From contig CAWKDB010000002.1 of assembly GCA_963848295.1 (NCBI GenBank), forward strand, positions 96,001 to 160,000: DNA of 64,000 nt, written 5' to 3'. Positions 1 to 64,000 of this stretch are shown in pieces. This DNA is from an uncultured delta proteobacterium (GTDB lineage: Bacteria > Myxococcota_A > Polyangia > Haliangiales > Haliangiaceae). Position 1 is the first letter of the stretch; every line of letters starts with the position of its first letter. Both the position numbers and the translations under genes were made by a program. The notes below the pieces were generated by a model, which was not told the DNA's origin, did not search any database, and worked only from the letters and a program-made list of their open reading frames with translations.

Positions 1-27
1 ATCGCTTGTTTTTGGGCGTCTAGTCCG

Positions 28-2025
28 TCACTCGCCGCGCAGCGCGCCGGATGCGAAGTGCATCGCGGCGGCCTTCGCCTTGTCGAGCTGATCCGCGTCG
101 ATCGCGCCGCTCTTCTTCATGCCGCGCAGCACGATGTCGACGCGCGCGACGGTGTCGGGGTCGAGCTTGCCGGCGTGGCGGACGCGGTGGGCCATCGACG
201 TCGGCTCCGACGTCAGCGCTGCAAGGAATGCCGCCTGGCGAACGGTGAGGTCGTGGGGATCCTCGTCGAACCAGTAGCGCGCCGCGGCGGCGATGCCGAA
301 GACGTGCGGCCCCAGCTCGATCGTGTTGAGGTAGCGCTCGAGGATCGCGTGCTTGTCGAGGCGCGCCTCGAGCCGCCAGGTCAGGATCGCCTCCTGGATC
401 TTGCGGTCGAGGCTGCGCCGCTGAGTCAGGAAGGCGTTCTTGATCAGCTGCTGGCTGATCGTCGACCCCCCGCGCGCTAGCTTGCGATCGCGCAGATCGA
501 TCTCGAGGCTGCGCGCGATCTGGTGGAGGTCGAAGCCGCGGTGGTCGTAGAACCGGGCGTCCTCGGCGGCGACGAACGCGGCGGAGACATGCGAGGGCAG
601 GTGGTGGAGCGCGACCCAGCCCGGCTCGTCCTTGCCGATCCGCTGATGGCTGCCGTCCGGCATGAGCTCGTCGATCGTACCGGCGAGCGCGGTGACATCC
701 GACGCCGGCGGCTCGGCAAGGACGTCGCAGTGGTTGTGCAGATCGACCGCGAGCTCGGCGCCATCGCCGACCGGCGCGGCGAGATCGAGCGACAACCTCG
801 CGTGACCGGAGAGGTCGCCGGTCACGACCATGCCGTCGAGCGGCCCGCGCAGCTCGGCGGGCAACGACGTCAGCAGATCCGCGCACGGCGCTTGCGCGAG
901 ATGGAGATCGAGCTCCGCGGAGGCCGGCGTGCCGCGGCGTGCCCAGCCGGTCAATGACCAATGCGCGGCGCCGAGCACGAGCTCGCCGTGGTCGACCGCG
1001 ATCGCATCGGGCGTGATCGCCACGGTGGCGCGCAGCTCGCCCGCGAGGGTGATCGGCGCTGGCGCGATCGAGCGGTGATCGATCGTGACCCCGTCGAACG
1101 AGCCGTCAGCCGCGAGCTCGAGCCCGGTCGCCCGGCGGCGTACGACGAGCGAGCCAGACGCGTGGGCATCGTCGATCACGAGCGAGTGCGGCGCGAGCTC
1201 GGCGAGCACGCCCAGCGGCACGTGGTCGCCGCGGATCGTCAGCGTCGAGTCACCCGGTACGAACGACGCCTCGAGCGAGCGCGGGAAGCCAGCATCATCG
1301 ACGGCCGCGCGCAGCTCGAGAGGTCCGCCGGGTTGCAAGCGACCGACCGCGACGTCGCGCAGCTGCGCGGTTCGAGCGCCGACGGTGACCGAGCCGTGGC
1401 CGGCGACCGCGAGCATCCGCCCGAACGTCATCTTCGGCAGCGACAGCTCGGCCGCCGCGCGCCCGAGCTCGAGCTCGAGCGAACCACGCCCGCGCGTCGC
1501 GCGGATCCGGACCCGGCCGGTGATCGCGCGGACTCCGCCGGCATCGGGCACGAGCTCGACGTCGTCGGCCTCGAGCTCGCCGCCGTCGGCGAGCCGCGCG
1601 ACCAAGGTGCCCGAGCTGACCACGACGCGGCGCACGCGCGCGCGGCCGCTCCCCGCCGCGCCCGAACGGACGAGCCGGCGCAGCAAGCGAGAGAGATCGG
1701 AGTCGCCGTTGCCATCGATCTCCGCGTCGATCCGCGGCGCCGCCACGCGGATCTCGTCGGCGCCGAGCTGGCCGGACAGCAGCGAGCTCATCCCGACCGA
1801 GGCTTCGATCGATTCGGCCGACACGATCCGGCCGAGCGCGAGGTCGGTGATGCGCAACGTCCCGGTCAGATCCGCGTCGACTTGCCCGATGTGCGCGGGC
1901 ACACCGGCGGCAGCCGACAGTTGGTCGACCAGGTCGTTCGTGCGATGCGAGACCCACGCGGACGCGAGCACCGGCACGCCGATCGACAGCACGGCAGTCG
2001 CGGCGAGGATCCGGCGTTCGGTCAT
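28..2025 (-). CDS. Monofunctional peptidoglycan transglycosylase (GT51) with long N-terminal extension
   Basis: C-terminal motifs AAEDARFYDHRG, RGGSTISQQLIKN, RKIQE, ERYLN; N-terminal membrane anchor; no transpeptidase domain seen. Confidence 0.85.
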   Translation of the reverse strand: MTERRILAATAVLSIGVPVLASAWVSHRTNDLVDQLSAAAGVPAHIGQVDADLTGTLRITDLALGRIVSAESIEASVGMSSLLSGQLGADEIRVAAPRIDAEIDGNGDSDLSRLLRRLVRSGAAGSGRARVRRVVVSSGTLVARLADGGELEADDVELVPDAGGVRAITGRVRIRATRGRGSLELELGRAAAELSLPKMTFGRMLAVAGHGSVTVGARTAQLRDVAVGRLQPGGPLELRAAVDDAGFPRSLEASFVPGDSTLTIRGDHVPLGVLAELAPHSLVIDDAHASGSLVVRRRATGLELAADGSFDGVTIDHRSIAPAPITLAGELRATVAITPDAIAVDHGELVLGAAHWSLTGWARRGTPASAELDLHLAQAPCADLLTSLPAELRGPLDGMVVTGDLSGHARLSLDLAAPVGDGAELAVDLHNHCDVLAEPPASDVTALAGTIDELMPDGSHQRIGKDEPGWVALHHLPSHVSAAFVAAEDARFYDHRGFDLHQIARSLEIDLRDRKLARGGSTISQQLIKNAFLTQRRSLDRKIQEAILTWRLEARLDKHAILERYLNTIELGPHVFGIAAAARYWFDEDPHDLTVRQAAFLAALTSEPTSMAHRVRHAGKLDPDTVARVDIVLRGMKKSGAIDADQLDKAKAAAMHFASGALRGE

Positions 2026-2028
2026 GCG

Positions 2029-3030
2029 TCAGTGCGATTCGGCCGCGGCCGCTTCGCGGCGATCGTCGCCGACATAGGTGCGCTGCACGATCCGGCGCTC
2101 GCCGCGGCCACGGCGGGTCGCGAGCGAGGCCCCGGCGAGCATCATCTCGCACAGCTCGCCGAACGAGATGCCGGCGGCATCCGCGATCTTCGGCAACAGG
2201 CTCGTCGGCGTGAGGCCCGGCACGGTGTTGACCTCGAGCACGAATTCGTTGCCCGAGTCACTCACGATCATGTCGACGCGCGTCGCCCCGCGACAACCGA
2301 GCGCGACGTGCGCGCGCAGCGCCTGAGCGAGCACACCGCGGTAGCGCTCGGGTGACAGTCGCGGCGGCACGAAGTAATCGGTCGCTCCACGCGTGTACTT
2401 GTTCGCGTAGTCGTAGAACCCGTCGCGCGGCGCGATCTCGACCGCACCGAGCGCGCGATCCTCGAGCACCGCGACCGACACTTCGCGACCGGCGATGAAT
2501 CGCTCGACGAGGATCTCGTCGTCGAAACACAGCGCGCGATCGACCGCGGCCTGCAGCTCGTCCTCGCGATGACAGATCGTGACGCCGACCGAGCTACCTT
2601 CGCGCGCCGGCTTGACGACGCACGGCATGCCGAAGTCGCCGTGGACGCCGACGAGGTCACCGACGTCGTCGGCCGTGATCGTGTAGTAGGCGGGGGTCGG
2701 CAGGTTGTTGAGCCGGAACAGCTCCTTGGCCTTGCCCTTGTGCATCGCGAGTGCCGACGCCATCACGTCCGAGCCGGTGTACGGGATGCCGAGCAGCTCG
2801 AGCAGGCCCTGGATGCAGCCGTCCTCGCCCCACTTGCCGTGCAGCGCGATGAACGCGACCTCGATCTGCTCCTGGCGCAACGCCACATCGACGTCGTGAT
2901 CGACGTAGATCGGCGTCACATCGTGGCCGCGGTCGCGGAGGGCCGCGATCACCGCCTCGCCCGTTCGGAGCGAAACCTCACGCTCGCTGGATAGTCCACC
3001 CAGCAACACACCGATCTTGCGGGACTGCAT
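2029..3030 (-). CDS. ddl: D-alanine--D-alanine ligase
   Basis: GGLSSEREVSL, LHGKWGEDG, PYTGS, EGSSVG, YDYANKY, EVNTVPG; start chosen at MQSRKIG. Confidence 0.92.
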   Translation of the reverse strand: MQSRKIGVLLGGLSSEREVSLRTGEAVIAALRDRGHDVTPIYVDHDVDVALRQEQIEVAFIALHGKWGEDGCIQGLLELLGIPYTGSDVMASALAMHKGKAKELFRLNNLPTPAYYTITADDVGDLVGVHGDFGMPCVVKPAREGSSVGVTICHREDELQAAVDRALCFDDEILVERFIAGREVSVAVLEDRALGAVEIAPRDGFYDYANKYTRGATDYFVPPRLSPERYRGVLAQALRAHVALGCRGATRVDMIVSDSGNEFVLEVNTVPGLTPTSLLPKIADAAGISFGELCEMMLAGASLATRRGRGERRIVQRTYVGDDRREAAAAESH

Positions 3031-3170
3031 GCGCAAACTCCTTGTATTGCGAGAACGCTGCACGATCCCGCCGTATTGCGACGCTACGGGCCCGCGATCG
3101 CGAGGGCCAATTTTTGGCGCCAACGCCGCTCCTTGACGGTGGTTCTGGCGGCGGGGTAGTACGTCCGACG

Positions 3171-4592
3171 ATGAGCAAGAAAGCCAAGGCCGACGCACCC
3201 GCGGTTGCAGCGGAGGCCCCACAAGGCGCCAAGAGGCCGGCGAAGGCCAAGAAGCCCGCGGCCAAGAAGCCGACGAAGGAAGCCGCTGCCCCGGCCAAGG
3301 CCAAGAAGCCGGCGCGCGCGAAGGCCCCGACCCCGGTCGAGGCCAGCACGCACGCGGACGAGCCGACCGAGGAGAACCCCGCGGTCACCGTGACGTTGCC
3401 CGACGCCGTCGAGGCGATCGCGCCGGCGCCGGTGCCGGTGATGACCGAAGAGGAGCGCGAGCTCGCGGCCTTGTACGGCGATCTGTCGACCCCCGCGTCC
3501 GCACACGGCGAGTTCAGCGACCGCCAGACCGCCGACGAGGATCGGCCGATGCTTCCGGAGATCAACGCACGGGACGAGCGCAAGCACCACTGGCAGGACC
3601 GGCGCGATCAGCGCCGGCGGCGGCGCGACGAGCGCAATCAACGACGCGATGGTGGCGGCGGTACCGGCGGGAGTGGTCGAGATCCGGAGCAACCGCAGCA
3701 CGCGCAACCGCAACGGTCGCAGCAGCAACCGCAACACGCGTCGCGCCCGTCGCTGCCGGCGCCGGCTCCACACGCCAACGGTCATGCAAACGGTCCGACA
3801 CCGACGGTGGAGCACGACGCCCATGGCCGCGTCGGCACGCCGCTCGGCGATGCCGCGAACAGCGTGTTCTCGCAGCTCCGTAACGGCCAGCCGCTGCCGG
3901 TGCGCCAGCTCGCCGCGATGATGCGCAAGCGCAACCTCGTCGAGGCCGAGCCGGAACAGCTGTGGCCGCAGCTCAAGGCCGAGTTGCTCGGTGACGAGCG
4001 CAGCTATCGCACGCTCGGCCTGCGCCCGCGCATCGTCTACCGCGGTCGCGACCTGTTCGCGCCCGGGCCCGTCGCGATGAGCACGACCGCCGATGCCGAG
4101 GCTGGCGTCGCGACCGCGCTGTCCAAGCTCGCCGGGGCGACGCATCGCGCGTTGACCCAACGGCTCGCTCGCGCCACGCCTGCCGGGTTCGAGCGGTTGA
4201 TCCATGCCTACCTCGTCGCGGCTGGTTATCGCGAGATCGACTGGGTCAAGCGGGTCGGCGGGATCAGCTACGCATCGGCGGTCGCGCCCGGTATCGATCG
4301 CACCGTGCTGATCAGCGCGCGGTCCGGTGACCAGCCGATCGATCGCCGAGGCATCGGCGAGCTGCGAGTCGGCGTCGAGGCCAAGAACCTCGTTGCCGGC
4401 TTCTTGTTCTCGGTGCGCGAGCTCGCCGACGACGCCGAGGTCGAGCTCGAGCGCGCCGGTCGCTCGATCGCGGTGGTGTGTGGTGACCAGCTGATCGCCG
4501 CGCTGATCACGGCCGGCATCGGCGTCGTCAGCTCCGCGGCGCCGCTGCACTACGTCGACGATCAGCTGCTGGACGAGCTGCTGGCCGGATAG
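3171..4592 (+). CDS. Protein with Lys/Ala/Pro-rich N-tail, HARE-type HTH and degenerate Mrr-like nuclease domain
   Basis: KKPAAKKP-rich N-terminus; GQPLPVRQLAAMM HTH-like segment; FERLIHAYL..GY..I and PIDRRGIGELR..IAVVCGDQL resemble Mrr_cat. Confidence 0.6.
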   Translation: MSKKAKADAPAVAAEAPQGAKRPAKAKKPAAKKPTKEAAAPAKAKKPARAKAPTPVEASTHADEPTEENPAVTVTLPDAVEAIAPAPVPVMTEEERELAALYGDLSTPASAHGEFSDRQTADEDRPMLPEINARDERKHHWQDRRDQRRRRRDERNQRRDGGGGTGGSGRDPEQPQHAQPQRSQQQPQHASRPSLPAPAPHANGHANGPTPTVEHDAHGRVGTPLGDAANSVFSQLRNGQPLPVRQLAAMMRKRNLVEAEPEQLWPQLKAELLGDERSYRTLGLRPRIVYRGRDLFAPGPVAMSTTADAEAGVATALSKLAGATHRALTQRLARATPAGFERLIHAYLVAAGYREIDWVKRVGGISYASAVAPGIDRTVLISARSGDQPIDRRGIGELRVGVEAKNLVAGFLFSVRELADDAEVELERAGRSIAVVCGDQLIAALITAGIGVVSSAAPLHYVDDQLLDELLAG

Positions 4593-4594
4593 TC

Positions 4595-5194
4595 GTGGCG
4601 CGCGCGCACTGGCACTGGCTCGGTCGAGCGCCGTATCGGCGCGTGCTCGCCGATCAGCTCGCCGCGCGCGAACGGGTGTGGGCGGGCGAGCCCGGCGTGA
4701 TCTATCTGTGCGAGCACCCGCCGGTGATCACGCTCGGGCGCTCGGCCGATCCGCGCAACGTGCTCGCGGCGGGCGACGTCGCGATCGAGAACATCGAGCG
4801 CGGCGGCGACGTCACGTATCACGGCCCCGGCCAGCTCATGGTCTACTCGATCGTGCGGCTGCGCAGCGTCGTCGATTTCTTGGAGCGGATCGCGCGCGCG
4901 CTCGCCGACGCGTGCGCCGCCGTCGGCGTACCGGGCGCCGAGTTTCGTCGCGATCCGGCTGGCCTGTGGTTCGGCGACCGCAAGCTCGCGGCGTGCGGCA
5001 TCCACGTCGCACGCGGCGTCGCGATCCATGGTTATGCGCTCGACGTGGCAACGCCGCGCGAAGCGTGGCAACGGATCCGACCGTGCGGCATCGGGATGCC
5101 GCTGGTCTCGCTCGCGGAGCTCGCGTCTCCTGCGCCGACGGTCGAGCAGCTCGCGTCCGAGGTCGGCCCCCGGGTCGCTCGAGCGCTGCTATAA
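4595..5194 (+). CDS. lipB: Lipoyl(octanoyl) transferase
   Basis: CEHPPVITLGR, RGGDVTYHGPGQL, KLAACG, HGYAL, IRPCG. Confidence 0.93.
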   Translation: MARAHWHWLGRAPYRRVLADQLAARERVWAGEPGVIYLCEHPPVITLGRSADPRNVLAAGDVAIENIERGGDVTYHGPGQLMVYSIVRLRSVVDFLERIARALADACAAVGVPGAEFRRDPAGLWFGDRKLAACGIHVARGVAIHGYALDVATPREAWQRIRPCGIGMPLVSLAELASPAPTVEQLASEVGPRVARALL

Positions 5195-5200
5195 GGGCGC

Positions 5201-6226
5201 ATGGCCCGGATCGTCGTCCTCTACAACACCGACTACGACGCCGAGCAGACACGCGATCCGGGGCCCGATGCGACGTCGGTGCGCGGTTCGGCGCTCGCGA
5301 TCGCGGATGCGCTGAAAGCCGTCGGCCATGCGGCGGAGATCGATGGCGTGCACGGGGTCGAGGTCTACGCGGTGTTGTCGCGCCTGTCCGCGAATCGGCC
5401 CGACCTGCTGTTCAACCTGTGCGAATCGATGGACGGCGAGGCCGCCAACGAGCCGACGTTCGCCGGGTTGCTCGATCTGTTTCGCATCCCGTACACGGGG
5501 GCCGACCAACTCGCGCTCGCGCTGTGCTTGCACAAGCAGATCACGAAGGACGTGCTGATCGCGCGCGGCGTGGCGACGCCGCCGTATCGGTTCCTCGCGT
5601 CGCCGGCGGCGCTCGAGGATCCCGCCCTCGCTTCGCTCGACTACCCGTGGTTCGTCAAGCTCGTCCACGAAGACGCATCGCTCGGGATCACGGAGGCCAA
5701 CCTCGTGCACTCGGTGGCCGAGCTACGCGCGCGCTCGCGCGAGCTCATGCTCGAGCATCACCAAGGCGTGCTCGCCGAGCGCTACGTCGACGGCCGGGAA
5801 ATCAACGTGACGCTGCTCGGCAACGGCAACGCGGTGAACATGCTACCGCTGCACGAGATCGACTTCGGGGCGATGCCCGCCGGCCGACCGTGGATCGTCA
5901 GCTACGCCGCGAAATGGTTCGAGCATCACGTCGACTACGCGGGCACCCGCGTCGTGCCCCTGCGCGATCGCGAGCCGCGGCTCATCGCCGAGATCGAACG
6001 CACCGCGATCGGCGCGTGGCGCGCGCTCGGGCTGCGCGACTACGGGCGGGTCGACCTGCGGATCGACGTGGCGGGCAAGCCCTGGGTGATCGACGTGAAC
6101 CCGAACCCGGACATCTCACCGGATTCAGGTGTCACCCGCGCCGCCGCTGCGGCCGGCTGGAGCCATCCGCAGCTCGTCGCGGAGATCGCGAAGCTGGCGA
6201 TCGAGCGGACGCGAGCTTCGCGGTGA
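5201..6226 (+). CDS. Ddl-family ATP-grasp ligase, non-canonical
   Basis: FNLCE, IPYTG, EDASLGI, GREINV, DYGRVDLR, DVNPNP. Confidence 0.8.
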   Translation: MARIVVLYNTDYDAEQTRDPGPDATSVRGSALAIADALKAVGHAAEIDGVHGVEVYAVLSRLSANRPDLLFNLCESMDGEAANEPTFAGLLDLFRIPYTGADQLALALCLHKQITKDVLIARGVATPPYRFLASPAALEDPALASLDYPWFVKLVHEDASLGITEANLVHSVAELRARSRELMLEHHQGVLAERYVDGREINVTLLGNGNAVNMLPLHEIDFGAMPAGRPWIVSYAAKWFEHHVDYAGTRVVPLRDREPRLIAEIERTAIGAWRALGLRDYGRVDLRIDVAGKPWVIDVNPNPDISPDSGVTRAAAAAGWSHPQLVAEIAKLAIERTRASR

Positions 6227-6270
6227 GCGCGCGATCCGACCCGCACTTGGTTGGCGTGGCATCGAGTGCC

Positions 6271-9200
6271 TCAGTCGTCCCCGCTGTCATCGCCGGCGAG
6301 CCTGCGTAACTTCTTCTGCAAGCCGAAGCGCGATAGCCCGAGCAGCCGCGATGCGACGGTCTGGTTCCCGTTCGCGCGCGTCATCGCCGCCGAGATGTAC
6401 GCGTGCTCGGTCGCATTGATCGCGGGCTTGAGCCGGAGATCTTCGCCGAGCTGGGGCTTCGCTGGCTCGGGCCGCGCTGCCGCTGCCGCGATCGCCTCCG
6501 GCAAATCGGCGACGTCGATCACGTCGCCGCCGAGCGCGACGCCGCGGGCCAGCGCGTTCTCGAGCTCGCGGACGTTGCCGGGCCAGCGATGTTGAGCGAG
6601 CGCGCGTTGCGCTCCGCGGGTCAGCCGCGGTGGCTTCTTGTTCGCGCAGAGCTGTGCGAGCAGCGCGTCGATGAGGAACGGCACATCGCCATCACGGTCG
6701 CGCAGCGCCGGGACCGGGACCGTGATCACCTCGAGTCGGAACCGCAAGTCCTCGCGAAATCGCCCGGCCGCGGACAGCTCGGCAAGCGAGCGCTGACTCG
6801 CCGCGATCACGCGAACGTCGACCTTGCGCGTCGTCGAGTCGCCGACGCGACGGATCACGCCGTCTTGCAACACGCGCAACAACTTGGCTTGCATCGCCGC
6901 GGCGGTGTCGGCGATCTCGTCGAGGAACAACGTGCCGCCATCGGCGACCTCGAACAAGCCGCGGCGATCGCGATCGGCGCCGGTGAACGCACCACGAACA
7001 TGGCCGAACAGCTCGCTCTCGAGCAGGGCCTCGGGCACCGCGCTGCAGTTGATCGCGACGAACGGCCCCGCGCTGCGCGGTCCGTTGTCATGCAACGCGC
7101 GCGCGACCAGCTCCTTGCCGACGCCGCTCTCACCGACCACGACGACCGGCAGCGCGGTCGCGGCGGCGCGATCGATGACGCCGAGCATGCGCAAGATCGC
7201 CGGCGACTGCCCGACGATCCGCTCGTAGCGATGGCGCAACCGGTCGCGATCCGGCAGGTCCGCTTTGACCCGCGCGAGCTCGGCATCGCGATCGGCGAGA
7301 TCGGCCGACAGTCGCGCGTTGAGCTCGTCGACCTCGCGGGTCGACCGTCGCAGATCGTCGTTGAGCCGAGCGTTCTCGATCGCGATCGCGGCGATCTCGG
7401 CGAGCTCGCCGAGCACGCTCGCCGCGGCGTCGTCGAACGCGCCCCCGCGGAACCGATGGTCGACATAGATGCAGCCGGTGACCGCGCCGCGCTGGCGCAG
7501 CGGAACGGCGAGCACCGAGCGCAGGCGCAGCGCCGCGACCGAGGCCGCCGCGCCGAACCGCTCGTCGACCCCAGCATCGACCGTCATCACCGGCTCGCCG
7601 GTCTGCGCGGCGCGCTCCGCGATCGAGCGGCTGACCGAGAGGGCGTCGGCGGTCGGTCCGGTCTCGAGGTCGGCGGCGGCGAAGTTGCGCGACACGACCG
7701 GCGCCAGCTCGCCGTGCTGGCGCAGCAGCAAGAACCCGCGCTCCGCCGCGGTGAGCTCGATCGCGGTGTCGATGACCTCGTCGAGAATCCGCTCGACGTT
7801 TGGCTCGGAGTTGAGCCGGCGGGACAACGCGAGCAGGCGGCGGAGCAGCGGCGGATCGCCGCCCTGCGCCGCGCGCGGTGCCGTGGTCGGCGGCTCGCCC
7901 GGCAGGCGCACGAGGTCCGGATCGCCGGCAAGTGCGGCGCGGAACGCCGGCGCGGCCGCGGCGACCATCGCGGCGTGCGCGCTCCGCGCGCGCTCGGCCT
8001 CGGTGCGAGCGAGCTCGCCGTCGTGCGCGCGATGGCCGAGCTGCGCTGCGATCGCATGACCGCGAAACGCGCGTTCGAGCCGGTCGGCGCTGTCCGCTCT
8101 CGCCGCCGCTTCGGCGCACGCGCGCGCGAGGATACCGAGCTCGTCGCTATCGCGCAGCGCCGGGAGCTCGCCGGTGCGCCGCGTGTCGAATGCACGCAGG
8201 GCGTAGCGGCCGCGCGCGAGCGTCCAGCGATCGCGATCGTCGTCGCTCGCGCACAGGGTCGCGACGTCGGCCTTGACGCGATGGCCGGCCTCGGCGAGCG
8301 CGATATACGCACTCGCTTGCGCGTGGGCATCGCCGCGCTCGACCCCGATCGCGAGCGCATCGCGGTAGCAGCCTTCGGCGCCGGGGTCGTCGCCGAGGCG
8401 ATGCCGCGCGTTGCCGAGCACGAGCTGGGCGAACGCGCGGAGATGCGGCGCGCCATCGGCGCGAGCAAGGGCGGCCTCGCCGGCGGCGCGCGCGTCCTCG
8501 GCTTGGCCGACCGCGAGCAATGCATCGCCGCGGTTGAGATCGGCGGCGACTTGCTCGGTCGTCGCGCCGAGCTCGCCGAAGACGCGACCGGCGGCGGCGA
8601 GGCGCGGCAATGCTTCGCTCGCGCGTCCGCGCTCGGTCAGGGTCGTACCGAGGTTGAGCTCGGCGACCGCCGCGGCGTGGATCTCCCCGACGTCGGCGAG
8701 GCGGCGCACCGCATCGCGATAGCGATCGCTGGCGAGTGCGAGCTGACCTCGCTGCTGTGCGACCATCCCGCGCAACGACAGCGCGCGACCGACGGTCGCG
8801 TCGTCGCCGACCGCGGCGCCCCCGACCTCGAGTGCCGCGAACGCGCGATCGGCATCCTCGAGATCGCCGAGATAGAACGCGGCGAGCCCCGCAGCTTCGG
8901 CGCGCAGCCCCTCGAGCGGCCCGGCCACTCGCGTCGCGACCGCGCGCGCGTCGGCGAACCGCGAGCGCGTGACGAGCAGCCGTGCATACGCGCCGGCCGC
9001 ATCGGCGTGATCGGGATGAGCCGCGACGAGCGGCGCGAGCTCGGCTTCGGCGCCATCGAGATCGCCCGCGCGCTGTGCGGCGCGCGCGACGACGAGCCGC
9101 GCCTCGATCGGATCGGCCCCGGCATCGACCGCGGCGGTCGCGAACGTTCCGACCTCGCGATACGAGCCGATCGCGGAGCAGGCCCGCGCCGCGATCAGGT

Positions 9201-11133
9201 TCGCGCGTGCCGGCATCGTCACGAGCGCACGACCGACGAGACCGCGCGCGCGATCGCCGCGGCCGCGCGCGAGCAGCTCGGTCGCGACGTCGCAGATCCG
9301 CGCCGCATTCGCCGCGTCGACCGGCGCGCGCTCGAGCAGATCGGCGATCGCCTCGCACGAAGCCGCCTCGGCGATCGCGATCGAGAGCCCGGCGGTCGCG
9401 GCGATCGCGAGCTCGGGCGCGAACGCTTCGGCGATCGCGACAGCGGTCGCGCCATCGATGACCAGGTCGTCGCCGCGGCGAGCGCCGAGCCCAGCGCGGG
9501 TCAGCTCGACGATGTCGGCGAGCCCGATCGCCTCGCCCGCGCCATGCGTTCGCGCCGTCGCGAGCGCGCGATCGCTGCGTGCTCGACCACCCCACGCCGC
9601 GACTGCGATCGCGAGCGCTCGACCGCCGGCCGGGGCCGCGCCGAGTTGCTCGATCCGGCGTGCGGTCAGAGCGCCGGTCGTCCGCGTGCTCCACTCGATC
9701 GCGAATGGCTCGGGCGCGGCGCGCAACGATTGCACGAGATCGATCGCCGCGAGTGCATGACCGTCGCTGATCCGGCACAGCTCGGCGGCCCAGGTCGCCG
9801 GCGGATCTCGTCCGAGCATCGTGCGAACGAGCTCGGTCGCACCTCCGGCGTCGAGCGGCGCGACCGGATGAAGCAACGCGTGGACCGCCTCGCTCGGCGC
9901 GGGCGCGCGATCCACGATCGCGATCACCGGCCGGCGCGCATCGCCGCGCGACAACGCCGAGAGCAGCTGCGGCGCGCGTGGATCCGCGGCGAGCTCGATC
10001 ACGACCAGACCGGGATGGACGCGGATCGCGCGTGCGACTCGTTCGACCCAACCTCGCGCCGTGTCCGCGCCGGTCGCGACCGCGAGCGCGGCAGCGACCT
10101 CGTCGAGCGATCCGGTCAGCGTCGCGGCCGGCTGTCTGCGCCGCGCGACCTCCGCGAGCTGCCAGCGCCGCACCGCCGCCTCGACGATCTGCCGAGTCCC
10201 GGCCGCGGCGACGCCGACCGCGAGGTGAATCCCGCCGGCCTCGATCGCGCGAGCGAGCGCCGCGATCGTCGGCTCGGCGCCAGGCCATGACGTCGGCGCG
10301 GGTGGCGAGCCGATTCTCGGGCGCGCGCGGCGGAGCGCGCCCGGCGCGATCGCAGGCGCGAGCTGATCGAGCTCGTCGAGCACCGCGACCGCCGAGGCCG
10401 GCCGGGCTTCGAGCTCGCGCGCGACGAGTCGCTTGATCAGATCGGCGAGCGGTGCGACGACGCCGGCGAGGGCAGGCGGCGCGCTCGCGGTGACGATCGA
10501 GTGCACGAGCTCGCCGAGGCTGGCCGCGGTGAACGGCGGCGTTCCGGTCGCGACCCGGATCGCGGTCGCGCCGAGGCCGTAGAGGTCGCTGCGTGGCTCG
10601 AGATGCCCCGCGAACGCTTCTGGCGCCATATAGGTCGGTGTGCCACGCGCGCCGACGCCATGAGCGAGCCCGAGGTCTACCAGGACCGCCCGACCATTCG
10701 CGTCGATCAGGATGTTGCTCGGCGACACGTCGCCGTGCACGAGACCGGCGGCATGAATCACGGCGAGCGCGCCGGCGACGTCGGCGAGCAGCGCCCACAA
10801 TGGCTTTGCCCCCGAGCCCGCGCGCGCATCGCAGGGTGCGCCGTCGATCCATTGCGCGATGAAGAACGGCGCGCCGGCCGCGACGTCGTCGATCGGCTCG
10901 TCGGTTCGCCCGATCTCCAGGACGCGAGGCAACGATGGATGGCGCAGGCGCAGGAGCTGGGCGTATTCGTCGATCACGTTGGCGTCGTCACGCGCGGCCA
11001 GCTTGAGCGCGCGCGGCTCGCCCGACGCGATGTCGATCACCCTGAGGACGCGACCGAACGTGCCGCGAGCGATCGGGCCTGCGAGTCGGTAGCGGCCGAG
11101 CACCAGCTGCTCGCGTGTCTCCGTGCTCGCCAC
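6271..11133 (-). CDS. Ser/Thr kinase-TPR-GAF-sigma54 enhancer-binding protein fusion
   Basis: Kinase VHGDVSPSN, DLG, GTPTYMAPE; TPR-like helices; GAF; AAA+ GESGVGKE, GAFTGA, LFLDEI, WPGNVRELEN; C-terminal Fis-type HTH. Confidence 0.9.
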   Translation of the reverse strand: MASTETREQLVLGRYRLAGPIARGTFGRVLRVIDIASGEPRALKLAARDDANVIDEYAQLLRLRHPSLPRVLEIGRTDEPIDDVAAGAPFFIAQWIDGAPCDARAGSGAKPLWALLADVAGALAVIHAAGLVHGDVSPSNILIDANGRAVLVDLGLAHGVGARGTPTYMAPEAFAGHLEPRSDLYGLGATAIRVATGTPPFTAASLGELVHSIVTASAPPALAGVVAPLADLIKRLVARELEARPASAVAVLDELDQLAPAIAPGALRRARPRIGSPPAPTSWPGAEPTIAALARAIEAGGIHLAVGVAAAGTRQIVEAAVRRWQLAEVARRRQPAATLTGSLDEVAAALAVATGADTARGWVERVARAIRVHPGLVVIELAADPRAPQLLSALSRGDARRPVIAIVDRAPAPSEAVHALLHPVAPLDAGGATELVRTMLGRDPPATWAAELCRISDGHALAAIDLVQSLRAAPEPFAIEWSTRTTGALTARRIEQLGAAPAGGRALAIAVAAWGGRARSDRALATARTHGAGEAIGLADIVELTRAGLGARRGDDLVIDGATAVAIAEAFAPELAIAATAGLSIAIAEAASCEAIADLLERAPVDAANAARICDVATELLARGRGDRARGLVGRALVTMPARANLIAARACSAIGSYREVGTFATAAVDAGADPIEARLVVARAAQRAGDLDGAEAELAPLVAAHPDHADAAGAYARLLVTRSRFADARAVATRVAGPLEGLRAEAAGLAAFYLGDLEDADRAFAALEVGGAAVGDDATVGRALSLRGMVAQQRGQLALASDRYRDAVRRLADVGEIHAAAVAELNLGTTLTERGRASEALPRLAAAGRVFGELGATTEQVAADLNRGDALLAVGQAEDARAAGEAALARADGAPHLRAFAQLVLGNARHRLGDDPGAEGCYRDALAIGVERGDAHAQASAYIALAEAGHRVKADVATLCASDDDRDRWTLARGRYALRAFDTRRTGELPALRDSDELGILARACAEAAARADSADRLERAFRGHAIAAQLGHRAHDGELARTEAERARSAHAAMVAAAAPAFRAALAGDPDLVRLPGEPPTTAPRAAQGGDPPLLRRLLALSRRLNSEPNVERILDEVIDTAIELTAAERGFLLLRQHGELAPVVSRNFAAADLETGPTADALSVSRSIAERAAQTGEPVMTVDAGVDERFGAAASVAALRLRSVLAVPLRQRGAVTGCIYVDHRFRGGAFDDAAASVLGELAEIAAIAIENARLNDDLRRSTREVDELNARLSADLADRDAELARVKADLPDRDRLRHRYERIVGQSPAILRMLGVIDRAAATALPVVVVGESGVGKELVARALHDNGPRSAGPFVAINCSAVPEALLESELFGHVRGAFTGADRDRRGLFEVADGGTLFLDEIADTAAAMQAKLLRVLQDGVIRRVGDSTTRKVDVRVIAASQRSLAELSAAGRFREDLRFRLEVITVPVPALRDRDGDVPFLIDALLAQLCANKKPPRLTRGAQRALAQHRWPGNVRELENALARGVALGGDVIDVADLPEAIAAAAARPEPAKPQLGEDLRLKPAINATEHAYISAAMTRANGNQTVASRLLGLSRFGLQKKLRRLAGDDSGDD

Positions 11134-11231
11134 ACTGCCATGTCAACGTTATTGGCAGTCGATGTCAACGCAATTGACAGCGCCGGATCTCCAGCGCCCG
11201 AGCGGATCTAGAGGATCTGCCATGTTATCGT
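11134..11231. promoter_or_regulatory. Divergent promoter region with repeated TGTCAA/TTGACA motifs
   Basis: ATGTCAACG at 11140 and 11162 (22 bp apart); inverted TGTCAA-n5-TTGACA at 11163-11179; TGnTATCGT 6 nt before GTG 11238. Confidence 0.45.
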
Positions 11232-11237
11232 CGACGG

Positions 11238-13211
11238 GTGCCGGACGACGAGCGGACGCGGCGCCGGGTCTCGGACGAGACCAAGGAGCGAATCGCGGAC
11301 CTGTCGTCCGGCTGGTCCTTAGACGCACCCGCCGGCCCCGCTCCCGCCAAACCGGCCGAGCCGACCCCGGAGCCTGCGCCGGCCGACCCGGTCGCGGAGA
11401 CTGCACCGGCCCAGCCGGCGGAGGACGCGCCGCGCAAACGACCTCGTACCGTGCCGCCGCCACCGCCCGGCTCGCAAGCGCGCAAGGCGCTGGAGCAGGC
11501 GATCATCGATGCGGTCGACACTCCGGTTCCAACGCTCACGGCGCCGGCGGTCGACAGCTCTGGACCGCGCACGAAGCCGACCCAGCCTCCGCCGATTCCG
11601 AGTCGCGCGAAGTCGCCGAGCGCCCCGCCGCCGGGTGAGCGCGCGAAGTCGCCGAGCGCCCCACCGCCGGGCGTACGCGCGAAGTCGCCGAGCGCCCCGC
11701 CGCCGGGTGAGCGCGCGAAGTCGGTACCACCGGAGCGTTCGCGCCAGCCGAGCGTGCCGCCGGTGATCCCACCGATTCCGGCGATCCCGCCGATGCCACC
11801 GATCGCGGAGCGCGCGACGTCGCCGACCACGCCGCCGGTGGACGCCAAAGAGCTGACCGTCCCGGTCGGCGAGTTCGAGTCGGCCGGGCTCACCCTGACC
11901 GACGATCAGCTCAAGGCGAAGTACGCGCACGAGACGGTCGTGCGCGACGCCGCCGACGCGGTGTTGAAGCTGCCCGACCAGCCGCTCACCGTCGTCAAGG
12001 AGACGCCGGTCGAAGTCCTACTGCACGAGACCGCCGAGAAGATGCGCGGCGATCCCACCGTGTCGGATCCGTCGACGGCGCGGTTCGAGCGCGGCGATCC
12101 GACGAGCGTCGGCAGCGAGCGCGGCGATGCCACGACGATCGATCCACCGTCGGGTGGCGTGCGGCGCGCGGGCGTGTTGCGGGCCGGCGCGGCGCTGCGC
12201 CGCAAGCGCGGGCTCGCCGGCGACATGCGCTACGTGTTCACGGCGCTGCTCGGAGTGCGCCAGGCGCGGCGCGAGCTCGGCGAGCTCGAAGGCCGACAGA
12301 AGACGCGGCAAGAGGCGCGCCGCCGTCACCTCGTCACGCTGGGTCGCACCGCGATCTCCGGCGACGGCGTGCACCATCCCTCGCTCGGCAAGTCGCGCGA
12401 CGAGATGCAGGCGGTCGAGGACGATCGCTCGCGCCACGCCGGCGCGGTCGCCTCGGCGGATGCCGAGCTCGAGCGGCTCACCCGCGAACGCGACGCGCGC
12501 GCGAAGCAGCACGTCGCGGACATCGCGGCGCTCGACGCCGAGCTCGTCGAGCTCGACAAGACGCTCGAGCCGCTGACGAAGGACGCCGCGAGCGTCAAGC
12601 GGCGCGCCTCGGGCCTGCGCGACTCGGTGCAGCGCATCGAGGTCCAGATCGCGCAGACCGAGGCGAGCCTGGTCTCGGTCAAGAACCAGAAACAGGAGCG
12701 CGCGGCGATCGAAGCGGAGATCGCGACGCTCAAAGCCGATCGCCAGGCGATCCAGAAGGACGAACCGAAGATCGCGGCCGAGCTCGACTCGCTCGATCCG
12801 CGGATCGCATCGCTCGAAGCGGCGCGCACGGAAGCCCAGCGCAAGCGCGCTGAAGCGATCGAGCGCGAGGCCGCCGACGTCCGCCGCACCAGCGATATGC
12901 GAGATGCGATCGGCGCCAAGCGCAAGGTCGTCGACAGCGCCGCGACCGAAGCGGCGACCGCGCGCGACCGGGTGCTGTTCGAGCTCGGCGACCGCCTGTA
13001 CGTCGATCGCCCGGCGACGCTCACCGCGTTACTCGCGCCGATCGACACGATCGATCTAGAGCTCGGCGATACCGACCGTCGGATCATGGAGTTGCGCGAG
13101 ATCATCTCGAACGTCGACCGGGCGAAGGTCGCGCGCGGCGCCGCGGTGATCGTGCTCGCGCTCGCCGCGATCGGCTTGCTCGCCCTGTGGTTCGCGCTGT
13201 CGCTGTTCTGA
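11238..13211 (+). CDS. Hypothetical protein: Pro-rich N-terminus, long coiled coil, C-terminal TM anchor
   Basis: 657 aa ORF with coding-like codon pattern; heptad-rich central region; hydrophobic tail. Confidence 0.7.
   Translation: MPDDERTRRRVSDETKERIADLSSGWSLDAPAGPAPAKPAEPTPEPAPADPVAETAPAQPAEDAPRKRPRTVPPPPPGSQARKALEQAIIDAVDTPVPTLTAPAVDSSGPRTKPTQPPPIPSRAKSPSAPPPGERAKSPSAPPPGVRAKSPSAPPPGERAKSVPPERSRQPSVPPVIPPIPAIPPMPPIAERATSPTTPPVDAKELTVPVGEFESAGLTLTDDQLKAKYAHETVVRDAADAVLKLPDQPLTVVKETPVEVLLHETAEKMRGDPTVSDPSTARFERGDPTSVGSERGDATTIDPPSGGVRRAGVLRAGAALRRKRGLAGDMRYVFTALLGVRQARRELGELEGRQKTRQEARRRHLVTLGRTAISGDGVHHPSLGKSRDEMQAVEDDRSRHAGAVASADAELERLTRERDARAKQHVADIAALDAELVELDKTLEPLTKDAASVKRRASGLRDSVQRIEVQIAQTEASLVSVKNQKQERAAIEAEIATLKADRQAIQKDEPKIAAELDSLDPRIASLEAARTEAQRKRAEAIEREAADVRRTSDMRDAIGAKRKVVDSAATEAATARDRVLFELGDRLYVDRPATLTALLAPIDTIDLELGDTDRRIMELREIISNVDRAKVARGAAVIVLALAAIGLLALWFALSLF
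11604..11723 (+). repeat. 36-bp tandem repeat (~3.3 copies) encoding RAKSPSAPPPG(E/V)
   Basis: cgcgcgaagtcgccgagcgcccc units starting at 11604, 11640, 11676 and a partial unit at 11712. Confidence 0.9.
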
Positions 13212-13216
13212 TCGCC

Positions 13217-13480
13217 TCAGCCCAGCAACCGCGCCATGTGGTCGAGCGCCGCGAGCGCCATCGCGACCCGCGCGGCTCCCAGCAGGCACCCGATCACGCC
13301 GACCGTCATCGCCGCCGCCCCGGCGAGCCGTTCGCGGCCGGGCGAGTCCTTGCGGCGAAAGCCGACCCAGCCGAGGCCGACCGCCGCGAGCCCCAGGCCG
13401 AGCGCGGCGAACAGCCCGGGCGACGGCAGCCCGGCGGCGACCATCGCGCCGAATGCGACCACGAGCGCGAGCCGAGCCAC
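13217..13480 (-). CDS. Small membrane protein
   Basis: 87 aa with about three hydrophobic segments; fills the gap between flanking genes; TAGCGT 5 nt upstream of GTG. Confidence 0.6.
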   Translation of the reverse strand: MARLALVVAFGAMVAAGLPSPGLFAALGLGLAAVGLGWVGFRRKDSPGRERLAGAAAMTVGVIGCLLGAARVAMALAALDHMARLLG

Positions 13481-13535
13481 GCCTCACGCTATCGTCCGGC
13501 AGCGCCGAGCGCGAGTTTTGTGCTACACGCCGCGA

Positions 13536-14540
13536 GTGGACACGGTCAGAGCCGGGTTTTGCGCGATCGTCGGCCTGCCCAATGTCGGCAAGTCGACGCT
13601 GCTCAACCGCATGCTCGGCAAGAAGCTGGTCGCGGTCTCGGCCAAGCCGCAGACCACGCGCGACCGGATCGTCGGCGTCCACATGGTCGAGCTGCCCGAC
13701 GCCGCCGAGGGCGAGCCCAACCGCGCGCAGATCGCCTACGTCGATACGCCCGGCTTGCAAGACGGCCGCGGCCCGCTGCGGCGCTACATGCGCGACGCGG
13801 CACTCGCCGCTGCGAGCGACGCCGATGCAGTGCTGCTGATCATCGATGCCACCGATCGCCGCGGGCGGGTGCCGGAGCGCCTCGATCAGCCCGACGCGAT
13901 CGCACTCGGCGCCGCGCGCAGGGGGCACCCGATCATCGTCGCACTCAACAAGGTCGATCGCATCGCGAAACCCGAGCTACTGCCGCTGATCGAGGCGTGG
14001 GCCAAGCTCGACGACGGCGTCGGTGTCGACGGCCGGGGCATGTACCCGGCCGGCAGCGCCGCCGAAGGGCGGCGCGGTTTGATCGACGTCGTGCCGATCT
14101 CGGCCGCGACCGGCGACAACGTCGAGGCACTCGAGCGCGCGATCGCCGCAAAGCTGCCGCCCGGACCGCCGATGTTTCCGCCCGAGATGATGACCGATCG
14201 ATCGCCGCAGTTCATCGCCGCGGAGATCATCCGCGAGCAGCTCTATCACCAGCTCGGCAAGGAGCTGCCGTACGCGTGCGCGGTCCAGATCGAGAGCTGG
14301 ACCGAACGCAAAGGCGAGCTCGTGATCGGCGCGATCATCGTCGTCGAGCGCGAGTCGCAGAAGGCGATCGTCGTCGGCCGCGCCGGCTCGCGGATTCGCG
14401 AGCTCGGGATCGCGGCGCGCGCGGCGGTCGGCGACGCGCTCGGCAAGACGACGCACCTCACGCTGCTCGTCAAGGTCGTCGACGAGTGGAGCCGCGGCGA
14501 GGCCTCGCTCGAGAAGCTCGGCTACGGCGGTAAGCCATGA
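13536..14540 (+). CDS. era: GTPase Era
   Basis: [25 protein letters not shown]-terminal KH region ([12 protein letters not shown]); start taken at GTG 13536. Confidence 0.95.
14031..14086 (+). repeat. Palindromic element family A, copy in era (in frame)
   Basis: ggccggg..cccggcc hairpin, gcagc, gccgcc-gaag-ggcggc hairpin, gcggtttgatcga; matches the three copies in lhr. Confidence 0.8.
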
Positions 14541-15968
14541 CCGAGCAGCATCTGCCGTTGGTCGCGATCGTCGGGCGGCCGAACGTCGGCAAGTCGACGC
14601 TGTACAACCGGCTCGTCGGCGGTCGGCCCGCGCTCGTCCACGACACGCCCGGCCTGACCCGCGATCGCCGCTACGGCGAGATCGATTACTACGGGCGTGG
14701 CTGGCGGATCGTCGACACCGGCGGCCTCGATCCCGATGCCGCGAACGAGGTGATCGGCGCAGGCATCCATCGCCAAGCGCTGCGCGCGATCGGCGAGGCC
14801 GACGCGATGGTGCTGGTCGTCGACGGGCGCGCCGGCGTGTCGGCGATCGATCACCAGCTCGCACGGCAGTTGCGCGCGACCGGCAAGCCGGTGTTCCTCG
14901 CGATCAACAAGATCGATCACTCGGTGCGCGACGACTTGGTGCACGAGTTCCACGAGCTCGGGCTCACCGCTTCGTATCCGGTCTCGGCGGCCCACGGCCG
15001 CGGCATCGACACGCTGCTCGAGGCGATCACCGAGGCGATCGACGCCCCGAAGATCGCGGCCGAAGCCGAGGAGCCCGAGCGCGATCTGCTGATGGAGCCG
15101 CCGACCGAAGCCGAAGAGATCGAAGCAGGCAAGCGCGAGCGCGAGCGCGATGCCGCGAGTGGGCCGCTGCGGGTCGCGTTCGTCGGCCGGCCGAACGCCG
15201 GCAAGTCGGCGCTGACCAATCGCCTGCTCGGCGAAGAGCGCTCGCTCGTCCATCACGAAGCCGGCACGACGACCGATCCGGTCGACTCGCCGTTCACGAT
15301 CGGCGACCGCAGCTACGTCTTGATCGATACCGCCGGGATTCGCCGCAAAGCGAAGATCGACGTCGACATCGAGAAGCTCGCGGTCACGATGGCGCTCGGT
15401 GCCGTCGCGCGCGCCGATGTCGCGGTGCTCGTGATCGACGCCGCCCTCGGTCCGGCCGAACAAGACGCGCGGATCGCCGGTAAGGTCGAGGAATCGGGAC
15501 GCGCGCTCGTGATCGCGCTCAACAAGTCCGACCTCGTCGTCGGCAGCGAGAAGCAGGCCGCGCTGCGCGATGCTGACCGAGGACACGTTCCACTTCATGC
15601 CGTGGGCGCCGGTCACGTCGCTGTCGGCGCAGCGCGGCGATGGTGTCGATCGCCTGCTCGATGTCGTCGATCGCGCGGCGGTCGAGCATCGCCGGCGGAT
15701 TCCGACCTCGCAGCTCAACCGGTTCTTCGCGGAGGTGATCGAAGAGATGCCGCCGCCGCTGCATCACGGCCGCGCGGTCAAGATCCATTACCTCACGCAA
15801 GCCGGGACCCGGCCGCCGACGTTCATCCTGTGGGCGAACACGCCCGATGGCCTCGCGCCGAGCTACAAGCGCTTCCTCGCGAACCGCCTGCGCGAAGCGT
15901 ACGGGTTTCGCGGCACGCCGCTGCGCATCTTCGTCAAGGCGCGCAAAGACCGGCACAAGGACGGCTAG
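14537..15968 (+). CDS. der: Ribosome biogenesis GTPase Der (EngA), split by an apparent +1 frameshift near 15574
   Basis: Two G domains ([26 protein letters not shown]); C-terminal part ([29 protein letters not shown]) lies in another frame (ORF 15570-15968). Confidence 0.9.
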
Positions 15969-15977
15969 CGCCAGCGG

Positions 15978-16523
15978 CTAGAAGTAACCCCAGCGAATCG
16001 AGCCGCGCACGCCGAGCGTGAACACGGTGACATCGCCGCCGAACGACGCGAGCTTGCCTTCGATCCCGAACGAGCGCGATCGACTCGCGAGGAAGTCCAG
16101 GCCGCCGCCGACCACGAGCACCGCCTCGGTCGCGCGATCGATCGGGCCGCCGCCGGTGACCATCGCGCCCACGCCGCCGAACGCGTAGGGCACGTCGCGC
16201 AAGATGTCGAAACGGAACGTGACGCCGACATCGGCGACCGCGGCGTACGACTCGGCGGTCTGCTTCGCGCTCTGGCCGCCGGTAAACGCCGCACCGGCGA
16301 GGTCGGCACGCAGCGAGAAGTCGCTGCCGATCGCGTGCTCGTAGGTCGCACCGACGGCGACCCCCGCGTCCGGGGCAACCTGAGCGGGCGTCTTGTTGCC
16401 CATTTTCGGGCCCGGGGCGCTGAACGTGGCCCAACCGAGGTCGATCGAGAGCGCTCGGTCCCCCTCGGCGAGCGCGACGCCGGGCAGGGCCGCGAGGCAT
16501 GCGATCACGAGCCACGGGCGCAT
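15978..16523 (-). CDS. Putative outer-membrane beta-barrel protein
   Basis: Signal peptide [19 protein letters not shown]; alternating amphipathic strands; ends in aromatic WGYF. Confidence 0.65.
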
Positions 16524-16653
16524 CCGCAGCAACGGTCGCAATTCCCTGGGCAACAGTCCAGCCACCGCGCCAGTCCAAAGCCGCAACCCCCTGAATTGAC
16601 GTGCTGCCGACCCGGGTGCTACATCGTCCCGGTCCTTCGCCAGCAGGTGCCCC

Positions 16654-17430
16654 GTGGCCGAGAAATCCAAGAAGACCGATAAGGCTGCAAAGCCCGCAGC
16701 CACGCCCGACGCTGCGACCCCGAGGTTCGATCCCAAGCCGGTCGTCGTCGGCGGTGAATCGTTCGTCGAACGGTTGGTGCCGCACGTCAAGAAGATCGCG
16801 GTCGGCGCGGTCGTGCTCACCATCGTGCTCGCCGCGTTCTTTGGCTACCTCGCGTGGAAGCAAGGCAAGCGCGAAGACGCGACCGCCGAGCTGACCAAGG
16901 TGATCGAGATCTCCGACGCGCCGATCCGCGCCGCAGGCTCGGGCTCTGCGGACGACAAGAAGGCGCCGAGCTACGCGTCGGATGAAGACCGCACGAAGGC
17001 GATGCTCGCGGCGCTCGCGCCGGACGCGCCGTCGGGCCCGGTCTTTCGCGGCGCGCTGCTCGCCCGAGAGGGTCGTTACGACGACGCGCTCGCCGCGTAC
17101 CGCGAGGTCCAGACCGACCTCGGCTTCGAAGGCGTGCTCGCCCGCGAAGGCATCGGCCTCGCGCTCGAGGCGAAAGCCACGGCTCCGAAAACCGAGCCGA
17201 CCGTGCGCCAGAAGGGCCTCGAGGATGCGCTCGCCGAGTTCAAGGTGATGCAGCCCGACGAAAAGGGCCCGCGCCGAGCGTACGCGCTGTATCACCAGGG
17301 CCGGATCCTCGCGATGCTCGGCAAGCGCGACGAAGCGAAGGCTGCCTTCGAGCAGGCCAAGGCCGTCGGTAAGGCACCCGAGCTCGACGCCACGATCGAA
17401 GAGCGCTTGATCAACCTCGGAGCTTCGTGA
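16654..17430 (+). CDS. YfgM-like membrane-anchored TPR protein
   Basis: N-terminal TM helix then TPR-like helices; directly upstream of a PQQ-propeller gene. Confidence 0.65.
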   Translation: MAEKSKKTDKAAKPAATPDAATPRFDPKPVVVGGESFVERLVPHVKKIAVGAVVLTIVLAAFFGYLAWKQGKREDATAELTKVIEISDAPIRAAGSGSADDKKAPSYASDEDRTKAMLAALAPDAPSGPVFRGALLAREGRYDDALAAYREVQTDLGFEGVLAREGIGLALEAKATAPKTEPTVRQKGLEDALAEFKVMQPDEKGPRRAYALYHQGRILAMLGKRDEAKAAFEQAKAVGKAPELDATIEERLINLGAS

Positions 17431-18584
17431 AGTCCACCGGGTTCATCGCGATCGCCCTCGCTGCGGCGGGCTGCGTGCGCGTGCCCTATCAGAAGGCCGA
17501 CGCGATGAGCGCCGAGCCGGTCGAGCACCTCGGCGAGGATCGGCTGTCGCTGCACTGGAAGTTCTCGACCGCGGATCGCTCGACCGAGATCGCGCCGCAG
17601 GAGTTCGCCGCGGCCGCGCTCGCGGCGGATACGCTGTACGTCGGCTCGGCGAGCGGCTGGTTCTACGCGCTGCGCGCTGCGACCGGCACCAAGCGGTGGC
17701 GCAAGCGGATCGGCGCGGTCGCGTGTGCACCGCTCATCAGTCGCGGCGTGGTCTACATCGGCTCGACCGATGGCGTGCTCGTCGCGCTCGACGCGCAGAC
17801 CGGCGTCGAGAAATGGCGTTACCTGAGCCGCGGGCCGATCGAACAAACCCCGGTGCCGACCGGCGACATCATCGTGTTCGCGAACGAGGCCGACGAGGTC
17901 GTCGCGGTCGACGCCGTCACCGGCAAGTTCAAGTGGCACTTCAAGAGCGAGACCCCGGAGGACTACAAGCTGCGGGGTCACGCCGGCGTCGCGATCGACA
18001 ACGATCTGATCTACACCGGGTTCTCGAACGGCACGATGGTCGCGCTGCGCCGCGACACCGGCTCGGTCGCGTGGTCGACCTCGCTCAAAGGCGATGCCGA
18101 TCGATTCATGGATCTCGACGGCACGCCGTTGATCCTGGGCGACCGCATCTACGTCTCGGCGTCGTCGGGCGGCGTGTACGCGATGGACAAGGCGAGCGGC
18201 CTCGTCCGCTGGCACACGGCGTTCTGGGACGTCTCGCTGCCGAGCGCGACCGGCAACGTCGGCGGGTTGTCGAGCGATGGCAAGACGATCTACGTCAGCG
18301 TCGCCGACCTCGGAACGTATGCGATCGATCTCGCCGGCAACATCATCTGGCGCGTCGGCGCGCGCGGCGGCGGCGAGCCCGGCACGCCGGTGGTCGCGGG
18401 CGACTTGCTCGTCTATTCGCTCTCGAACGACGGCTTGTTCCTCGCCGATCGCAGATCGGGTGAAACGGTCGAGTACTTCGATCCGGGCGACGGCATCTCG
18501 GCGCAACCGACGATCACGGCCGATGGCCGGCTGTTCGTGATGTCGAACCGCGGCACGTTGTTCGCGTTCGACCTGGATGATTGA
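17427..18584 (+). CDS. PQQ-repeat beta-propeller lipoprotein (BamB-like)
   Basis: Lipobox AAGC; repeated ALDAQTGVEKW / AVDAVTGKFKW type motifs. Confidence 0.8.
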   Translation: MKSTGFIAIALAAAGCVRVPYQKADAMSAEPVEHLGEDRLSLHWKFSTADRSTEIAPQEFAAAALAADTLYVGSASGWFYALRAATGTKRWRKRIGAVACAPLISRGVVYIGSTDGVLVALDAQTGVEKWRYLSRGPIEQTPVPTGDIIVFANEADEVVAVDAVTGKFKWHFKSETPEDYKLRGHAGVAIDNDLIYTGFSNGTMVALRRDTGSVAWSTSLKGDADRFMDLDGTPLILGDRIYVSASSGGVYAMDKASGLVRWHTAFWDVSLPSATGNVGGLSSDGKTIYVSVADLGTYAIDLAGNIIWRVGARGGGEPGTPVVAGDLLVYSLSNDGLFLADRRSGETVEYFDPGDGISAQPTITADGRLFVMSNRGTLFAFDLDD

Positions 18585-18620
18585 GCCGCCTCGATCGAGC
18601 CGCCGTCGGCGTCGGGCGGT

Positions 18621-19502
18621 CTAGAGCGGATCGCAGAACGGCGGCGCCGGCTTCGCGATCAAGTAGCCCTGGAGCAAGTCGCAACCGAGATCGACGAGCA
18701 CCTTCGCCTCGGCCTCGGTCTCGACGCCTTCACCGATCACCTGCATGCCGTGGCTGCGGCACAGCTCGGTGACCGAGCCGATCAGCCGTTGCTTCATCGC
18801 GTGCTTGTCGACGTCGCGAACGAGCGACATGTCGAGCTTGACGAAATCGGTGTCGAGCGGCGTGAACGTCTGCATCCGGGCGTGACCGCCACCCAGATCG
18901 TCGATCGCGATCTTGAACCCGAGCTCGCGTAGCTCGGCGACGCGGTAGCGGATGTCAGCCTGACCGTCGAGCGAGGTCCGCTCGGTGATCTCGAGCACGA
19001 CGCGGTGTGCGACCTTCGACAGCGGCGAGAACGGCGACGTCAGCTGCTTGTCGAGCAGATCGAGCAGGTGAAGATTCACGAACACGAGGCCGCGCTCGGC
19101 GGGCGACGCCGCGATCACCTGGGCGACCTGCGCACGTACCGCGCGCCCGAGCATCGGGATGCGCTCGAGGCGTTCGGCGGCATCGAGGATCGCCCCGGGG
19201 TGCGGTAGCGAGCGATCGCCGGAACGCAGCAGCGCCTCGTACGCGAACCGCGAGCGATCGCGCGCGTGGACGATCGGCTGGAAGTGCATCGCGAGGGACG
19301 CGAGGCACGCGTCGAGCTTGACCTCGAGCTCGCGGAGCTCGTGCGTACCGCGCTCGCCTTCGAACAGCGCCTGCGGTGACGTGCCCTTTGGAAAATCCTG
19401 TGCGGCCGGCTCGTCGAGCTCGATCGCGTGCATCGGCGCCGTCAAGGCGCGACCAGAGGTCGCACGGCCAGACGGTTGATCGGTACGCCGATCGGAGCCC
19501 AC
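18621..19502 (-). CDS. EAL-domain protein (putative c-di-GMP phosphodiesterase)
   Basis: FQPIV, YEALLR, FVN, LEITE, IDDLGGG, KLD, EGVET, QGY; start uncertain (GTG 19502 chosen because of an upstream TACCAT box). Confidence 0.85.
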   Translation of the reverse strand: MGSDRRTDQPSGRATSGRALTAPMHAIELDEPAAQDFPKGTSPQALFEGERGTHELRELEVKLDACLASLAMHFQPIVHARDRSRFAYEALLRSGDRSLPHPGAILDAAERLERIPMLGRAVRAQVAQVIAASPAERGLVFVNLHLLDLLDKQLTSPFSPLSKVAHRVVLEITERTSLDGQADIRYRVAELRELGFKIAIDDLGGGHARMQTFTPLDTDFVKLDMSLVRDVDKHAMKQRLIGSVTELCRSHGMQVIGEGVETEAEAKVLVDLGCDLLQGYLIAKPAPPFCDPL

Positions 19503-19592
19503 GACACCATGGTAGCGCGAGGGTCGGCTCACTCGCCAATCTAAGAATTCGACGACGATGTAGGCCCAGGACGCCGGACCATTCTAGGACAC

Positions 19593-20060
19593 CTAACAGA
19601 GCCGACGGAGGTGCTCGCGAAACTCGGCGACCACCGAAGACGCCAGATGGCCGTCGAGCTCCTGCGCCATCCGCTCGTCGATCACGGGGAGCTCGAGGAC
19701 GAGGCGGTACAGCATCAGGCATGCGCGCGCCGACAGCGGAACGAACCGGGCCTCACCGCTCAGCACGACGTTGGACGTATCCGGCGTAGTCCAGCTAACC
19801 GTCAGGGTCGTCGGATCGTAACGATATTCGAGGGTGTAGCCGAGCGAGCCGCGCTCGAGCCTGCGGGTGAACGTCACGCGTTCCGCCCGGCCGTCGTCGC
19901 GGCGGCTGACCACGTGCGCTTTCTGCAGGATCGGCAGCCACCGCGGAATCTCCGCGGCGTCTGCGAAGACCTCATAGGCGACGGAGGCGTTGACCGTCAG
20001 CGTGGTCGAGACCTCGCTGACGAGGGGGATGTCGGTGGGAAATGAGATCGCGGTGGCCAT
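19593..20060 (-). CDS. SRPBCC/START (polyketide cyclase-like) family protein
   Basis: 155 aa; AYEVFADAAEIPRWLP N-terminal signature. Confidence 0.7.
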   Translation of the reverse strand: MATAISFPTDIPLVSEVSTTLTVNASVAYEVFADAAEIPRWLPILQKAHVVSRRDDGRAERVTFTRRLERGSLGYTLEYRYDPTTLTVSWTTPDTSNVVLSGEARFVPLSARACLMLYRLVLELPVIDERMAQELDGHLASSVVAEFREHLRRLC

Positions 20061-20225
20061 GACTGCTCCTGCGCTCTTGTCCTACAGCAACCGCGATACC
20101 AGCCCGAGAGGGGCGATCGGCCACGTGGTTCTGCGGAGTTGAACGCGGCTCGGGCGGAAGACGATCGCGCCGCGGCAAGTCGAGTGGTCGCCTCCAACAG
20201 TCCCCGGTGCGCGTCTAGTGCAAAC

Positions 20226-23200
20226 CTAGCGCGGCGTCACGACGAGCCCGCGGTAGTCGAGCCGGGCACCCGCCGCCACCAGGGCCGCCGCCCACGGCGA
20301 GCTCGATGCGGCGGTCCCGTCGATCGTCTCGACCAAGAGCTCGCGACGACGTTGGCGAACGGCGAGCGCCGGCAGCGCGACGGCGAGCGCGTGCGCGACT
20401 TGCTCGTCGCCGACCGCGGCGGTCGCGATGCGATGGCCGCGCGGCTCGATCCACAGCGCGAGCTCGCCGTCGACCTGCGCGATCGCGGCGCCGACTCGGC
20501 GCGCCGGCCGCGCCGCAGGATCGCGCAGCGCCGGCCAGGGCAGGGCGCTGCCCCAGGCGCACGCCGGATCGAGCGCGGCGAGCAGGTCGACGTTGTGGCG
20601 AGGCCGCTCCCGTAGCCGGTCGATCGCCCCGGGCCACGCGAACTGCGCGCCCTCGAGCTCGGCGACGAAATAACCGCGGCGAACGACGCCGGCATCTTCC
20701 ATCGCGCGCAAGACGTCGCCGACGACCGCGAAGCCTCCCGGCAGCTCGTCGCTGCGCGCGGCCGCGCGACTCGCGATGCCCCAGCGCTCGAGCAAGCCTT
20801 CGGCGAGCATGTGCGCGCGATTCGTCGCGGTCGGCGGAGCGCCGAAGCTCGCGACCAACGACCAGCGACCGCCCGGCGATCTAACCGCACTGCCATTCGG
20901 CAGTGCTGCTGGCCGAGCGCGGGTCCCGGCGCGCGGCGCGTGGCCCGAGCCGCGGCGCGTCGCCGGTGCGGCGAGCGAGCGCAACGGCGCGAACGTATCG
21001 TTCGTGACCACGCCGGCCCACACCAGCTGCCACAGCGCCGCGGTGACGTCGGCACGCGAGGCGCGGGTCGCGGCCTCGAGGGCGACCAAGAACGACGCGC
21101 CCGCGGTCGCGAGATGCGCGGTGATCGCGGCGTGGAGCACGCCGTCGCCGGCGATCGGCTGCGCTGGCGGAGCGAGCCCGGCGGCTCGAGCGCGACGCAG
21201 CAGGATGACGCGACCATCTCGCGCGCCGAGCGCGCCCGCTCCGACCCACACGAGCTCGCCGGCGGCGCCGAGCTCGTCGAGCATGCGCGGGTGATAGTCC
21301 GCGATCCGCGCCGGCAAGATCCGGGACTCGAGCTCCGACATCGGCAGCGCGACACCCTCGAGCCGCGCGATCGCATCGCGCAACGCCCCGATCCCGCGCC
21401 GTGGTTGATCGAGCCCATGCCACCGCGGCAAGAACGCGGCGAACGTCGCCGGCGACACCGGCGCGACCTCGGCGCGCAGCTTGACGAGCGTGCGGCGGCG
21501 CAGCGTGCGCAGGACGTCCTGATCACAATTGTCGATCCCGACGCTTCCCGGGCGCAGCTCGCCCCGGACGAGCTCGCCACGAGTCTCGAGCAGGATCAGC
21601 ACCGGTTCGATCGTCGCGAGCGGCAGGGCCCAGCGCTCGGCGATCGCCTCGGCGCTGAAGATGCTGTGGGTCTTCGCGTAGCGCCGAATCAACGAGATCA
21701 ACGCGTCCGGTTCCGGCGTAGGCGTCGGTGACCCCAGGATCCCGCGATATCGAGCCTGATCGGCGGAGTCGATGATCCTGTGCTGTCCCGCGATCGTGAT
21801 CTCGACCGCGAGCTGCGCGGAGATCAGCTCGCTCACGCCTACGCTCGCGTTGACGCCTACGCATCGGACGCGTAGCTCGTCGATGGACAGATCGCCGAGC
21901 CTTCGCAAGAGATCGTGGAGCTCGTCGCGATCGCGCGCGCGACGGTCCTCGGCCGTGCGCTGGAGCTCGCTGTCGAGATCGGCGATCACGCTACTGTCGA
22001 GCAGCTCGCGCAGCTCACCGCCGCCGATCAGCTCGCGCAACAAGCCGCGATCGAGCGTCAGGGCCTGAGCCTTGCGCTCGGCGACCGGGGCATCTCCTTC
22101 GTACAGAAAAGCCGCGACGTAGTCGAACACGAGCGAGCGAGCGAACGGCGAGGCCATCGCGGTCTCCGCGGCCTCGACCCGGATCTCGCCGGACCGTAGC
22201 TGGCGCAAGATCGCGACGAGCGCGGGCACGTCGAAGATGTCGCGCAGACACTCGCGATAGGTCTCGAGCGTGATCGGAAACTGCGGGAACGCGAGCGCGA
22301 CGGCCATCAGCTGCTGCGCGCGCAGGCGCTGCGCCCACAATGGTGTGCGCTGGCCCGGGCGGCGGCGCGGCAGCAACAACGCACGCGCGGCGTTCTGGCG
22401 AAACTGGCTCGCGAACACGCTCGACCGGGCGAGCTCGTCGACCAGACGATGTTCGAACGTGTCGGGATCGAGGATCAGGGCGGCGTCGTCGGGGATGACA
22501 TCACCGTGGACGAACCGCAGCGCGATCCCGTCGTCGGTCCACATCGGGTGCACCGGATAGCCGAGTCGATCTTCGAGCTGGCGCGCGAGCACGAGGGCCC
22601 ACGGCGCGTGGACGCGGCCGCCGAACGGCGACAGGATGCACACCCGGACATCGCCGAGCTCGTCGCGGAACCGCTCGATCGTGATCGCGCGGTCGCTCGG
22701 CACCCCACCGGCGTGCGCGCGCTGCTCGGCGAGGTACGCGATCACGTTCGTCGCCGCGTGATCGTCGAGCGCATAGTCGGCGCGCAACCAGGCGTGGGTC
22801 ACCGCCGGATCTTCGTGCGCCAGCCGGCCATCGAGCTCGCGACAAAACGCGCCGAGCGCGACGCCGAGCTCGACCGGCCGGCCCGGACCCTCGCCGCGCC
22901 AGAACGGCATCTTGCCGGGCTCGCCCGGCGCCGGTCGCACGACGACGCGATCGCGCGTGATCGCCTCGATCCGCCACGTCGTCGCGCCGAGCACGAACGT
23001 CTCGCCGGGCCGGCTCTCGGCGACCATCTCCTCGTCGAGCTCACCGACCCGCGGCCCGTTCTCGCCGACGTGAACGCCGTAGCTGCCGCGATCCGGAATC
23101 GTGCCGCCCGAGGTCACCGCGATCAGCGCCGCGCCTCGGCGCGCGGTGAGCACGTCGGCCTGGCGATCCCAGACCAGTCGCGGTCGGAGCTCGGCGAACG

Positions 23201-24704
23201 CATCCGACGGATAGCGCCCGGCGAGCATATCGAGCACGGCGACGAACGCGGCCCGAGACAGGTCGCGGTAGCTCGCCGCGCGCCGGATCACGCGCTCGAG
23301 CTCGGGGACCGACCACGGTTCGACCGCGACCATGGCGACGATCTGCTGTGCGAGCACGTCGAGCGCATTGTCCGGAATCCGGACAGCTTCGACCGCGCCG
23401 TCGAGCATCCCGCGCGCCACGACCGCGGCCTCGAGCAGGTCGCCGCGGAACTTCGGGATGATCCGCCCGCGGCTCGTACCACCGACGTGATGGCCGGCGC
23501 GGCCGATCCGTTGCAAGCCACGCGCGACCGCGCCGGGTGACTCGACCTGGATCACGAGATCGACCGCGCCCATGTCGATGCCGAGCTCGAGCGACGAAGT
23601 CGCGACGATCGCGCGCAGCCGGCCGGCCTTCATCGCATCCTCGATCTCGACGCGGGCGTGACGCGCGACCGAGCCGTGATGGGCGCGCGCGAGCTCGGCG
23701 TTCTCGGGCGCGCGACCGGACTTCGCCGCGAGCTGATTCAGCTCCTGTGCGATTCGCTCGGCGAGCCGGCGCGAGTTGACGAAGATGATCGTGGTGCGAT
23801 GCGCGAGCACGAGGTCGAGCAGGCGCGGATAGATCAGCGGCCACATCCCGCCGGCGTCCTCGCGGCCACGCGCGGTCGATCCAACCGCACTGCCATTCGG
23901 CAGTGCTGACGTCGCGGGGCGAGCCCGCGACGTCGGGGTCGCGACCATGTCTTGGGCGGGGACCACGATCTGGAGATCCAGGGCAGGTCGGCTGCTCGCG
24001 TCGACGATCGCGACCGGTCGGTCCCCGCCGAGATATCGAGCCACTTCGCTAAGTGGACGTTGCGTCGCCGACAGGCCGATCCGCTGCGGTTCTGGCGAGC
24101 CGTGCGCGGTGACGAGGCGCTCGAGCCGCTCGAGGCTGAGCGCGAGGTGAACGCCTCGCTTGCCGCCGGCGAGGGCGTGGATCTCGTCGATGATCACGGT
24201 GTCGACCTCGGCGAGTCGCGCGCGCGAGCGGCCGGCGAGCAGCAGGTACAGCGACTCCGGCGTCGTGATCAGGATCTGGGCGGGCGCGACGAGCTGGCGG
24301 GCGCGCTCCTTGGCCGACGTGTCGCCGGTCCGCACGTCGATCGTGACGCTGCCGCCGATGCCGGCGAGCGGCGTGCGCAGATTCTTCTCGAGGTCGTACG
24401 CGAGCGCCTTGATCGGCGAGACGTAGACGACACGGGTGGTCGACCGAACCGCACCGCCATCCGGTGCTGCCGCCCCCGGGCGAGCCGGGACCGTCGATGC
24501 GGCGGGTTCGGGCCCGCGCAACAGGCGATCGAGGCACCACAAGAACGCCGCGAGCGTCTTGCCGCTGCCGGTGGGCGCCGCCATCAGGGTGTGACGGCCG
24601 GCGGCTACTTCGGCCCAGCCGCGGATCTGTACATCGGTCGGCTCGCCGAGCGCGCGACGGAACCACTCGCGAGTCGCGGGTGCGAAGCGGTCGAGCGCGA
24701 TCAC
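20226..24704 (-). CDS. lhr: Lhr-family ATP-dependent DEAH helicase
   Basis: APTGSGKT, YVSPIKAL, TTPESL, DEIH, GLSAT, HHGS, SSLELGID, QRIGRAGH, SGGTIPDRG, plus the long Lhr C-terminal region. Confidence 0.93.
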   Translation of the reverse strand: MIALDRFAPATREWFRRALGEPTDVQIRGWAEVAAGRHTLMAAPTGSGKTLAAFLWCLDRLLRGPEPAASTVPARPGAAAPDGGAVRSTTRVVYVSPIKALAYDLEKNLRTPLAGIGGSVTIDVRTGDTSAKERARQLVAPAQILITTPESLYLLLAGRSRARLAEVDTVIIDEIHALAGGKRGVHLALSLERLERLVTAHGSPEPQRIGLSATQRPLSEVARYLGGDRPVAIVDASSRPALDLQIVVPAQDMVATPTSRARPATSALPNGSAVGSTARGREDAGGMWPLIYPRLLDLVLAHRTTIIFVNSRRLAERIAQELNQLAAKSGRAPENAELARAHHGSVARHARVEIEDAMKAGRLRAIVATSSLELGIDMGAVDLVIQVESPGAVARGLQRIGRAGHHVGGTSRGRIIPKFRGDLLEAAVVARGMLDGAVEAVRIPDNALDVLAQQIVAMVAVEPWSVPELERVIRRAASYRDLSRAAFVAVLDMLAGRYPSDAFAELRPRLVWDRQADVLTARRGAALIAVTSGGTIPDRGSYGVHVGENGPRVGELDEEMVAESRPGETFVLGATTWRIEAITRDRVVVRPAPGEPGKMPFWRGEGPGRPVELGVALGAFCRELDGRLAHEDPAVTHAWLRADYALDDHAATNVIAYLAEQRAHAGGVPSDRAITIERFRDELGDVRVCILSPFGGRVHAPWALVLARQLEDRLGYPVHPMWTDDGIALRFVHGDVIPDDAALILDPDTFEHRLVDELARSSVFASQFRQNAARALLLPRRRPGQRTPLWAQRLRAQQLMAVALAFPQFPITLETYRECLRDIFDVPALVAILRQLRSGEIRVEAAETAMASPFARSLVFDYVAAFLYEGDAPVAERKAQALTLDRGLLRELIGGGELRELLDSSVIADLDSELQRTAEDRRARDRDELHDLLRRLGDLSIDELRVRCVGVNASVGVSELISAQLAVEITIAGQHRIIDSADQARYRGILGSPTPTPEPDALISLIRRYAKTHSIFSAEAIAERWALPLATIEPVLILLETRGELVRGELRPGSVGIDNCDQDVLRTLRRRTLVKLRAEVAPVSPATFAAFLPRWHGLDQPRRGIGALRDAIARLEGVALPMSELESRILPARIADYHPRMLDELGAAGELVWVGAGALGARDGRVILLRRARAAGLAPPAQPIAGDGVLHAAITAHLATAGASFLVALEAATRASRADVTAALWQLVWAGVVTNDTFAPLRSLAAPATRRGSGHAPRAGTRARPAALPNGSAVRSPGGRWSLVASFGAPPTATNRAHMLAEGLLERWGIASRAAARSDELPGGFAVVGDVLRAMEDAGVVRRGYFVAELEGAQFAWPGAIDRLRERPRHNVDLLAALDPACAWGSALPWPALRDPAARPARRVGAAIAQVDGELALWIEPRGHRIATAAVGDEQVAHALAVALPALAVRQRRRELLVETIDGTAASSSPWAAALVAAGARLDYRGLVVTPR
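20877..20930 (-). repeat. Palindromic element family A, lhr copy 3 (in frame)
   Basis: Sense strand: gccggg..ctcggc, cagcagc, actgcc-gaat-ggcagt, gcggttagatcg. Confidence 0.85.
23875..23934 (-). repeat. Palindromic element family A, lhr copy 2 (in frame)
   Basis: Sense strand: gacgtcgcggg-ctcgc-cccgcgacgtc, agc, actgcc-gaat-ggcagt, gcggttggatcgac; 23878-23908 matches 20878-20908 at 30 of 31 bp. Confidence 0.85.
24439..24490 (-). repeat. Palindromic element family A, lhr copy 1 (degenerate, in frame)
   Basis: Sense strand: tcccgg-ctcgc-ccgggg, gcggca, gcaccg-gatgg-cggtgc, ggttcggtcgac. Confidence 0.7.
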
Positions 24705-24716
24705 GCGCCGACGATG

Positions 24717-25090
24717 TCACGGACCGCAGGTGACGTTCATGGAGGCGAGCGTCGCGTTTCCGCCCATGACCGAGACGGTATAGGCGTGCGACGCTCCCGG
24801 ATCTTGCTGCTCGAACTGCGATAGGGCCCACGACGCGGTGGTCGTCGCGGTGGCCGAGCTCGGAATGCAGCCGCCCGCGCCGCGCCGGTATTGCCCCAGG
24901 TGCCGCAATCGAGGTTCGCGGTCGATGCGATGCCGTCGCTGAAGAAGATCGCGTCGGCCCCGCAGCCCGAGATCGTGCCGGAGGCCTGGAGCGTGTAGTC
25001 GGTGAACGGCGGATCGCTGACGCCGCCGCCCCTCGTCGAGGAGGCCCTGTCCGAGTTGACATAAGATGGATTCTGCGACGCGACTAGCAT
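24717..25090 (-). pseudogene. Frameshifted or truncated gene for a Ser/Thr/Gly/Cys-rich, probably secreted protein
   Basis: Two ORF pieces (..NLDCGTWGNTGA / GGCIPSSATAT..VTCGP) join if one copy of a ggcgc duplication near 24877-24887 is removed; no clear 5' end. Confidence 0.45.
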
Positions 25091-25117
25091 GACCGCCCGG
25101 CCTGCTAGGATGCCCGC

Positions 25118-25306
25118 ATGCATCGCCCCTGGTTCGTGTGCGCCGCGCTCACCGTCGGCGCGTGCGGCGGCTCGACCACCTCGGTTGGCTGCACCGCGTT
25201 TACCAGCAGCGACGGCACGATCGGCTGCTGCTACGCCACCTACACCGATGGCGGCACGGTCTACGACACGATCGACTACATTACCAAGGACTGCGCGCCG
25301 ACCTGA
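25118..25306 (+). CDS. Small Cys-rich lipoprotein (62 aa)
   Basis: Lipobox VGAC; four further Cys; TGcTAGGAT 6 nt before ATG. Confidence 0.6.
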   Translation: MHRPWFVCAALTVGACGGSTTSVGCTAFTSSDGTIGCCYATYTDGGTVYDTIDYITKDCAPT

Positions 25307-25351
25307 GCCCGAGCGCGTCGAGCCTGGTCGGTGGCCGAGCGATCGAAAATC

Positions 25352-26902
25352 TTATCGCGCGGGCGCCATGCGGTGGCCGAGTGACGAGATCTCGTCTTGG
25401 GTCAGGCCGCCCGATGCCTCGATCGTCACACTCGCCGCGCGCCCGGTGCCGACCTCGGTCGCGCTGACCTCGAGGATGCCGTCCGCGTTCATCGTGAAGC
25501 TGACCTCGACCTTCGTGTGGCCGCGCGGTGCCGACTTGAGATCGCCGAGGAAGAACTTGCCGAGCCGGCGGTTCTTCGACGCCGCCTCGTGCTCGCCTTG
25601 ATAGATCTCGATCTCGACGTACGTCTGGTCGTCGCCGTTCGTCGCCAAGATCTTCTTCGCGCGCGTCGGGATGCTGGTGTTCGCGCCGATCACGACCGAC
25701 ATGCGATCGCCGGTGAGCCTGACCCCGATGTTGTGAGGCGTCACGTCCAGCAGCACGACCTCTTGCAGCTCGCCGCCGATGATCCCGGAGTGGACGGCCG
25801 CGCCCATCGCGACGATCTCGTCGGGGTTGACGCCCTTGCTAGGCGGCTTGCCGAAGATCCGGACCGCACGTTCTTGCACGGCCGGCATGCGGCTCATCCC
25901 ACCGACGAGCACGATCTGGTCGATGTCGGCCGCCGTACAGTGCGCATCGGCGAGCGCCTTGGTGCACGGCTGTTCGAGGCGTTCGAGCAGCGCCTTGCAT
26001 GCGCGCTCGAGCTGACCGCGTTCGAGCTCGCGCATGAGGTGCATCGGTCCGCTCGGGCCCGCGGCGATGAACGGCAAGTTGATGTCGGTGGTCATCGCCG
26101 ACGACAGCTCGACCTTCGCCCGCTCGGCCGCCTCCTTGAGCCGCTGCAGCGCAACCGAATCGGCGCGCAGGTCGATGCCGTGCTGCGCCGCGAACTCGTC
26201 GGCGAGCAGATCGATGATCACGCGGTCGAAGTCGTCGCCGCCGAGCGCGGTATCGCCGTAGGTCGACAGGACCTCGAACACCCCGTTCTCGATCGCGAGG
26301 ATCGAGATGTCGAACGTCCCGCCGCCGAGGTCGAACACCGCGAGCCGCTGGTTGTGCTGGTGATGCACGCCGTACGCGAGTGCCGCCGCGGTCGGCTCGT
26401 TCAGGATCGCGCGCACGGTCAGGCCGGCGATCGCGCCGGCATCCTTGGTGGCTTGGCGCTGACCGTCGTCGAAGTACGCCGGCACGGTCACGACCGCCTC
26501 GGTCACTGGCTCGCCGAGATAGTCCTCGGCGACCCGCTTCATCTTCGCGAGCACGTGAGCCGAGATCTCTTGCGGCGATCGCGGGGTCTCGGCGATCTCG
26601 ACCCAGGCATCGCCGTTCTTGGCCGCGACGATCTTGTACGGCAACCGGCTCGCGAGGTGCTGGACCTCGCTCGCCTTGCGTCCGATCAGCCGCTTCGCGC
26701 CGTAGACCGTGCGATGCGGGTTCGTCACCATCTGGCGCTTGCTCGCCGCTCCGACGACGACTTCTCCGTCGGCGTTCCACGACACCATCGACGGCGTGGT
26801 CCGCCCGCCTTCTTGGTTGTGGATCACCACGGCCTCGCCGCCTTCGAGCACCGCAATGCACGAGTTCGTCGTCCCGAGATCGATCCCGATGACGCGGCTC
26901 AT
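25352..26902 (-). CDS. Hsp70/DnaK-family chaperone lacking the C-terminal lid (516 aa)
   Basis: GIDLGTTNS, TVPAYF, NEPTAAAL, DLGGGTFD, VLLDVTP; ends shortly after SGGLTQDEI. Confidence 0.92.
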   Translation of the reverse strand: MSRVIGIDLGTTNSCIAVLEGGEAVVIHNQEGGRTTPSMVSWNADGEVVVGAASKRQMVTNPHRTVYGAKRLIGRKASEVQHLASRLPYKIVAAKNGDAWVEIAETPRSPQEISAHVLAKMKRVAEDYLGEPVTEAVVTVPAYFDDGQRQATKDAGAIAGLTVRAILNEPTAAALAYGVHHQHNQRLAVFDLGGGTFDISILAIENGVFEVLSTYGDTALGGDDFDRVIIDLLADEFAAQHGIDLRADSVALQRLKEAAERAKVELSSAMTTDINLPFIAAGPSGPMHLMRELERGQLERACKALLERLEQPCTKALADAHCTAADIDQIVLVGGMSRMPAVQERAVRIFGKPPSKGVNPDEIVAMGAAVHSGIIGGELQEVVLLDVTPHNIGVRLTGDRMSVVIGANTSIPTRAKKILATNGDDQTYVEIEIYQGEHEAASKNRRLGKFFLGDLKSAPRGHTKVEVSFTMNADGILEVSATEVGTGRAASVTIEASGGLTQDEISSLGHRMAPAR

Positions 26903-26968
26903 CGCGAAGCCAGTATATGTCGAAACTCGAGGTGCGGCGCTAGGACGGCGGCGCGTAGCGCACCTCTA

Positions 26969-27904
26969 TCAGCGCCGGCGCTTCAGCGCGTCCGCCCGCG
27001 CAGATTTCGCGACCGCGAGCTCGCCGTCGAGCTGTAACGCGCGGTCGTACTCGAGGATCGCCTCCTCGAATCGCGACCCCGACTGCGCCTCGCGACCGCG
27101 CGCGTAACACAGCAGCGCTCGATACGCCTTGTTCTGCGGGACCTTCGCGGCGAGCGCATGTAACGCTTGGCGCGCCCCGCTCCAGTCGCTCGCGGCGAGC
27201 AACGCGGTCGCCTGCGAAGCCGCCGTGCGCTCGTCGAAAGCGGCGGCCGGCTGCACACCGCGTTGCGTATCGGGGTCGCGCTGGCCCGGTGCCGGGGGAG
27301 ACCCGAAGCGGACGATGGGGATGGTCGGGATGTTCTGCGTGATCGGCGCGTTCGGCGTGAGCGTGCGCGGCAGCGCGGGCCTGATCGGAACGCCGACCGC
27401 GGGCGTTGGCGTCTTGCTCGGGCTGACCGGCCGGGTCCCGCTCGGCGGAGTCGGCGACCGGGCCGAGCTCGCCGACGCGGGGCGAGTGCCGCTCGGCATC
27501 TGGCGCGGCGCCGGGCGCGCGGTGGTCGGCGCGGGCGAGCCGGGTCGCGGGGTCGCGAGCGTAGGGATCGGTCGGGTCGTCGGCTGCGACGCCTCCGCGA
27601 GCACCACCGGCATGCCGGCCGACGGCGGTCGCGGGCTCTGACCCGATGCGCGCAGCAACGTCTCGTGCGCCGACTTGATGCCGAGGAAGACCTCGTTCGA
27701 CAGCCGCTGCAGCTCGGGTGACATCCGGCCGAATCGCGCGGGGTGATAACGCTTGGTGAGCGCCAGGAATGCCGATCGCACTTGCTCGGGAGCCGACACG
27801 CCGGGCTCGAGCCCGAGCGCGCTATGAGGCCCCTGCTGGATCCGGGTCGCCATCTCCCCCAGCACGTTCCGGGCGCTTACTTCGTCGTCGGAACCAGACA
27901 CCAT
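26969..27904 (-). CDS. J-domain-like protein (HPA in place of HPD) with Pro-rich linker and C-terminal TPR
   Basis: ALGL..VRSAFLALTKRYHPARF..IKSAHETL; directly upstream of Hsp70 on the same strand. Confidence 0.75.
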   Translation of the reverse strand: MVSGSDDEVSARNVLGEMATRIQQGPHSALGLEPGVSAPEQVRSAFLALTKRYHPARFGRMSPELQRLSNEVFLGIKSAHETLLRASGQSPRPPSAGMPVVLAEASQPTTRPIPTLATPRPGSPAPTTARPAPRQMPSGTRPASASSARSPTPPSGTRPVSPSKTPTPAVGVPIRPALPRTLTPNAPITQNIPTIPIVRFGSPPAPGQRDPDTQRGVQPAAAFDERTAASQATALLAASDWSGARQALHALAAKVPQNKAYRALLCYARGREAQSGSRFEEAILEYDRALQLDGELAVAKSARADALKRRR

Positions 27905-28007
27905 CTTGATCGTAGCCCGAACATCGTGGCGTTTCTACGCCGCTGAGGCCGCGTGGTGGGGCACAACGCCCCGATGCCGAGTCAGGCGACCGTGAGATCC
28001 GTAACGA

Positions 28008-28364
28008 TCACGAGAGGATTCGCCGCACGTCATCGACCAGCGACCCCAACCCGGCGGACTTCGAGATGTAGCCATCGATGCCGGCGTCTCTCACGCGGTC
28101 GGCGAGATCAGCGGCATCGAGCGTCGAGTACAAGTAGATCGGCGTCGCGAGCTCGCGGTAGTGACGCAGCGCCATCGCGACGTCGTCGCCGAACAGCTGC
28201 GGCATCTGGACGTCCATCAAGATCAGATCGAAGCCGGCGACTCCTCGCTGTTCGAGATCGTCGAACGACTTGCGCGTTTCGACCTCGTAGCCTGCGTCGA
28301 CCAGCGCATGCCGCGTCGCGGCGCGCACGATCGGGCTGTCGTCGACGACCAGCACTCGCTTCAT
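28008..28364 (-). CDS. Stand-alone response regulator receiver
   Basis: VLVVDDS, ILMDVQMP, YST, GYISK. Confidence 0.88.
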   Translation of the reverse strand: MKRVLVVDDSPIVRAATRHALVDAGYEVETRKSFDDLEQRGVAGFDLILMDVQMPQLFGDDVAMALRHYRELATPIYLYSTLDAADLADRVRDAGIDGYISKSAGLGSLVDDVRRILS

Positions 28365-28401
28365 GATGACGAGCGCGGAGCATACGCGATAGGCTGATCG
28401 G

Positions 28402-28599
28402 GTGCGCCTCGTCGGAGACCCGGATGGCATCGCAGCACTCAAAGCGATGGCCGCTGATCAACGCGACTACATGAAGTTCTTGATCGCGGAGGCGGGCTCG
28501 AACAGCGATCGCACCGCGCCGTTCAAAGACAAGGTCGGCGAGCGCTGGCAGCTCGTCGTCCAGCCGTCCGGCGACTTAGAGGTGCGCAAGGCCCCGTAG
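28402..28599 (+). CDS. Small hypothetical protein
   Basis: 65 aa with GC3-biased codons; TAGGCT 6 nt before GTG. Confidence 0.6.
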   Translation: MRLVGDPDGIAALKAMAADQRDYMKFLIAEAGSNSDRTAPFKDKVGERWQLVVQPSGDLEVRKAP

Positions 28600-28639
28600 C
28601 CGAGGTAGACCGTTCGCCGGGCGAACGCGTTTCATCGGG

Positions 28640-32792
<4,153 letters not shown>

Positions 32793-32815
<23 letters not shown>

Positions 32816-34610
32816 CCGGCTCATCCCGGCGGGCGAGCACGCGGTAGGTGTTGGTGTGCCGCCGCGAGCGCAGGAACGGCTTGGCCGCATGGTCGGTGAG
32901 GATGCCGAGCGCGATCAGCGGCGAGCCCAGCGTCCACACGACCGTGTGCCACAGCGAGCCACCGCCGCCGCGCCAGCGCCAGGGCTGATACGCGGGCGGC
33001 GCGATCCGATCGAGCAGCAGCCAGGCGGCAAAGAAGAAGTCGACGACCTGATGCGCTTCGCGGTAGTGCCAGACCAGCGGCGTGAAGCCGGCGTCGCGCA
33101 GCAGCTCGCCGAGCCGGTCGGCCGGGATCAGGTGCTGGTGCTGAGGCTGAAACCACGGCAGCCACCACTTGCCGAGCACGCGGCCGAGCCGGTACTCGGG
33201 GTCCGGAACTTCGATCATCAGGTGGCCGCCCGGTGACAACGCGGTGTGCGCGGCGGCGAGCTCGGCTTTCGGATCGCGGACGTGCTCGAGATAGTGGCTC
33301 ATGCTGATCGCGTCGTACGCACCCGCGATCGTCGGCGCGACGTCGGGGAACATGCCGCGATACGCCTTGTCGACCCAGCCGCGCGCCGCGGCTTCGGTGA
33401 TCGCATCGCCGAAGTCCAGGCCGTCGAATTGCGTCGCGGGCAGGTGCTCGCGCGCCGCGGCGCAGAAGTGGCCGTGGCCGCCGCCGACGTCGAGCCAGCG
33501 CGCTGGAGTCGCCACCGCTCTCATCATCAGCGCGCGGTTGTGATACGGCTCGGCGCCGTAGCCGAAGATCATCTCCATGCCGGCTTCGCCGAGGCCGTCG
33601 TAGAAGTCTTTGTAGTAGAAGTCGAGGCCCTCGATCGTCAGCCGCGGGTTCTGGAACACGACGCCGCAGCTCGCGCAACGGTCGAGCGTGAACGCCCCGG
33701 GCTTGTGCTGGAACAGATCCGGCGAGCGCAGATGGACCGCGAGCTCGGTCGAGCCGCACAACGGACAGTCGGCGCGGCGGGGCTCGAGCAAGCGGGACGG
33801 ATCGCCGGCGAGCAACGCGTCGTACGCGGGACGTTGCGCGCGCGCGGCGACGTGCGAGCGCCCCGACGCGAGCGTGCGGACGAGCAGCCATAGCTCGATC
33901 GGGAAGCGAAACACGGTCGCGACCGCGAGGTCGCGCGGTCGCAAGCCCGAGCCGGCGAGCGCCCCCGGCGCCTGCAGGTGCCAGGCCGCGAGCGCGATCC
34001 AACCGGCGATCGGCGCGAACGTCATGCCGAGCCCGATCAGCGCCCAGAAGATCGGTTGCGCGGCGAGCGCGGCTCCGGTCGCGGGCCCGAGCACGACGCG
34101 CAGCGTATCGAGTCGTCGCGAGCCGTCGAGGGTCCGCGCGTGCTCGGCCGGCGCGATCGCGAGATCGGCGCGTGCGGTGAAGTACTTGAGCCGTGCCGCG
34201 AGCTGGGCGAACGCGGGGTCGTCCGCAGGCGTCGCGTCACCGAGACCCGCGCGCTCCGCGATCGCGCGCGTGACGAGCTGGGCGTGGCCGGCGGTGCGCC
34301 CGGGCGTCGTGCGATCGCGGCGGTAGCGTTCGAGATCGAGGATCTGCGCGAGGCTGAGCGCTCGGATCGTCGGCAGGTCGCGCGGGATCAGATCGAGCTG
34401 CTCGAAGCCATGTTCGCGCGCGTAGGCCGTCGCGCCGCGGCGGGTCGCCTCGTCGAGCGTGACGCCCGGCGCGGTGACGAACACGTAGCCCGCATCCGCC
34501 GGAGCGTCGGTCTCGGGCAACGTGCCGATCGATCGCAGGCGACCGCGCATGCGCAGCGTGTCGAGCGCGATCAGCGCGGCGAGCAGCGCCATCACGATCG
34601 TCCAGATCAT
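32793..34610 (-). CDS. Membrane-associated class I SAM methyltransferase with Zn-ribbon
   Basis: N-terminal TM segments; CPLC..CASC; WLDVGGGHG; SHYLEH; start overlaps the GT stop (ATGA). Confidence 0.8.
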
Positions 34611-35764
34611 GCGAGCGCCTCGAGGAGCTCGGCCGCTCGCGGTGCCCCGCCGGCGGCGGCGAAGCTCCCGCGCACGACGCCCGCGGCGGCGCGATAACTC
34701 GGTTCGGCGAGCACGCGATCGATCGCGGCACCGAGCTCGCCCGCGTCGACCCGGCCGAACTTGACACGGATGCCCGCGCCGGCCGCGACGACCTGGTCCG
34801 CGACGATCGGCTGATCGTCCTTGATCGGCGCGATCACGAGCGGCAGGCCATGCGCGAGCGCTTCGCACACCGTGTTGTGGCCGCCATGACAGACGACCGC
34901 GTCGAGCTGCGGCAACAGCTGGAGCTGCGGCACGTAGCGCTGGACGAGCACGTTGCGCGGGGGATCGCTCGCGAGCTCCGGCGGGGCCGCGACGATCGCG
35001 CGCAGCTGTGGCCGATCGCGCAGCGCCGCGAGCGCGACTTGATAGAACCGACCGGCTGCTTCCGCGTTCACCGTGCCCATCGACACCAACACGCGCGGGC
35101 GGTCGCCGAGCTGATCCCACGGAAACGGCGTCGGCTCGGGGCGGTCGCTGATCGACGGTCCGACGAACCGGTAGTGCGCCGGGAACTGCGCGAGCGGCCC
35201 GACGAGCGCCTCGGTCGTGAAAGCGATCACGAGCTGCGGCGACAGCTCGCCGGTTTCGGACGCCGGCAGGTGCGCTTCGCGCTCGAGCCCGCCGATCAGC
35301 TCGCGCAGCCAGCGCTTGACCTCGGGCAGCCCGCCGAGCGGATCGGTGACCCCGGCCGAGGTGGTCGCGAGCGTGGCCCACGGCAGTCCCCGCGCGCGCG
35401 CAACGAGCCCGCCGGCGAGCGCTTGCTGATCGACCGCGAGCACGTCGGGCCGATAGCCGGCGACCGCGGCGTCGAGCGCCGGTCGCATCGAGCGCGCGAG
35501 CGGCACGAGAAAGTCCTCCCATAGAAACTTCAGCGCTGCCGCGCCGCGCACGGCCTTCGCGCGCGCCGCGACGTCGGCGGCTTCGCGGTCCGACACGTCC
35601 TCCGGCATCGCGAGGATCGTGGCGCCCGCGGGCAGCAGCTTGGCGACCGTGCCGGGATGCGCGGCCCACGCGACCTCGTGGCCGCGCGCTTGCAACGCGC
35701 GTGCGACCGACACCGTCGGGTTCGTGTGACCGGTCAACGGCGGCACGACGAACAAGAACCTCAT
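34607..35764 (-). CDS. GT1 (MGT/UGT-like) glycosyltransferase
   Basis: PPLTGHTNP; VPQLQLL..VCHGGHNTVCEAL..DDQP (PSPG-like box). Confidence 0.9.
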   Translation of the reverse strand: MRFLFVVPPLTGHTNPTVSVARALQARGHEVAWAAHPGTVAKLLPAGATILAMPEDVSDREAADVAARAKAVRGAAALKFLWEDFLVPLARSMRPALDAAVAGYRPDVLAVDQQALAGGLVARARGLPWATLATTSAGVTDPLGGLPEVKRWLRELIGGLEREAHLPASETGELSPQLVIAFTTEALVGPLAQFPAHYRFVGPSISDRPEPTPFPWDQLGDRPRVLVSMGTVNAEAAGRFYQVALAALRDRPQLRAIVAAPPELASDPPRNVLVQRYVPQLQLLPQLDAVVCHGGHNTVCEALAHGLPLVIAPIKDDQPIVADQVVAAGAGIRVKFGRVDAGELGAAIDRVLAEPSYRAAAGVVRGSFAAAGGAPRAAELLEALA

Positions 35765-36621
35765 GCGCCACCACCTGCGAAGCTGACGATCCGATCGCGC
35801 ACGAGCGCGGTCGCCTCCCACAACACCGAATGCGTCGCGCCCGGCACGATCACGAGCTCGCAGCGCGGCAACGTGCGCGCGAGTTGTTCGCCGCGCTCGC
35901 GCACGTCCGACCGTTCGCCGTACAGCGCGAGCACCGGGCAAGCGATCCGCGCGAGCTCGTCATGGGCGACCGGTGGCGAGCGACGAAGATCGGCGACCAG
36001 CGTCGTGCCGTTGACGAGCGCCTCGGCCGCGGTCGCGAGTCGCGTCCGCTTGCGCTCGCTGTGCCGGCCGAGCCACGCCTGGAACGACTCGGCGATCTTC
36101 GCGTCGCGCGCATCGCCCTGCAGCGCGAGCGTCGCCGCCATCTGCGCGGCCCAGCCCGCCGTGCCGTCGTGCGCGTCGATCAGCGCGAGGCTCGCGACCT
36201 TGCCCGGCTGGGCCGCCGCGAGCGCGAGTGCGACCACGCCGCCGAAGCTATTGCCGACGAGGTGCACCGGGCCACCCGCGGCGAGCTCGTCGATCAGCGC
36301 GGCGAGATCCGCGACGAAGTCGCCGACCGTATAGCCCGTGGCCGGGCGCTCGGACATGCCGTGACCGCGCAGATCGTAGAGCATGACCTCGGCGCGCGTC
36401 GCGAGCGGGTTTGCGAGCGTGAAGTAGAAGCTCGACAGGTTGTCCATCACGAGGCCGTGGACGAACACGACCCGAGGACGATCGATCGCTCGGCGGTCCG
36501 CTGCGAAGCGAGGATCGCCGACACCCCAGTCCGAGGGTCCCCCGCGAAGCGGGGTCGCCACCGACCCGCCGCCGAGCCGCTGCACGTGATGGCGGACGCC
36601 GTTCGCGATCACGTCAGCCAA
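35761..36621 (-). CDS. Alpha/beta hydrolase carrying an in-frame palindromic insertion
   Basis: VHGL, YDLRGHG, GNSFGG, C-terminal His; about 27 extra residues relative to the neighbouring paralog. Confidence 0.85.
   Translation of the reverse strand: MADVIANGVRHHVQRLGGGSVATPLRGGPSDWGVGDPRFAADRRAIDRPRVVFVHGLVMDNLSSFYFTLANPLATRAEVMLYDLRGHGMSERPATGYTVGDFVADLAALIDELAAGGPVHLVGNSFGGVVALALAAAQPGKVASLALIDAHDGTAGWAAQMAATLALQGDARDAKIAESFQAWLGRHSERKRTRLATAAEALVNGTTLVADLRRSPPVAHDELARIACPVLALYGERSDVRERGEQLARTLPRCELVIVPGATHSVLWEATALVRDRIVSFAGGGA
36490..36554. repeat. Palindromic element family B, copy 1
   Basis: tcggcggtcc-gct-gcgaagc-ga-ggatcgccga ... ccgaggg-t-cccccg-cgaag-cgggg; homologous to 57929-57992. 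Confidence 0.75.
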
Positions 36622-37369
36622 GGTGCGCCTCGATCTCGCGCGCGAGCTCGGCGCGCGCGTCGAGGTGCAAGTAGTGGCCGCCCGGGAGGATCCGCAAGAT
36701 CGAGCCGGTCACCGCACGCGCGAGCCGCTCGCCCGCGGGCTTGCAGCTCGACCGATCGCCGTACGCCGCGAGCAACGGCGGCGCGAGCGTCGCGAGCTCG
36801 GCGTCGCCGAGATCGGGCTCGCCGCGAACATCGGCGAGCAAGCTCGAGTGCAGCGCGAGGAACTCGATGGATGCGACGAGCCGGGTCGCGGGCCGCCGAC
36901 CGCCGGCGACTGCTTCGCGCAGCGGTTGTGGCAACGCGGCGATCAGCTTCTGCGGATCGGTGGTGTCGAGAAACGAGGCCATCTCGAGTGCGCTCGAGGG
37001 CGGCAGCGGCGCCTCGACGACGACGATCCGGCGCACGCGGTCCGGATGATCGAGCGCGAATCGCAGCGCGACGAGCCCGCCCCAGCTGTGGCCGACGAGA
37101 TCGAACGGCGGAAGATCCGCGGTCAGCGCCTCGAGATCGCGCGCGAGCGTGCGGACGTCGTACCCGGTGGCGGCGCGTTCGCTGCGACCGTGGCCGCGCA
37201 GGTCGTAGACCCGAACGCGGCGGCGCGCCGCCAGCACGGGCGCGGCGGTGAAGTACCAGGATGCGAGGCTGCCGATCACGAGGCCATGGACCATGACGAT
37301 CGGCGTGGCGGTCGCGTCGCCCAACTCTTGGACGTGGAACGACAGCCCGTTCGCCGCTACGAGCGGCAT
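36614..37369 (-). CDS. Alpha/beta hydrolase (thioesterase or acyltransferase candidate)
   Basis: VHGL, YDLRGHG, GHSWGG, GGHYLH. Confidence 0.88.
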   Translation of the reverse strand: MPLVAANGLSFHVQELGDATATPIVMVHGLVIGSLASWYFTAAPVLAARRRVRVYDLRGHGRSERAATGYDVRTLARDLEALTADLPPFDLVGHSWGGLVALRFALDHPDRVRRIVVVEAPLPPSSALEMASFLDTTDPQKLIAALPQPLREAVAGGRRPATRLVASIEFLALHSSLLADVRGEPDLGDAELATLAPPLLAAYGDRSSCKPAGERLARAVTGSILRILPGGHYLHLDARAELAREIEAHLG

Positions 37370-37650
37370 GATGCGATGAACTCCACGAGCTCGCCGACGG
37401 TCAACGCGATGATCTGATCGAGCTCCTTGCCCGAGATCCAAGCGACGAAGTCGACGCCGCCGCCGTAGTGCTGCTGGAGCTTTTCGGCGAGCGCGACGAA
37501 CTCGATGCTCTCGAGCTCGAGATCGGCGTTGAACGATGTCGTCATCGCGATCGGGCCGTCGAGCAGCAGCTCGTCGCCGACGATCTCGGTGACCAGCTGC
37601 TCGACCACGCGGAGGATCTCACCGCGATCGGCTGTGGGTGCGGCGGTCAC
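37357..37650 (-). CDS. Stand-alone acyl carrier protein
   Basis: Acidic 97 aa; ADLELESIEFV phosphopantetheine site; TVGELV; start overlaps the PKS stop (GTGA). Confidence 0.85.
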   Translation of the reverse strand: MTAAPTADRGEILRVVEQLVTEIVGDELLLDGPIAMTTSFNADLELESIEFVALAEKLQQHYGGGVDFVAWISGKELDQIIALTVGELVEFIASCRS

Positions 37651-40600
37651 GACGGGGTGCGCTCCAACGTGGTCCACGCGACGATATAGGGTCCTTCGCG
37701 CCGAGTGTCGATCGTGGCGTCGTCGATCGTCAGGCGATCGCCGTGCGCGGCGCGGACCTCGAGCTTGCGCGGATCGGTGACGCCGGTGCCGCGCGCTTTG
37801 CCGAGCGCCTCTTTCGCCGTCCACAACCGGGCGAGCCACTCGTCGCGCGGCCGGCCGGCACCCAGCGCGAGCTCGGCGGCGGTGAACGCGACGGCGACAA
37901 ACGAGGGCTCGCGCGACGCGATCTTTTCGATGTCGACTCCGACCGCGTGACGATCGTCGACGAGCGCGACCGCGACATCGTCTTTGTGCGCGACCGAGAC
38001 CTGGGGGGCGACCGCGCCGGTCGCGAGCGTGACGTGCGGGCGCCCGCCATCGTCGTTGCCGATCGCGACCTCGACCGGGAACATCTCGGCGCCGCCGCGG
38101 TGCCACAGGCGACGGCGCACCGCATCCTTGATCGCGATCCGCCCGAGCAGCCAACCGCGCCGGCGCGGCGCGGGCATCGCATCGTGCTCGGTGCGCTCGC
38201 GCTCGGTCAGGTAGCGCCGCATCATCAGCTCGCGCGATGCCGCCGCGTGCCAGTGCTCGGTGACGAGCGCGTACGGCTCGGCGGTCGCGAGCACGTTGCG
38301 CTCGGGGTACATCAGCACCGCCCACACGGCATCGTCGCTGTCGAACCGGCGATCTTCCCAGCCCGTGATCCGCGCCCACACGCGGCCGGCGTGCGTCAGC
38401 TCGAGATCGGCGCGGACCTCGCGCTCGCGCACGTCGCGAATCCGCACGCTGCACGCGACGCGCTCGCCGGCGGCGGGCTCCGGCCCGAACAGCTCGACGC
38501 GCTCGAGCCGGACCGGCATCGCGAGCCGATCGCGGGCCTCGGTCTGCATCACCCACCAGCCCATCAGCTGGCCGGCGCAATCGAGCAGCGCGCCGTGCGC
38601 CGGCAGCACCTCGATCACGCCGTCGACGCCGCGCTCGCTGCCGTTCGGACCGTCGGCCATCTGACCGAGCTCGGCGACGCCTTGATAAGCCGGGCCGTGG
38701 AACATCCAGCGATCGGCGTACATCCGCGCGGCGGTCATCGGCGCGGTCCGGGGTTCGGACAACGGCGCGAGTGCCGGCGCCGGTGCCGCGGGGAACGCAG
38801 CAGCGAGTCGGACCGTCGCGCGCGAATAGCCGGGAATCTCGACCTCGACCCGGTCGTCCGCGGTCCGGACACAACGCAGCTCGATCTCGACGGGCGGCGC
38901 GACCGCGAGCCAGCGATAGGCGCGGATGTCTTCGAGCGCGATGGCGACGCGATCCGGCGCGAGCGTGCGCGCGGCGTCGATCATCATCCCGATCGTCATC
39001 GTCATCGGCACGACCGGGTAGCGATCGGCGACGATCGGCCAGCCGGCCGGCTGGCGGTAGAAGCAGTGATCGAGCAGCGCGGGGTCGCTGTCCGCAGACA
39101 GCGACCGGCGGATCACGGCCTGACGCGGCGCCGCCGCCTCGTCGCGCTTGCGCCACGCCTCGACGATCGCGCGACTCGCGTCGGCCGCTGCGCGCAACGT
39201 CGCGAGCAGCTCGGCCGCGATCGGATCGGCCGAGAGCCCGGCCGGCGGCGCGAACGCGGTATTGATCGCTGGCATCGAGCCTCCGAGCTTGACGAGCGGC
39301 ACGCCGAGCGCGAGCGGCTGAGGCACGCGTGATGCCGAGACTCGTGCAGCGGGCTCGCCTGCGAGCTCCCAGCCGACGTCGAAGCCTTCCGCCCACAGCG
39401 CGGCGCCGACGCGCGCGAGCTGGCCGACGCCACCGTCCGCGTCCTTGTCGCTCGCTGCGGCGATCGCGAGATGGTCCTTGCCGCGCAGCGTGTCGCCGAC
39501 GAACCCCGCGAGGCTGCCGACGCCGAGCTGGACGAACGCGCGCACGCCACTGGCGTAGAGGTTGTCGACCAGCTCGCGAAACCGGACCGGTGCGACGAGG
39601 TGCTCGATCGCGAGCGCGCGGATCGCGACGGGGTCGTCCGGATACGGCGCGCACGTCGTCGCCGACCACAGCGGCAGCGCGCCGCGGACGAGCTCGAGCC
39701 CCGCGAGGTGACGGCGATGCGGCGCGAGATAGTCCGCGAATAGCGGCGAGTGGAAGCCCGACCGAAACGGCAGCTCCTGACACAGCACGCCGCGCGCACC
39801 GAGCCGTTCGATCGCGGTGCGCACGCGATCGCGCTTACCGCAGATGATCGCCTGATGCGGGCAGTTGTCGTGCGACACCGCGATCGCGTCGAGTCCGTCG
39901 AGCGCCTGCTCCGCGCCATTCGCACTGCAACCGACCGCGGCGAACACGACGTCGGGCACCTCGAGGCTGCCGGCGCCCAGCCCCGCGACGAACGCATCGA
40001 GCGCGCGCGGTGGGATCACGCCGGCGAGCGCCATGCCGGTCCACTCGCCGATGCTGTGCCCGGCGATCGCGTCGGCACGGACCCGCAGGCGATCGAGCGC
40101 CGCCGCGAGATAGCGACCGAGCGCGAACACCCCGAAGCCTCGGCGCTCGAGCTCGGCCGGCGTCGCGCCCTGCCCGGCTCGCGCGGCCTCGATCGTCGGT
40201 GGCAGCGGGACGCCGAGCGCGCGCGGCAGCTCGGCGATGGCCGGCGCGAACGCCGCCTCGACGCCGGGCGCGAGCAGGGCGATCTTGCCACCGTCGAGCG
40301 CGAACCCGCGCGGGGCGAAGAAGATGTCGTGATTGCCGCGCCACGGCTTGCCGCGATCGAGCACCTTGCCGGCCTGAGCGCGGCGCGCCGGCGTCGGATC
40401 GACGATCGCGAGCCGCAGCCTGCCGCGGCCGATCGCGGTCGGTCGTGGCCGATCGGTCGCGAGCCGAGCGCGCAGCTCGTCGATCGAATCGGCGGCGAGC
40501 GCGAGCACCTCCACGTGCCGATGGTCGGCGACCGCGACCGACACGCCCCCGCGCGGACGCGAGCCGGCGTGCTGCTCGAGCACGACGTGCGCGTTGATCC

Positions 40601-41927
40601 CGCCGAACCCGAACGCGCTGACCCCGGCGCGCCGGTCGTCGCCGCGCCACGGCTCGGCCGCGCCGATCACGCGAAACCGCGTGCGCTCGAGCTCGGGATG
40701 AGGATCGTCGCAGTGCAAGCTCGGCGGCAGCACGCCGTGATGGATCGCGAGCGCGGTCTTGATCAGGCCAGCCGCGCCTGCGGCGGGCATCGCGTGACCG
40801 ATCATCGACTTGACCGAGCCGACGACCGCGCGCGGACCGGCGCCGGCTGGCCCGAACTGTCGGCCGAGCGCGCGGAGCTCGACCTCGTCGCCGGTTGGGG
40901 TCGCGGTGCCGTGCGCTTCGACCAGACCGACCGTCGCCGGATCGCGTTCCGCGGCGCGCCACGCCTGGCCGAGCGCCGCGAGCTGACCATCGAGCCGCGG
41001 CCGCATCGGGCTCGCGCCAGAACCGTCGCTCGACACACCGGCGCCGCGCAGCACCGCATAGATCCGATCGCCGTCGCGCTCCGCATCGGCGAGCCGCTTC
41101 AACACGACGATGCCCGCGCCCTCGCCGATCAAGATGCCGTCGGCGCTGCGATCGAATGGCCGGATCCGCTGGGCGCGGCTGAGCGCGCCGAGCTGCGTGA
41201 ACACGCTCCAGAACGTGACGTCGTGACAGACGTGGACGCCGCCGGCGACGATCAGATCGCAGCGCCCGGACGCGAGCTCGCGCATCCCGTGATCGACCGC
41301 GATCAGCGAGCTCGCACACGCCGCATCGACGGTGTACGCCGGGCCGCGCAGATCGAGGCGGCTCGCGATCCGCGACGCCGCGAGGTTCGGCACCAAGCCG
41401 ATCGCGGTCTCGGGTCCGGCCTCGCCGGCGCGCGCTGCGAACGCCGTGCGGATCTTGTCGAGCGTCGCCGCGTCGAGATCGGGCACGAGCTCGGCGAGCG
41501 TCGTGACGAGCTGCTGCGCGGTGCCGATCCGCTGGGTCAGCCGCGCGATGCCCGGCGTGACGTAGCCGCCTCGGCCGAGGATTACCGCGGTGCGATCGCG
41601 CGGGACCGCGCACCCGGCGTCGTCGAGCGCCTTCGCGGCGACCGAGAGCGCGAGCAGCTGATCGGGCTCGGCGCCGGCGGCGGCGACGGGCATGATGCCG
41701 AACGCGATCGGATCGAACACCGGTTCGATGAACCCGCCGCGCCGACAATAGAACCGGTCCGCGCTCCCGGCCGGCGCGTTGTCCGCGAAGAACACCGGAT
41801 CGACGCGCGCGGCCGGAGCTTCGCGGATCGCGTCGACGCCGCCGGCGATGTTGCGCCAGTACGCGTCGAGATCGGGTGCGCCCGGAAACACCGCGGCCAT
41901 GCCGACGATCGCGACCGCGTCGGCCAC
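37647..41927 (-). CDS. Type I PKS subunit: KS-AT-DH-PPTase
   Basis: KS DAACASS, EAHGT, KSMIGH; AT GHSIG, GFHSP; DH-like DHCF..FHGPAYQG; PPTase GVDIE..WTAKEA. Confidence 0.88.
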   Translation of the reverse strand: MADAVAIVGMAAVFPGAPDLDAYWRNIAGGVDAIREAPAARVDPVFFADNAPAGSADRFYCRRGGFIEPVFDPIAFGIMPVAAAGAEPDQLLALSVAAKALDDAGCAVPRDRTAVILGRGGYVTPGIARLTQRIGTAQQLVTTLAELVPDLDAATLDKIRTAFAARAGEAGPETAIGLVPNLAASRIASRLDLRGPAYTVDAACASSLIAVDHGMRELASGRCDLIVAGGVHVCHDVTFWSVFTQLGALSRAQRIRPFDRSADGILIGEGAGIVVLKRLADAERDGDRIYAVLRGAGVSSDGSGASPMRPRLDGQLAALGQAWRAAERDPATVGLVEAHGTATPTGDEVELRALGRQFGPAGAGPRAVVGSVKSMIGHAMPAAGAAGLIKTALAIHHGVLPPSLHCDDPHPELERTRFRVIGAAEPWRGDDRRAGVSAFGFGGINAHVVLEQHAGSRPRGGVSVAVADHRHVEVLALAADSIDELRARLATDRPRPTAIGRGRLRLAIVDPTPARRAQAGKVLDRGKPWRGNHDIFFAPRGFALDGGKIALLAPGVEAAFAPAIAELPRALGVPLPPTIEAARAGQGATPAELERRGFGVFALGRYLAAALDRLRVRADAIAGHSIGEWTGMALAGVIPPRALDAFVAGLGAGSLEVPDVVFAAVGCSANGAEQALDGLDAIAVSHDNCPHQAIICGKRDRVRTAIERLGARGVLCQELPFRSGFHSPLFADYLAPHRRHLAGLELVRGALPLWSATTCAPYPDDPVAIRALAIEHLVAPVRFRELVDNLYASGVRAFVQLGVGSLAGFVGDTLRGKDHLAIAAASDKDADGGVGQLARVGAALWAEGFDVGWELAGEPAARVSASRVPQPLALGVPLVKLGGSMPAINTAFAPPAGLSADPIAAELLATLRAAADASRAIVEAWRKRDEAAAPRQAVIRRSLSADSDPALLDHCFYRQPAGWPIVADRYPVVPMTMTIGMMIDAARTLAPDRVAIALEDIRAYRWLAVAPPVEIELRCVRTADDRVEVEIPGYSRATVRLAAAFPAAPAPALAPLSEPRTAPMTAARMYADRWMFHGPAYQGVAELGQMADGPNGSERGVDGVIEVLPAHGALLDCAGQLMGWWVMQTEARDRLAMPVRLERVELFGPEPAAGERVACSVRIRDVREREVRADLELTHAGRVWARITGWEDRRFDSDDAVWAVLMYPERNVLATAEPYALVTEHWHAAASRELMMRRYLTERERTEHDAMPAPRRRGWLLGRIAIKDAVRRRLWHRGGAEMFPVEVAIGNDDGGRPHVTLATGAVAPQVSVAHKDDVAVALVDDRHAVGVDIEKIASREPSFVAVAFTAAELALGAGRPRDEWLARLWTAKEALGKARGTGVTDPRKLEVRAAHGDRLTIDDATIDTRREGPYIVAWTTLERTPS

Positions 41928-44900
41928 TAGTTCTCCGCGGGCGACTCGACCACCGTGGCGGGCGTCTGTGCGGATGTCGCCGGTCGAGACCACAACGCAC
42001 GTGGATCTGCCGCCGACAGGATCACCTGCGGCTCGCCGACCGCGGCGAGCTCGTCGAGCACCGCCGCGACCCCGGCTTCGGTCGCGATCAGCTCGACGCC
42101 ACGCCGGGCGTACTCGCGCGCGAGCTCGGGCGACACCATACCGGCGCCGGCCCACGGCCCCCAATCGATCGAGACCACGCGCCCGCTGACCTTGCGCGCG
42201 AGCGACCATGCGAGCTTGTCGAGCGCATCGCCCGCCGCCGCGTAATCCGCTTGGCCGCGATTGCCGAACGCGCCGACGATGCTCGAGAACAGCACGACCA
42301 GCTTCGTGTCGGAGCGCAGCTTGTCGGCGATCGTGTGGGCGCCGGCGACCTTCGTCGCGTAGACCCGCTCGAACGCGTCGCCGGTCTTGTGCTTCATCAG
42401 CTTGTCGTCGAGCACGCCGGCGCCGTGGATCACGCCGTCGATCCGACCGCGCGTTCGATACAGCTCGTCGATCAGCGCGCCGAACTGCGGCGTGCGCACG
42501 TCGACCGCGTGGTACGTGCCGCGGTCCCCGAGCGCTGCGAGCGTCGCGCGGATCTCGCGGTCGGCGAGGATCCGCGCGCATCGTTTTTCGATCTCGGCAG
42601 GAGTCGCGCCCCCGACCGCGAGCGCGCGGCGCAGCGCCGGGGCATCGGCCGCCGCGACGAGCTCGGCCGGTTCGGCCCCGGGCAACGGCGAACGGCCGAC
42701 CAGCTCGATCCGGCAGCCGTAGCGCTCGGCGACGGCGATCGCGGTCCGCGCCGTGATGCCGCGAGCGCCACCGGTGACGAGCACGACCGATTGCGCATCA
42801 AACGCGGGCGGTCGGCCGAGCTCGCGCGGCGCGGGTTGCAGCTCGCGCGTCACCCGCTCTCCGGCGAGGTAGCCGATCTCGAAGTGCGCGTCGTGCGCGT
42901 GGAGCTCGGCATGAACGAGCGCGGCGACATCGGCGGTGCCTGGCTCGACGTCGACGACGCGTGCGCGAATCGCCGGGAACTCGGCGGCGACGGTCTTGAC
43001 CAGGCCCGCCGGGCCACCGAGCACGTCGCCGGCTTGCTGGCCGAAACCGCCGTGTGCGGTCACGACGATGATCGTCTTGGCCCCGGCGAGCGCGGCTTCG
43101 CGCACGCGCTCGAACTGCGCGCGCATCGCGGCGACCGAGTCGATCCTGCCGAGATAGACGAGGCCATCGAGCTCGTCGCCGAGCGCGATGGCGCCCGCGA
43201 CGCGGCGCACCGTCGCGCCCTCCGCGAACAGCTTCGCCTCGAGCGCGATCGCGACATCGTCGTCGCCGCCGCAGATCGCGATGCGCTGACCGGCGAGCGT
43301 CGAATAGCCGTTGACCGGCGCGGGCGCCGGCACGATCGCGAGGCGATAACGACCGACCTGCGCGCCCGCGGTGGCGCCGGTGCGAATCGGGCCGGTGTCG
43401 GCGTCGTCGGCGGCGGCGATCGGAGCCGCGGCGTCGACCGTCGATGTGATCGGCGACGGCGCGCCGGCCGCCGGGGTGGCGAGCCGTTCGGACAGCCACG
43501 CGACGAGTGCGCGCAACGTCTTGCGGGTAGCGAGCTCTTCGACGATCGCATCCGCGTTGCCGTCGCCGTCGACCTTCAGCCCGAGCCGCTGCGCGAGCTC
43601 GCCGATGATCTCGATCCGCTTGATCGAGTCGATGCTGAGATCGGCCTCGAGGTCGAGATCGACGCCGAGCGTGTCGATCGGATAGCCGGTGCGCTCGCTG
43701 ACGATCGACAGCACGAGCTGCATCGGGTCGACGACGGCTGGGGTCTCTCGCACGGGCTGGGGCACCGGGGCTTCCGCAACTCGAGCCGGCGACGGTCGCG
43801 AGCGACGGCAGCTCGATGACCTCGAGCGCGCGAGCCGGCACCGCGCCGAGGTACGACAGCATGACGTCGCGTTGCGCCGCGATCATCTCGCGCATGCCGC
43901 GCAGGTACTCGACCACGACACCTTCGCGCTCCCCACCGGGGGCGATCGTCGAGCTACTCGGGCGGCCAGGTGAACGCATGGCGGGTACCTCTGAGCGAAC
44001 GGCGACCATCGGCTGCCGTTCCGCGGCGTGCAGTGTCTCACCTTCCGGCCTCGCCGAGTGTCCGTTGACCAACCAGCGCGGCCCCTTCGCGACGACCGGC
44101 GGGGTGTCGAGATCGAGCACCGCCGCATCGCGATCCCAGAACAGCGGCGCCGGATCGACCGCGACGCCGGCGGCGGCGAGCGTCGCGAACGCGCGCATGA
44201 GCTGGCGCAGGCCCGCATCGCCGATATCGCACGCGACCGCGACGTGGGGTCGATCGCCGAGAATCTCGCCGACGAGCTTGGTCAGTACTTGACCCGGGCC
44301 GGCCTCGACGAACACGCGCGCACCAGCGTCGTACATCGCGCGGATCTCGTCCGCGAACCGCACGGGGCTCGCGACTTGTTCGGCGAGCAGCTCGCGCACC
44401 GCCTCGGCGCGCCCGGGATACGGGGCCGCGGTCACGTTCGAGTACACCGGGAAGGCCGGCGGATAGGTCTCGATGTCGACGAGGCGTTGCGCGAGCGCCG
44501 TGCGCGCACCGGCGACGATCGGGCTGTGGAACGCGCACGCGACGGGCAGCTTGCGCGCGGCCAGGCCGGCGGCGCCGACGAGCACGAGCGCCATGTCGAT
44601 CGCCGCGGTGCCTCCCGACAGCACGCACTGGGCCGGCGAGTTGTGGTTTGCGACGACGACGCCGTCGATCTCGGCGACGAGCGGTGCGACGACCGCAGCA
44701 TCGGCCGCGACCGCCGCCATCGCGCCCGGATCGCTGCCCGCGGCATCGAGGATCGCTTCGCCGCGCGCGGCGCTGAGCGCGAGCAGATCCGCTTGGCCGT
44801 ACGCGCCCGCGAGGCAGAGCGCGACCAGCTCGCCGTAGCTATGGCCGGCGGCCATCGCCGGCCGCACGCCGCACAACGCGAGGATCTCGGCCACCGCGAG

Positions 44901-47900
44901 ATCGGCGATGCCGAGCGCGGGCTGCGCGACGCGGGTGTCGGTGAGCGCCGCGAGCTGCGCCGCCTTGCCGTCCCGAGTGAACGCCGCCGGCGGATAGAGT
45001 GTGCCGGCCCATGGCGCGCCGAGCTCGAGCAAGCGATGCAGGCGCGGAAACGCGACGAACAGCTCGGCGAGCATGCCCGGCCGTTGGCTGCCCTGCCCCG
45101 GGCACAGGATCGCGAGCTTGCCGTCGATCGCACCGTCGATCGGTGCCGCGAACCACACGCCGCGCCGATCGGCAGTCCCCTGCCGCGCGAGCGCGAGCTT
45201 CGCCGCGAGATCCGCGACCGAATCGGCGACGATCGCGACTTGCACCGGGCCATCGCCGGACAGGCATGCGGTGCGCGCGAGGTCGCGCAGCCGCGGCGGC
45301 TCGAGTGCGTCGGCGATCCGCTGCTCGAGCTTGCTGCCGATCACGAGCGCGGCGGCGCGATCGCTGCCGCGCAGCAACACGAGCTCGGCCGGCCACGCGC
45401 CGGTCGCGGGCAGCTCGTCGCCACCGCCGCGATGCGCGGTGAGCACGGCGTGGAAGTTCGTACCGCCGAACCCGAACGCGCTGACCGCGGCGACGCGCTT
45501 CTCGGTCGCCCACGGCCGCGCCTGATCGAGGAACACGAACGGGCTCGTGTCGCCGTCCCACGCGGAGTTCGGCTTCTTGATGTTGAGCGTCGGCGGCAGC
45601 ACGCCGTGATGGATCGACAGCGCGGCCTTGATCAGGCCCGCCATGCCGGCGGCGCACTTCGTGTGCCCGATCTGCGACTTGACCGAGCCAAGCACGCACG
45701 CGCCGACCTCGGCGCCCGCGTTCGTGAAGACCTCGGTCAGCGTCTGCAGCTCGGTGCGATCACCGACGACGGTACCCGTGCCGTGCGCTTCGACCAGCCC
45801 GACGTCGGCGGCCGACACTCCGGCCTGGCGATACGCGCGATCGAGCGCGCGGACCTGCCCGTCCTTGCGCGGCGCGGTCAGCCCGAGGCTCTTGCCGTCG
45901 CTCGCGCCCGCAACGCCTTTGATCACCGCGTAGACGCGATCGCCGTCGCGCTCGGCATCGGCGAGCCGCTTGACCACGATGCACGCGACGCCTTCGCCGA
46001 GCACGATCCCGTCGGCCGCCGCATCGAACGTATGACACTGGCCGGTCGGCGACAGCGCGTGCACGCTCGAGAACATCAGGTAGTCGTTGATGCTGTTGTG
46101 CAGATCGGCGCCGCCGCACAACACCATGTCGGAGCTGCCCGCGACCAGCTCTTTGACCGCCATGTCGAGCGCGGCGAGCGACGCGGCGCACGCGGCATCG
46201 ACGGTGTAGTTGACGCCGCCGAGATCGAGCCGGTTCGCGATCCGGCCGGCGATCACGTTCGACAGCACGCCGGGGAACGAATCCTCGGACAGCGTCGGCA
46301 GCGACTCGTCGAGGCCGGCCGGCAAAGGGCCGACGTAGTGCGGGAACAACGCGCGGAAGCTGTACGCGCTCGACAGATCGGTGCCGGCTTCGGCGCCGAA
46401 GATCACCGACGTTCGCGCGCGATCGAACGGGCGATTCCCGTACCCGGCGTCGGCGATCGCCCGCCGCGCGATCTCGAGCGACAACAGCTGGACCGGCTCG
46501 ATCGCGTTGAGCGACTTCGGCGGGATGCCGTACGCGAGCGGGTCGAACGGGACGTCGTCGAGAAACCCGCCCCACTTGCACGGCGTCTTCTTGCCGGCAT
46601 CGGCGCCCACCGCGGCCGGGTCGTAATACGTCTCGACGCTCCAGCGCTCGGCCGGGACCTCGCGGATCGCGTTCTTGCCAGCGACGATGTTCGACCAGAA
46701 CGCGTCGGTGTCGGGCGCGCCCGGGAAGATCGCGGCGACGCCGATGATCGCGACGTCGGTGCCGCGTCCGCCCGCGAGCTCGTCGTGATCACGGGCATCC
46801 GCGACTTGGTGAACGCGCGCGGTGCCACCGACCGAGACGTCGCGATGCAGATCGAGCACGCTGCACGTCCCGCGGCGCAGCGCGGCGACCTGGCCGATCA
46901 TGAACATCCCCTCGCGCGCTTGGACCTCGGCATCGACCGGCGCGATCACGTCGCCGGTGCGGCGCAGGCCTTTCGCGGCGATCCGCAGCCGGCCGAGGTT
47001 GAGCTGCTCGAGCGCGGCCCAGATCTCCTGCGGCGTGGCGCCGGCGACTTCGAGCCGCGCGCGCTCGTCGGCGAACGCGTTCGTGAACTCGGTGTCGGCG
47101 CAGCGGGTCGAGTGCCCGGGCGCGGTCTCGACCAGCACCGTGCGATCGCACGCGATCGCGGCTTGCTGGAAGCCTGGTTGGATCGCGCCGCACAGCACCG
47201 CCTCGTCGGTGAACAGATACGCCGTGCCCATCAGCACGCCGATCTTCGCGCCGCGTGCCGCGAGCGGCGCCGCCATCGTCGCGACCATCGCCGCGGAGCG
47301 CGCATCGTGAATACCGCCCGCGAACAACACGTGGAGCTCGCTCGGATCGGGGTGCGCGAGCAGCCGCTCGAGCTGCACTTCCCACAGCGCGAAGCTCGAG
47401 CGCGGCCCGACGTGCCCGCCGCACTCGCGGCCTTCGAACACGAACTTGCGCGCGCCGTCCTTCAAGAACAGCTCGAGCAAGCCCGGCGACGGCACGTGCA
47501 AGTACGTCGCGGTGCCCTGCGCCTCGAGCGGATGCGCCTGCGATGGGCGGCCGCCCGCGATCAGCGCGACCGGCGGCGGCAGCTCGCGCAACACCTCGAG
47601 TTGTTGCTCGCGTACGTCGGGCGGGACGAACCCCAAGATCCCGACGCCCCACGGCCGATCGCCGAGCAGCTCGCGGGTCTCGCGCAACAGCTCGCGGACC
47701 TCGTTGCCGGTCATCAGCGTCAGCGCGAGGAACGGCAGGCCGCCGCCCGACGCGACCGCTTCGGCGAAGCGCGCGCGATCCGACACGCGCGACATCGGGC
47801 CTTGCGCGATCGGATACTTCACGCCGTGCGCCGCAGCGAGCGGCGAGCGCGGCCCGAGCGGTGCGTACGCGACGGCGTCGGCGAGGTGGGTCTCGATCGC

Positions 47901-48698
47901 CGAGCGCACGCCGCGGATCAACGCCGCGCACGTCGGGAACTGCTGCGCGAGCGCGCGAGCGAGCGCGCCGTCCTGACCGACCGGCACGAGATCGCGGTGC
48001 AGATCGTCCCCGCCGAGCAGCGCGCGGACGTCGCCGGCTGCGGCGCGAGCCATCTGCGCGACCGGCAGATCGGGCCGCGTGAACACGCGATAACCGGCGA
48101 GCACGACGGTCTCGCTGCCGTCCATCGCCGCGATCGCCGACTTGATCGGCGCCGCGAGTGATGACTCGCGAACCAACGCGAGCTGCGAATCGAGCACGAC
48201 GCCCGCCGCGCCGCCCGCGATACACGCCGCCGCGGTATGCAGGCCGATGCCGCCCTGCGCCCAGACCGGAACGTCGAGCGCCGCGACCAGGCGCTGGACC
48301 AGCACGAACGTCGTCTCTTCGCCGACGCGGCCTCCGGCCTCGTGGCCCTTCGCGATCACGCCGGCCGCGCGCGCTGCGATCGCGGCACGCGCTTCGGCCT
48401 CGGACGTGACCTGGACGTAGACGCAATGATCGGCGAACCGCGCGATATCGGCGACCGACTCGACGATCACGGTGTGGACTTGTGGCGGCAGCTCGGGGGC
48501 TGAAGCGCCCTCGGGGACGCGGACGCCGAAGCCGCGGGGGAGTCGGCGCGCCAACGCGGCGAGCGCGCGCTCTGCCACTGCGGGATCGCGTCCGAGATCG
48601 AGGACGCCCAGCGCACCGGCGTCGCACGCGGCCGCGACCAACCCGGGATCGGGGCGGTCCAGGGGCGAGATGCCGATGACTTCGAACACTGCAGTCAT
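41927..48698 (-). CDS. Pfa/HglE-like type I PKS: FMN enoyl-reductase-like, KS, AT, ACP, KR; apparent frameshift at ~43770-43800
   Basis: Nitronate-monooxygenase-like N-terminus (GHEAGG, QGPMSRVSD, ECGGH); KS DAACAAS, EAHGTGT, GHTK; AT GHSYG; ACP DSIKR and KR VTGGARGI..YAAA in the second frame (ORF 41927-43765). Confidence 0.85.
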
Positions 48699-48877
48699 GA
48701 GCGGTCCGACGGTACCAGCCGGGTACTTCAAGCGTCGAGGCCCTAGTTTGCCACGCGCTGTAATGATTTAGGGCGGTTGGTTGCCATACCGATGTAAAGA
48801 ATCAGCGTCATCGACGGGGCGATCTTGGTGACCGATTCATGACAGGGCCGGGTCGGCATTCTGACCGTAGATCGGCG

Positions 48878-49933
48878 ATGTTCCCCAAGATGTCAGCAGA
48901 GCTCGGGACCTTACGGACGGAGCTGCGAGACGCCGGTGTGTTCGAGCACCGCGAATTGCGCAGTTGGCTCGAGCTCGCGGGGCTCGGCTCGGCGCTCGCC
49001 GCATGCCTGGTCGGGATCGTTCATTGGGGCCCGCTTGGGGCATTGGCGCTCATCCCGGTCGCTGCGGTTTTTGCCACGTCGATCGCGATGTATGGCCACG
49101 GTGGCAGTCATCGCAGCTTTTCGTCGTCGCCGTTTCGCAACCAGTTGCTGACCACCGTCGCGTTCCCGCTGTTCTCCGGGCTCGGCACCCTGTACTGGCA
49201 TAACAAGCACGACCGGCTCCACCACGGCCATCCGAACGTCGAGGGTAAGGACCCGGACATTCGGCCGTTCCCGTTCGCATCCTCCGCTGGCGATCACGCG
49301 AAGTGCGGGCGCGCCGAGCAGTGGTTCCAGCGCAACTTCCAGCGCTGGATGTTCTGGCCGATGTCCACCCTGATGACGCTCGGCATGCGGCGCTCGTCGA
49401 TCAACTACCTGCTGCGCTATCCGAACAAGCACACCGCGGAGTATCGGCTCGAGGTGGTGGCCATGGCGCTCCATTACGTGTGCTGGTTGGTGATTCCAGC
49501 GCTGATCTGGGGCCCGCTCGCCGCGCTCGTCGTGTACGCAGGGATCTGGGCGCTCGTCGGCGTGTTCCTCGCGCTCGTGTTCGCACCCGCGCACATGGGT
49601 CTGCCGGTGATGGCCGACCAACACCACGATTGGCTGCACCAGCTCGAGACCACCCGCAACCTCGAGATGCCGCGCCTCATGTCGTTCTTCTTCGTCGGTC
49701 TCGACTACCAGGTCGAGCACCACCTGTTCCCGAAGATCCCGCATCACAACCTGCCCCGCGCCGCGGAGATCACGCGCCGATGGTGCGCGGCGAACGGCGT
49801 CGTCTATCACTCCACGCCGTACCTGCACGCGCTCGTCGATTCGGTCCAGTTCATGGCGAACGCGTGGGAACGCGATTCGATCCCGGCGGCGTCGGTGCGG
49901 ATCATCCGCCCGATCGACGTCGTCATGGCGTAG
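48878..49933 (+). CDS. Membrane fatty acid desaturase (front-end-type His boxes)
   Basis: HGGSH, HDRLHH, QVEHHLFP; TM segments; start at MFPKM is approximate. Confidence 0.88.
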   Translation: MFPKMSAELGTLRTELRDAGVFEHRELRSWLELAGLGSALAACLVGIVHWGPLGALALIPVAAVFATSIAMYGHGGSHRSFSSSPFRNQLLTTVAFPLFSGLGTLYWHNKHDRLHHGHPNVEGKDPDIRPFPFASSAGDHAKCGRAEQWFQRNFQRWMFWPMSTLMTLGMRRSSINYLLRYPNKHTAEYRLEVVAMALHYVCWLVIPALIWGPLAALVVYAGIWALVGVFLALVFAPAHMGLPVMADQHHDWLHQLETTRNLEMPRLMSFFFVGLDYQVEHHLFPKIPHHNLPRAAEITRRWCAANGVVYHSTPYLHALVDSVQFMANAWERDSIPAASVRIIRPIDVVMA

Positions 49934-49966
49934 CTCACCGCCGCATCCAGTGGTGAGCGACCGTGC

Positions 49967-50926
49967 TTAGTGAACCGTGTAGTAGTTGTACAAGGTGGCG
50001 ATCTCGGTCGCGTCGAGCGCGCGGCTGAACACCATGACTTCGTCGACCGCGCCGTCTAGTCCTAGCGACGGTTCGAAGCCCATCGCCCCGAGCTCCAGCT
50101 CGAACGATGGAGGTGAAGCGAGCACGGCGGTACGCGTGCCTGCAGACTGTCCGTCTACGTAGAGAGTGCTCGTCGTGCCGTCGAACGTGCCGGCGACGAA
50201 GTGCCATTCGCCGAGCGACAGGTTCGACGACCCGGCGAGCAGGTACGACGTGGTCCCGTCCTGCAGTTGGAACGCCGGTGCGTCCCCGTAGTGCGATGCC
50301 CACAGCGCGAAGCCGGCATAGGCGCCACAGCAATCGCGATTGTTGGACAAGATGTATCCGTACTGGCTGGCGCTGTTCAACATGACCCAGCCGAGCACGG
50401 TGAGTTGAGTGGACAGCATCGTGAGCGACGGTCCAGAGCCGACGTCGATGTTCGTCGTTGTCGAGAACGCGGCCGCGGTCCCGCGTATGCCGGGGACTCC
50501 CGCTGCCGGGCACATCGTACACATCCCGGTATTTGCGTTCGCTGACAGATCGCGAAACATCGTCGAGCCTTGAACATCGTCGAGCGGCCAGTACGCGACG
50601 AGGTCAGGATCGCTCGCGATCGAGGGCGCACACACGCCAGTCAACCTCGTTTCCCCCGCGAGGCACGCGAGCAGCGCGTCCGCAGGGGCATCGCTGATCC
50701 GCGTGCTGTCGTACGGCTCGGAACCGGAGTCGCCGCCGGCCGCGAGGTCGCATGTCCATGAGGCAGGATTGCAGACCAGGCCGCTCGGACACGCGTCGCC
50801 GGTGGCACACGGCGCGCCGGGTACCGGATGGGGCGCGTAACAGCTCGCCATGGCAACCGAAGCGATCACTGCCGAGAGAGCCGCGCGCAAGACGCAATCG
50901 TCCGCCGTGGAGGCGGACGGTGTCAA
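49967..50926 (-). CDS. LamG / ConA-like domain lipoprotein with Cys-rich N-terminus
   Basis: LVAYWPLD, WHFVAGTFDG..LYVDG, GAVDEVMVFSRAL; start uncertain. Confidence 0.8.
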   Translation of the reverse strand: MTPSASTADDCVLRAALSAVIASVAMASCYAPHPVPGAPCATGDACPSGLVCNPASWTCDLAAGGDSGSEPYDSTRISDAPADALLACLAGETRLTGVCAPSIASDPDLVAYWPLDDVQGSTMFRDLSANANTGMCTMCPAAGVPGIRGTAAAFSTTTNIDVGSGPSLTMLSTQLTVLGWVMLNSASQYGYILSNNRDCCGAYAGFALWASHYGDAPAFQLQDGTTSYLLAGSSNLSLGEWHFVAGTFDGTTSTLYVDGQSAGTRTAVLASPPSFELELGAMGFEPSLGLDGAVDEVMVFSRALDATEIATLYNYYTVH

Positions 50927-50932
50927 CGCCGA

Positions 50933-52129
50933 CTATACGGCGCGGCAGTATTCGGGATGCGCGCGGCCCGGCTTCGTCAGCACGAACTGGAACAAGTTGC
51001 CGTCGCGCGAGCGCGACGCGCCGGCGGCGGCGAGCAAGTAGAACTTCCACATCAGGTAGAACTTGCGATCGTAGCGGTGCGCGATCTCGCTGTACGTCGC
51101 GTCGAACTTGTCCCACCACGCCATCAGCGTCGGGTCGTAGTCCGGGCCGATGTTGTGGAGGTCCTCGATCACGAACTTGCCCTCGATCGCGCGGCCGATC
51201 TGGGCGAGCGACGGCGCGACCGCGTTCGGGAAGATGTACTTCTCGATGAACGGCGTGCCGTGGCGCAGGCTGATGTTGTTCGAGATCGTGTGGACGAGCG
51301 CGACCCCGTCCTTGACGAGGCAGCGATCGATCACGCGCATCATCTCGGCGTGGTTCTTCGGGCCGACGTGCTCCATCATGCCGATCGAGACGACGCGATC
51401 GAACGTGCCGTGGACGTCGCGGTAGTCGCACAGCCGGAGCTCGACCGGCAGGTGCTTCCACTTCTGGTTGCCGAGCGAGACCTGGTCCTTCGACAGGGTC
51501 ACGCCGAGCACGGTCGCGCCGTACTTCTCGGCCGCCCAGCTCGCGAACCCGCCCCAGCCGCATCCGAGATCGAGCACCTTCATGCCGGGCTCGAGGCCGA
51601 TCTTCCGGCACACGAGGTCGAGCTTGGCTTCCTGCGCCTCGGTCAGGGTCTTCGCATGCTTCCAGTACGCGCAGGTGTAGACCATGCGCTCGTCGAGCAT
51701 CCGGGTGTACAGGTCGTTGCCGATGTCGTAGTGCGCCTCGACCGACGCGCCCGAGCGGGTCTTGGCCTGGAGGTTGAGCAGCACGGCCTTCGCGGTCAGC
51801 GCGCGCATCCGCCAGCTGCCGGTGATCTTTTGCTTGAGGTTCGCGCGCATGATCTTGTCGATCGTGACGTCGAGCGCGTCGGTCTCGAACCACTCGTCCA
51901 TGTACGCCTCGCCGAACCCGACCGAGGCCTCGCGCACGACCCGCTCGTAGAACCGCGGGTCGCGGACGCGAATATCGCCCGGCGCGTGACCGCCGATCTC
52001 GATCCCGGCCATGCCGAATAGCTCGCGCACGATCGCCTCGGCGTCCGAGCGACGGGTGGGGACCATGCGGCGAAACATCTCCGCGGGCGAAAACGAACGG
52101 CTTGGGGTGGGCGGGGTTTCGACCTGCAT
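50933..52129 (-). CDS. cfa: Cyclopropane-fatty-acyl-phospholipid synthase
   Basis: GFGEAYM, HYDIGNDLY, YTCAYW, LDLGCGWG, SIGMMEHVG, KYIFP, MWKFYL. Confidence 0.92.
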   Translation of the reverse strand: MQVETPPTPSRSFSPAEMFRRMVPTRRSDAEAIVRELFGMAGIEIGGHAPGDIRVRDPRFYERVVREASVGFGEAYMDEWFETDALDVTIDKIMRANLKQKITGSWRMRALTAKAVLLNLQAKTRSGASVEAHYDIGNDLYTRMLDERMVYTCAYWKHAKTLTEAQEAKLDLVCRKIGLEPGMKVLDLGCGWGGFASWAAEKYGATVLGVTLSKDQVSLGNQKWKHLPVELRLCDYRDVHGTFDRVVSIGMMEHVGPKNHAEMMRVIDRCLVKDGVALVHTISNNISLRHGTPFIEKYIFPNAVAPSLAQIGRAIEGKFVIEDLHNIGPDYDPTLMAWWDKFDATYSEIAHRYDRKFYLMWKFYLLAAAGASRSRDGNLFQFVLTKPGRAHPEYCRAV

Positions 52130-52152
52130 GGGGCCGTGAGTCTCACGGCCCC
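52130..52152. promoter_or_regulatory. Perfect 11-1-11 palindrome, operator-like
   Basis: ggggccgtgag-t-ctcacggcccc between the divergent cfa and ABC-F starts. Confidence 0.5.
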
Positions 52153-52191
52153 GAGGCACGAACAAGCCGAAAGGGTTGTAGGGTCCCCGGC

Positions 52192-53988
52192 ATGACCGCG
52201 GTCGTGACCGTCAAGGACGTCCATAAGAGGTTCGGCAATCGCCGAGTTCTCGTAGGAGCGTCATTTGCCGTTCACGAGCGCGATCGGATCGGCCTGATCG
52301 GCGCAAACGGCAGCGGCAAGTCCACGCTGCTCAAGATGATGGTGGAGCCGAGCGCGCTGGCTCCCGACGAGGGCGAGATCACCTGGCGCAGAGGGCTCAA
52401 GCTCGAATACGTCGCGCAGGAGCCGACGTTGCCGGGCATTACCGTCGGCGACGCACTGGTTCGACCGGAGCTCGCGGACCATATCGTCGCGACGGTCGCG
52501 GCGGCGCTACGCCTCGCACCGAACCACGCGGTGGTCGCGACGCTGTCGATCGGCGAACGACGGCGGGTCGCGCTCGCTCGCGCGCTGCTCGGTAACCCGG
52601 ACGTGCTCGCGCTCGACGAACCGACGAACCATCTCGACGCGCAGACGATCGAATGGCTCGAGGCTCGGCTCGCGGCGTGGCGCGGCGCGCTGGTCGTCGT
52701 CACGCACGATCGCTACTTCCTCGATCGGGTCGCGACCCGGATCGTCGAGATCGATCGCGGTAAGGCATACGCGTACGAAGGCGACTACGAAGCGTTCCTC
52801 GAAGCGCAGGCCGCGCGGCTCGCGATCGAGAGCGAAGGCGAGCGCCAGCGCAGCACGTTCGTGCGGCGCGAGCTCGATTGGATCCGGCGCGGACCGAAAG
52901 CGCGCACGACCAAAGCGAAGGCGCGGATCGACCGCTTCGATCGCGCGGTCGCGGCGGCGCCGGCGCAAGACGACCGGTTGCAAGCCGACCTCGTGTTGCG
53001 GTTGCCGACCGGGCCGCGGCTCGGCAGCACGATCGTCGAGCTCCGCAAGGTCGGCCGCACGCTCGGCGGCAAGCGGCTGTTCAGCGGGCTCGATCTGATG
53101 ATGAAGCCGGGCGACCGGATCGGCATCGTGGGCCCGAACGGCGCGGGCAAGACGACGTTGATCCGCACGATCCTGGGCATCGACCCACCGGATAGCGGCG
53201 AGGCGATCATCGGCGCGAATACGCGGCCGGCGTACTTCGAGCAAGGGCGCAGCGAGCTGCGCGACGAGCTCACCGTGCTCGAAGAAGTCGGCGACGGCTA
53301 CGACTTTGTCGAGCTCCCCGACGGCAAGGTCCACGTCCGCGGGTTCTTGCGCATGCTGTCGATTCCGGACAACGTCGCCGACACCAAGATCGGCCAGCTG
53401 TCGGGAGGCGAGCGCAATCGCGTCCAGCTCGCGCGGCTGTTGCGGCGCGGCGGCAACCTCTTGGTGCTCGACGAGCCGACCAACGATCTCGATCTGCCGA
53501 CGCTCGCCGCGCTCGAAGACGGGCTCGCGAGCTTCCCGGGCTGCGCGCTGATCGTGTCGCACGATCGCTGGTTCCTCGATCGCGTCGCGACCGCGATCCT
53601 CGCGTTCGAGGGCGACGGCCAGGTCACGCTCTACGAAGGCAGCTATTCGTTCTATGCCGAGCGCCGCGCGCTTAGCCCGAGCCCGAGCCCGAGCCCGAGC
53701 GGCGACAAGCCCGCGTCGCGCGACACCCGCCAGAAGCCGGTCGGCCGGCGCAAGCTCACGTTCAAAGAGCAGCAAGACCTCGCGGCGATCGAGCAGACGA
53801 TCGGCAGCGCCGAGGCCGCGGTCGCCGAGCTCGAAGCAAAGCTCTCGGATCCCGCGGTCTTCAAGGACCGCGCGACCGACGTGCCGGCGCTGATCGCGAA
53901 GCTCGACCTCGCGCGCGCCGACGTCGAACGGCTGTACGCGCGCTGGCAAGAGCTCGATGCGATCGCGCAAGCGAGCAGTCCGCGCTAA
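52192..53988 (+). CDS. ABC-F family ATPase (Uup-like)
   Basis: Two ABC domains (GANGSGKST, LDEPTNHLD; GPNGAGKTT, LSGGE, LDEPTNDLD); KLTFKEQ..RWQEL C-terminal coiled coil; no TM segments. Confidence 0.9.
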   Translation: MTAVVTVKDVHKRFGNRRVLVGASFAVHERDRIGLIGANGSGKSTLLKMMVEPSALAPDEGEITWRRGLKLEYVAQEPTLPGITVGDALVRPELADHIVATVAAALRLAPNHAVVATLSIGERRRVALARALLGNPDVLALDEPTNHLDAQTIEWLEARLAAWRGALVVVTHDRYFLDRVATRIVEIDRGKAYAYEGDYEAFLEAQAARLAIESEGERQRSTFVRRELDWIRRGPKARTTKAKARIDRFDRAVAAAPAQDDRLQADLVLRLPTGPRLGSTIVELRKVGRTLGGKRLFSGLDLMMKPGDRIGIVGPNGAGKTTLIRTILGIDPPDSGEAIIGANTRPAYFEQGRSELRDELTVLEEVGDGYDFVELPDGKVHVRGFLRMLSIPDNVADTKIGQLSGGERNRVQLARLLRRGGNLLVLDEPTNDLDLPTLAALEDGLASFPGCALIVSHDRWFLDRVATAILAFEGDGQVTLYEGSYSFYAERRALSPSPSPSPSGDKPASRDTRQKPVGRRKLTFKEQQDLAAIEQTIGSAEAAVAELEAKLSDPAVFKDRATDVPALIAKLDLARADVERLYARWQELDAIAQASSPR

Positions 53989-54088
53989 TAGCGGTACGGC
54001 TTCGCCGCCATTTTGCCGTGCACCAACCCCTTCCGCTTATCCCGACCGTTTGCGCTTCGCGCTACGGTCTCCTAACCTAGCCCCGCAG

Positions 54089-55528
54089 ATGTTCGCGACC
54101 ACGTTCCTCGGTCACCAGGGTTGGGCGTTTCGCACCGAGCGCGCGACCGTGCTGATCGATCCGCTGTTGCGCGAGGACTTCGGCGAGATCCACGCGCTCG
54201 GCTACCGCGTGTGGCCGCCGCGCGAGCTCGATCTCGCCAAGCTCGGCCCGGTCGACGCGATCGTGCTCAGCCACGAGCACGACGACCACTTCGACATCCC
54301 TTCGCTCGCGCAGCTCGATCGCAAGATCCCGATCTACCTGTCGGCGCGCTCGTCGACCGCGGCGCCGGCGATCCTGCGGACGATGGGCTTCGAGGTCCGG
54401 CCGCTCGTGCCCGGGATCGCGCACGCGATCGGCGACCTCGAGATCACGCCGTTCACCGGCGATCACGTCGGCACGAACTGCGGCGACGAATGGGACACCC
54501 TGCCCTACCTCGTCCGCCACACCGGCGGTCACGGCAGCTTCTTCACGATGGTCGACATCCCGATCACCGAGCGCCACGTGCAGTGGGCGGCGGCGAAGGC
54601 GGCGCGGCCGGGCCTCGTCGGGTGGACGAACAACGCGATCGACTGGGCGCACATGGCGCACTACCTCGCGGGCCGCGAAGAGGGCACGCAGCAGACGTTC
54701 ATCAAGATGGGCATGGGCCACAAGATGATCGAGCAGCACTGGGGCACGCCGGCCGCGATGATGATGTGCGCCGGCGGGTTCTCGTTCGTCGGCGATCGCG
54801 AGTGGCTCAATCGCCGCGTGTTCTGCGTCGACAACGACGCGGTGTGCACCGCGATGACGAAGGTCTATCGCAAGGAGAAGTTCGTCACCGCGACGCCGGG
54901 CCAGACGTTCAACCTCGTCGCGAACAAGCTCAAGTCGATCGACGCGACCGCGCCGTTCCTCGGCACCGCGCCGCGCGAGACCTGGCCGACCCGCGGGTGG
55001 AGCGCGACCGGCGACGTGCCCGACTACGCGCCCGCGACCGGCCGGCGCGAATTCACCGATCGCGAGCTCGCGGAGCTGACCGGCGATCTCGAAGGGGTCG
55101 CGGCGGCGTGGTTCGGCGGCAAGCTGTTCGCAAGCCTGTCCTCGCTGCTCGACTCCGAGGTCGCCGACCGCAAGCGCGCGTTCGCGTTCTCGCTGCGCCG
55201 CGACCCGGGCGAGACCATCGTGCTCGAGTACGCACCGACCGCGTGCAGGTTCGCGCGCAGCTCCGACCCGCCCGAGCGCTATCTCGGTGGGCTCGAGTGC
55301 TGGGCGAGCGACTTCGCGGCCGTCGCCGCGGGCGAGCTCGGTCCGATCGCGCTCAGCTTCGGTCGCGCGCGGGTGTGGAACGCGCTCTCGGAGCGGTTCC
55401 AGTTCGATCCGTTCGCCGAGCTGTATCGCGTCAGTCACCCGCTGCGCCGGCCGGCCGAGACCTTGCGCAACTACGAGAAGATCTGGCAGTCGGTCGCGAG
55501 CACGCAGCCGGTGGTTCCCGCGCGCTGA
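54089..55528 (+). CDS. Metallo-beta-lactamase-fold hydrolase
   Basis: TFLGHQG, LIDP, SHEHDDH. Confidence 0.75.
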   Translation: MFATTFLGHQGWAFRTERATVLIDPLLREDFGEIHALGYRVWPPRELDLAKLGPVDAIVLSHEHDDHFDIPSLAQLDRKIPIYLSARSSTAAPAILRTMGFEVRPLVPGIAHAIGDLEITPFTGDHVGTNCGDEWDTLPYLVRHTGGHGSFFTMVDIPITERHVQWAAAKAARPGLVGWTNNAIDWAHMAHYLAGREEGTQQTFIKMGMGHKMIEQHWGTPAAMMMCAGGFSFVGDREWLNRRVFCVDNDAVCTAMTKVYRKEKFVTATPGQTFNLVANKLKSIDATAPFLGTAPRETWPTRGWSATGDVPDYAPATGRREFTDRELAELTGDLEGVAAAWFGGKLFASLSSLLDSEVADRKRAFAFSLRRDPGETIVLEYAPTACRFARSSDPPERYLGGLECWASDFAAVAAGELGPIALSFGRARVWNALSERFQFDPFAELYRVSHPLRRPAETLRNYEKIWQSVASTQPVVPAR

Positions 55529-56710
55529 TCAGTTCCCGACGTACGCCCACCACTCGGACACGCCTTGGCCGGCGACGGTGGACTCGATCAGCAGCGAGCT
55601 CCCGTTGCCGCCGATCTGTCCGTTGGCGACCCGCTCGATCGTCAGGTGCAGCGTCGTCCCGTTCGAGCCGTCGGTGCGGTCCCACGTCAGCTCGAGCTCG
55701 GGTGGCAACCCGAAGATCGCGTGGTCGGCATCGGTCGCGCGAACGTTCCACAGGTCGGTCGGCTGATCGCTGAACAGCACGACGTCGATCGTCTTGGACA
55801 TGCCGTACGGGACCTGTACTCCTTCGGTCGTGATCCCGCCGGTCGCGCTATCGAACGGCAGCAGGTCCGGTAGCACCGGCTCGGCGCCGTGATAGGCGCC
55901 GGCGGGCGCCGGTACGCACGGATCGCCGTTGGTCCCGGCCGCGACGTTCGACCACGTGCGCTGGACCAGGTAGTTGCCGACGAGCCGCTGGGCGGCGTTG
56001 CCGAGGTATTCGCACATGTCGCCGAGCTCGCCGCCCGGCATCTCGCCCCAGATCGCGTGAAATGGATCGGGGAGCACGTAGGCAGGATTCGATGCGACAT
56101 GCGGATCGGTCGAGGCTTCGAGCAGCTCGTGGCTGAGCGCCAAGGTGGCCGTGTCGAGCGTGTCGTCGCAGCGCGGGATCAGCGCGTAGACCACGAGCTG
56201 TTGGGTCTCGTCGTGATAGCCGCCGAACGCCTGGCAGCTGTTGCCGAACGGCGTCGATAGCATCGCGCCGTGCGGCAGGAACACCGTGTAGATCGTGTTC
56301 GGCGTGTCGAGCGGCCACGCGCCACCGGCCTGCGAGTTCGCATCGACGTAGGCCTGGAGCTCGGCGTCGGTCGTCGGCACCGTGTCGGTGGTGACGATCG
56401 GGGTCGCGAACGTGATGCCGGAGATCCCGTACTCGGACGTGATCGCGGTCCAATAGGCCGAGCCCGGCAAAGCCGCGAAGAACCCCTCGAGCGCGGTCTG
56501 CATCGTGTCGTCGCCGGTGAAGAAGATCGGCACGACGACCGGCGCGGCCAGCACCACGCCGCCCGCGCGCGGCAACACGACCGGTTGCGGCCCGTGCGGC
56601 GCCGTGAAGCCGGCGTCGCTCGACGAATCGAAGTATTGCGCGTCGGGGAGCCCCGAGCCGCCACCACACCCGATGCCGACGATGATCCCCAACCCCGCGG
56701 CGAGCTTCAT
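55529..56710 (-). CDS. Phi_1/EXORDIUM-like lipoprotein, paralog 3
   Basis: Lipobox GIGC; SEYG, IYTVF, C..FGGYH, SHELLEASTDP, ELGDMC, VQRTWSN, DPC. Confidence 0.65.
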   Translation of the reverse strand: MKLAAGLGIIVGIGCGGGSGLPDAQYFDSSSDAGFTAPHGPQPVVLPRAGGVVLAAPVVVPIFFTGDDTMQTALEGFFAALPGSAYWTAITSEYGISGITFATPIVTTDTVPTTDAELQAYVDANSQAGGAWPLDTPNTIYTVFLPHGAMLSTPFGNSCQAFGGYHDETQQLVVYALIPRCDDTLDTATLALSHELLEASTDPHVASNPAYVLPDPFHAIWGEMPGGELGDMCEYLGNAAQRLVGNYLVQRTWSNVAAGTNGDPCVPAPAGAYHGAEPVLPDLLPFDSATGGITTEGVQVPYGMSKTIDVVLFSDQPTDLWNVRATDADHAIFGLPPELELTWDRTDGSNGTTLHLTIERVANGQIGGNGSSLLIESTVAGQGVSEWWAYVGN

Positions 56711-56735
56711 CGCACGAGCGTACACCCGCGGCGCG

Positions 56736-58016
56736 TCAGTTCCCAATCCAACCCCACCACTCGCTGACCGACTCGCCGCCGACGAACGACTCGATCAACA
56801 AGACGCTGCCGCCGTTCGCGCCCGACGCCACGCGGTAGATCGTCAGATCGAGCTTCGAGCCGTTGTTGCCGGTCGGCTGATCGAACGCGAGCTGCAGCTC
56901 GCTCTGGGTGTGGAACAGGTCGTGGTCGGCGTCGTAGGCCTCGACCTGCCAGTCGGTCGTCGGCTCGTCGCTGAACAAGTCGACCTCGACCTGGACCGTC
57001 GTGCCGGTCGCGACGCTGACCCCCGGCGTCGTGATGGCGTTGCCCTCGGCGTCGATGAACGGCAACTGATCGCTGAACACCGGCTCGGCCGCGACGTAGG
57101 GCATCGCCAGCGCGGGCACGCATGGATCGTGCGAGGTCAACGCCGCCGCGTTCGACCACGTGCGCTGCACGTAGTAGTCGGTCTGGTCGAGCTGCGTGAA
57201 CGCATCTTGGACGTACTCGCACATGTCGCCGAGCTCGCCACCGGGCGAGACCCCCCACACCGCGTGCGCGGCGTCGGTGTTCTGATAGGCCGGGTTGCTG
57301 AACGGGAATGGATCGCTCGAGGCTTCGACCAGCTCGTGACTCGTCACGATCGTGAGCGAGGGCAAGTCGCCGCTGCACCGGGGCAGCAGCGCATAGACCA
57401 CGCCGCCCGGCGTCTCGTCGTGATAGCCGCCGAAGTCGAAGCAGCTCGTCCCGAACGGCGTCGTCTCGGTGATGCCATCGGGCAAGAACACCGCGTAGAT
57501 CGTGTTCGGCGTGGTCGCGGGCCAGCCGTGAACGCCGGCGCTATTCGTCGTGATCAGCGCTTGCAGATCGGCATCGCTCGTCGGCGGCGGATCGGTGTCG
57601 ACGACGGTCGGCGCGATCGCGATGTCGCCGATGCCGTACTCCGCGGTCGTCGCGTGCCAATACGACGAGCCCGGCAGCGCCGCGAGGTAGCCCTCGACCT
57701 GCGATTGCATCATCGAGTCGCCGGCGAAGAACACCGGCACGACGAGCGGTGCGGAGAGCACCGGCCCGGCGAGCGGGACGACCTGCGGTTGCGCCCCGTG
57801 CGGCGCGGTCACGAACGGCGCGGCATCGACGCTCGCATCGACGACCGCGGCATCCGGGCCGGTCGACTCGCCGAACGAGAAGCAGCCGCCGAAGGCGAGG
57901 ATCGCCAGCCCCGAGGCGGATCGCAAGATCGGCTGTCCGTCGCGAAGCAAGGACGGCCGAGTCCTCGCGCCGAGGGGCCCCCGTTTACGGGGCGCCGGCC
58001 AGCTACTGCGCGACAT
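56736..58016 (-). CDS. Phi_1/EXORDIUM-like lipoprotein, paralog 2 (element B in its N-terminal region)
   Basis: Same motifs (SHELVEASSDP, ELGDMC, VQRTWSN); lipobox FGGC; start at MSRSS is inferred. Confidence 0.65.
   Translation of the reverse strand: MSRSSWPAPRKRGPLGARTRPSLLRDGQPILRSASGLAILAFGGCFSFGESTGPDAAVVDASVDAAPFVTAPHGAQPQVVPLAGPVLSAPLVVPVFFAGDSMMQSQVEGYLAALPGSSYWHATTAEYGIGDIAIAPTVVDTDPPPTSDADLQALITTNSAGVHGWPATTPNTIYAVFLPDGITETTPFGTSCFDFGGYHDETPGGVVYALLPRCSGDLPSLTIVTSHELVEASSDPFPFSNPAYQNTDAAHAVWGVSPGGELGDMCEYVQDAFTQLDQTDYYVQRTWSNAAALTSHDPCVPALAMPYVAAEPVFSDQLPFIDAEGNAITTPGVSVATGTTVQVEVDLFSDEPTTDWQVEAYDADHDLFHTQSELQLAFDQPTGNNGSKLDLTIYRVASGANGGSVLLIESFVGGESVSEWWGWIGN
57929..57992. repeat. 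Palindromic element family B, copy 2
   Basis: tcggctgtcc-gtc-gcgaagc-aa-ggacggccga ... ccgaggg-g-cccccg-ttta-cgggg. Confidence 0.75.
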
Positions 58017-59208
58017 AGCCCCACCACTCCGAGACGGAGTGGCCATCGACCGTCGACTCGATCAGCACGATGCTGCCGCCGCCATCGCCGTTCGCGAGCC
58101 GACGGATCGTCAGCTCGAGCTTCGAGCCATTGTTGCCGGTGGTGTGATCCCACGTGAACGCGAGCTCGGGCTGACTCCCATAGAACTGGTTGTCGGCGTC
58201 GATCGCTTGCACCGTCCAGTCGGCGGTGGGGGTATCGGCAAACAAATCCACCTCGATCGTCGCGGACGAGCCGTTCGTGACCGTCACGCCCGGCGTCGTG
58301 ATGCTGTTGCCTTCGACATCCTCGAACGGCAGCTGCTCGGTCAGCACCGGCTCTGCGCCGAGGTACGGCGTGGCCGGCAGGTCGGGCACGCACGGGTCGT
58401 GTTGCGCGGCAGCCGCGGCGTTCGACCAGGTGCGCTGCACGAGGTAGTTGCCGACGAGGATCTGAAATGCCGAGTGGACGTACTCGCACATGTCGCCGAG
58501 CTCACCGCCCGGCGCGAGACCCCAGATCGCGTGCATCGCGTCGGTGGTCTGATAGGCCGGGTTGCTCGAGAACAGCGGATCGCTCGACGCTTCGATCAGC
58601 TCGTGCGACAGCGCCGGCGTGAGGCCCGACAGGACGCCGCTCGTGCAACGCGGCAGCAGCGCGTACACGATCGAGCCGGCTTGGGTCTCCGCGTGATAGC
58701 CGCCGAAGGAGTCGCAGCTCGTGCCGAACCCCGTCGATAAAGTCACACCGTCCGGCAAGAACACCGTGTAGATCGTGTTCGGCGTGTTCGCGGGCCAGCC
58801 GTGCGCGCCGTCGCTGTTCGTCGTGATGAACGTCTGCAGCGCTGCATCGGTCGTGGGCGGCGGATCGCTCGACACGATGCTCGGGGCGATCGCGATGTCG
58901 CCGATGCCGTACTCCGCGGTCGTCGCGTGCCAATACGTCGAGCCCGGCAGCGCCGCGAGGAAGCCCTCGACCTGGGCTTGCATCGCATCGTCGCCGGTGA
59001 AGAAGATCGGCACGACGAGCGGCGCGGTCAGCACCGGGCCGCCCAGCGTGACCGCTTGGGGCTGGGCTCCGTGCGGGGCGATCGCGAATGCGGCGTCGAC
59101 CGGCGTGGCATCGGGCAGCTCGGCGTCGGGTCCATGATCGTGCGAGCCACCGCCGCCGCAGGCACCAAACGCGAGCAGCCCGGCGAGCGCGAGCGACGGG
59201 TTCCACAT
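58003..59208 (-). CDS. Phi_1/EXORDIUM-like lipoprotein, paralog 1
   Basis: Lipobox FGAC; SHELIEASSDP, ELGDMC, VQRTWSN. Confidence 0.65.
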   Translation of the reverse strand: MWNPSLALAGLLAFGACGGGGSHDHGPDAELPDATPVDAAFAIAPHGAQPQAVTLGGPVLTAPLVVPIFFTGDDAMQAQVEGFLAALPGSTYWHATTAEYGIGDIAIAPSIVSSDPPPTTDAALQTFITTNSDGAHGWPANTPNTIYTVFLPDGVTLSTGFGTSCDSFGGYHAETQAGSIVYALLPRCTSGVLSGLTPALSHELIEASSDPLFSSNPAYQTTDAMHAIWGLAPGGELGDMCEYVHSAFQILVGNYLVQRTWSNAAAAAQHDPCVPDLPATPYLGAEPVLTEQLPFEDVEGNSITTPGVTVTNGSSATIEVDLFADTPTADWTVQAIDADNQFYGSQPELAFTWDHTTGNNGSKLELTIRRLANGDGGGSIVLIESTVDGHSVSEWWGYVAQ

Positions 59209-59341
59209 GCGAGGATCAGACACCGCGACCTCGGCGGTGTCGAGGACGCCCCGGCCAACACCCTCTCACCGGGCGAGACTCGCGCCATTCACAGAGCCGC
59301 CCGGTGATCGCGTCGCGTCCGGCGAAGTAAGGGCGATGTCC

Positions 59342-60133
59342 TTACGGGCGCCTGCGACCCCAGGCGGCAATCATCGGCGCGGTCACGACCTCGACGCGTC
59401 CAGCCGCGACGTTCGCGACATGGCGATCGACCTGCTCGTCGGTGGCATGGCCCTTGGCGACGAGCGCTGAACGTAAGATCTCGATCGTCGCGAGCTCGAG
59501 AGTGGCGAGCTCCGGCATCGCGACCGGGAACTGCGCCTCGGCGCGAACGTCGACGAGTCCGGCGGCGCGCAGCCGGCGCGGCAACGTCCGGCCAAAGCCG
59601 AGGTCGGCACCGCGGTCCGCGAGCAGCGCGCGAAAGCCGGTGCGGATGTGGTTCGCGAGCGCGTGCTCGGGCGTGATCGCATCGAGATGCGCGAGCGGTT
59701 GTAGCGCTGGATCGGCGTCTTCGATCAGCAGCCAGCCGCCGGGGGCGAGCGTCGCGACCATCGCGCGCAGCGCGGCGTCACGATCGACGACGTGGACCAG
59801 GACGAGCCGCGCGTGGACGAGATCGAACTGCTCGGCAGGAGCCGGATCCGCCGCGACGTCGTGGCGGCGAACTTCGATCGGCGCCGAGGCCGCGGCGTCC
59901 ATCCACGCCGTGTCGAGATCGGTCGCGAGCACGCGCCCGGTCGAGCCGACCTGCGCGCCGAGCCAGCGCGGCACGTTGTCGCCGCCGGCGCCGACCTCCC
60001 ACACCCGCCAACCCGCCGCGATGCCGAGCGCGCCGATCCGGCGAAACGTAGCGGGATCGAACAATGCCGACATCGCCGCGAAGCGCCGCCCCGCTGCGGG
60101 TGCGCGGTTGTCGAGCAGGTACCCGGCGGTCAC
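59342..60133 (-). CDS. Class I SAM-dependent methyltransferase
   Basis: VWEVGAGGD, ATDLD, FDLVHARLVLVH, LAPGGWL. Confidence 0.88.
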   Translation of the reverse strand: MTAGYLLDNRAPAAGRRFAAMSALFDPATFRRIGALGIAAGWRVWEVGAGGDNVPRWLGAQVGSTGRVLATDLDTAWMDAAASAPIEVRRHDVAADPAPAEQFDLVHARLVLVHVVDRDAALRAMVATLAPGGWLLIEDADPALQPLAHLDAITPEHALANHIRTGFRALLADRGADLGFGRTLPRRLRAAGLVDVRAEAQFPVAMPELATLELATIEILRSALVAKGHATDEQVDRHVANVAAGRVEVVTAPMIAAWGRRRP

Positions 60134-60142
60134 CGCGCTAGG

Positions 60143-60769
60143 TTACTGCCAGTAGAAGTTCGCGGCGATGCCGGTCACGGTCGACAGATCGATGTTCTTG
60201 AACGAGTTCGTGAAGTTCAAGTTGCCGCCGATCGAGCCGGAGAACGAGAACCAGTCGGAGATGAAGCGCTCGACGCCGAAGTCGCCGCCGACCAGGACGT
60301 CGAGGTTGGTGCTCGCGCTGGTATCGGGCCATGCGAGGGCGACCCGTGGCTCGACATAGGCGTAGAACTTGCCCTTGTGCTTGTACAACCGATAGCCGGC
60401 GCCGACCTCGAAGCCGAACGTCGTCGTGGTCGTGGCTGGCGCGGTCATCGTCGCCGGGACCGACGCGTGGTTGAGGTCGAACCCGGCGATCACGTCGATC
60501 GCGCTGCTCGGATCGAGGAAGTACAACACGTCGAGCGTCGTCAGCCCCACGCTGTGCGCTGACACCGCGGCGTCGAGACCTTGCAGCACGCCGACGAGTG
60601 GCACCGAGATCCCGAGGGTGCCCTTATCGAACATGTTGTCGCCGCTCGGGCCCGCGGCCGCGGTCGCGGCGGGCGGTGGCATCGCGGTGCCGGCTTCGGG
60701 CTCGTCGGCGCGCGCGGCGCCGGCCGCAGCCGCTAACAGAGTGAACGCGAGTAGCGAGTTCTTGAACAT
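60143..60769 (-). CDS. Putative outer-membrane beta-barrel protein
   Basis: Signal peptide ending ARA; amphipathic strands; ends NFYWQ; GGAGGGGGAG SD-like sequence upstream. Confidence 0.65.
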   Translation of the reverse strand: MFKNSLLAFTLLAAAAGAARADEPEAGTAMPPPAATAAAGPSGDNMFDKGTLGISVPLVGVLQGLDAAVSAHSVGLTTLDVLYFLDPSSAIDVIAGFDLNHASVPATMTAPATTTTTFGFEVGAGYRLYKHKGKFYAYVEPRVALAWPDTSASTNLDVLVGGDFGVERFISDWFSFSGSIGGNLNFTNSFKNIDLSTVTGIAANFYWQ

Positions 60770-60854
60770 GGACAGCTCCCCCTCCGAGGATGGTCTGGAG
60801 AGATTGGAGTCCACCTGGCCCCGCTGGCGCAAATTTTTGGCAAGCGCGGTGACG

Positions 60855-61685
60855 CTAATCGATCACGGGCGCGACCGTGGTCACCGCGGCGCCCCACCAC
60901 GTCGGGCCGTTGCTCGACACCAGCGTGCCGACGCCGGTCGTCGGATCGATCAGGATGAAGTCGCCGCCGTTCGTGAAGCCGTAGACCTTGTTCTTCCAGT
61001 ACGCGAGGCCCCAGATCTCGCCGTACCCGGTGTCGGTGCCGATCGTGGTCGCCGAGAACGAGACCGGCGCGAGGCGCGCGAGCTCGTCGTTCGAGCTGCC
61101 GGGGACGGTCTGCACCGTGCCGAAGCCATCGACCGCGACGAGATCGCCGCTCGACGCGAACGCGCTGCCCATATTGCCGACTTGAGTCGACACGCCGGTC
61201 ATCGGATCGATGCGGAACACGATCCCGTCGGCATTGCGGGTCGCGATCAACACGTCGTCGCCGGTCTCGCCGAGCATCGCCGCGGGCACGAACGACAAGC
61301 CGTTGTACGTGCCGTCGAGGCTGTCCGACAACAACGTCGTCTGCGCGGTGTCGGGATCGATCTTGTAGACCGCGGTGAACGACACGCCGATCATGTTGCC
61401 GTTCTTGTCGATCGCGATGTCGGTCATCTGATCGGGCAGGAGCGCGATCGGCCAGCCGAACGCGCCGACCTCGGTGATGGCGAGCGAGTCGGGGTCGATG
61501 CGATACAACGTCGAGTCGGTGTGCGCGTAGACGTAGGTCTGGCCCGAGTTGTCGGCATCGCCAGCTCCGGGGTTGGCGTCGGGACCTTCGCCGCCGCCAC
61601 CTCCTCCGCCACCGCCGCCACCCGGGCGCGAGCTCGGTCCACATGCGGTGACGGCGAGCACGAGCAAGGCGATCGCGGGCTTCAT
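60855..61685 (-). CDS. Beta-propeller-like lipoprotein with poly-Gly linker
   Basis: Lipobox VTAC; G12 tract; repeated Y/FxIDPxTG motifs; ends WWGAAVTT. Confidence 0.65.
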   Translation of the reverse strand: MKPAIALLVLAVTACGPSSRPGGGGGGGGGGGEGPDANPGAGDADNSGQTYVYAHTDSTLYRIDPDSLAITEVGAFGWPIALLPDQMTDIAIDKNGNMIGVSFTAVYKIDPDTAQTTLLSDSLDGTYNGLSFVPAAMLGETGDDVLIATRNADGIVFRIDPMTGVSTQVGNMGSAFASSGDLVAVDGFGTVQTVPGSSNDELARLAPVSFSATTIGTDTGYGEIWGLAYWKNKVYGFTNGGDFILIDPTTGVGTLVSSNGPTWWGAAVTTVAPVID

Positions 61686-61751
61686 CGCGGCGGACGATAC
61701 TCCGCGGCGATCGCGATGAGAAGCGCTCAGTTCACGCGGCCGTGGGCCTCG

Positions 61752-62645
61752 TTACGGCGTGTACATCTCGCCGAGCGAGTCGCTCGCCGCCGCGAGCCCG
61801 GCGCGCCGCACGATCGAGGCGATCGGCATCGTCGACGACAACTGCAGCGAGACGATCGCATCGCGCGACACCGCGATCACGCCGGCGCTGCCGCCGGTCG
61901 TGCGCTGCAGGTCGCCGAGCGCATCGGTGACGGCGGGGCGGAGCGCCACACCGTCGGCGACTCGGGCCGCGATGCCGCGTGCGAGCGCGACGCGGAGCAC
62001 CGCTTCGCCATCGCCCGTCGCCGAGATCGCGGCGTAGTGGTCCGCCCACGTCCCTGCGCCAGCGATCGGCGAGTCGCCGATCCGGCCCGCGCGTTTGCCG
62101 GCGATGCCACCGGTCGAGGTCGCGGCGGCGAGCCGACCCTCGCGATCGCGCGCGACCGCGCCGACGGTGCCGCCGGACTTGGCGCTCGCGCCGGCGAGCA
62201 CGTCGCGCAGCCGAGCCCGCGCGCGCTCGGTCACCAGCGAGCCCGGCGCCGCGGGCTCGATCCCGACCTCGGCGGCGAATCGCCACGCAGCTGGGCCCGC
62301 GAGCAGGACGTGCTCGCCGGCGTCGAGCACCGCGCGCGCGAGCGCGATCGCGCGGCCGAGATCCGGTACCGCGCCGACCGCGCCGATGCGTTGATCGTGG
62401 CCGTCCATCACCGCGGCATCGGTCTCGACCGTCCCGTCGCGAGTCAAGGCCGCACCGATCCCGGCGTTGTACTCCGGGTCATCTTCGAGCACGCGCACCG
62501 CGGCGACGACCGCATCGAGCGCCGAGCCGCCGGCGGCGAGGATCGCATCGCCCGCTGCGGCGGCTGCTCGCACGCCGGCGCGCAAGCGATCGTGGCGATC
62601 GGGGGCGACGTCGCCGGCTCCGCCGTGGACGACGATCGCGGTCAT
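61752..62645 (-). CDS. iaaA: Isoaspartyl peptidase / L-asparaginase (Ntn hydrolase)
   Basis: VVHGGAG, LEDDPEYNAG, DAAVMDG, GTVGAVA (catalytic Thr), ATSTGG, GRIGDSP, TGDGE. Confidence 0.88.
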   Translation of the reverse strand: MTAIVVHGGAGDVAPDRHDRLRAGVRAAAAAGDAILAAGGSALDAVVAAVRVLEDDPEYNAGIGAALTRDGTVETDAAVMDGHDQRIGAVGAVPDLGRAIALARAVLDAGEHVLLAGPAAWRFAAEVGIEPAAPGSLVTERARARLRDVLAGASAKSGGTVGAVARDREGRLAAATSTGGIAGKRAGRIGDSPIAGAGTWADHYAAISATGDGEAVLRVALARGIAARVADGVALRPAVTDALGDLQRTTGGSAGVIAVSRDAIVSLQLSSTMPIASIVRRAGLAAASDSLGEMYTP

Positions 62646-63808
62646 GAGGCGTCCGCCGCGCAACGAAACCCGATGATCACGTGACGCACCGCTTTGCCGC
62701 GACCGTGGCGCGCCGCACCGCGGCCGAGTCCGCCGTAGTCGTCCCATGCCGAGCCTTTGACCGTCATCTCGTCGTCTACCTCCGCTCCGCCGTCGGCTGC
62801 GCTACGCGTCGGGCGTTCGCCCGACTTGTCTACTACCTCCGCTCCGCCGTCGGCTGCGCTACGCGTCGGGCGTTCGCCCGACTTGTCTACTACCTCCGCT
62901 CCGCCGTCGGCTGCGCTACGCGTCGGGCGTTCGCCCGACTTGTCTACTACCTCCGCTCCGCCGTCGGCTGCGCTACGCGTCGGGCGTTCGCCCGACTTGT
63001 CTACTACCTCCGCTCCGCCGTCGGCTGCGCTACGCGTCGGGCGTTCGCCCGACTTGTCTTGCAGCGGAGTCGAGGTCCACTCGTAGACGTTGCCGGCGAG
63101 ACCGAGCACACCGAACGGGCTCGCTCCGTCGGGATACCCACCGACCGGCGTCGTATCGCCAGGCCCGCCGACCGCGCAGTCGAGCTTGCTCGCCTCGAAC
63201 GCATTGCCCCACGGATACGACAGCCCGCCGTCTCCGCGGAGCGCGCGCTCGTACTCGTCTGCGGTCGGCAAGCGCCGCGGTAAGCCAGCGAGCTCACCGC
63301 GCCACGCGCAATAGGCCGCGGCTTCGGTCCAGGTCACGAGCACGACCGGATGGTCCTCGCGCCCGGCCGGCGGCGCACTGCCACGCCACACGAACCGCGC
63401 GACCTGCGTCGCGTAGTCCTGGGTGAACCCGGTCGCCTTCCACGCGGTCTTGTCGATCGCAGGCGCTGGCGCTTTGCCCGCCGCGACGAACTCCGCGTAC
63501 GCGGCTTCGGTCACCGGCATCAGGTCGATGCGGTAGCCGGCGAGCGTCACCATGTGGCGTGCCTCTTCGCCATCGAACCAGTGCTGCTCGCGCGCGGTGT
63601 CGCGCCCGGCGGTCGCGCGATAATCGTCGTACGCGGCGTCGCGCTCCTCGGGCGTCGAGCCGGCGACGAACCTGCCGGCGGGGATCGCGATCATCTGCGC
63701 GTCGGCGGCCAACGACAGCGGTGCGATCGCGGCTGCGGTCGGATGGGCCGGAGACGGCGCCGAGCACGCGCCGGCAAGCGCGACGAGGATCGCGCCCCAT
63801 CCGGTCAT
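62642..63808 (-). CDS. FGE-sulfatase (SUMF1-like) domain lipoprotein with an internal tandem repeat
   Basis: Lipobox AGAC; IPAGRF, HPVV.VTW.EA.AYC, RLPT..EYE, YPWG, GLAGNVYEW, GFRCA. Confidence 0.88.
   Translation of the reverse strand: MTGWGAILVALAGACSAPSPAHPTAAAIAPLSLAADAQMIAIPAGRFVAGSTPEERDAAYDDYRATAGRDTAREQHWFDGEEARHMVTLAGYRIDLMPVTEAAYAEFVAAGKAPAPAIDKTAWKATGFTQDYATQVARFVWRGSAPPAGREDHPVVLVTWTEAAAYCAWRGELAGLPRRLPTADEYERALRGDGGLSYPWGNAFEASKLDCAVGGPGDTTPVGGYPDGASPFGVLGLAGNVYEWTSTPLQDKSGERPTRSAADGGAEVVDKSGERPTRSAADGGAEVVDKSGERPTRSAADGGAEVVDKSGERPTRSAADGGAEVVDKSGERPTRSAADGGAEVDDEMTVKGSAWDDYGGLGRGAARHGRGKAVRHVIIGFRCAADAS
62776..63059 (-). repeat. Five identical 57-bp tandem units containing a hairpin, in frame (DKSGERPTRSAADGGAEVV)
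   Basis: Period 57; each unit has the palindrome gtcgggcg-aa-cgcccgac preceded by gtag-acaa. Confidence 0.95.
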
Positions 63809-64000
63809 CGTGCCTTCGCCTGCGCCATCGCGGGCGCGAGCAACCGCGCCAGCTCTGGAAGGTACTCTGGATCGGCATCGAGTGCTTTTGGGTCGAGCGC
63901 CACGTGCGTGAGCGCCGGCGTCAGGCGCGGAAACAGGCCAGCGTGATCCTCCAGCATGCGCGCGACCCGCGGATCTGCTTGCATGTCGATCTCGATCACC
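63805..64000 (-). CDS. Partial CDS (3' end), function unknown
   Basis: Open frame runs off the window edge; stop overlaps the FGE gene start (ATGA). Confidence 0.5.
   Translation of the reverse strand, partial: VIEIDMQADPRVARMLEDHAGLFPRLTPALTHVALDPKALDADPEYLPELARLLAPAMAQAKAR

What the first reader, a model, noticed from the sequence alone, without database searches (positions are those of the whole stretch)
14031..24490. Family A: ~55-bp two-hairpin element inserted in frame in era and three times in lhr
Seen in sequence: four copies at 14031-14086 (+, era) and 20877-20930, 23875-23934, 24439-24490 (-, lhr), all in the same orientation relative to the gene. Layout is variable hairpin 1, CAGC, RCYGCC-GAAK-GGCRGY, GCGGTTNGRTCG (the 24439 copy has a shortened second hairpin). 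The second stem covaries (actgcc/ggcagt in lhr versus gccgcc/ggcggc in era), and hairpin 1 keeps pairing while its sequence differs. The element is read in different frames (ALPNGSAVRS in Lhr, [11 protein letters not shown] in Era), so the peptide is not what is conserved. The copies appear to sit in loops between conserved motifs. Established knowledge: Rickettsia palindromic elements insert in frame in housekeeping genes, and REP elements are associated with RAYT/TnpA(REP) nucleases. Inference: this is a possibly undescribed family of coding-compatible mobile palindromes or a structured mRNA motif.
Basis: partly seen in the sequence, partly recalled or inferred. Interest (0 to 1): 0.8.

Follow-up and report, generated by a model that had tools for sequence, protein, structure and literature searches.

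The report
Tagged hairpin repeats jumping into genes
A 57-base two-hairpin DNA repeat has inserted itself in frame into many working genes of soil myxobacteria, and a four-letter tag beside its hairpin likely tells an as yet unidentified enzyme where to cut and paste it.

Summary
The four copies belong to a family with 183 hits at 158 sites in this genome, 117 of them inside predicted genes. Era and Lhr orthologs lack the segments. In a sister genome, 32 copies map to sites here that are exactly 57 bp shorter. Both stems covary. The mRNA-motif reading fails: most coding copies are antisense, and frame use simply follows the TCGA target.

A second 57-bp subfamily sits in this window (5 tandem copies, 62771-63055). 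Hairpin 2 carries a REP-type tag at its 5' foot: GCAG in subfamily A, GTAG in B. The tag covaries with the target. GTAG copies are followed by CA (27 of 44) and GCAG copies rarely (5 of 37); GCAG copies have CG at both ends. This matches the published guide rule of REP-associated HUH nucleases, so a RAYT-like enzyme acting on single-stranded DNA is the likely mover.

No cognate gene was found, and junction mismatches remain unexplained. The scan found subfamily A before on other DNA of this genome (e1-9583216); that note's summary does not mention subfamily B or the tag-target link. Verdict: new variant of a known kind (REP-like, with RPE behaviour).

The parts
14028..14084 (+). Subfamily A element (57 bp, GCAG tag) in frame in era, between C|G dinucleotides. 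The exact ends are inferred: they can slide within the TCGA repeated at both junctions (14026-14029 and 14083-14086).
13518..14540 (+). era, host gene and the only Era match in this genome; the insert lies just before the VPISA strand
20878..20934 (-). Subfamily A element (57 bp) in frame in lhr, near residue 1265; genus orthologs are exactly 19 aa shorter here
23878..23934 (-). Subfamily A element (57 bp) in frame in lhr, near residue 265
24442..24495 (-). Subfamily A element (54 bp, 3 nt lost in hairpin 2) in frame in lhr, near residue 77
20226..24704 (-). lhr, host gene (1492 aa, open frame)
62771..63055 (-). Subfamily B: five head-to-tail 57-bp units (GTAG tag, 3-nt loop in hairpin 2), in frame
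62642..63808 (-). FGE-sulfatase-like gene hosting the B array; 388 aa against 260-298 aa for the aligned part of 11 orthologs

Best explanation
This is a 57-bp non-autonomous mobile repeat of one Kofleriaceae genus that inserts into genes without breaking the frame, and it is likely cut out and pasted as folded single-stranded DNA by a RAYT/TnpA(REP)-like HUH nuclease acting in trans. Shown: copy number, recent insertion at empty sites, the two stems, the tag, the target motifs and the selection on frame. Inferred: the enzyme binds hairpin 2 and its G-Y-A-G tag; tag bases 2 and 4 pair with a dinucleotide (GCAG picks C|G, GTAG picks C|A); cuts fall once 5' of hairpin 1 and once in the 3' tail, 57 nt apart; the piece is joined into a matching site elsewhere. 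Because 57 is a multiple of three and the commonly used frames are open, genes tolerate it as a 19-residue loop. Selection then removes frameshifted copies and, in one frame, the Trp/Cys-coding variants. Head-to-tail arrays arise by local duplication.
For: 183 hits at 158 sites. Empty orthologs for Era and Lhr. 32 exact 57-bp empty sites against a sister genome at 88.6% identity. Compensation in both stems: 193 of 388 and 119 of 163 variant cells against 54 expected each; slid controls much lower. G-T wobbles exceed A-C on the tagged strand, 71:41 and 52:32. Hairpin-2 loop is G-N-A(-K), the DNA mini-hairpin motif that is far less stable as RNA (PMC13037366 passages). Tag is GCAG in 145 and TCAG in 32 of 195 A copies, GTAG in B. 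CA follows GTAG copies in 27 of 44 sites and GCAG copies in 5 of 37; CG at both ends in 14 of 44 against 24 of 37; the contrast holds without the two focal genomes, 12 of 22 against 5 of 34. All 5 clean B empty sites already hold ACAA. GCAG copies with a B-type left end still use CG. The rule T2/G4 selects CA is published (PMC8266576 section 21).
Against: No Y1/RAYT-like locus carries the element within 1.5 kb: 0 of 71 loci, some of them duplicates. Y1 genes occur in 88 of 91 genus genomes whatever the copy load. The tag-target test rests on about three related lineages, so its p-values overstate, and single copies break the rule (2 GTAG copies in G009 with CG; 5 GCAG copies with CA). GCAG to C|G is my extension of the rule, not a tested case. 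In 28 A pairs the empty site lacks the G of C|G in 7, against 0.86 expected. Where the two junctions differ at the two bases after the proposed cut, the empty site matches the left junction 6:0, not the right. Target similarity runs past two bases (TCGAC, GACAAG). There is no obvious replichore bias.
Confidence: 0.6

Rival explanations
1. The element moves by short-homology recombination: a 57-nt circle or concatemer is integrated where the target resembles its own junction over 6-10 bases (tyrosine-recombinase-like, IS110-like or annealing-based), and donor bases can overwrite target bases.
For: Targets resemble the junction beyond two bases. Left-end bases covary with the right flank. Array crossovers spread over about 10 bases. 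Divergence doubles within 8 bp of the junction, and the empty sites show excess mismatches.
Against: GCAG copies with a CAAG left end do not land at CAAG (G016 0 of 6, G073 0 of 5, G009 0 of 5), so junction identity alone does not set the target. No IS110 in 5 of 5 high-copy genomes (genomes 85-96% complete).
Confidence: 0.18
2. A classical MITE moved by a DDE transposase that duplicates CG or TCGA.
For: TCGA stands at both junctions of A copies, and frame use follows the TCGA register.
Against: The ends share no inverted repeat beyond the palindromic TCGA. The left and right cores do not covary as duplicates would. Subfamily B uses a non-palindromic target.
Confidence: 0.07
3. An RNA copy is reverse-transcribed and inserted by a group II intron-type RT.
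For: Three group II-like RTs in this genome; wobble pairs fit RNA as well as DNA.
Against: No RT match in 2 of 5 high-copy genomes, including the sister genome (89-90% complete). G-N-A loops favour DNA. A REP-type tag would not be needed.
Confidence: 0.07
4. A functional mRNA structure, or a protein linker kept by selection for the host.
For: Strong covariation; inserts are kept even in era.
Against: 77 of 117 coding sites are antisense, four frames are used, and sites differ between sister genomes. No Rfam family in the window.
Confidence: 0.04

Closest known systems
GTAG-tagged REPs and their RAYT/TnpA(REP) nucleases (PMC3733652, PMC6006769, PMC8266576)
   Same: G-Y-A-G tag at the 5' foot of a short stem-loop (GYAG variants are described), high copy number, genus-restricted, tandem clusters, some intragenic copies; the target follows the published tag rule.
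   Different: A fixed 57-nt unit with a second, untagged hairpin instead of inverted REP doublets; 74% of sites in coding DNA; natural GCAG and GTAG versions with different targets; no REPtron found.
Rickettsia palindromic elements, RPE (as summarised in PMC10969869 and PMC2229807; the original papers were not available)
   Same: In-frame insertion into unrelated, conserved genes; added peptide tolerated.
   Different: RPEs are 105-150 bp with terminal inverted repeats and a conserved peptide. This unit is 57 bp, has no such repeats, is read in four frames on both strands, and shows a candidate cutting signal.
PATEs of Haloquadratum (PMC3119063)
   Same: No terminal inverted repeats, near-terminal hairpins, too short to code, short target oligonucleotide; a 52-bp form is reported as possibly mobile.
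   Different: No parent IS605-type element with these ends was found, and no TnpB in 5 of 5 high-copy genomes. The passages I read do not describe PATEs as in-frame coding inserts.
Cyanobacterial small dispersed repeats (Elhai 2008; paper not available, seen only as cited in PMC4390886 and PMC2884548)
   Same: Very small, tandemly repeated, possibly mobile; SDR5 inserts precisely within a short palindromic site (HIP1).
   Different: About 20 bp long. HIP1-type words are not over-represented in this genome.

Membership tests
GTAG-type REP | GT[AG]G or GYAG tetranucleotide at the 5' foot of a hairpin | tested here: met
   GTAG in subfamily B; GCAG 145 and TCAG 32 of 195 A copies
GTAG-type REP | High-copy short stem-loop, lineage-restricted | tested here: met
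GTAG-type REP | Mostly extragenic | tested here: not met
   117 of 158 sites inside predicted genes (own gene caller)
GTAG-type REP | Inverted doublets (REPIN/BIME) | tested here: not met
   Single units or head-to-tail arrays; hairpin 1 is untagged and unlike hairpin 2
GTAG-type REP | Cognate RAYT gene flanked by the repeat (REPtron) | tested here: not met
   0 of 71 Y1-like loci; the assemblies searched are 77-96% complete
GTAG-type REP | Tag selects the cleavage dinucleotide | tested here: inconclusive
   Covariation fits, but few lineages, and the junction data partly conflict
GTAG-type REP | Cleavage and strand transfer by TnpA(REP) in vitro | not testable with these tools
   needs biochemistry
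RPE | In-frame insertion in unrelated conserved genes with empty orthologs | tested here: met
RPE | 105-150 bp, terminal inverted repeat, conserved peptide | tested here: not met
   57 bp, no such repeat, four frames
RPE | Sequence relationship to RPE families | not tested
   no RPE sequences were fetched
PATE | No terminal inverted repeats, near-terminal palindromes, non-coding size | tested here: met
PATE | No target duplication | tested here: inconclusive
   Cores do not covary, but the junctions overlap in TCGA
PATE | Ends related to an IS605-type parent | tested here: not met
   No separated left and right ends around a gene in this genome; no TnpB
MITE (DDE) | Terminal inverted repeats and target duplication | tested here: not met

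The most novel reading that the evidence does not exclude
A minimal 57-nt REP-type transposon whose one-base tag change (GCAG to GTAG) has naturally retargeted it from C|G to C|A sites, and which lives mainly inside genes as a frame-neutral 19-codon insert. It would be a natural demonstration of guide-programmed HUH insertion and a concrete mechanism for RPE-like coding repeats.
Probability: 0.45. Interest if true: 0.8.

Novelty: new variant of a known kind. Interest (0 to 1): 0.62.

Why it matters
How RPE-like repeats get into genes, and whether REPs really transpose as defined units, are open questions in the papers read (PMC2229807, PMC3733652, PMC8266576). This family offers a fixed unit, dozens of filled/empty site pairs, and natural tag variants with different targets, so the guide rule can be tested with short oligonucleotides. 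It also marks over 100 loop positions that tolerate 19 extra residues, including one in Era. If the enzyme is found, it would be a compact, retargetable single-strand inserter.

Tried and rejected
Mobiliser searches:
- Y1 (PF01797) has 9 matches here and NF047646 has 14, none with the element beside it. One weak partial hit near a G057 gene is ordinary coding sequence.
- The Y1 shared with the sister genome has no close match in the other three high-copy genomes.
- IS110: 0 of 1 and 0 of 5 genomes. TnpB: 0 of 5. Y2/IS91: 1 of 5. RT: 3 of 5.
- No recurrent transposase-like neighbour among 103 metagenome and 64 genome loci, judged by matches to this genome's proteins and a Y1 profile.

Other collections:
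- Viral contigs: 0 matches in two scans. Phages: 0. Plasmids: one partial chance hit. Rfam: 0 in the window.
- Sequencing runs: no RNA holder listed. Laid contigs showed no joint that skips a copy and were too fragmentary to use.

Ideas dropped:
- Guide in the hairpin loop: no covariation with the core.
- Pairing of the two TCGA ends, predicted by folding: no covariation.
- 'Target equals junction at a fixed distance from hairpin 1': contradicted by GCAG copies with a CAAG left end.
- Polarising the TCCA empty sites with outgroups: too divergent; one site suggests TCGA is ancestral.
- Single-sequence Era fold: pLDDT 41, not used.

Literature: no description of this family was found in my searches, which cover open-access full text only. 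Ogata 2002 and Elhai 2008 were not held. Supplements of the REP surveys (consensus figures and tables) were not seen and could list a related family.
Full report
OBSERVATION. The four copies are real and lie in open frames of Era and Lhr. A profile built from 78 pattern hits finds 183 matches at E<=0.05 in the 7.78-Mb, 85% complete genome, which collapse to 158 sites with 11 tandem arrays. By my own dicodon gene caller (not a standard annotation), 117 sites are inside genes, 14 overlap gene ends and 27 are intergenic. The window holds no Rfam family. Titles of matching genome records read Kofleriaceae or 'Deltaproteobacteria' MAGs; 2 of 64 loci come from a record titled Acidobacteriota, which I leave unresolved here.

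ANATOMY. Subfamily A is 57 bp: hairpin 1 (8 pairs, variable sequence), a G-C-A-G tag, hairpin 2 (8 pairs, loop G-N-A-K), then a 10-base tail, with TCGA at both junctions. In 195 distinct non-orthologous copies, cells paired are 84% and 96% in the two stems, against 24-50% and 24-69% for slid partners. Variant 5' bases are compensated in 193 of 388 and 119 of 163 cells, against about 54 expected in each. Relatedness inflates these counts. G-T exceeds A-C on the tagged strand, so that strand is the one that folds.

MOBILITY. Era orthologs lack the segment in 19 of 20 rows (one truncated row is uninformative). Lhr orthologs lack all three segments; sites 1 and 2 are variable loops, and at site 3 the genus rows are exactly 19 aa shorter (17-18 of 20 rows cover each site). 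The Era insert falls between two blocks that align to E. coli Era. Sister genome G118 is 88.6% identical. I fetched 90 stretches around its 118 pattern places plus 20 contig starts. Of 103 profile hits there, 32 map to sites here that are exactly 57 bp shorter (2 of these are array copy-number differences), 11 are shared, 29 differ by other lengths, 29 have no ortholog and 2 were duplicates. The A pattern matches 28 of 138 family genomes, 26 of 90 in the genus besides this one, with high loads in five (128, 118, 85, 67, 34). Outside the family there was one 3-mismatch hit in 394 genomes. G010, marked unpublished, is one row in the ortholog alignments; G010 and G066 are rows in the genus tallies. 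No claim depends on them.

WHY IT SITS IN GENES. TCGA occurs in coding DNA with its T at codon positions 1, 2, 3 in 18.0, 79.7 and 2.3% of cases; element sites split 21:94:2 (chi-square p=0.91, against 1e-8 for any CG). Frame use is therefore set by the target. Coding sites are still under-used relative to TCGA supply (117-131 of 158 against 90%). Internal indels are multiples of three in 13 of 13 coding copies but in 2 of 13 others; the 11 frameshifting ones do not have coding-like DNA on both sides. In the main register, antisense outnumbers sense 67:27. Sense copies in that register avoid the variants that would give Trp and Cys: 3 of 24 and 4 of 24 against 25 of 30 and 29 of 30 in relatives. 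The contrast survives control for left-end subtype. I infer a peptide-level filter. An mRNA-motif role does not fit these numbers.

A SECOND SUBFAMILY. A perfect 5 x 57-bp array at 62771-63055 adds 95 residues to an FGE-sulfatase-like protein; 9 of 11 orthologs could be displayed at the site and all lack it. It has the same plan but a G-T-A-G tag and a three-base G-N-A loop. This genome has 19 such sites with 34 copies, 10 of 11 coding ones in sense. Three-base-loop forms occur in 30 of 90 genus genomes, including some with no A match, so the superfamily is wider than either pattern shows.

TAG AND TARGET. GTAG at a hairpin foot is the REP signature, and GYAG variants are known (PMC3733652 section 5; PMC6006769 section 12). 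In a Marinomonas RAYT, tag bases 2 and 4 select C|A, and tag changes retarget the cut (PMC8266576 section 21). By extension, GCAG should select C|G. Observed: A copies have CG at the left core in 126 of 135 and CAA in the right flank in 1 of 135; B copies have CAA in 21 of 35. Of 21 B sites in G118, 5 have exact 57-bp empty sites here and all 5 already hold ACAA; 5 are shared, 6 have no ortholog, 5 differ otherwise. Across 81 three-base-loop sites, taken from the first-listed places of each genome, CA follows GTAG copies in 27 of 44 and GCAG copies in 5 of 37, while CG stands at both ends in 14 of 44 and 24 of 37. GCAG copies that share B's left end still use CG, which separates the tag from junction identity. 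All four window copies have C|G at both ends. G-N-A loops form unusually stable hairpins in DNA and much weaker ones in RNA (PMC13037366 passages), which fits a single-stranded DNA substrate.

WHAT DOES NOT FIT. No cognate gene was found: 0 of 71 Y1-like loci carry a copy within 1.5 kb, and the nearest in this genome is 2.1 kb away inside another gene. Y1 genes are almost universal in the genus. In 28 clean A pairs (4 of 32 dropped: 2 array rows, 2 out of register), the empty site lacks the G in 7, against 0.86 expected. The empty site matches the left junction 8:0 over the three bases C-G-A, which would put the cut after the A. Divergence near junctions is 0.21-0.32 against 0.10-0.15 further off. 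Array crossovers spread over about 10 bases. These keep a short-homology mechanism alive. The tag test covers few independent lineages.

COMPARISON AND VERDICT. It works like a tagged REP and behaves like an RPE; it is not a full member of either, nor of the PATEs (PMC3119063 passages). Papers seen: PMC3733652 (passages, sections 5 and 15), PMC6006769 (abstract, sections 3, 12, 20), PMC8266576 (passages, section 21), and passages of PMC10969869, PMC2229807, PMC3119063, PMC13037366, PMC4390886 and PMC2884548. That Era is essential is recalled, not from a call. My literature searches found no account of this family. An earlier scan note describes subfamily A in this genome and found no enzyme. 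That it is a mobile, frame-neutral repeat is about 0.95 likely; the HUH tag-guided mechanism about 0.6. New variant of a known kind; interest 0.62.

Noticed in passing
G000:C10:1438933-1439242 and 12 other places: A separate ~200-bp repeat module lies upstream of most members of a multicopy ~250-aa Y1 family and also stands alone. It is not similar to the 57-bp element. Y1 matches per genome range from 0 to 37 in the genus, which suggests an active transposon.
   Followed up: partly
G000:C10:4529923-4534761; L100; L256: The second Lhr paralog also carries tandem copies. Another genome has an independent insertion in the same lhr loop as window 23878 but in another frame, and G118 has one more in the paralog. 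Lhr loops look like hotspots.
   Followed up: partly
G000:C10:195705, 1464302, 2576915, 3330445: Short 42-bp forms with hairpin 1 cut by 15 nt, still a multiple of three. Tandem periods of 51-60 bp occur in other genus genomes.
   Followed up: no
window 25352-26902: The PF10712 'NAD-GH' match on the + strand ORF 25397-27037 lies opposite the better-scoring - strand gene call and is probably an antisense shadow.
   Followed up: no
window 11351-11804: Imperfect 18-36 bp tandem repeats inside the 657-aa ORF upstream of era, which has no Pfam match.
   Followed up: no
G000:C10:53669-54262: One IS91/ISCR-like Y2 transposase, found in only 1 of the 5 high-copy genomes.
   Followed up: partly
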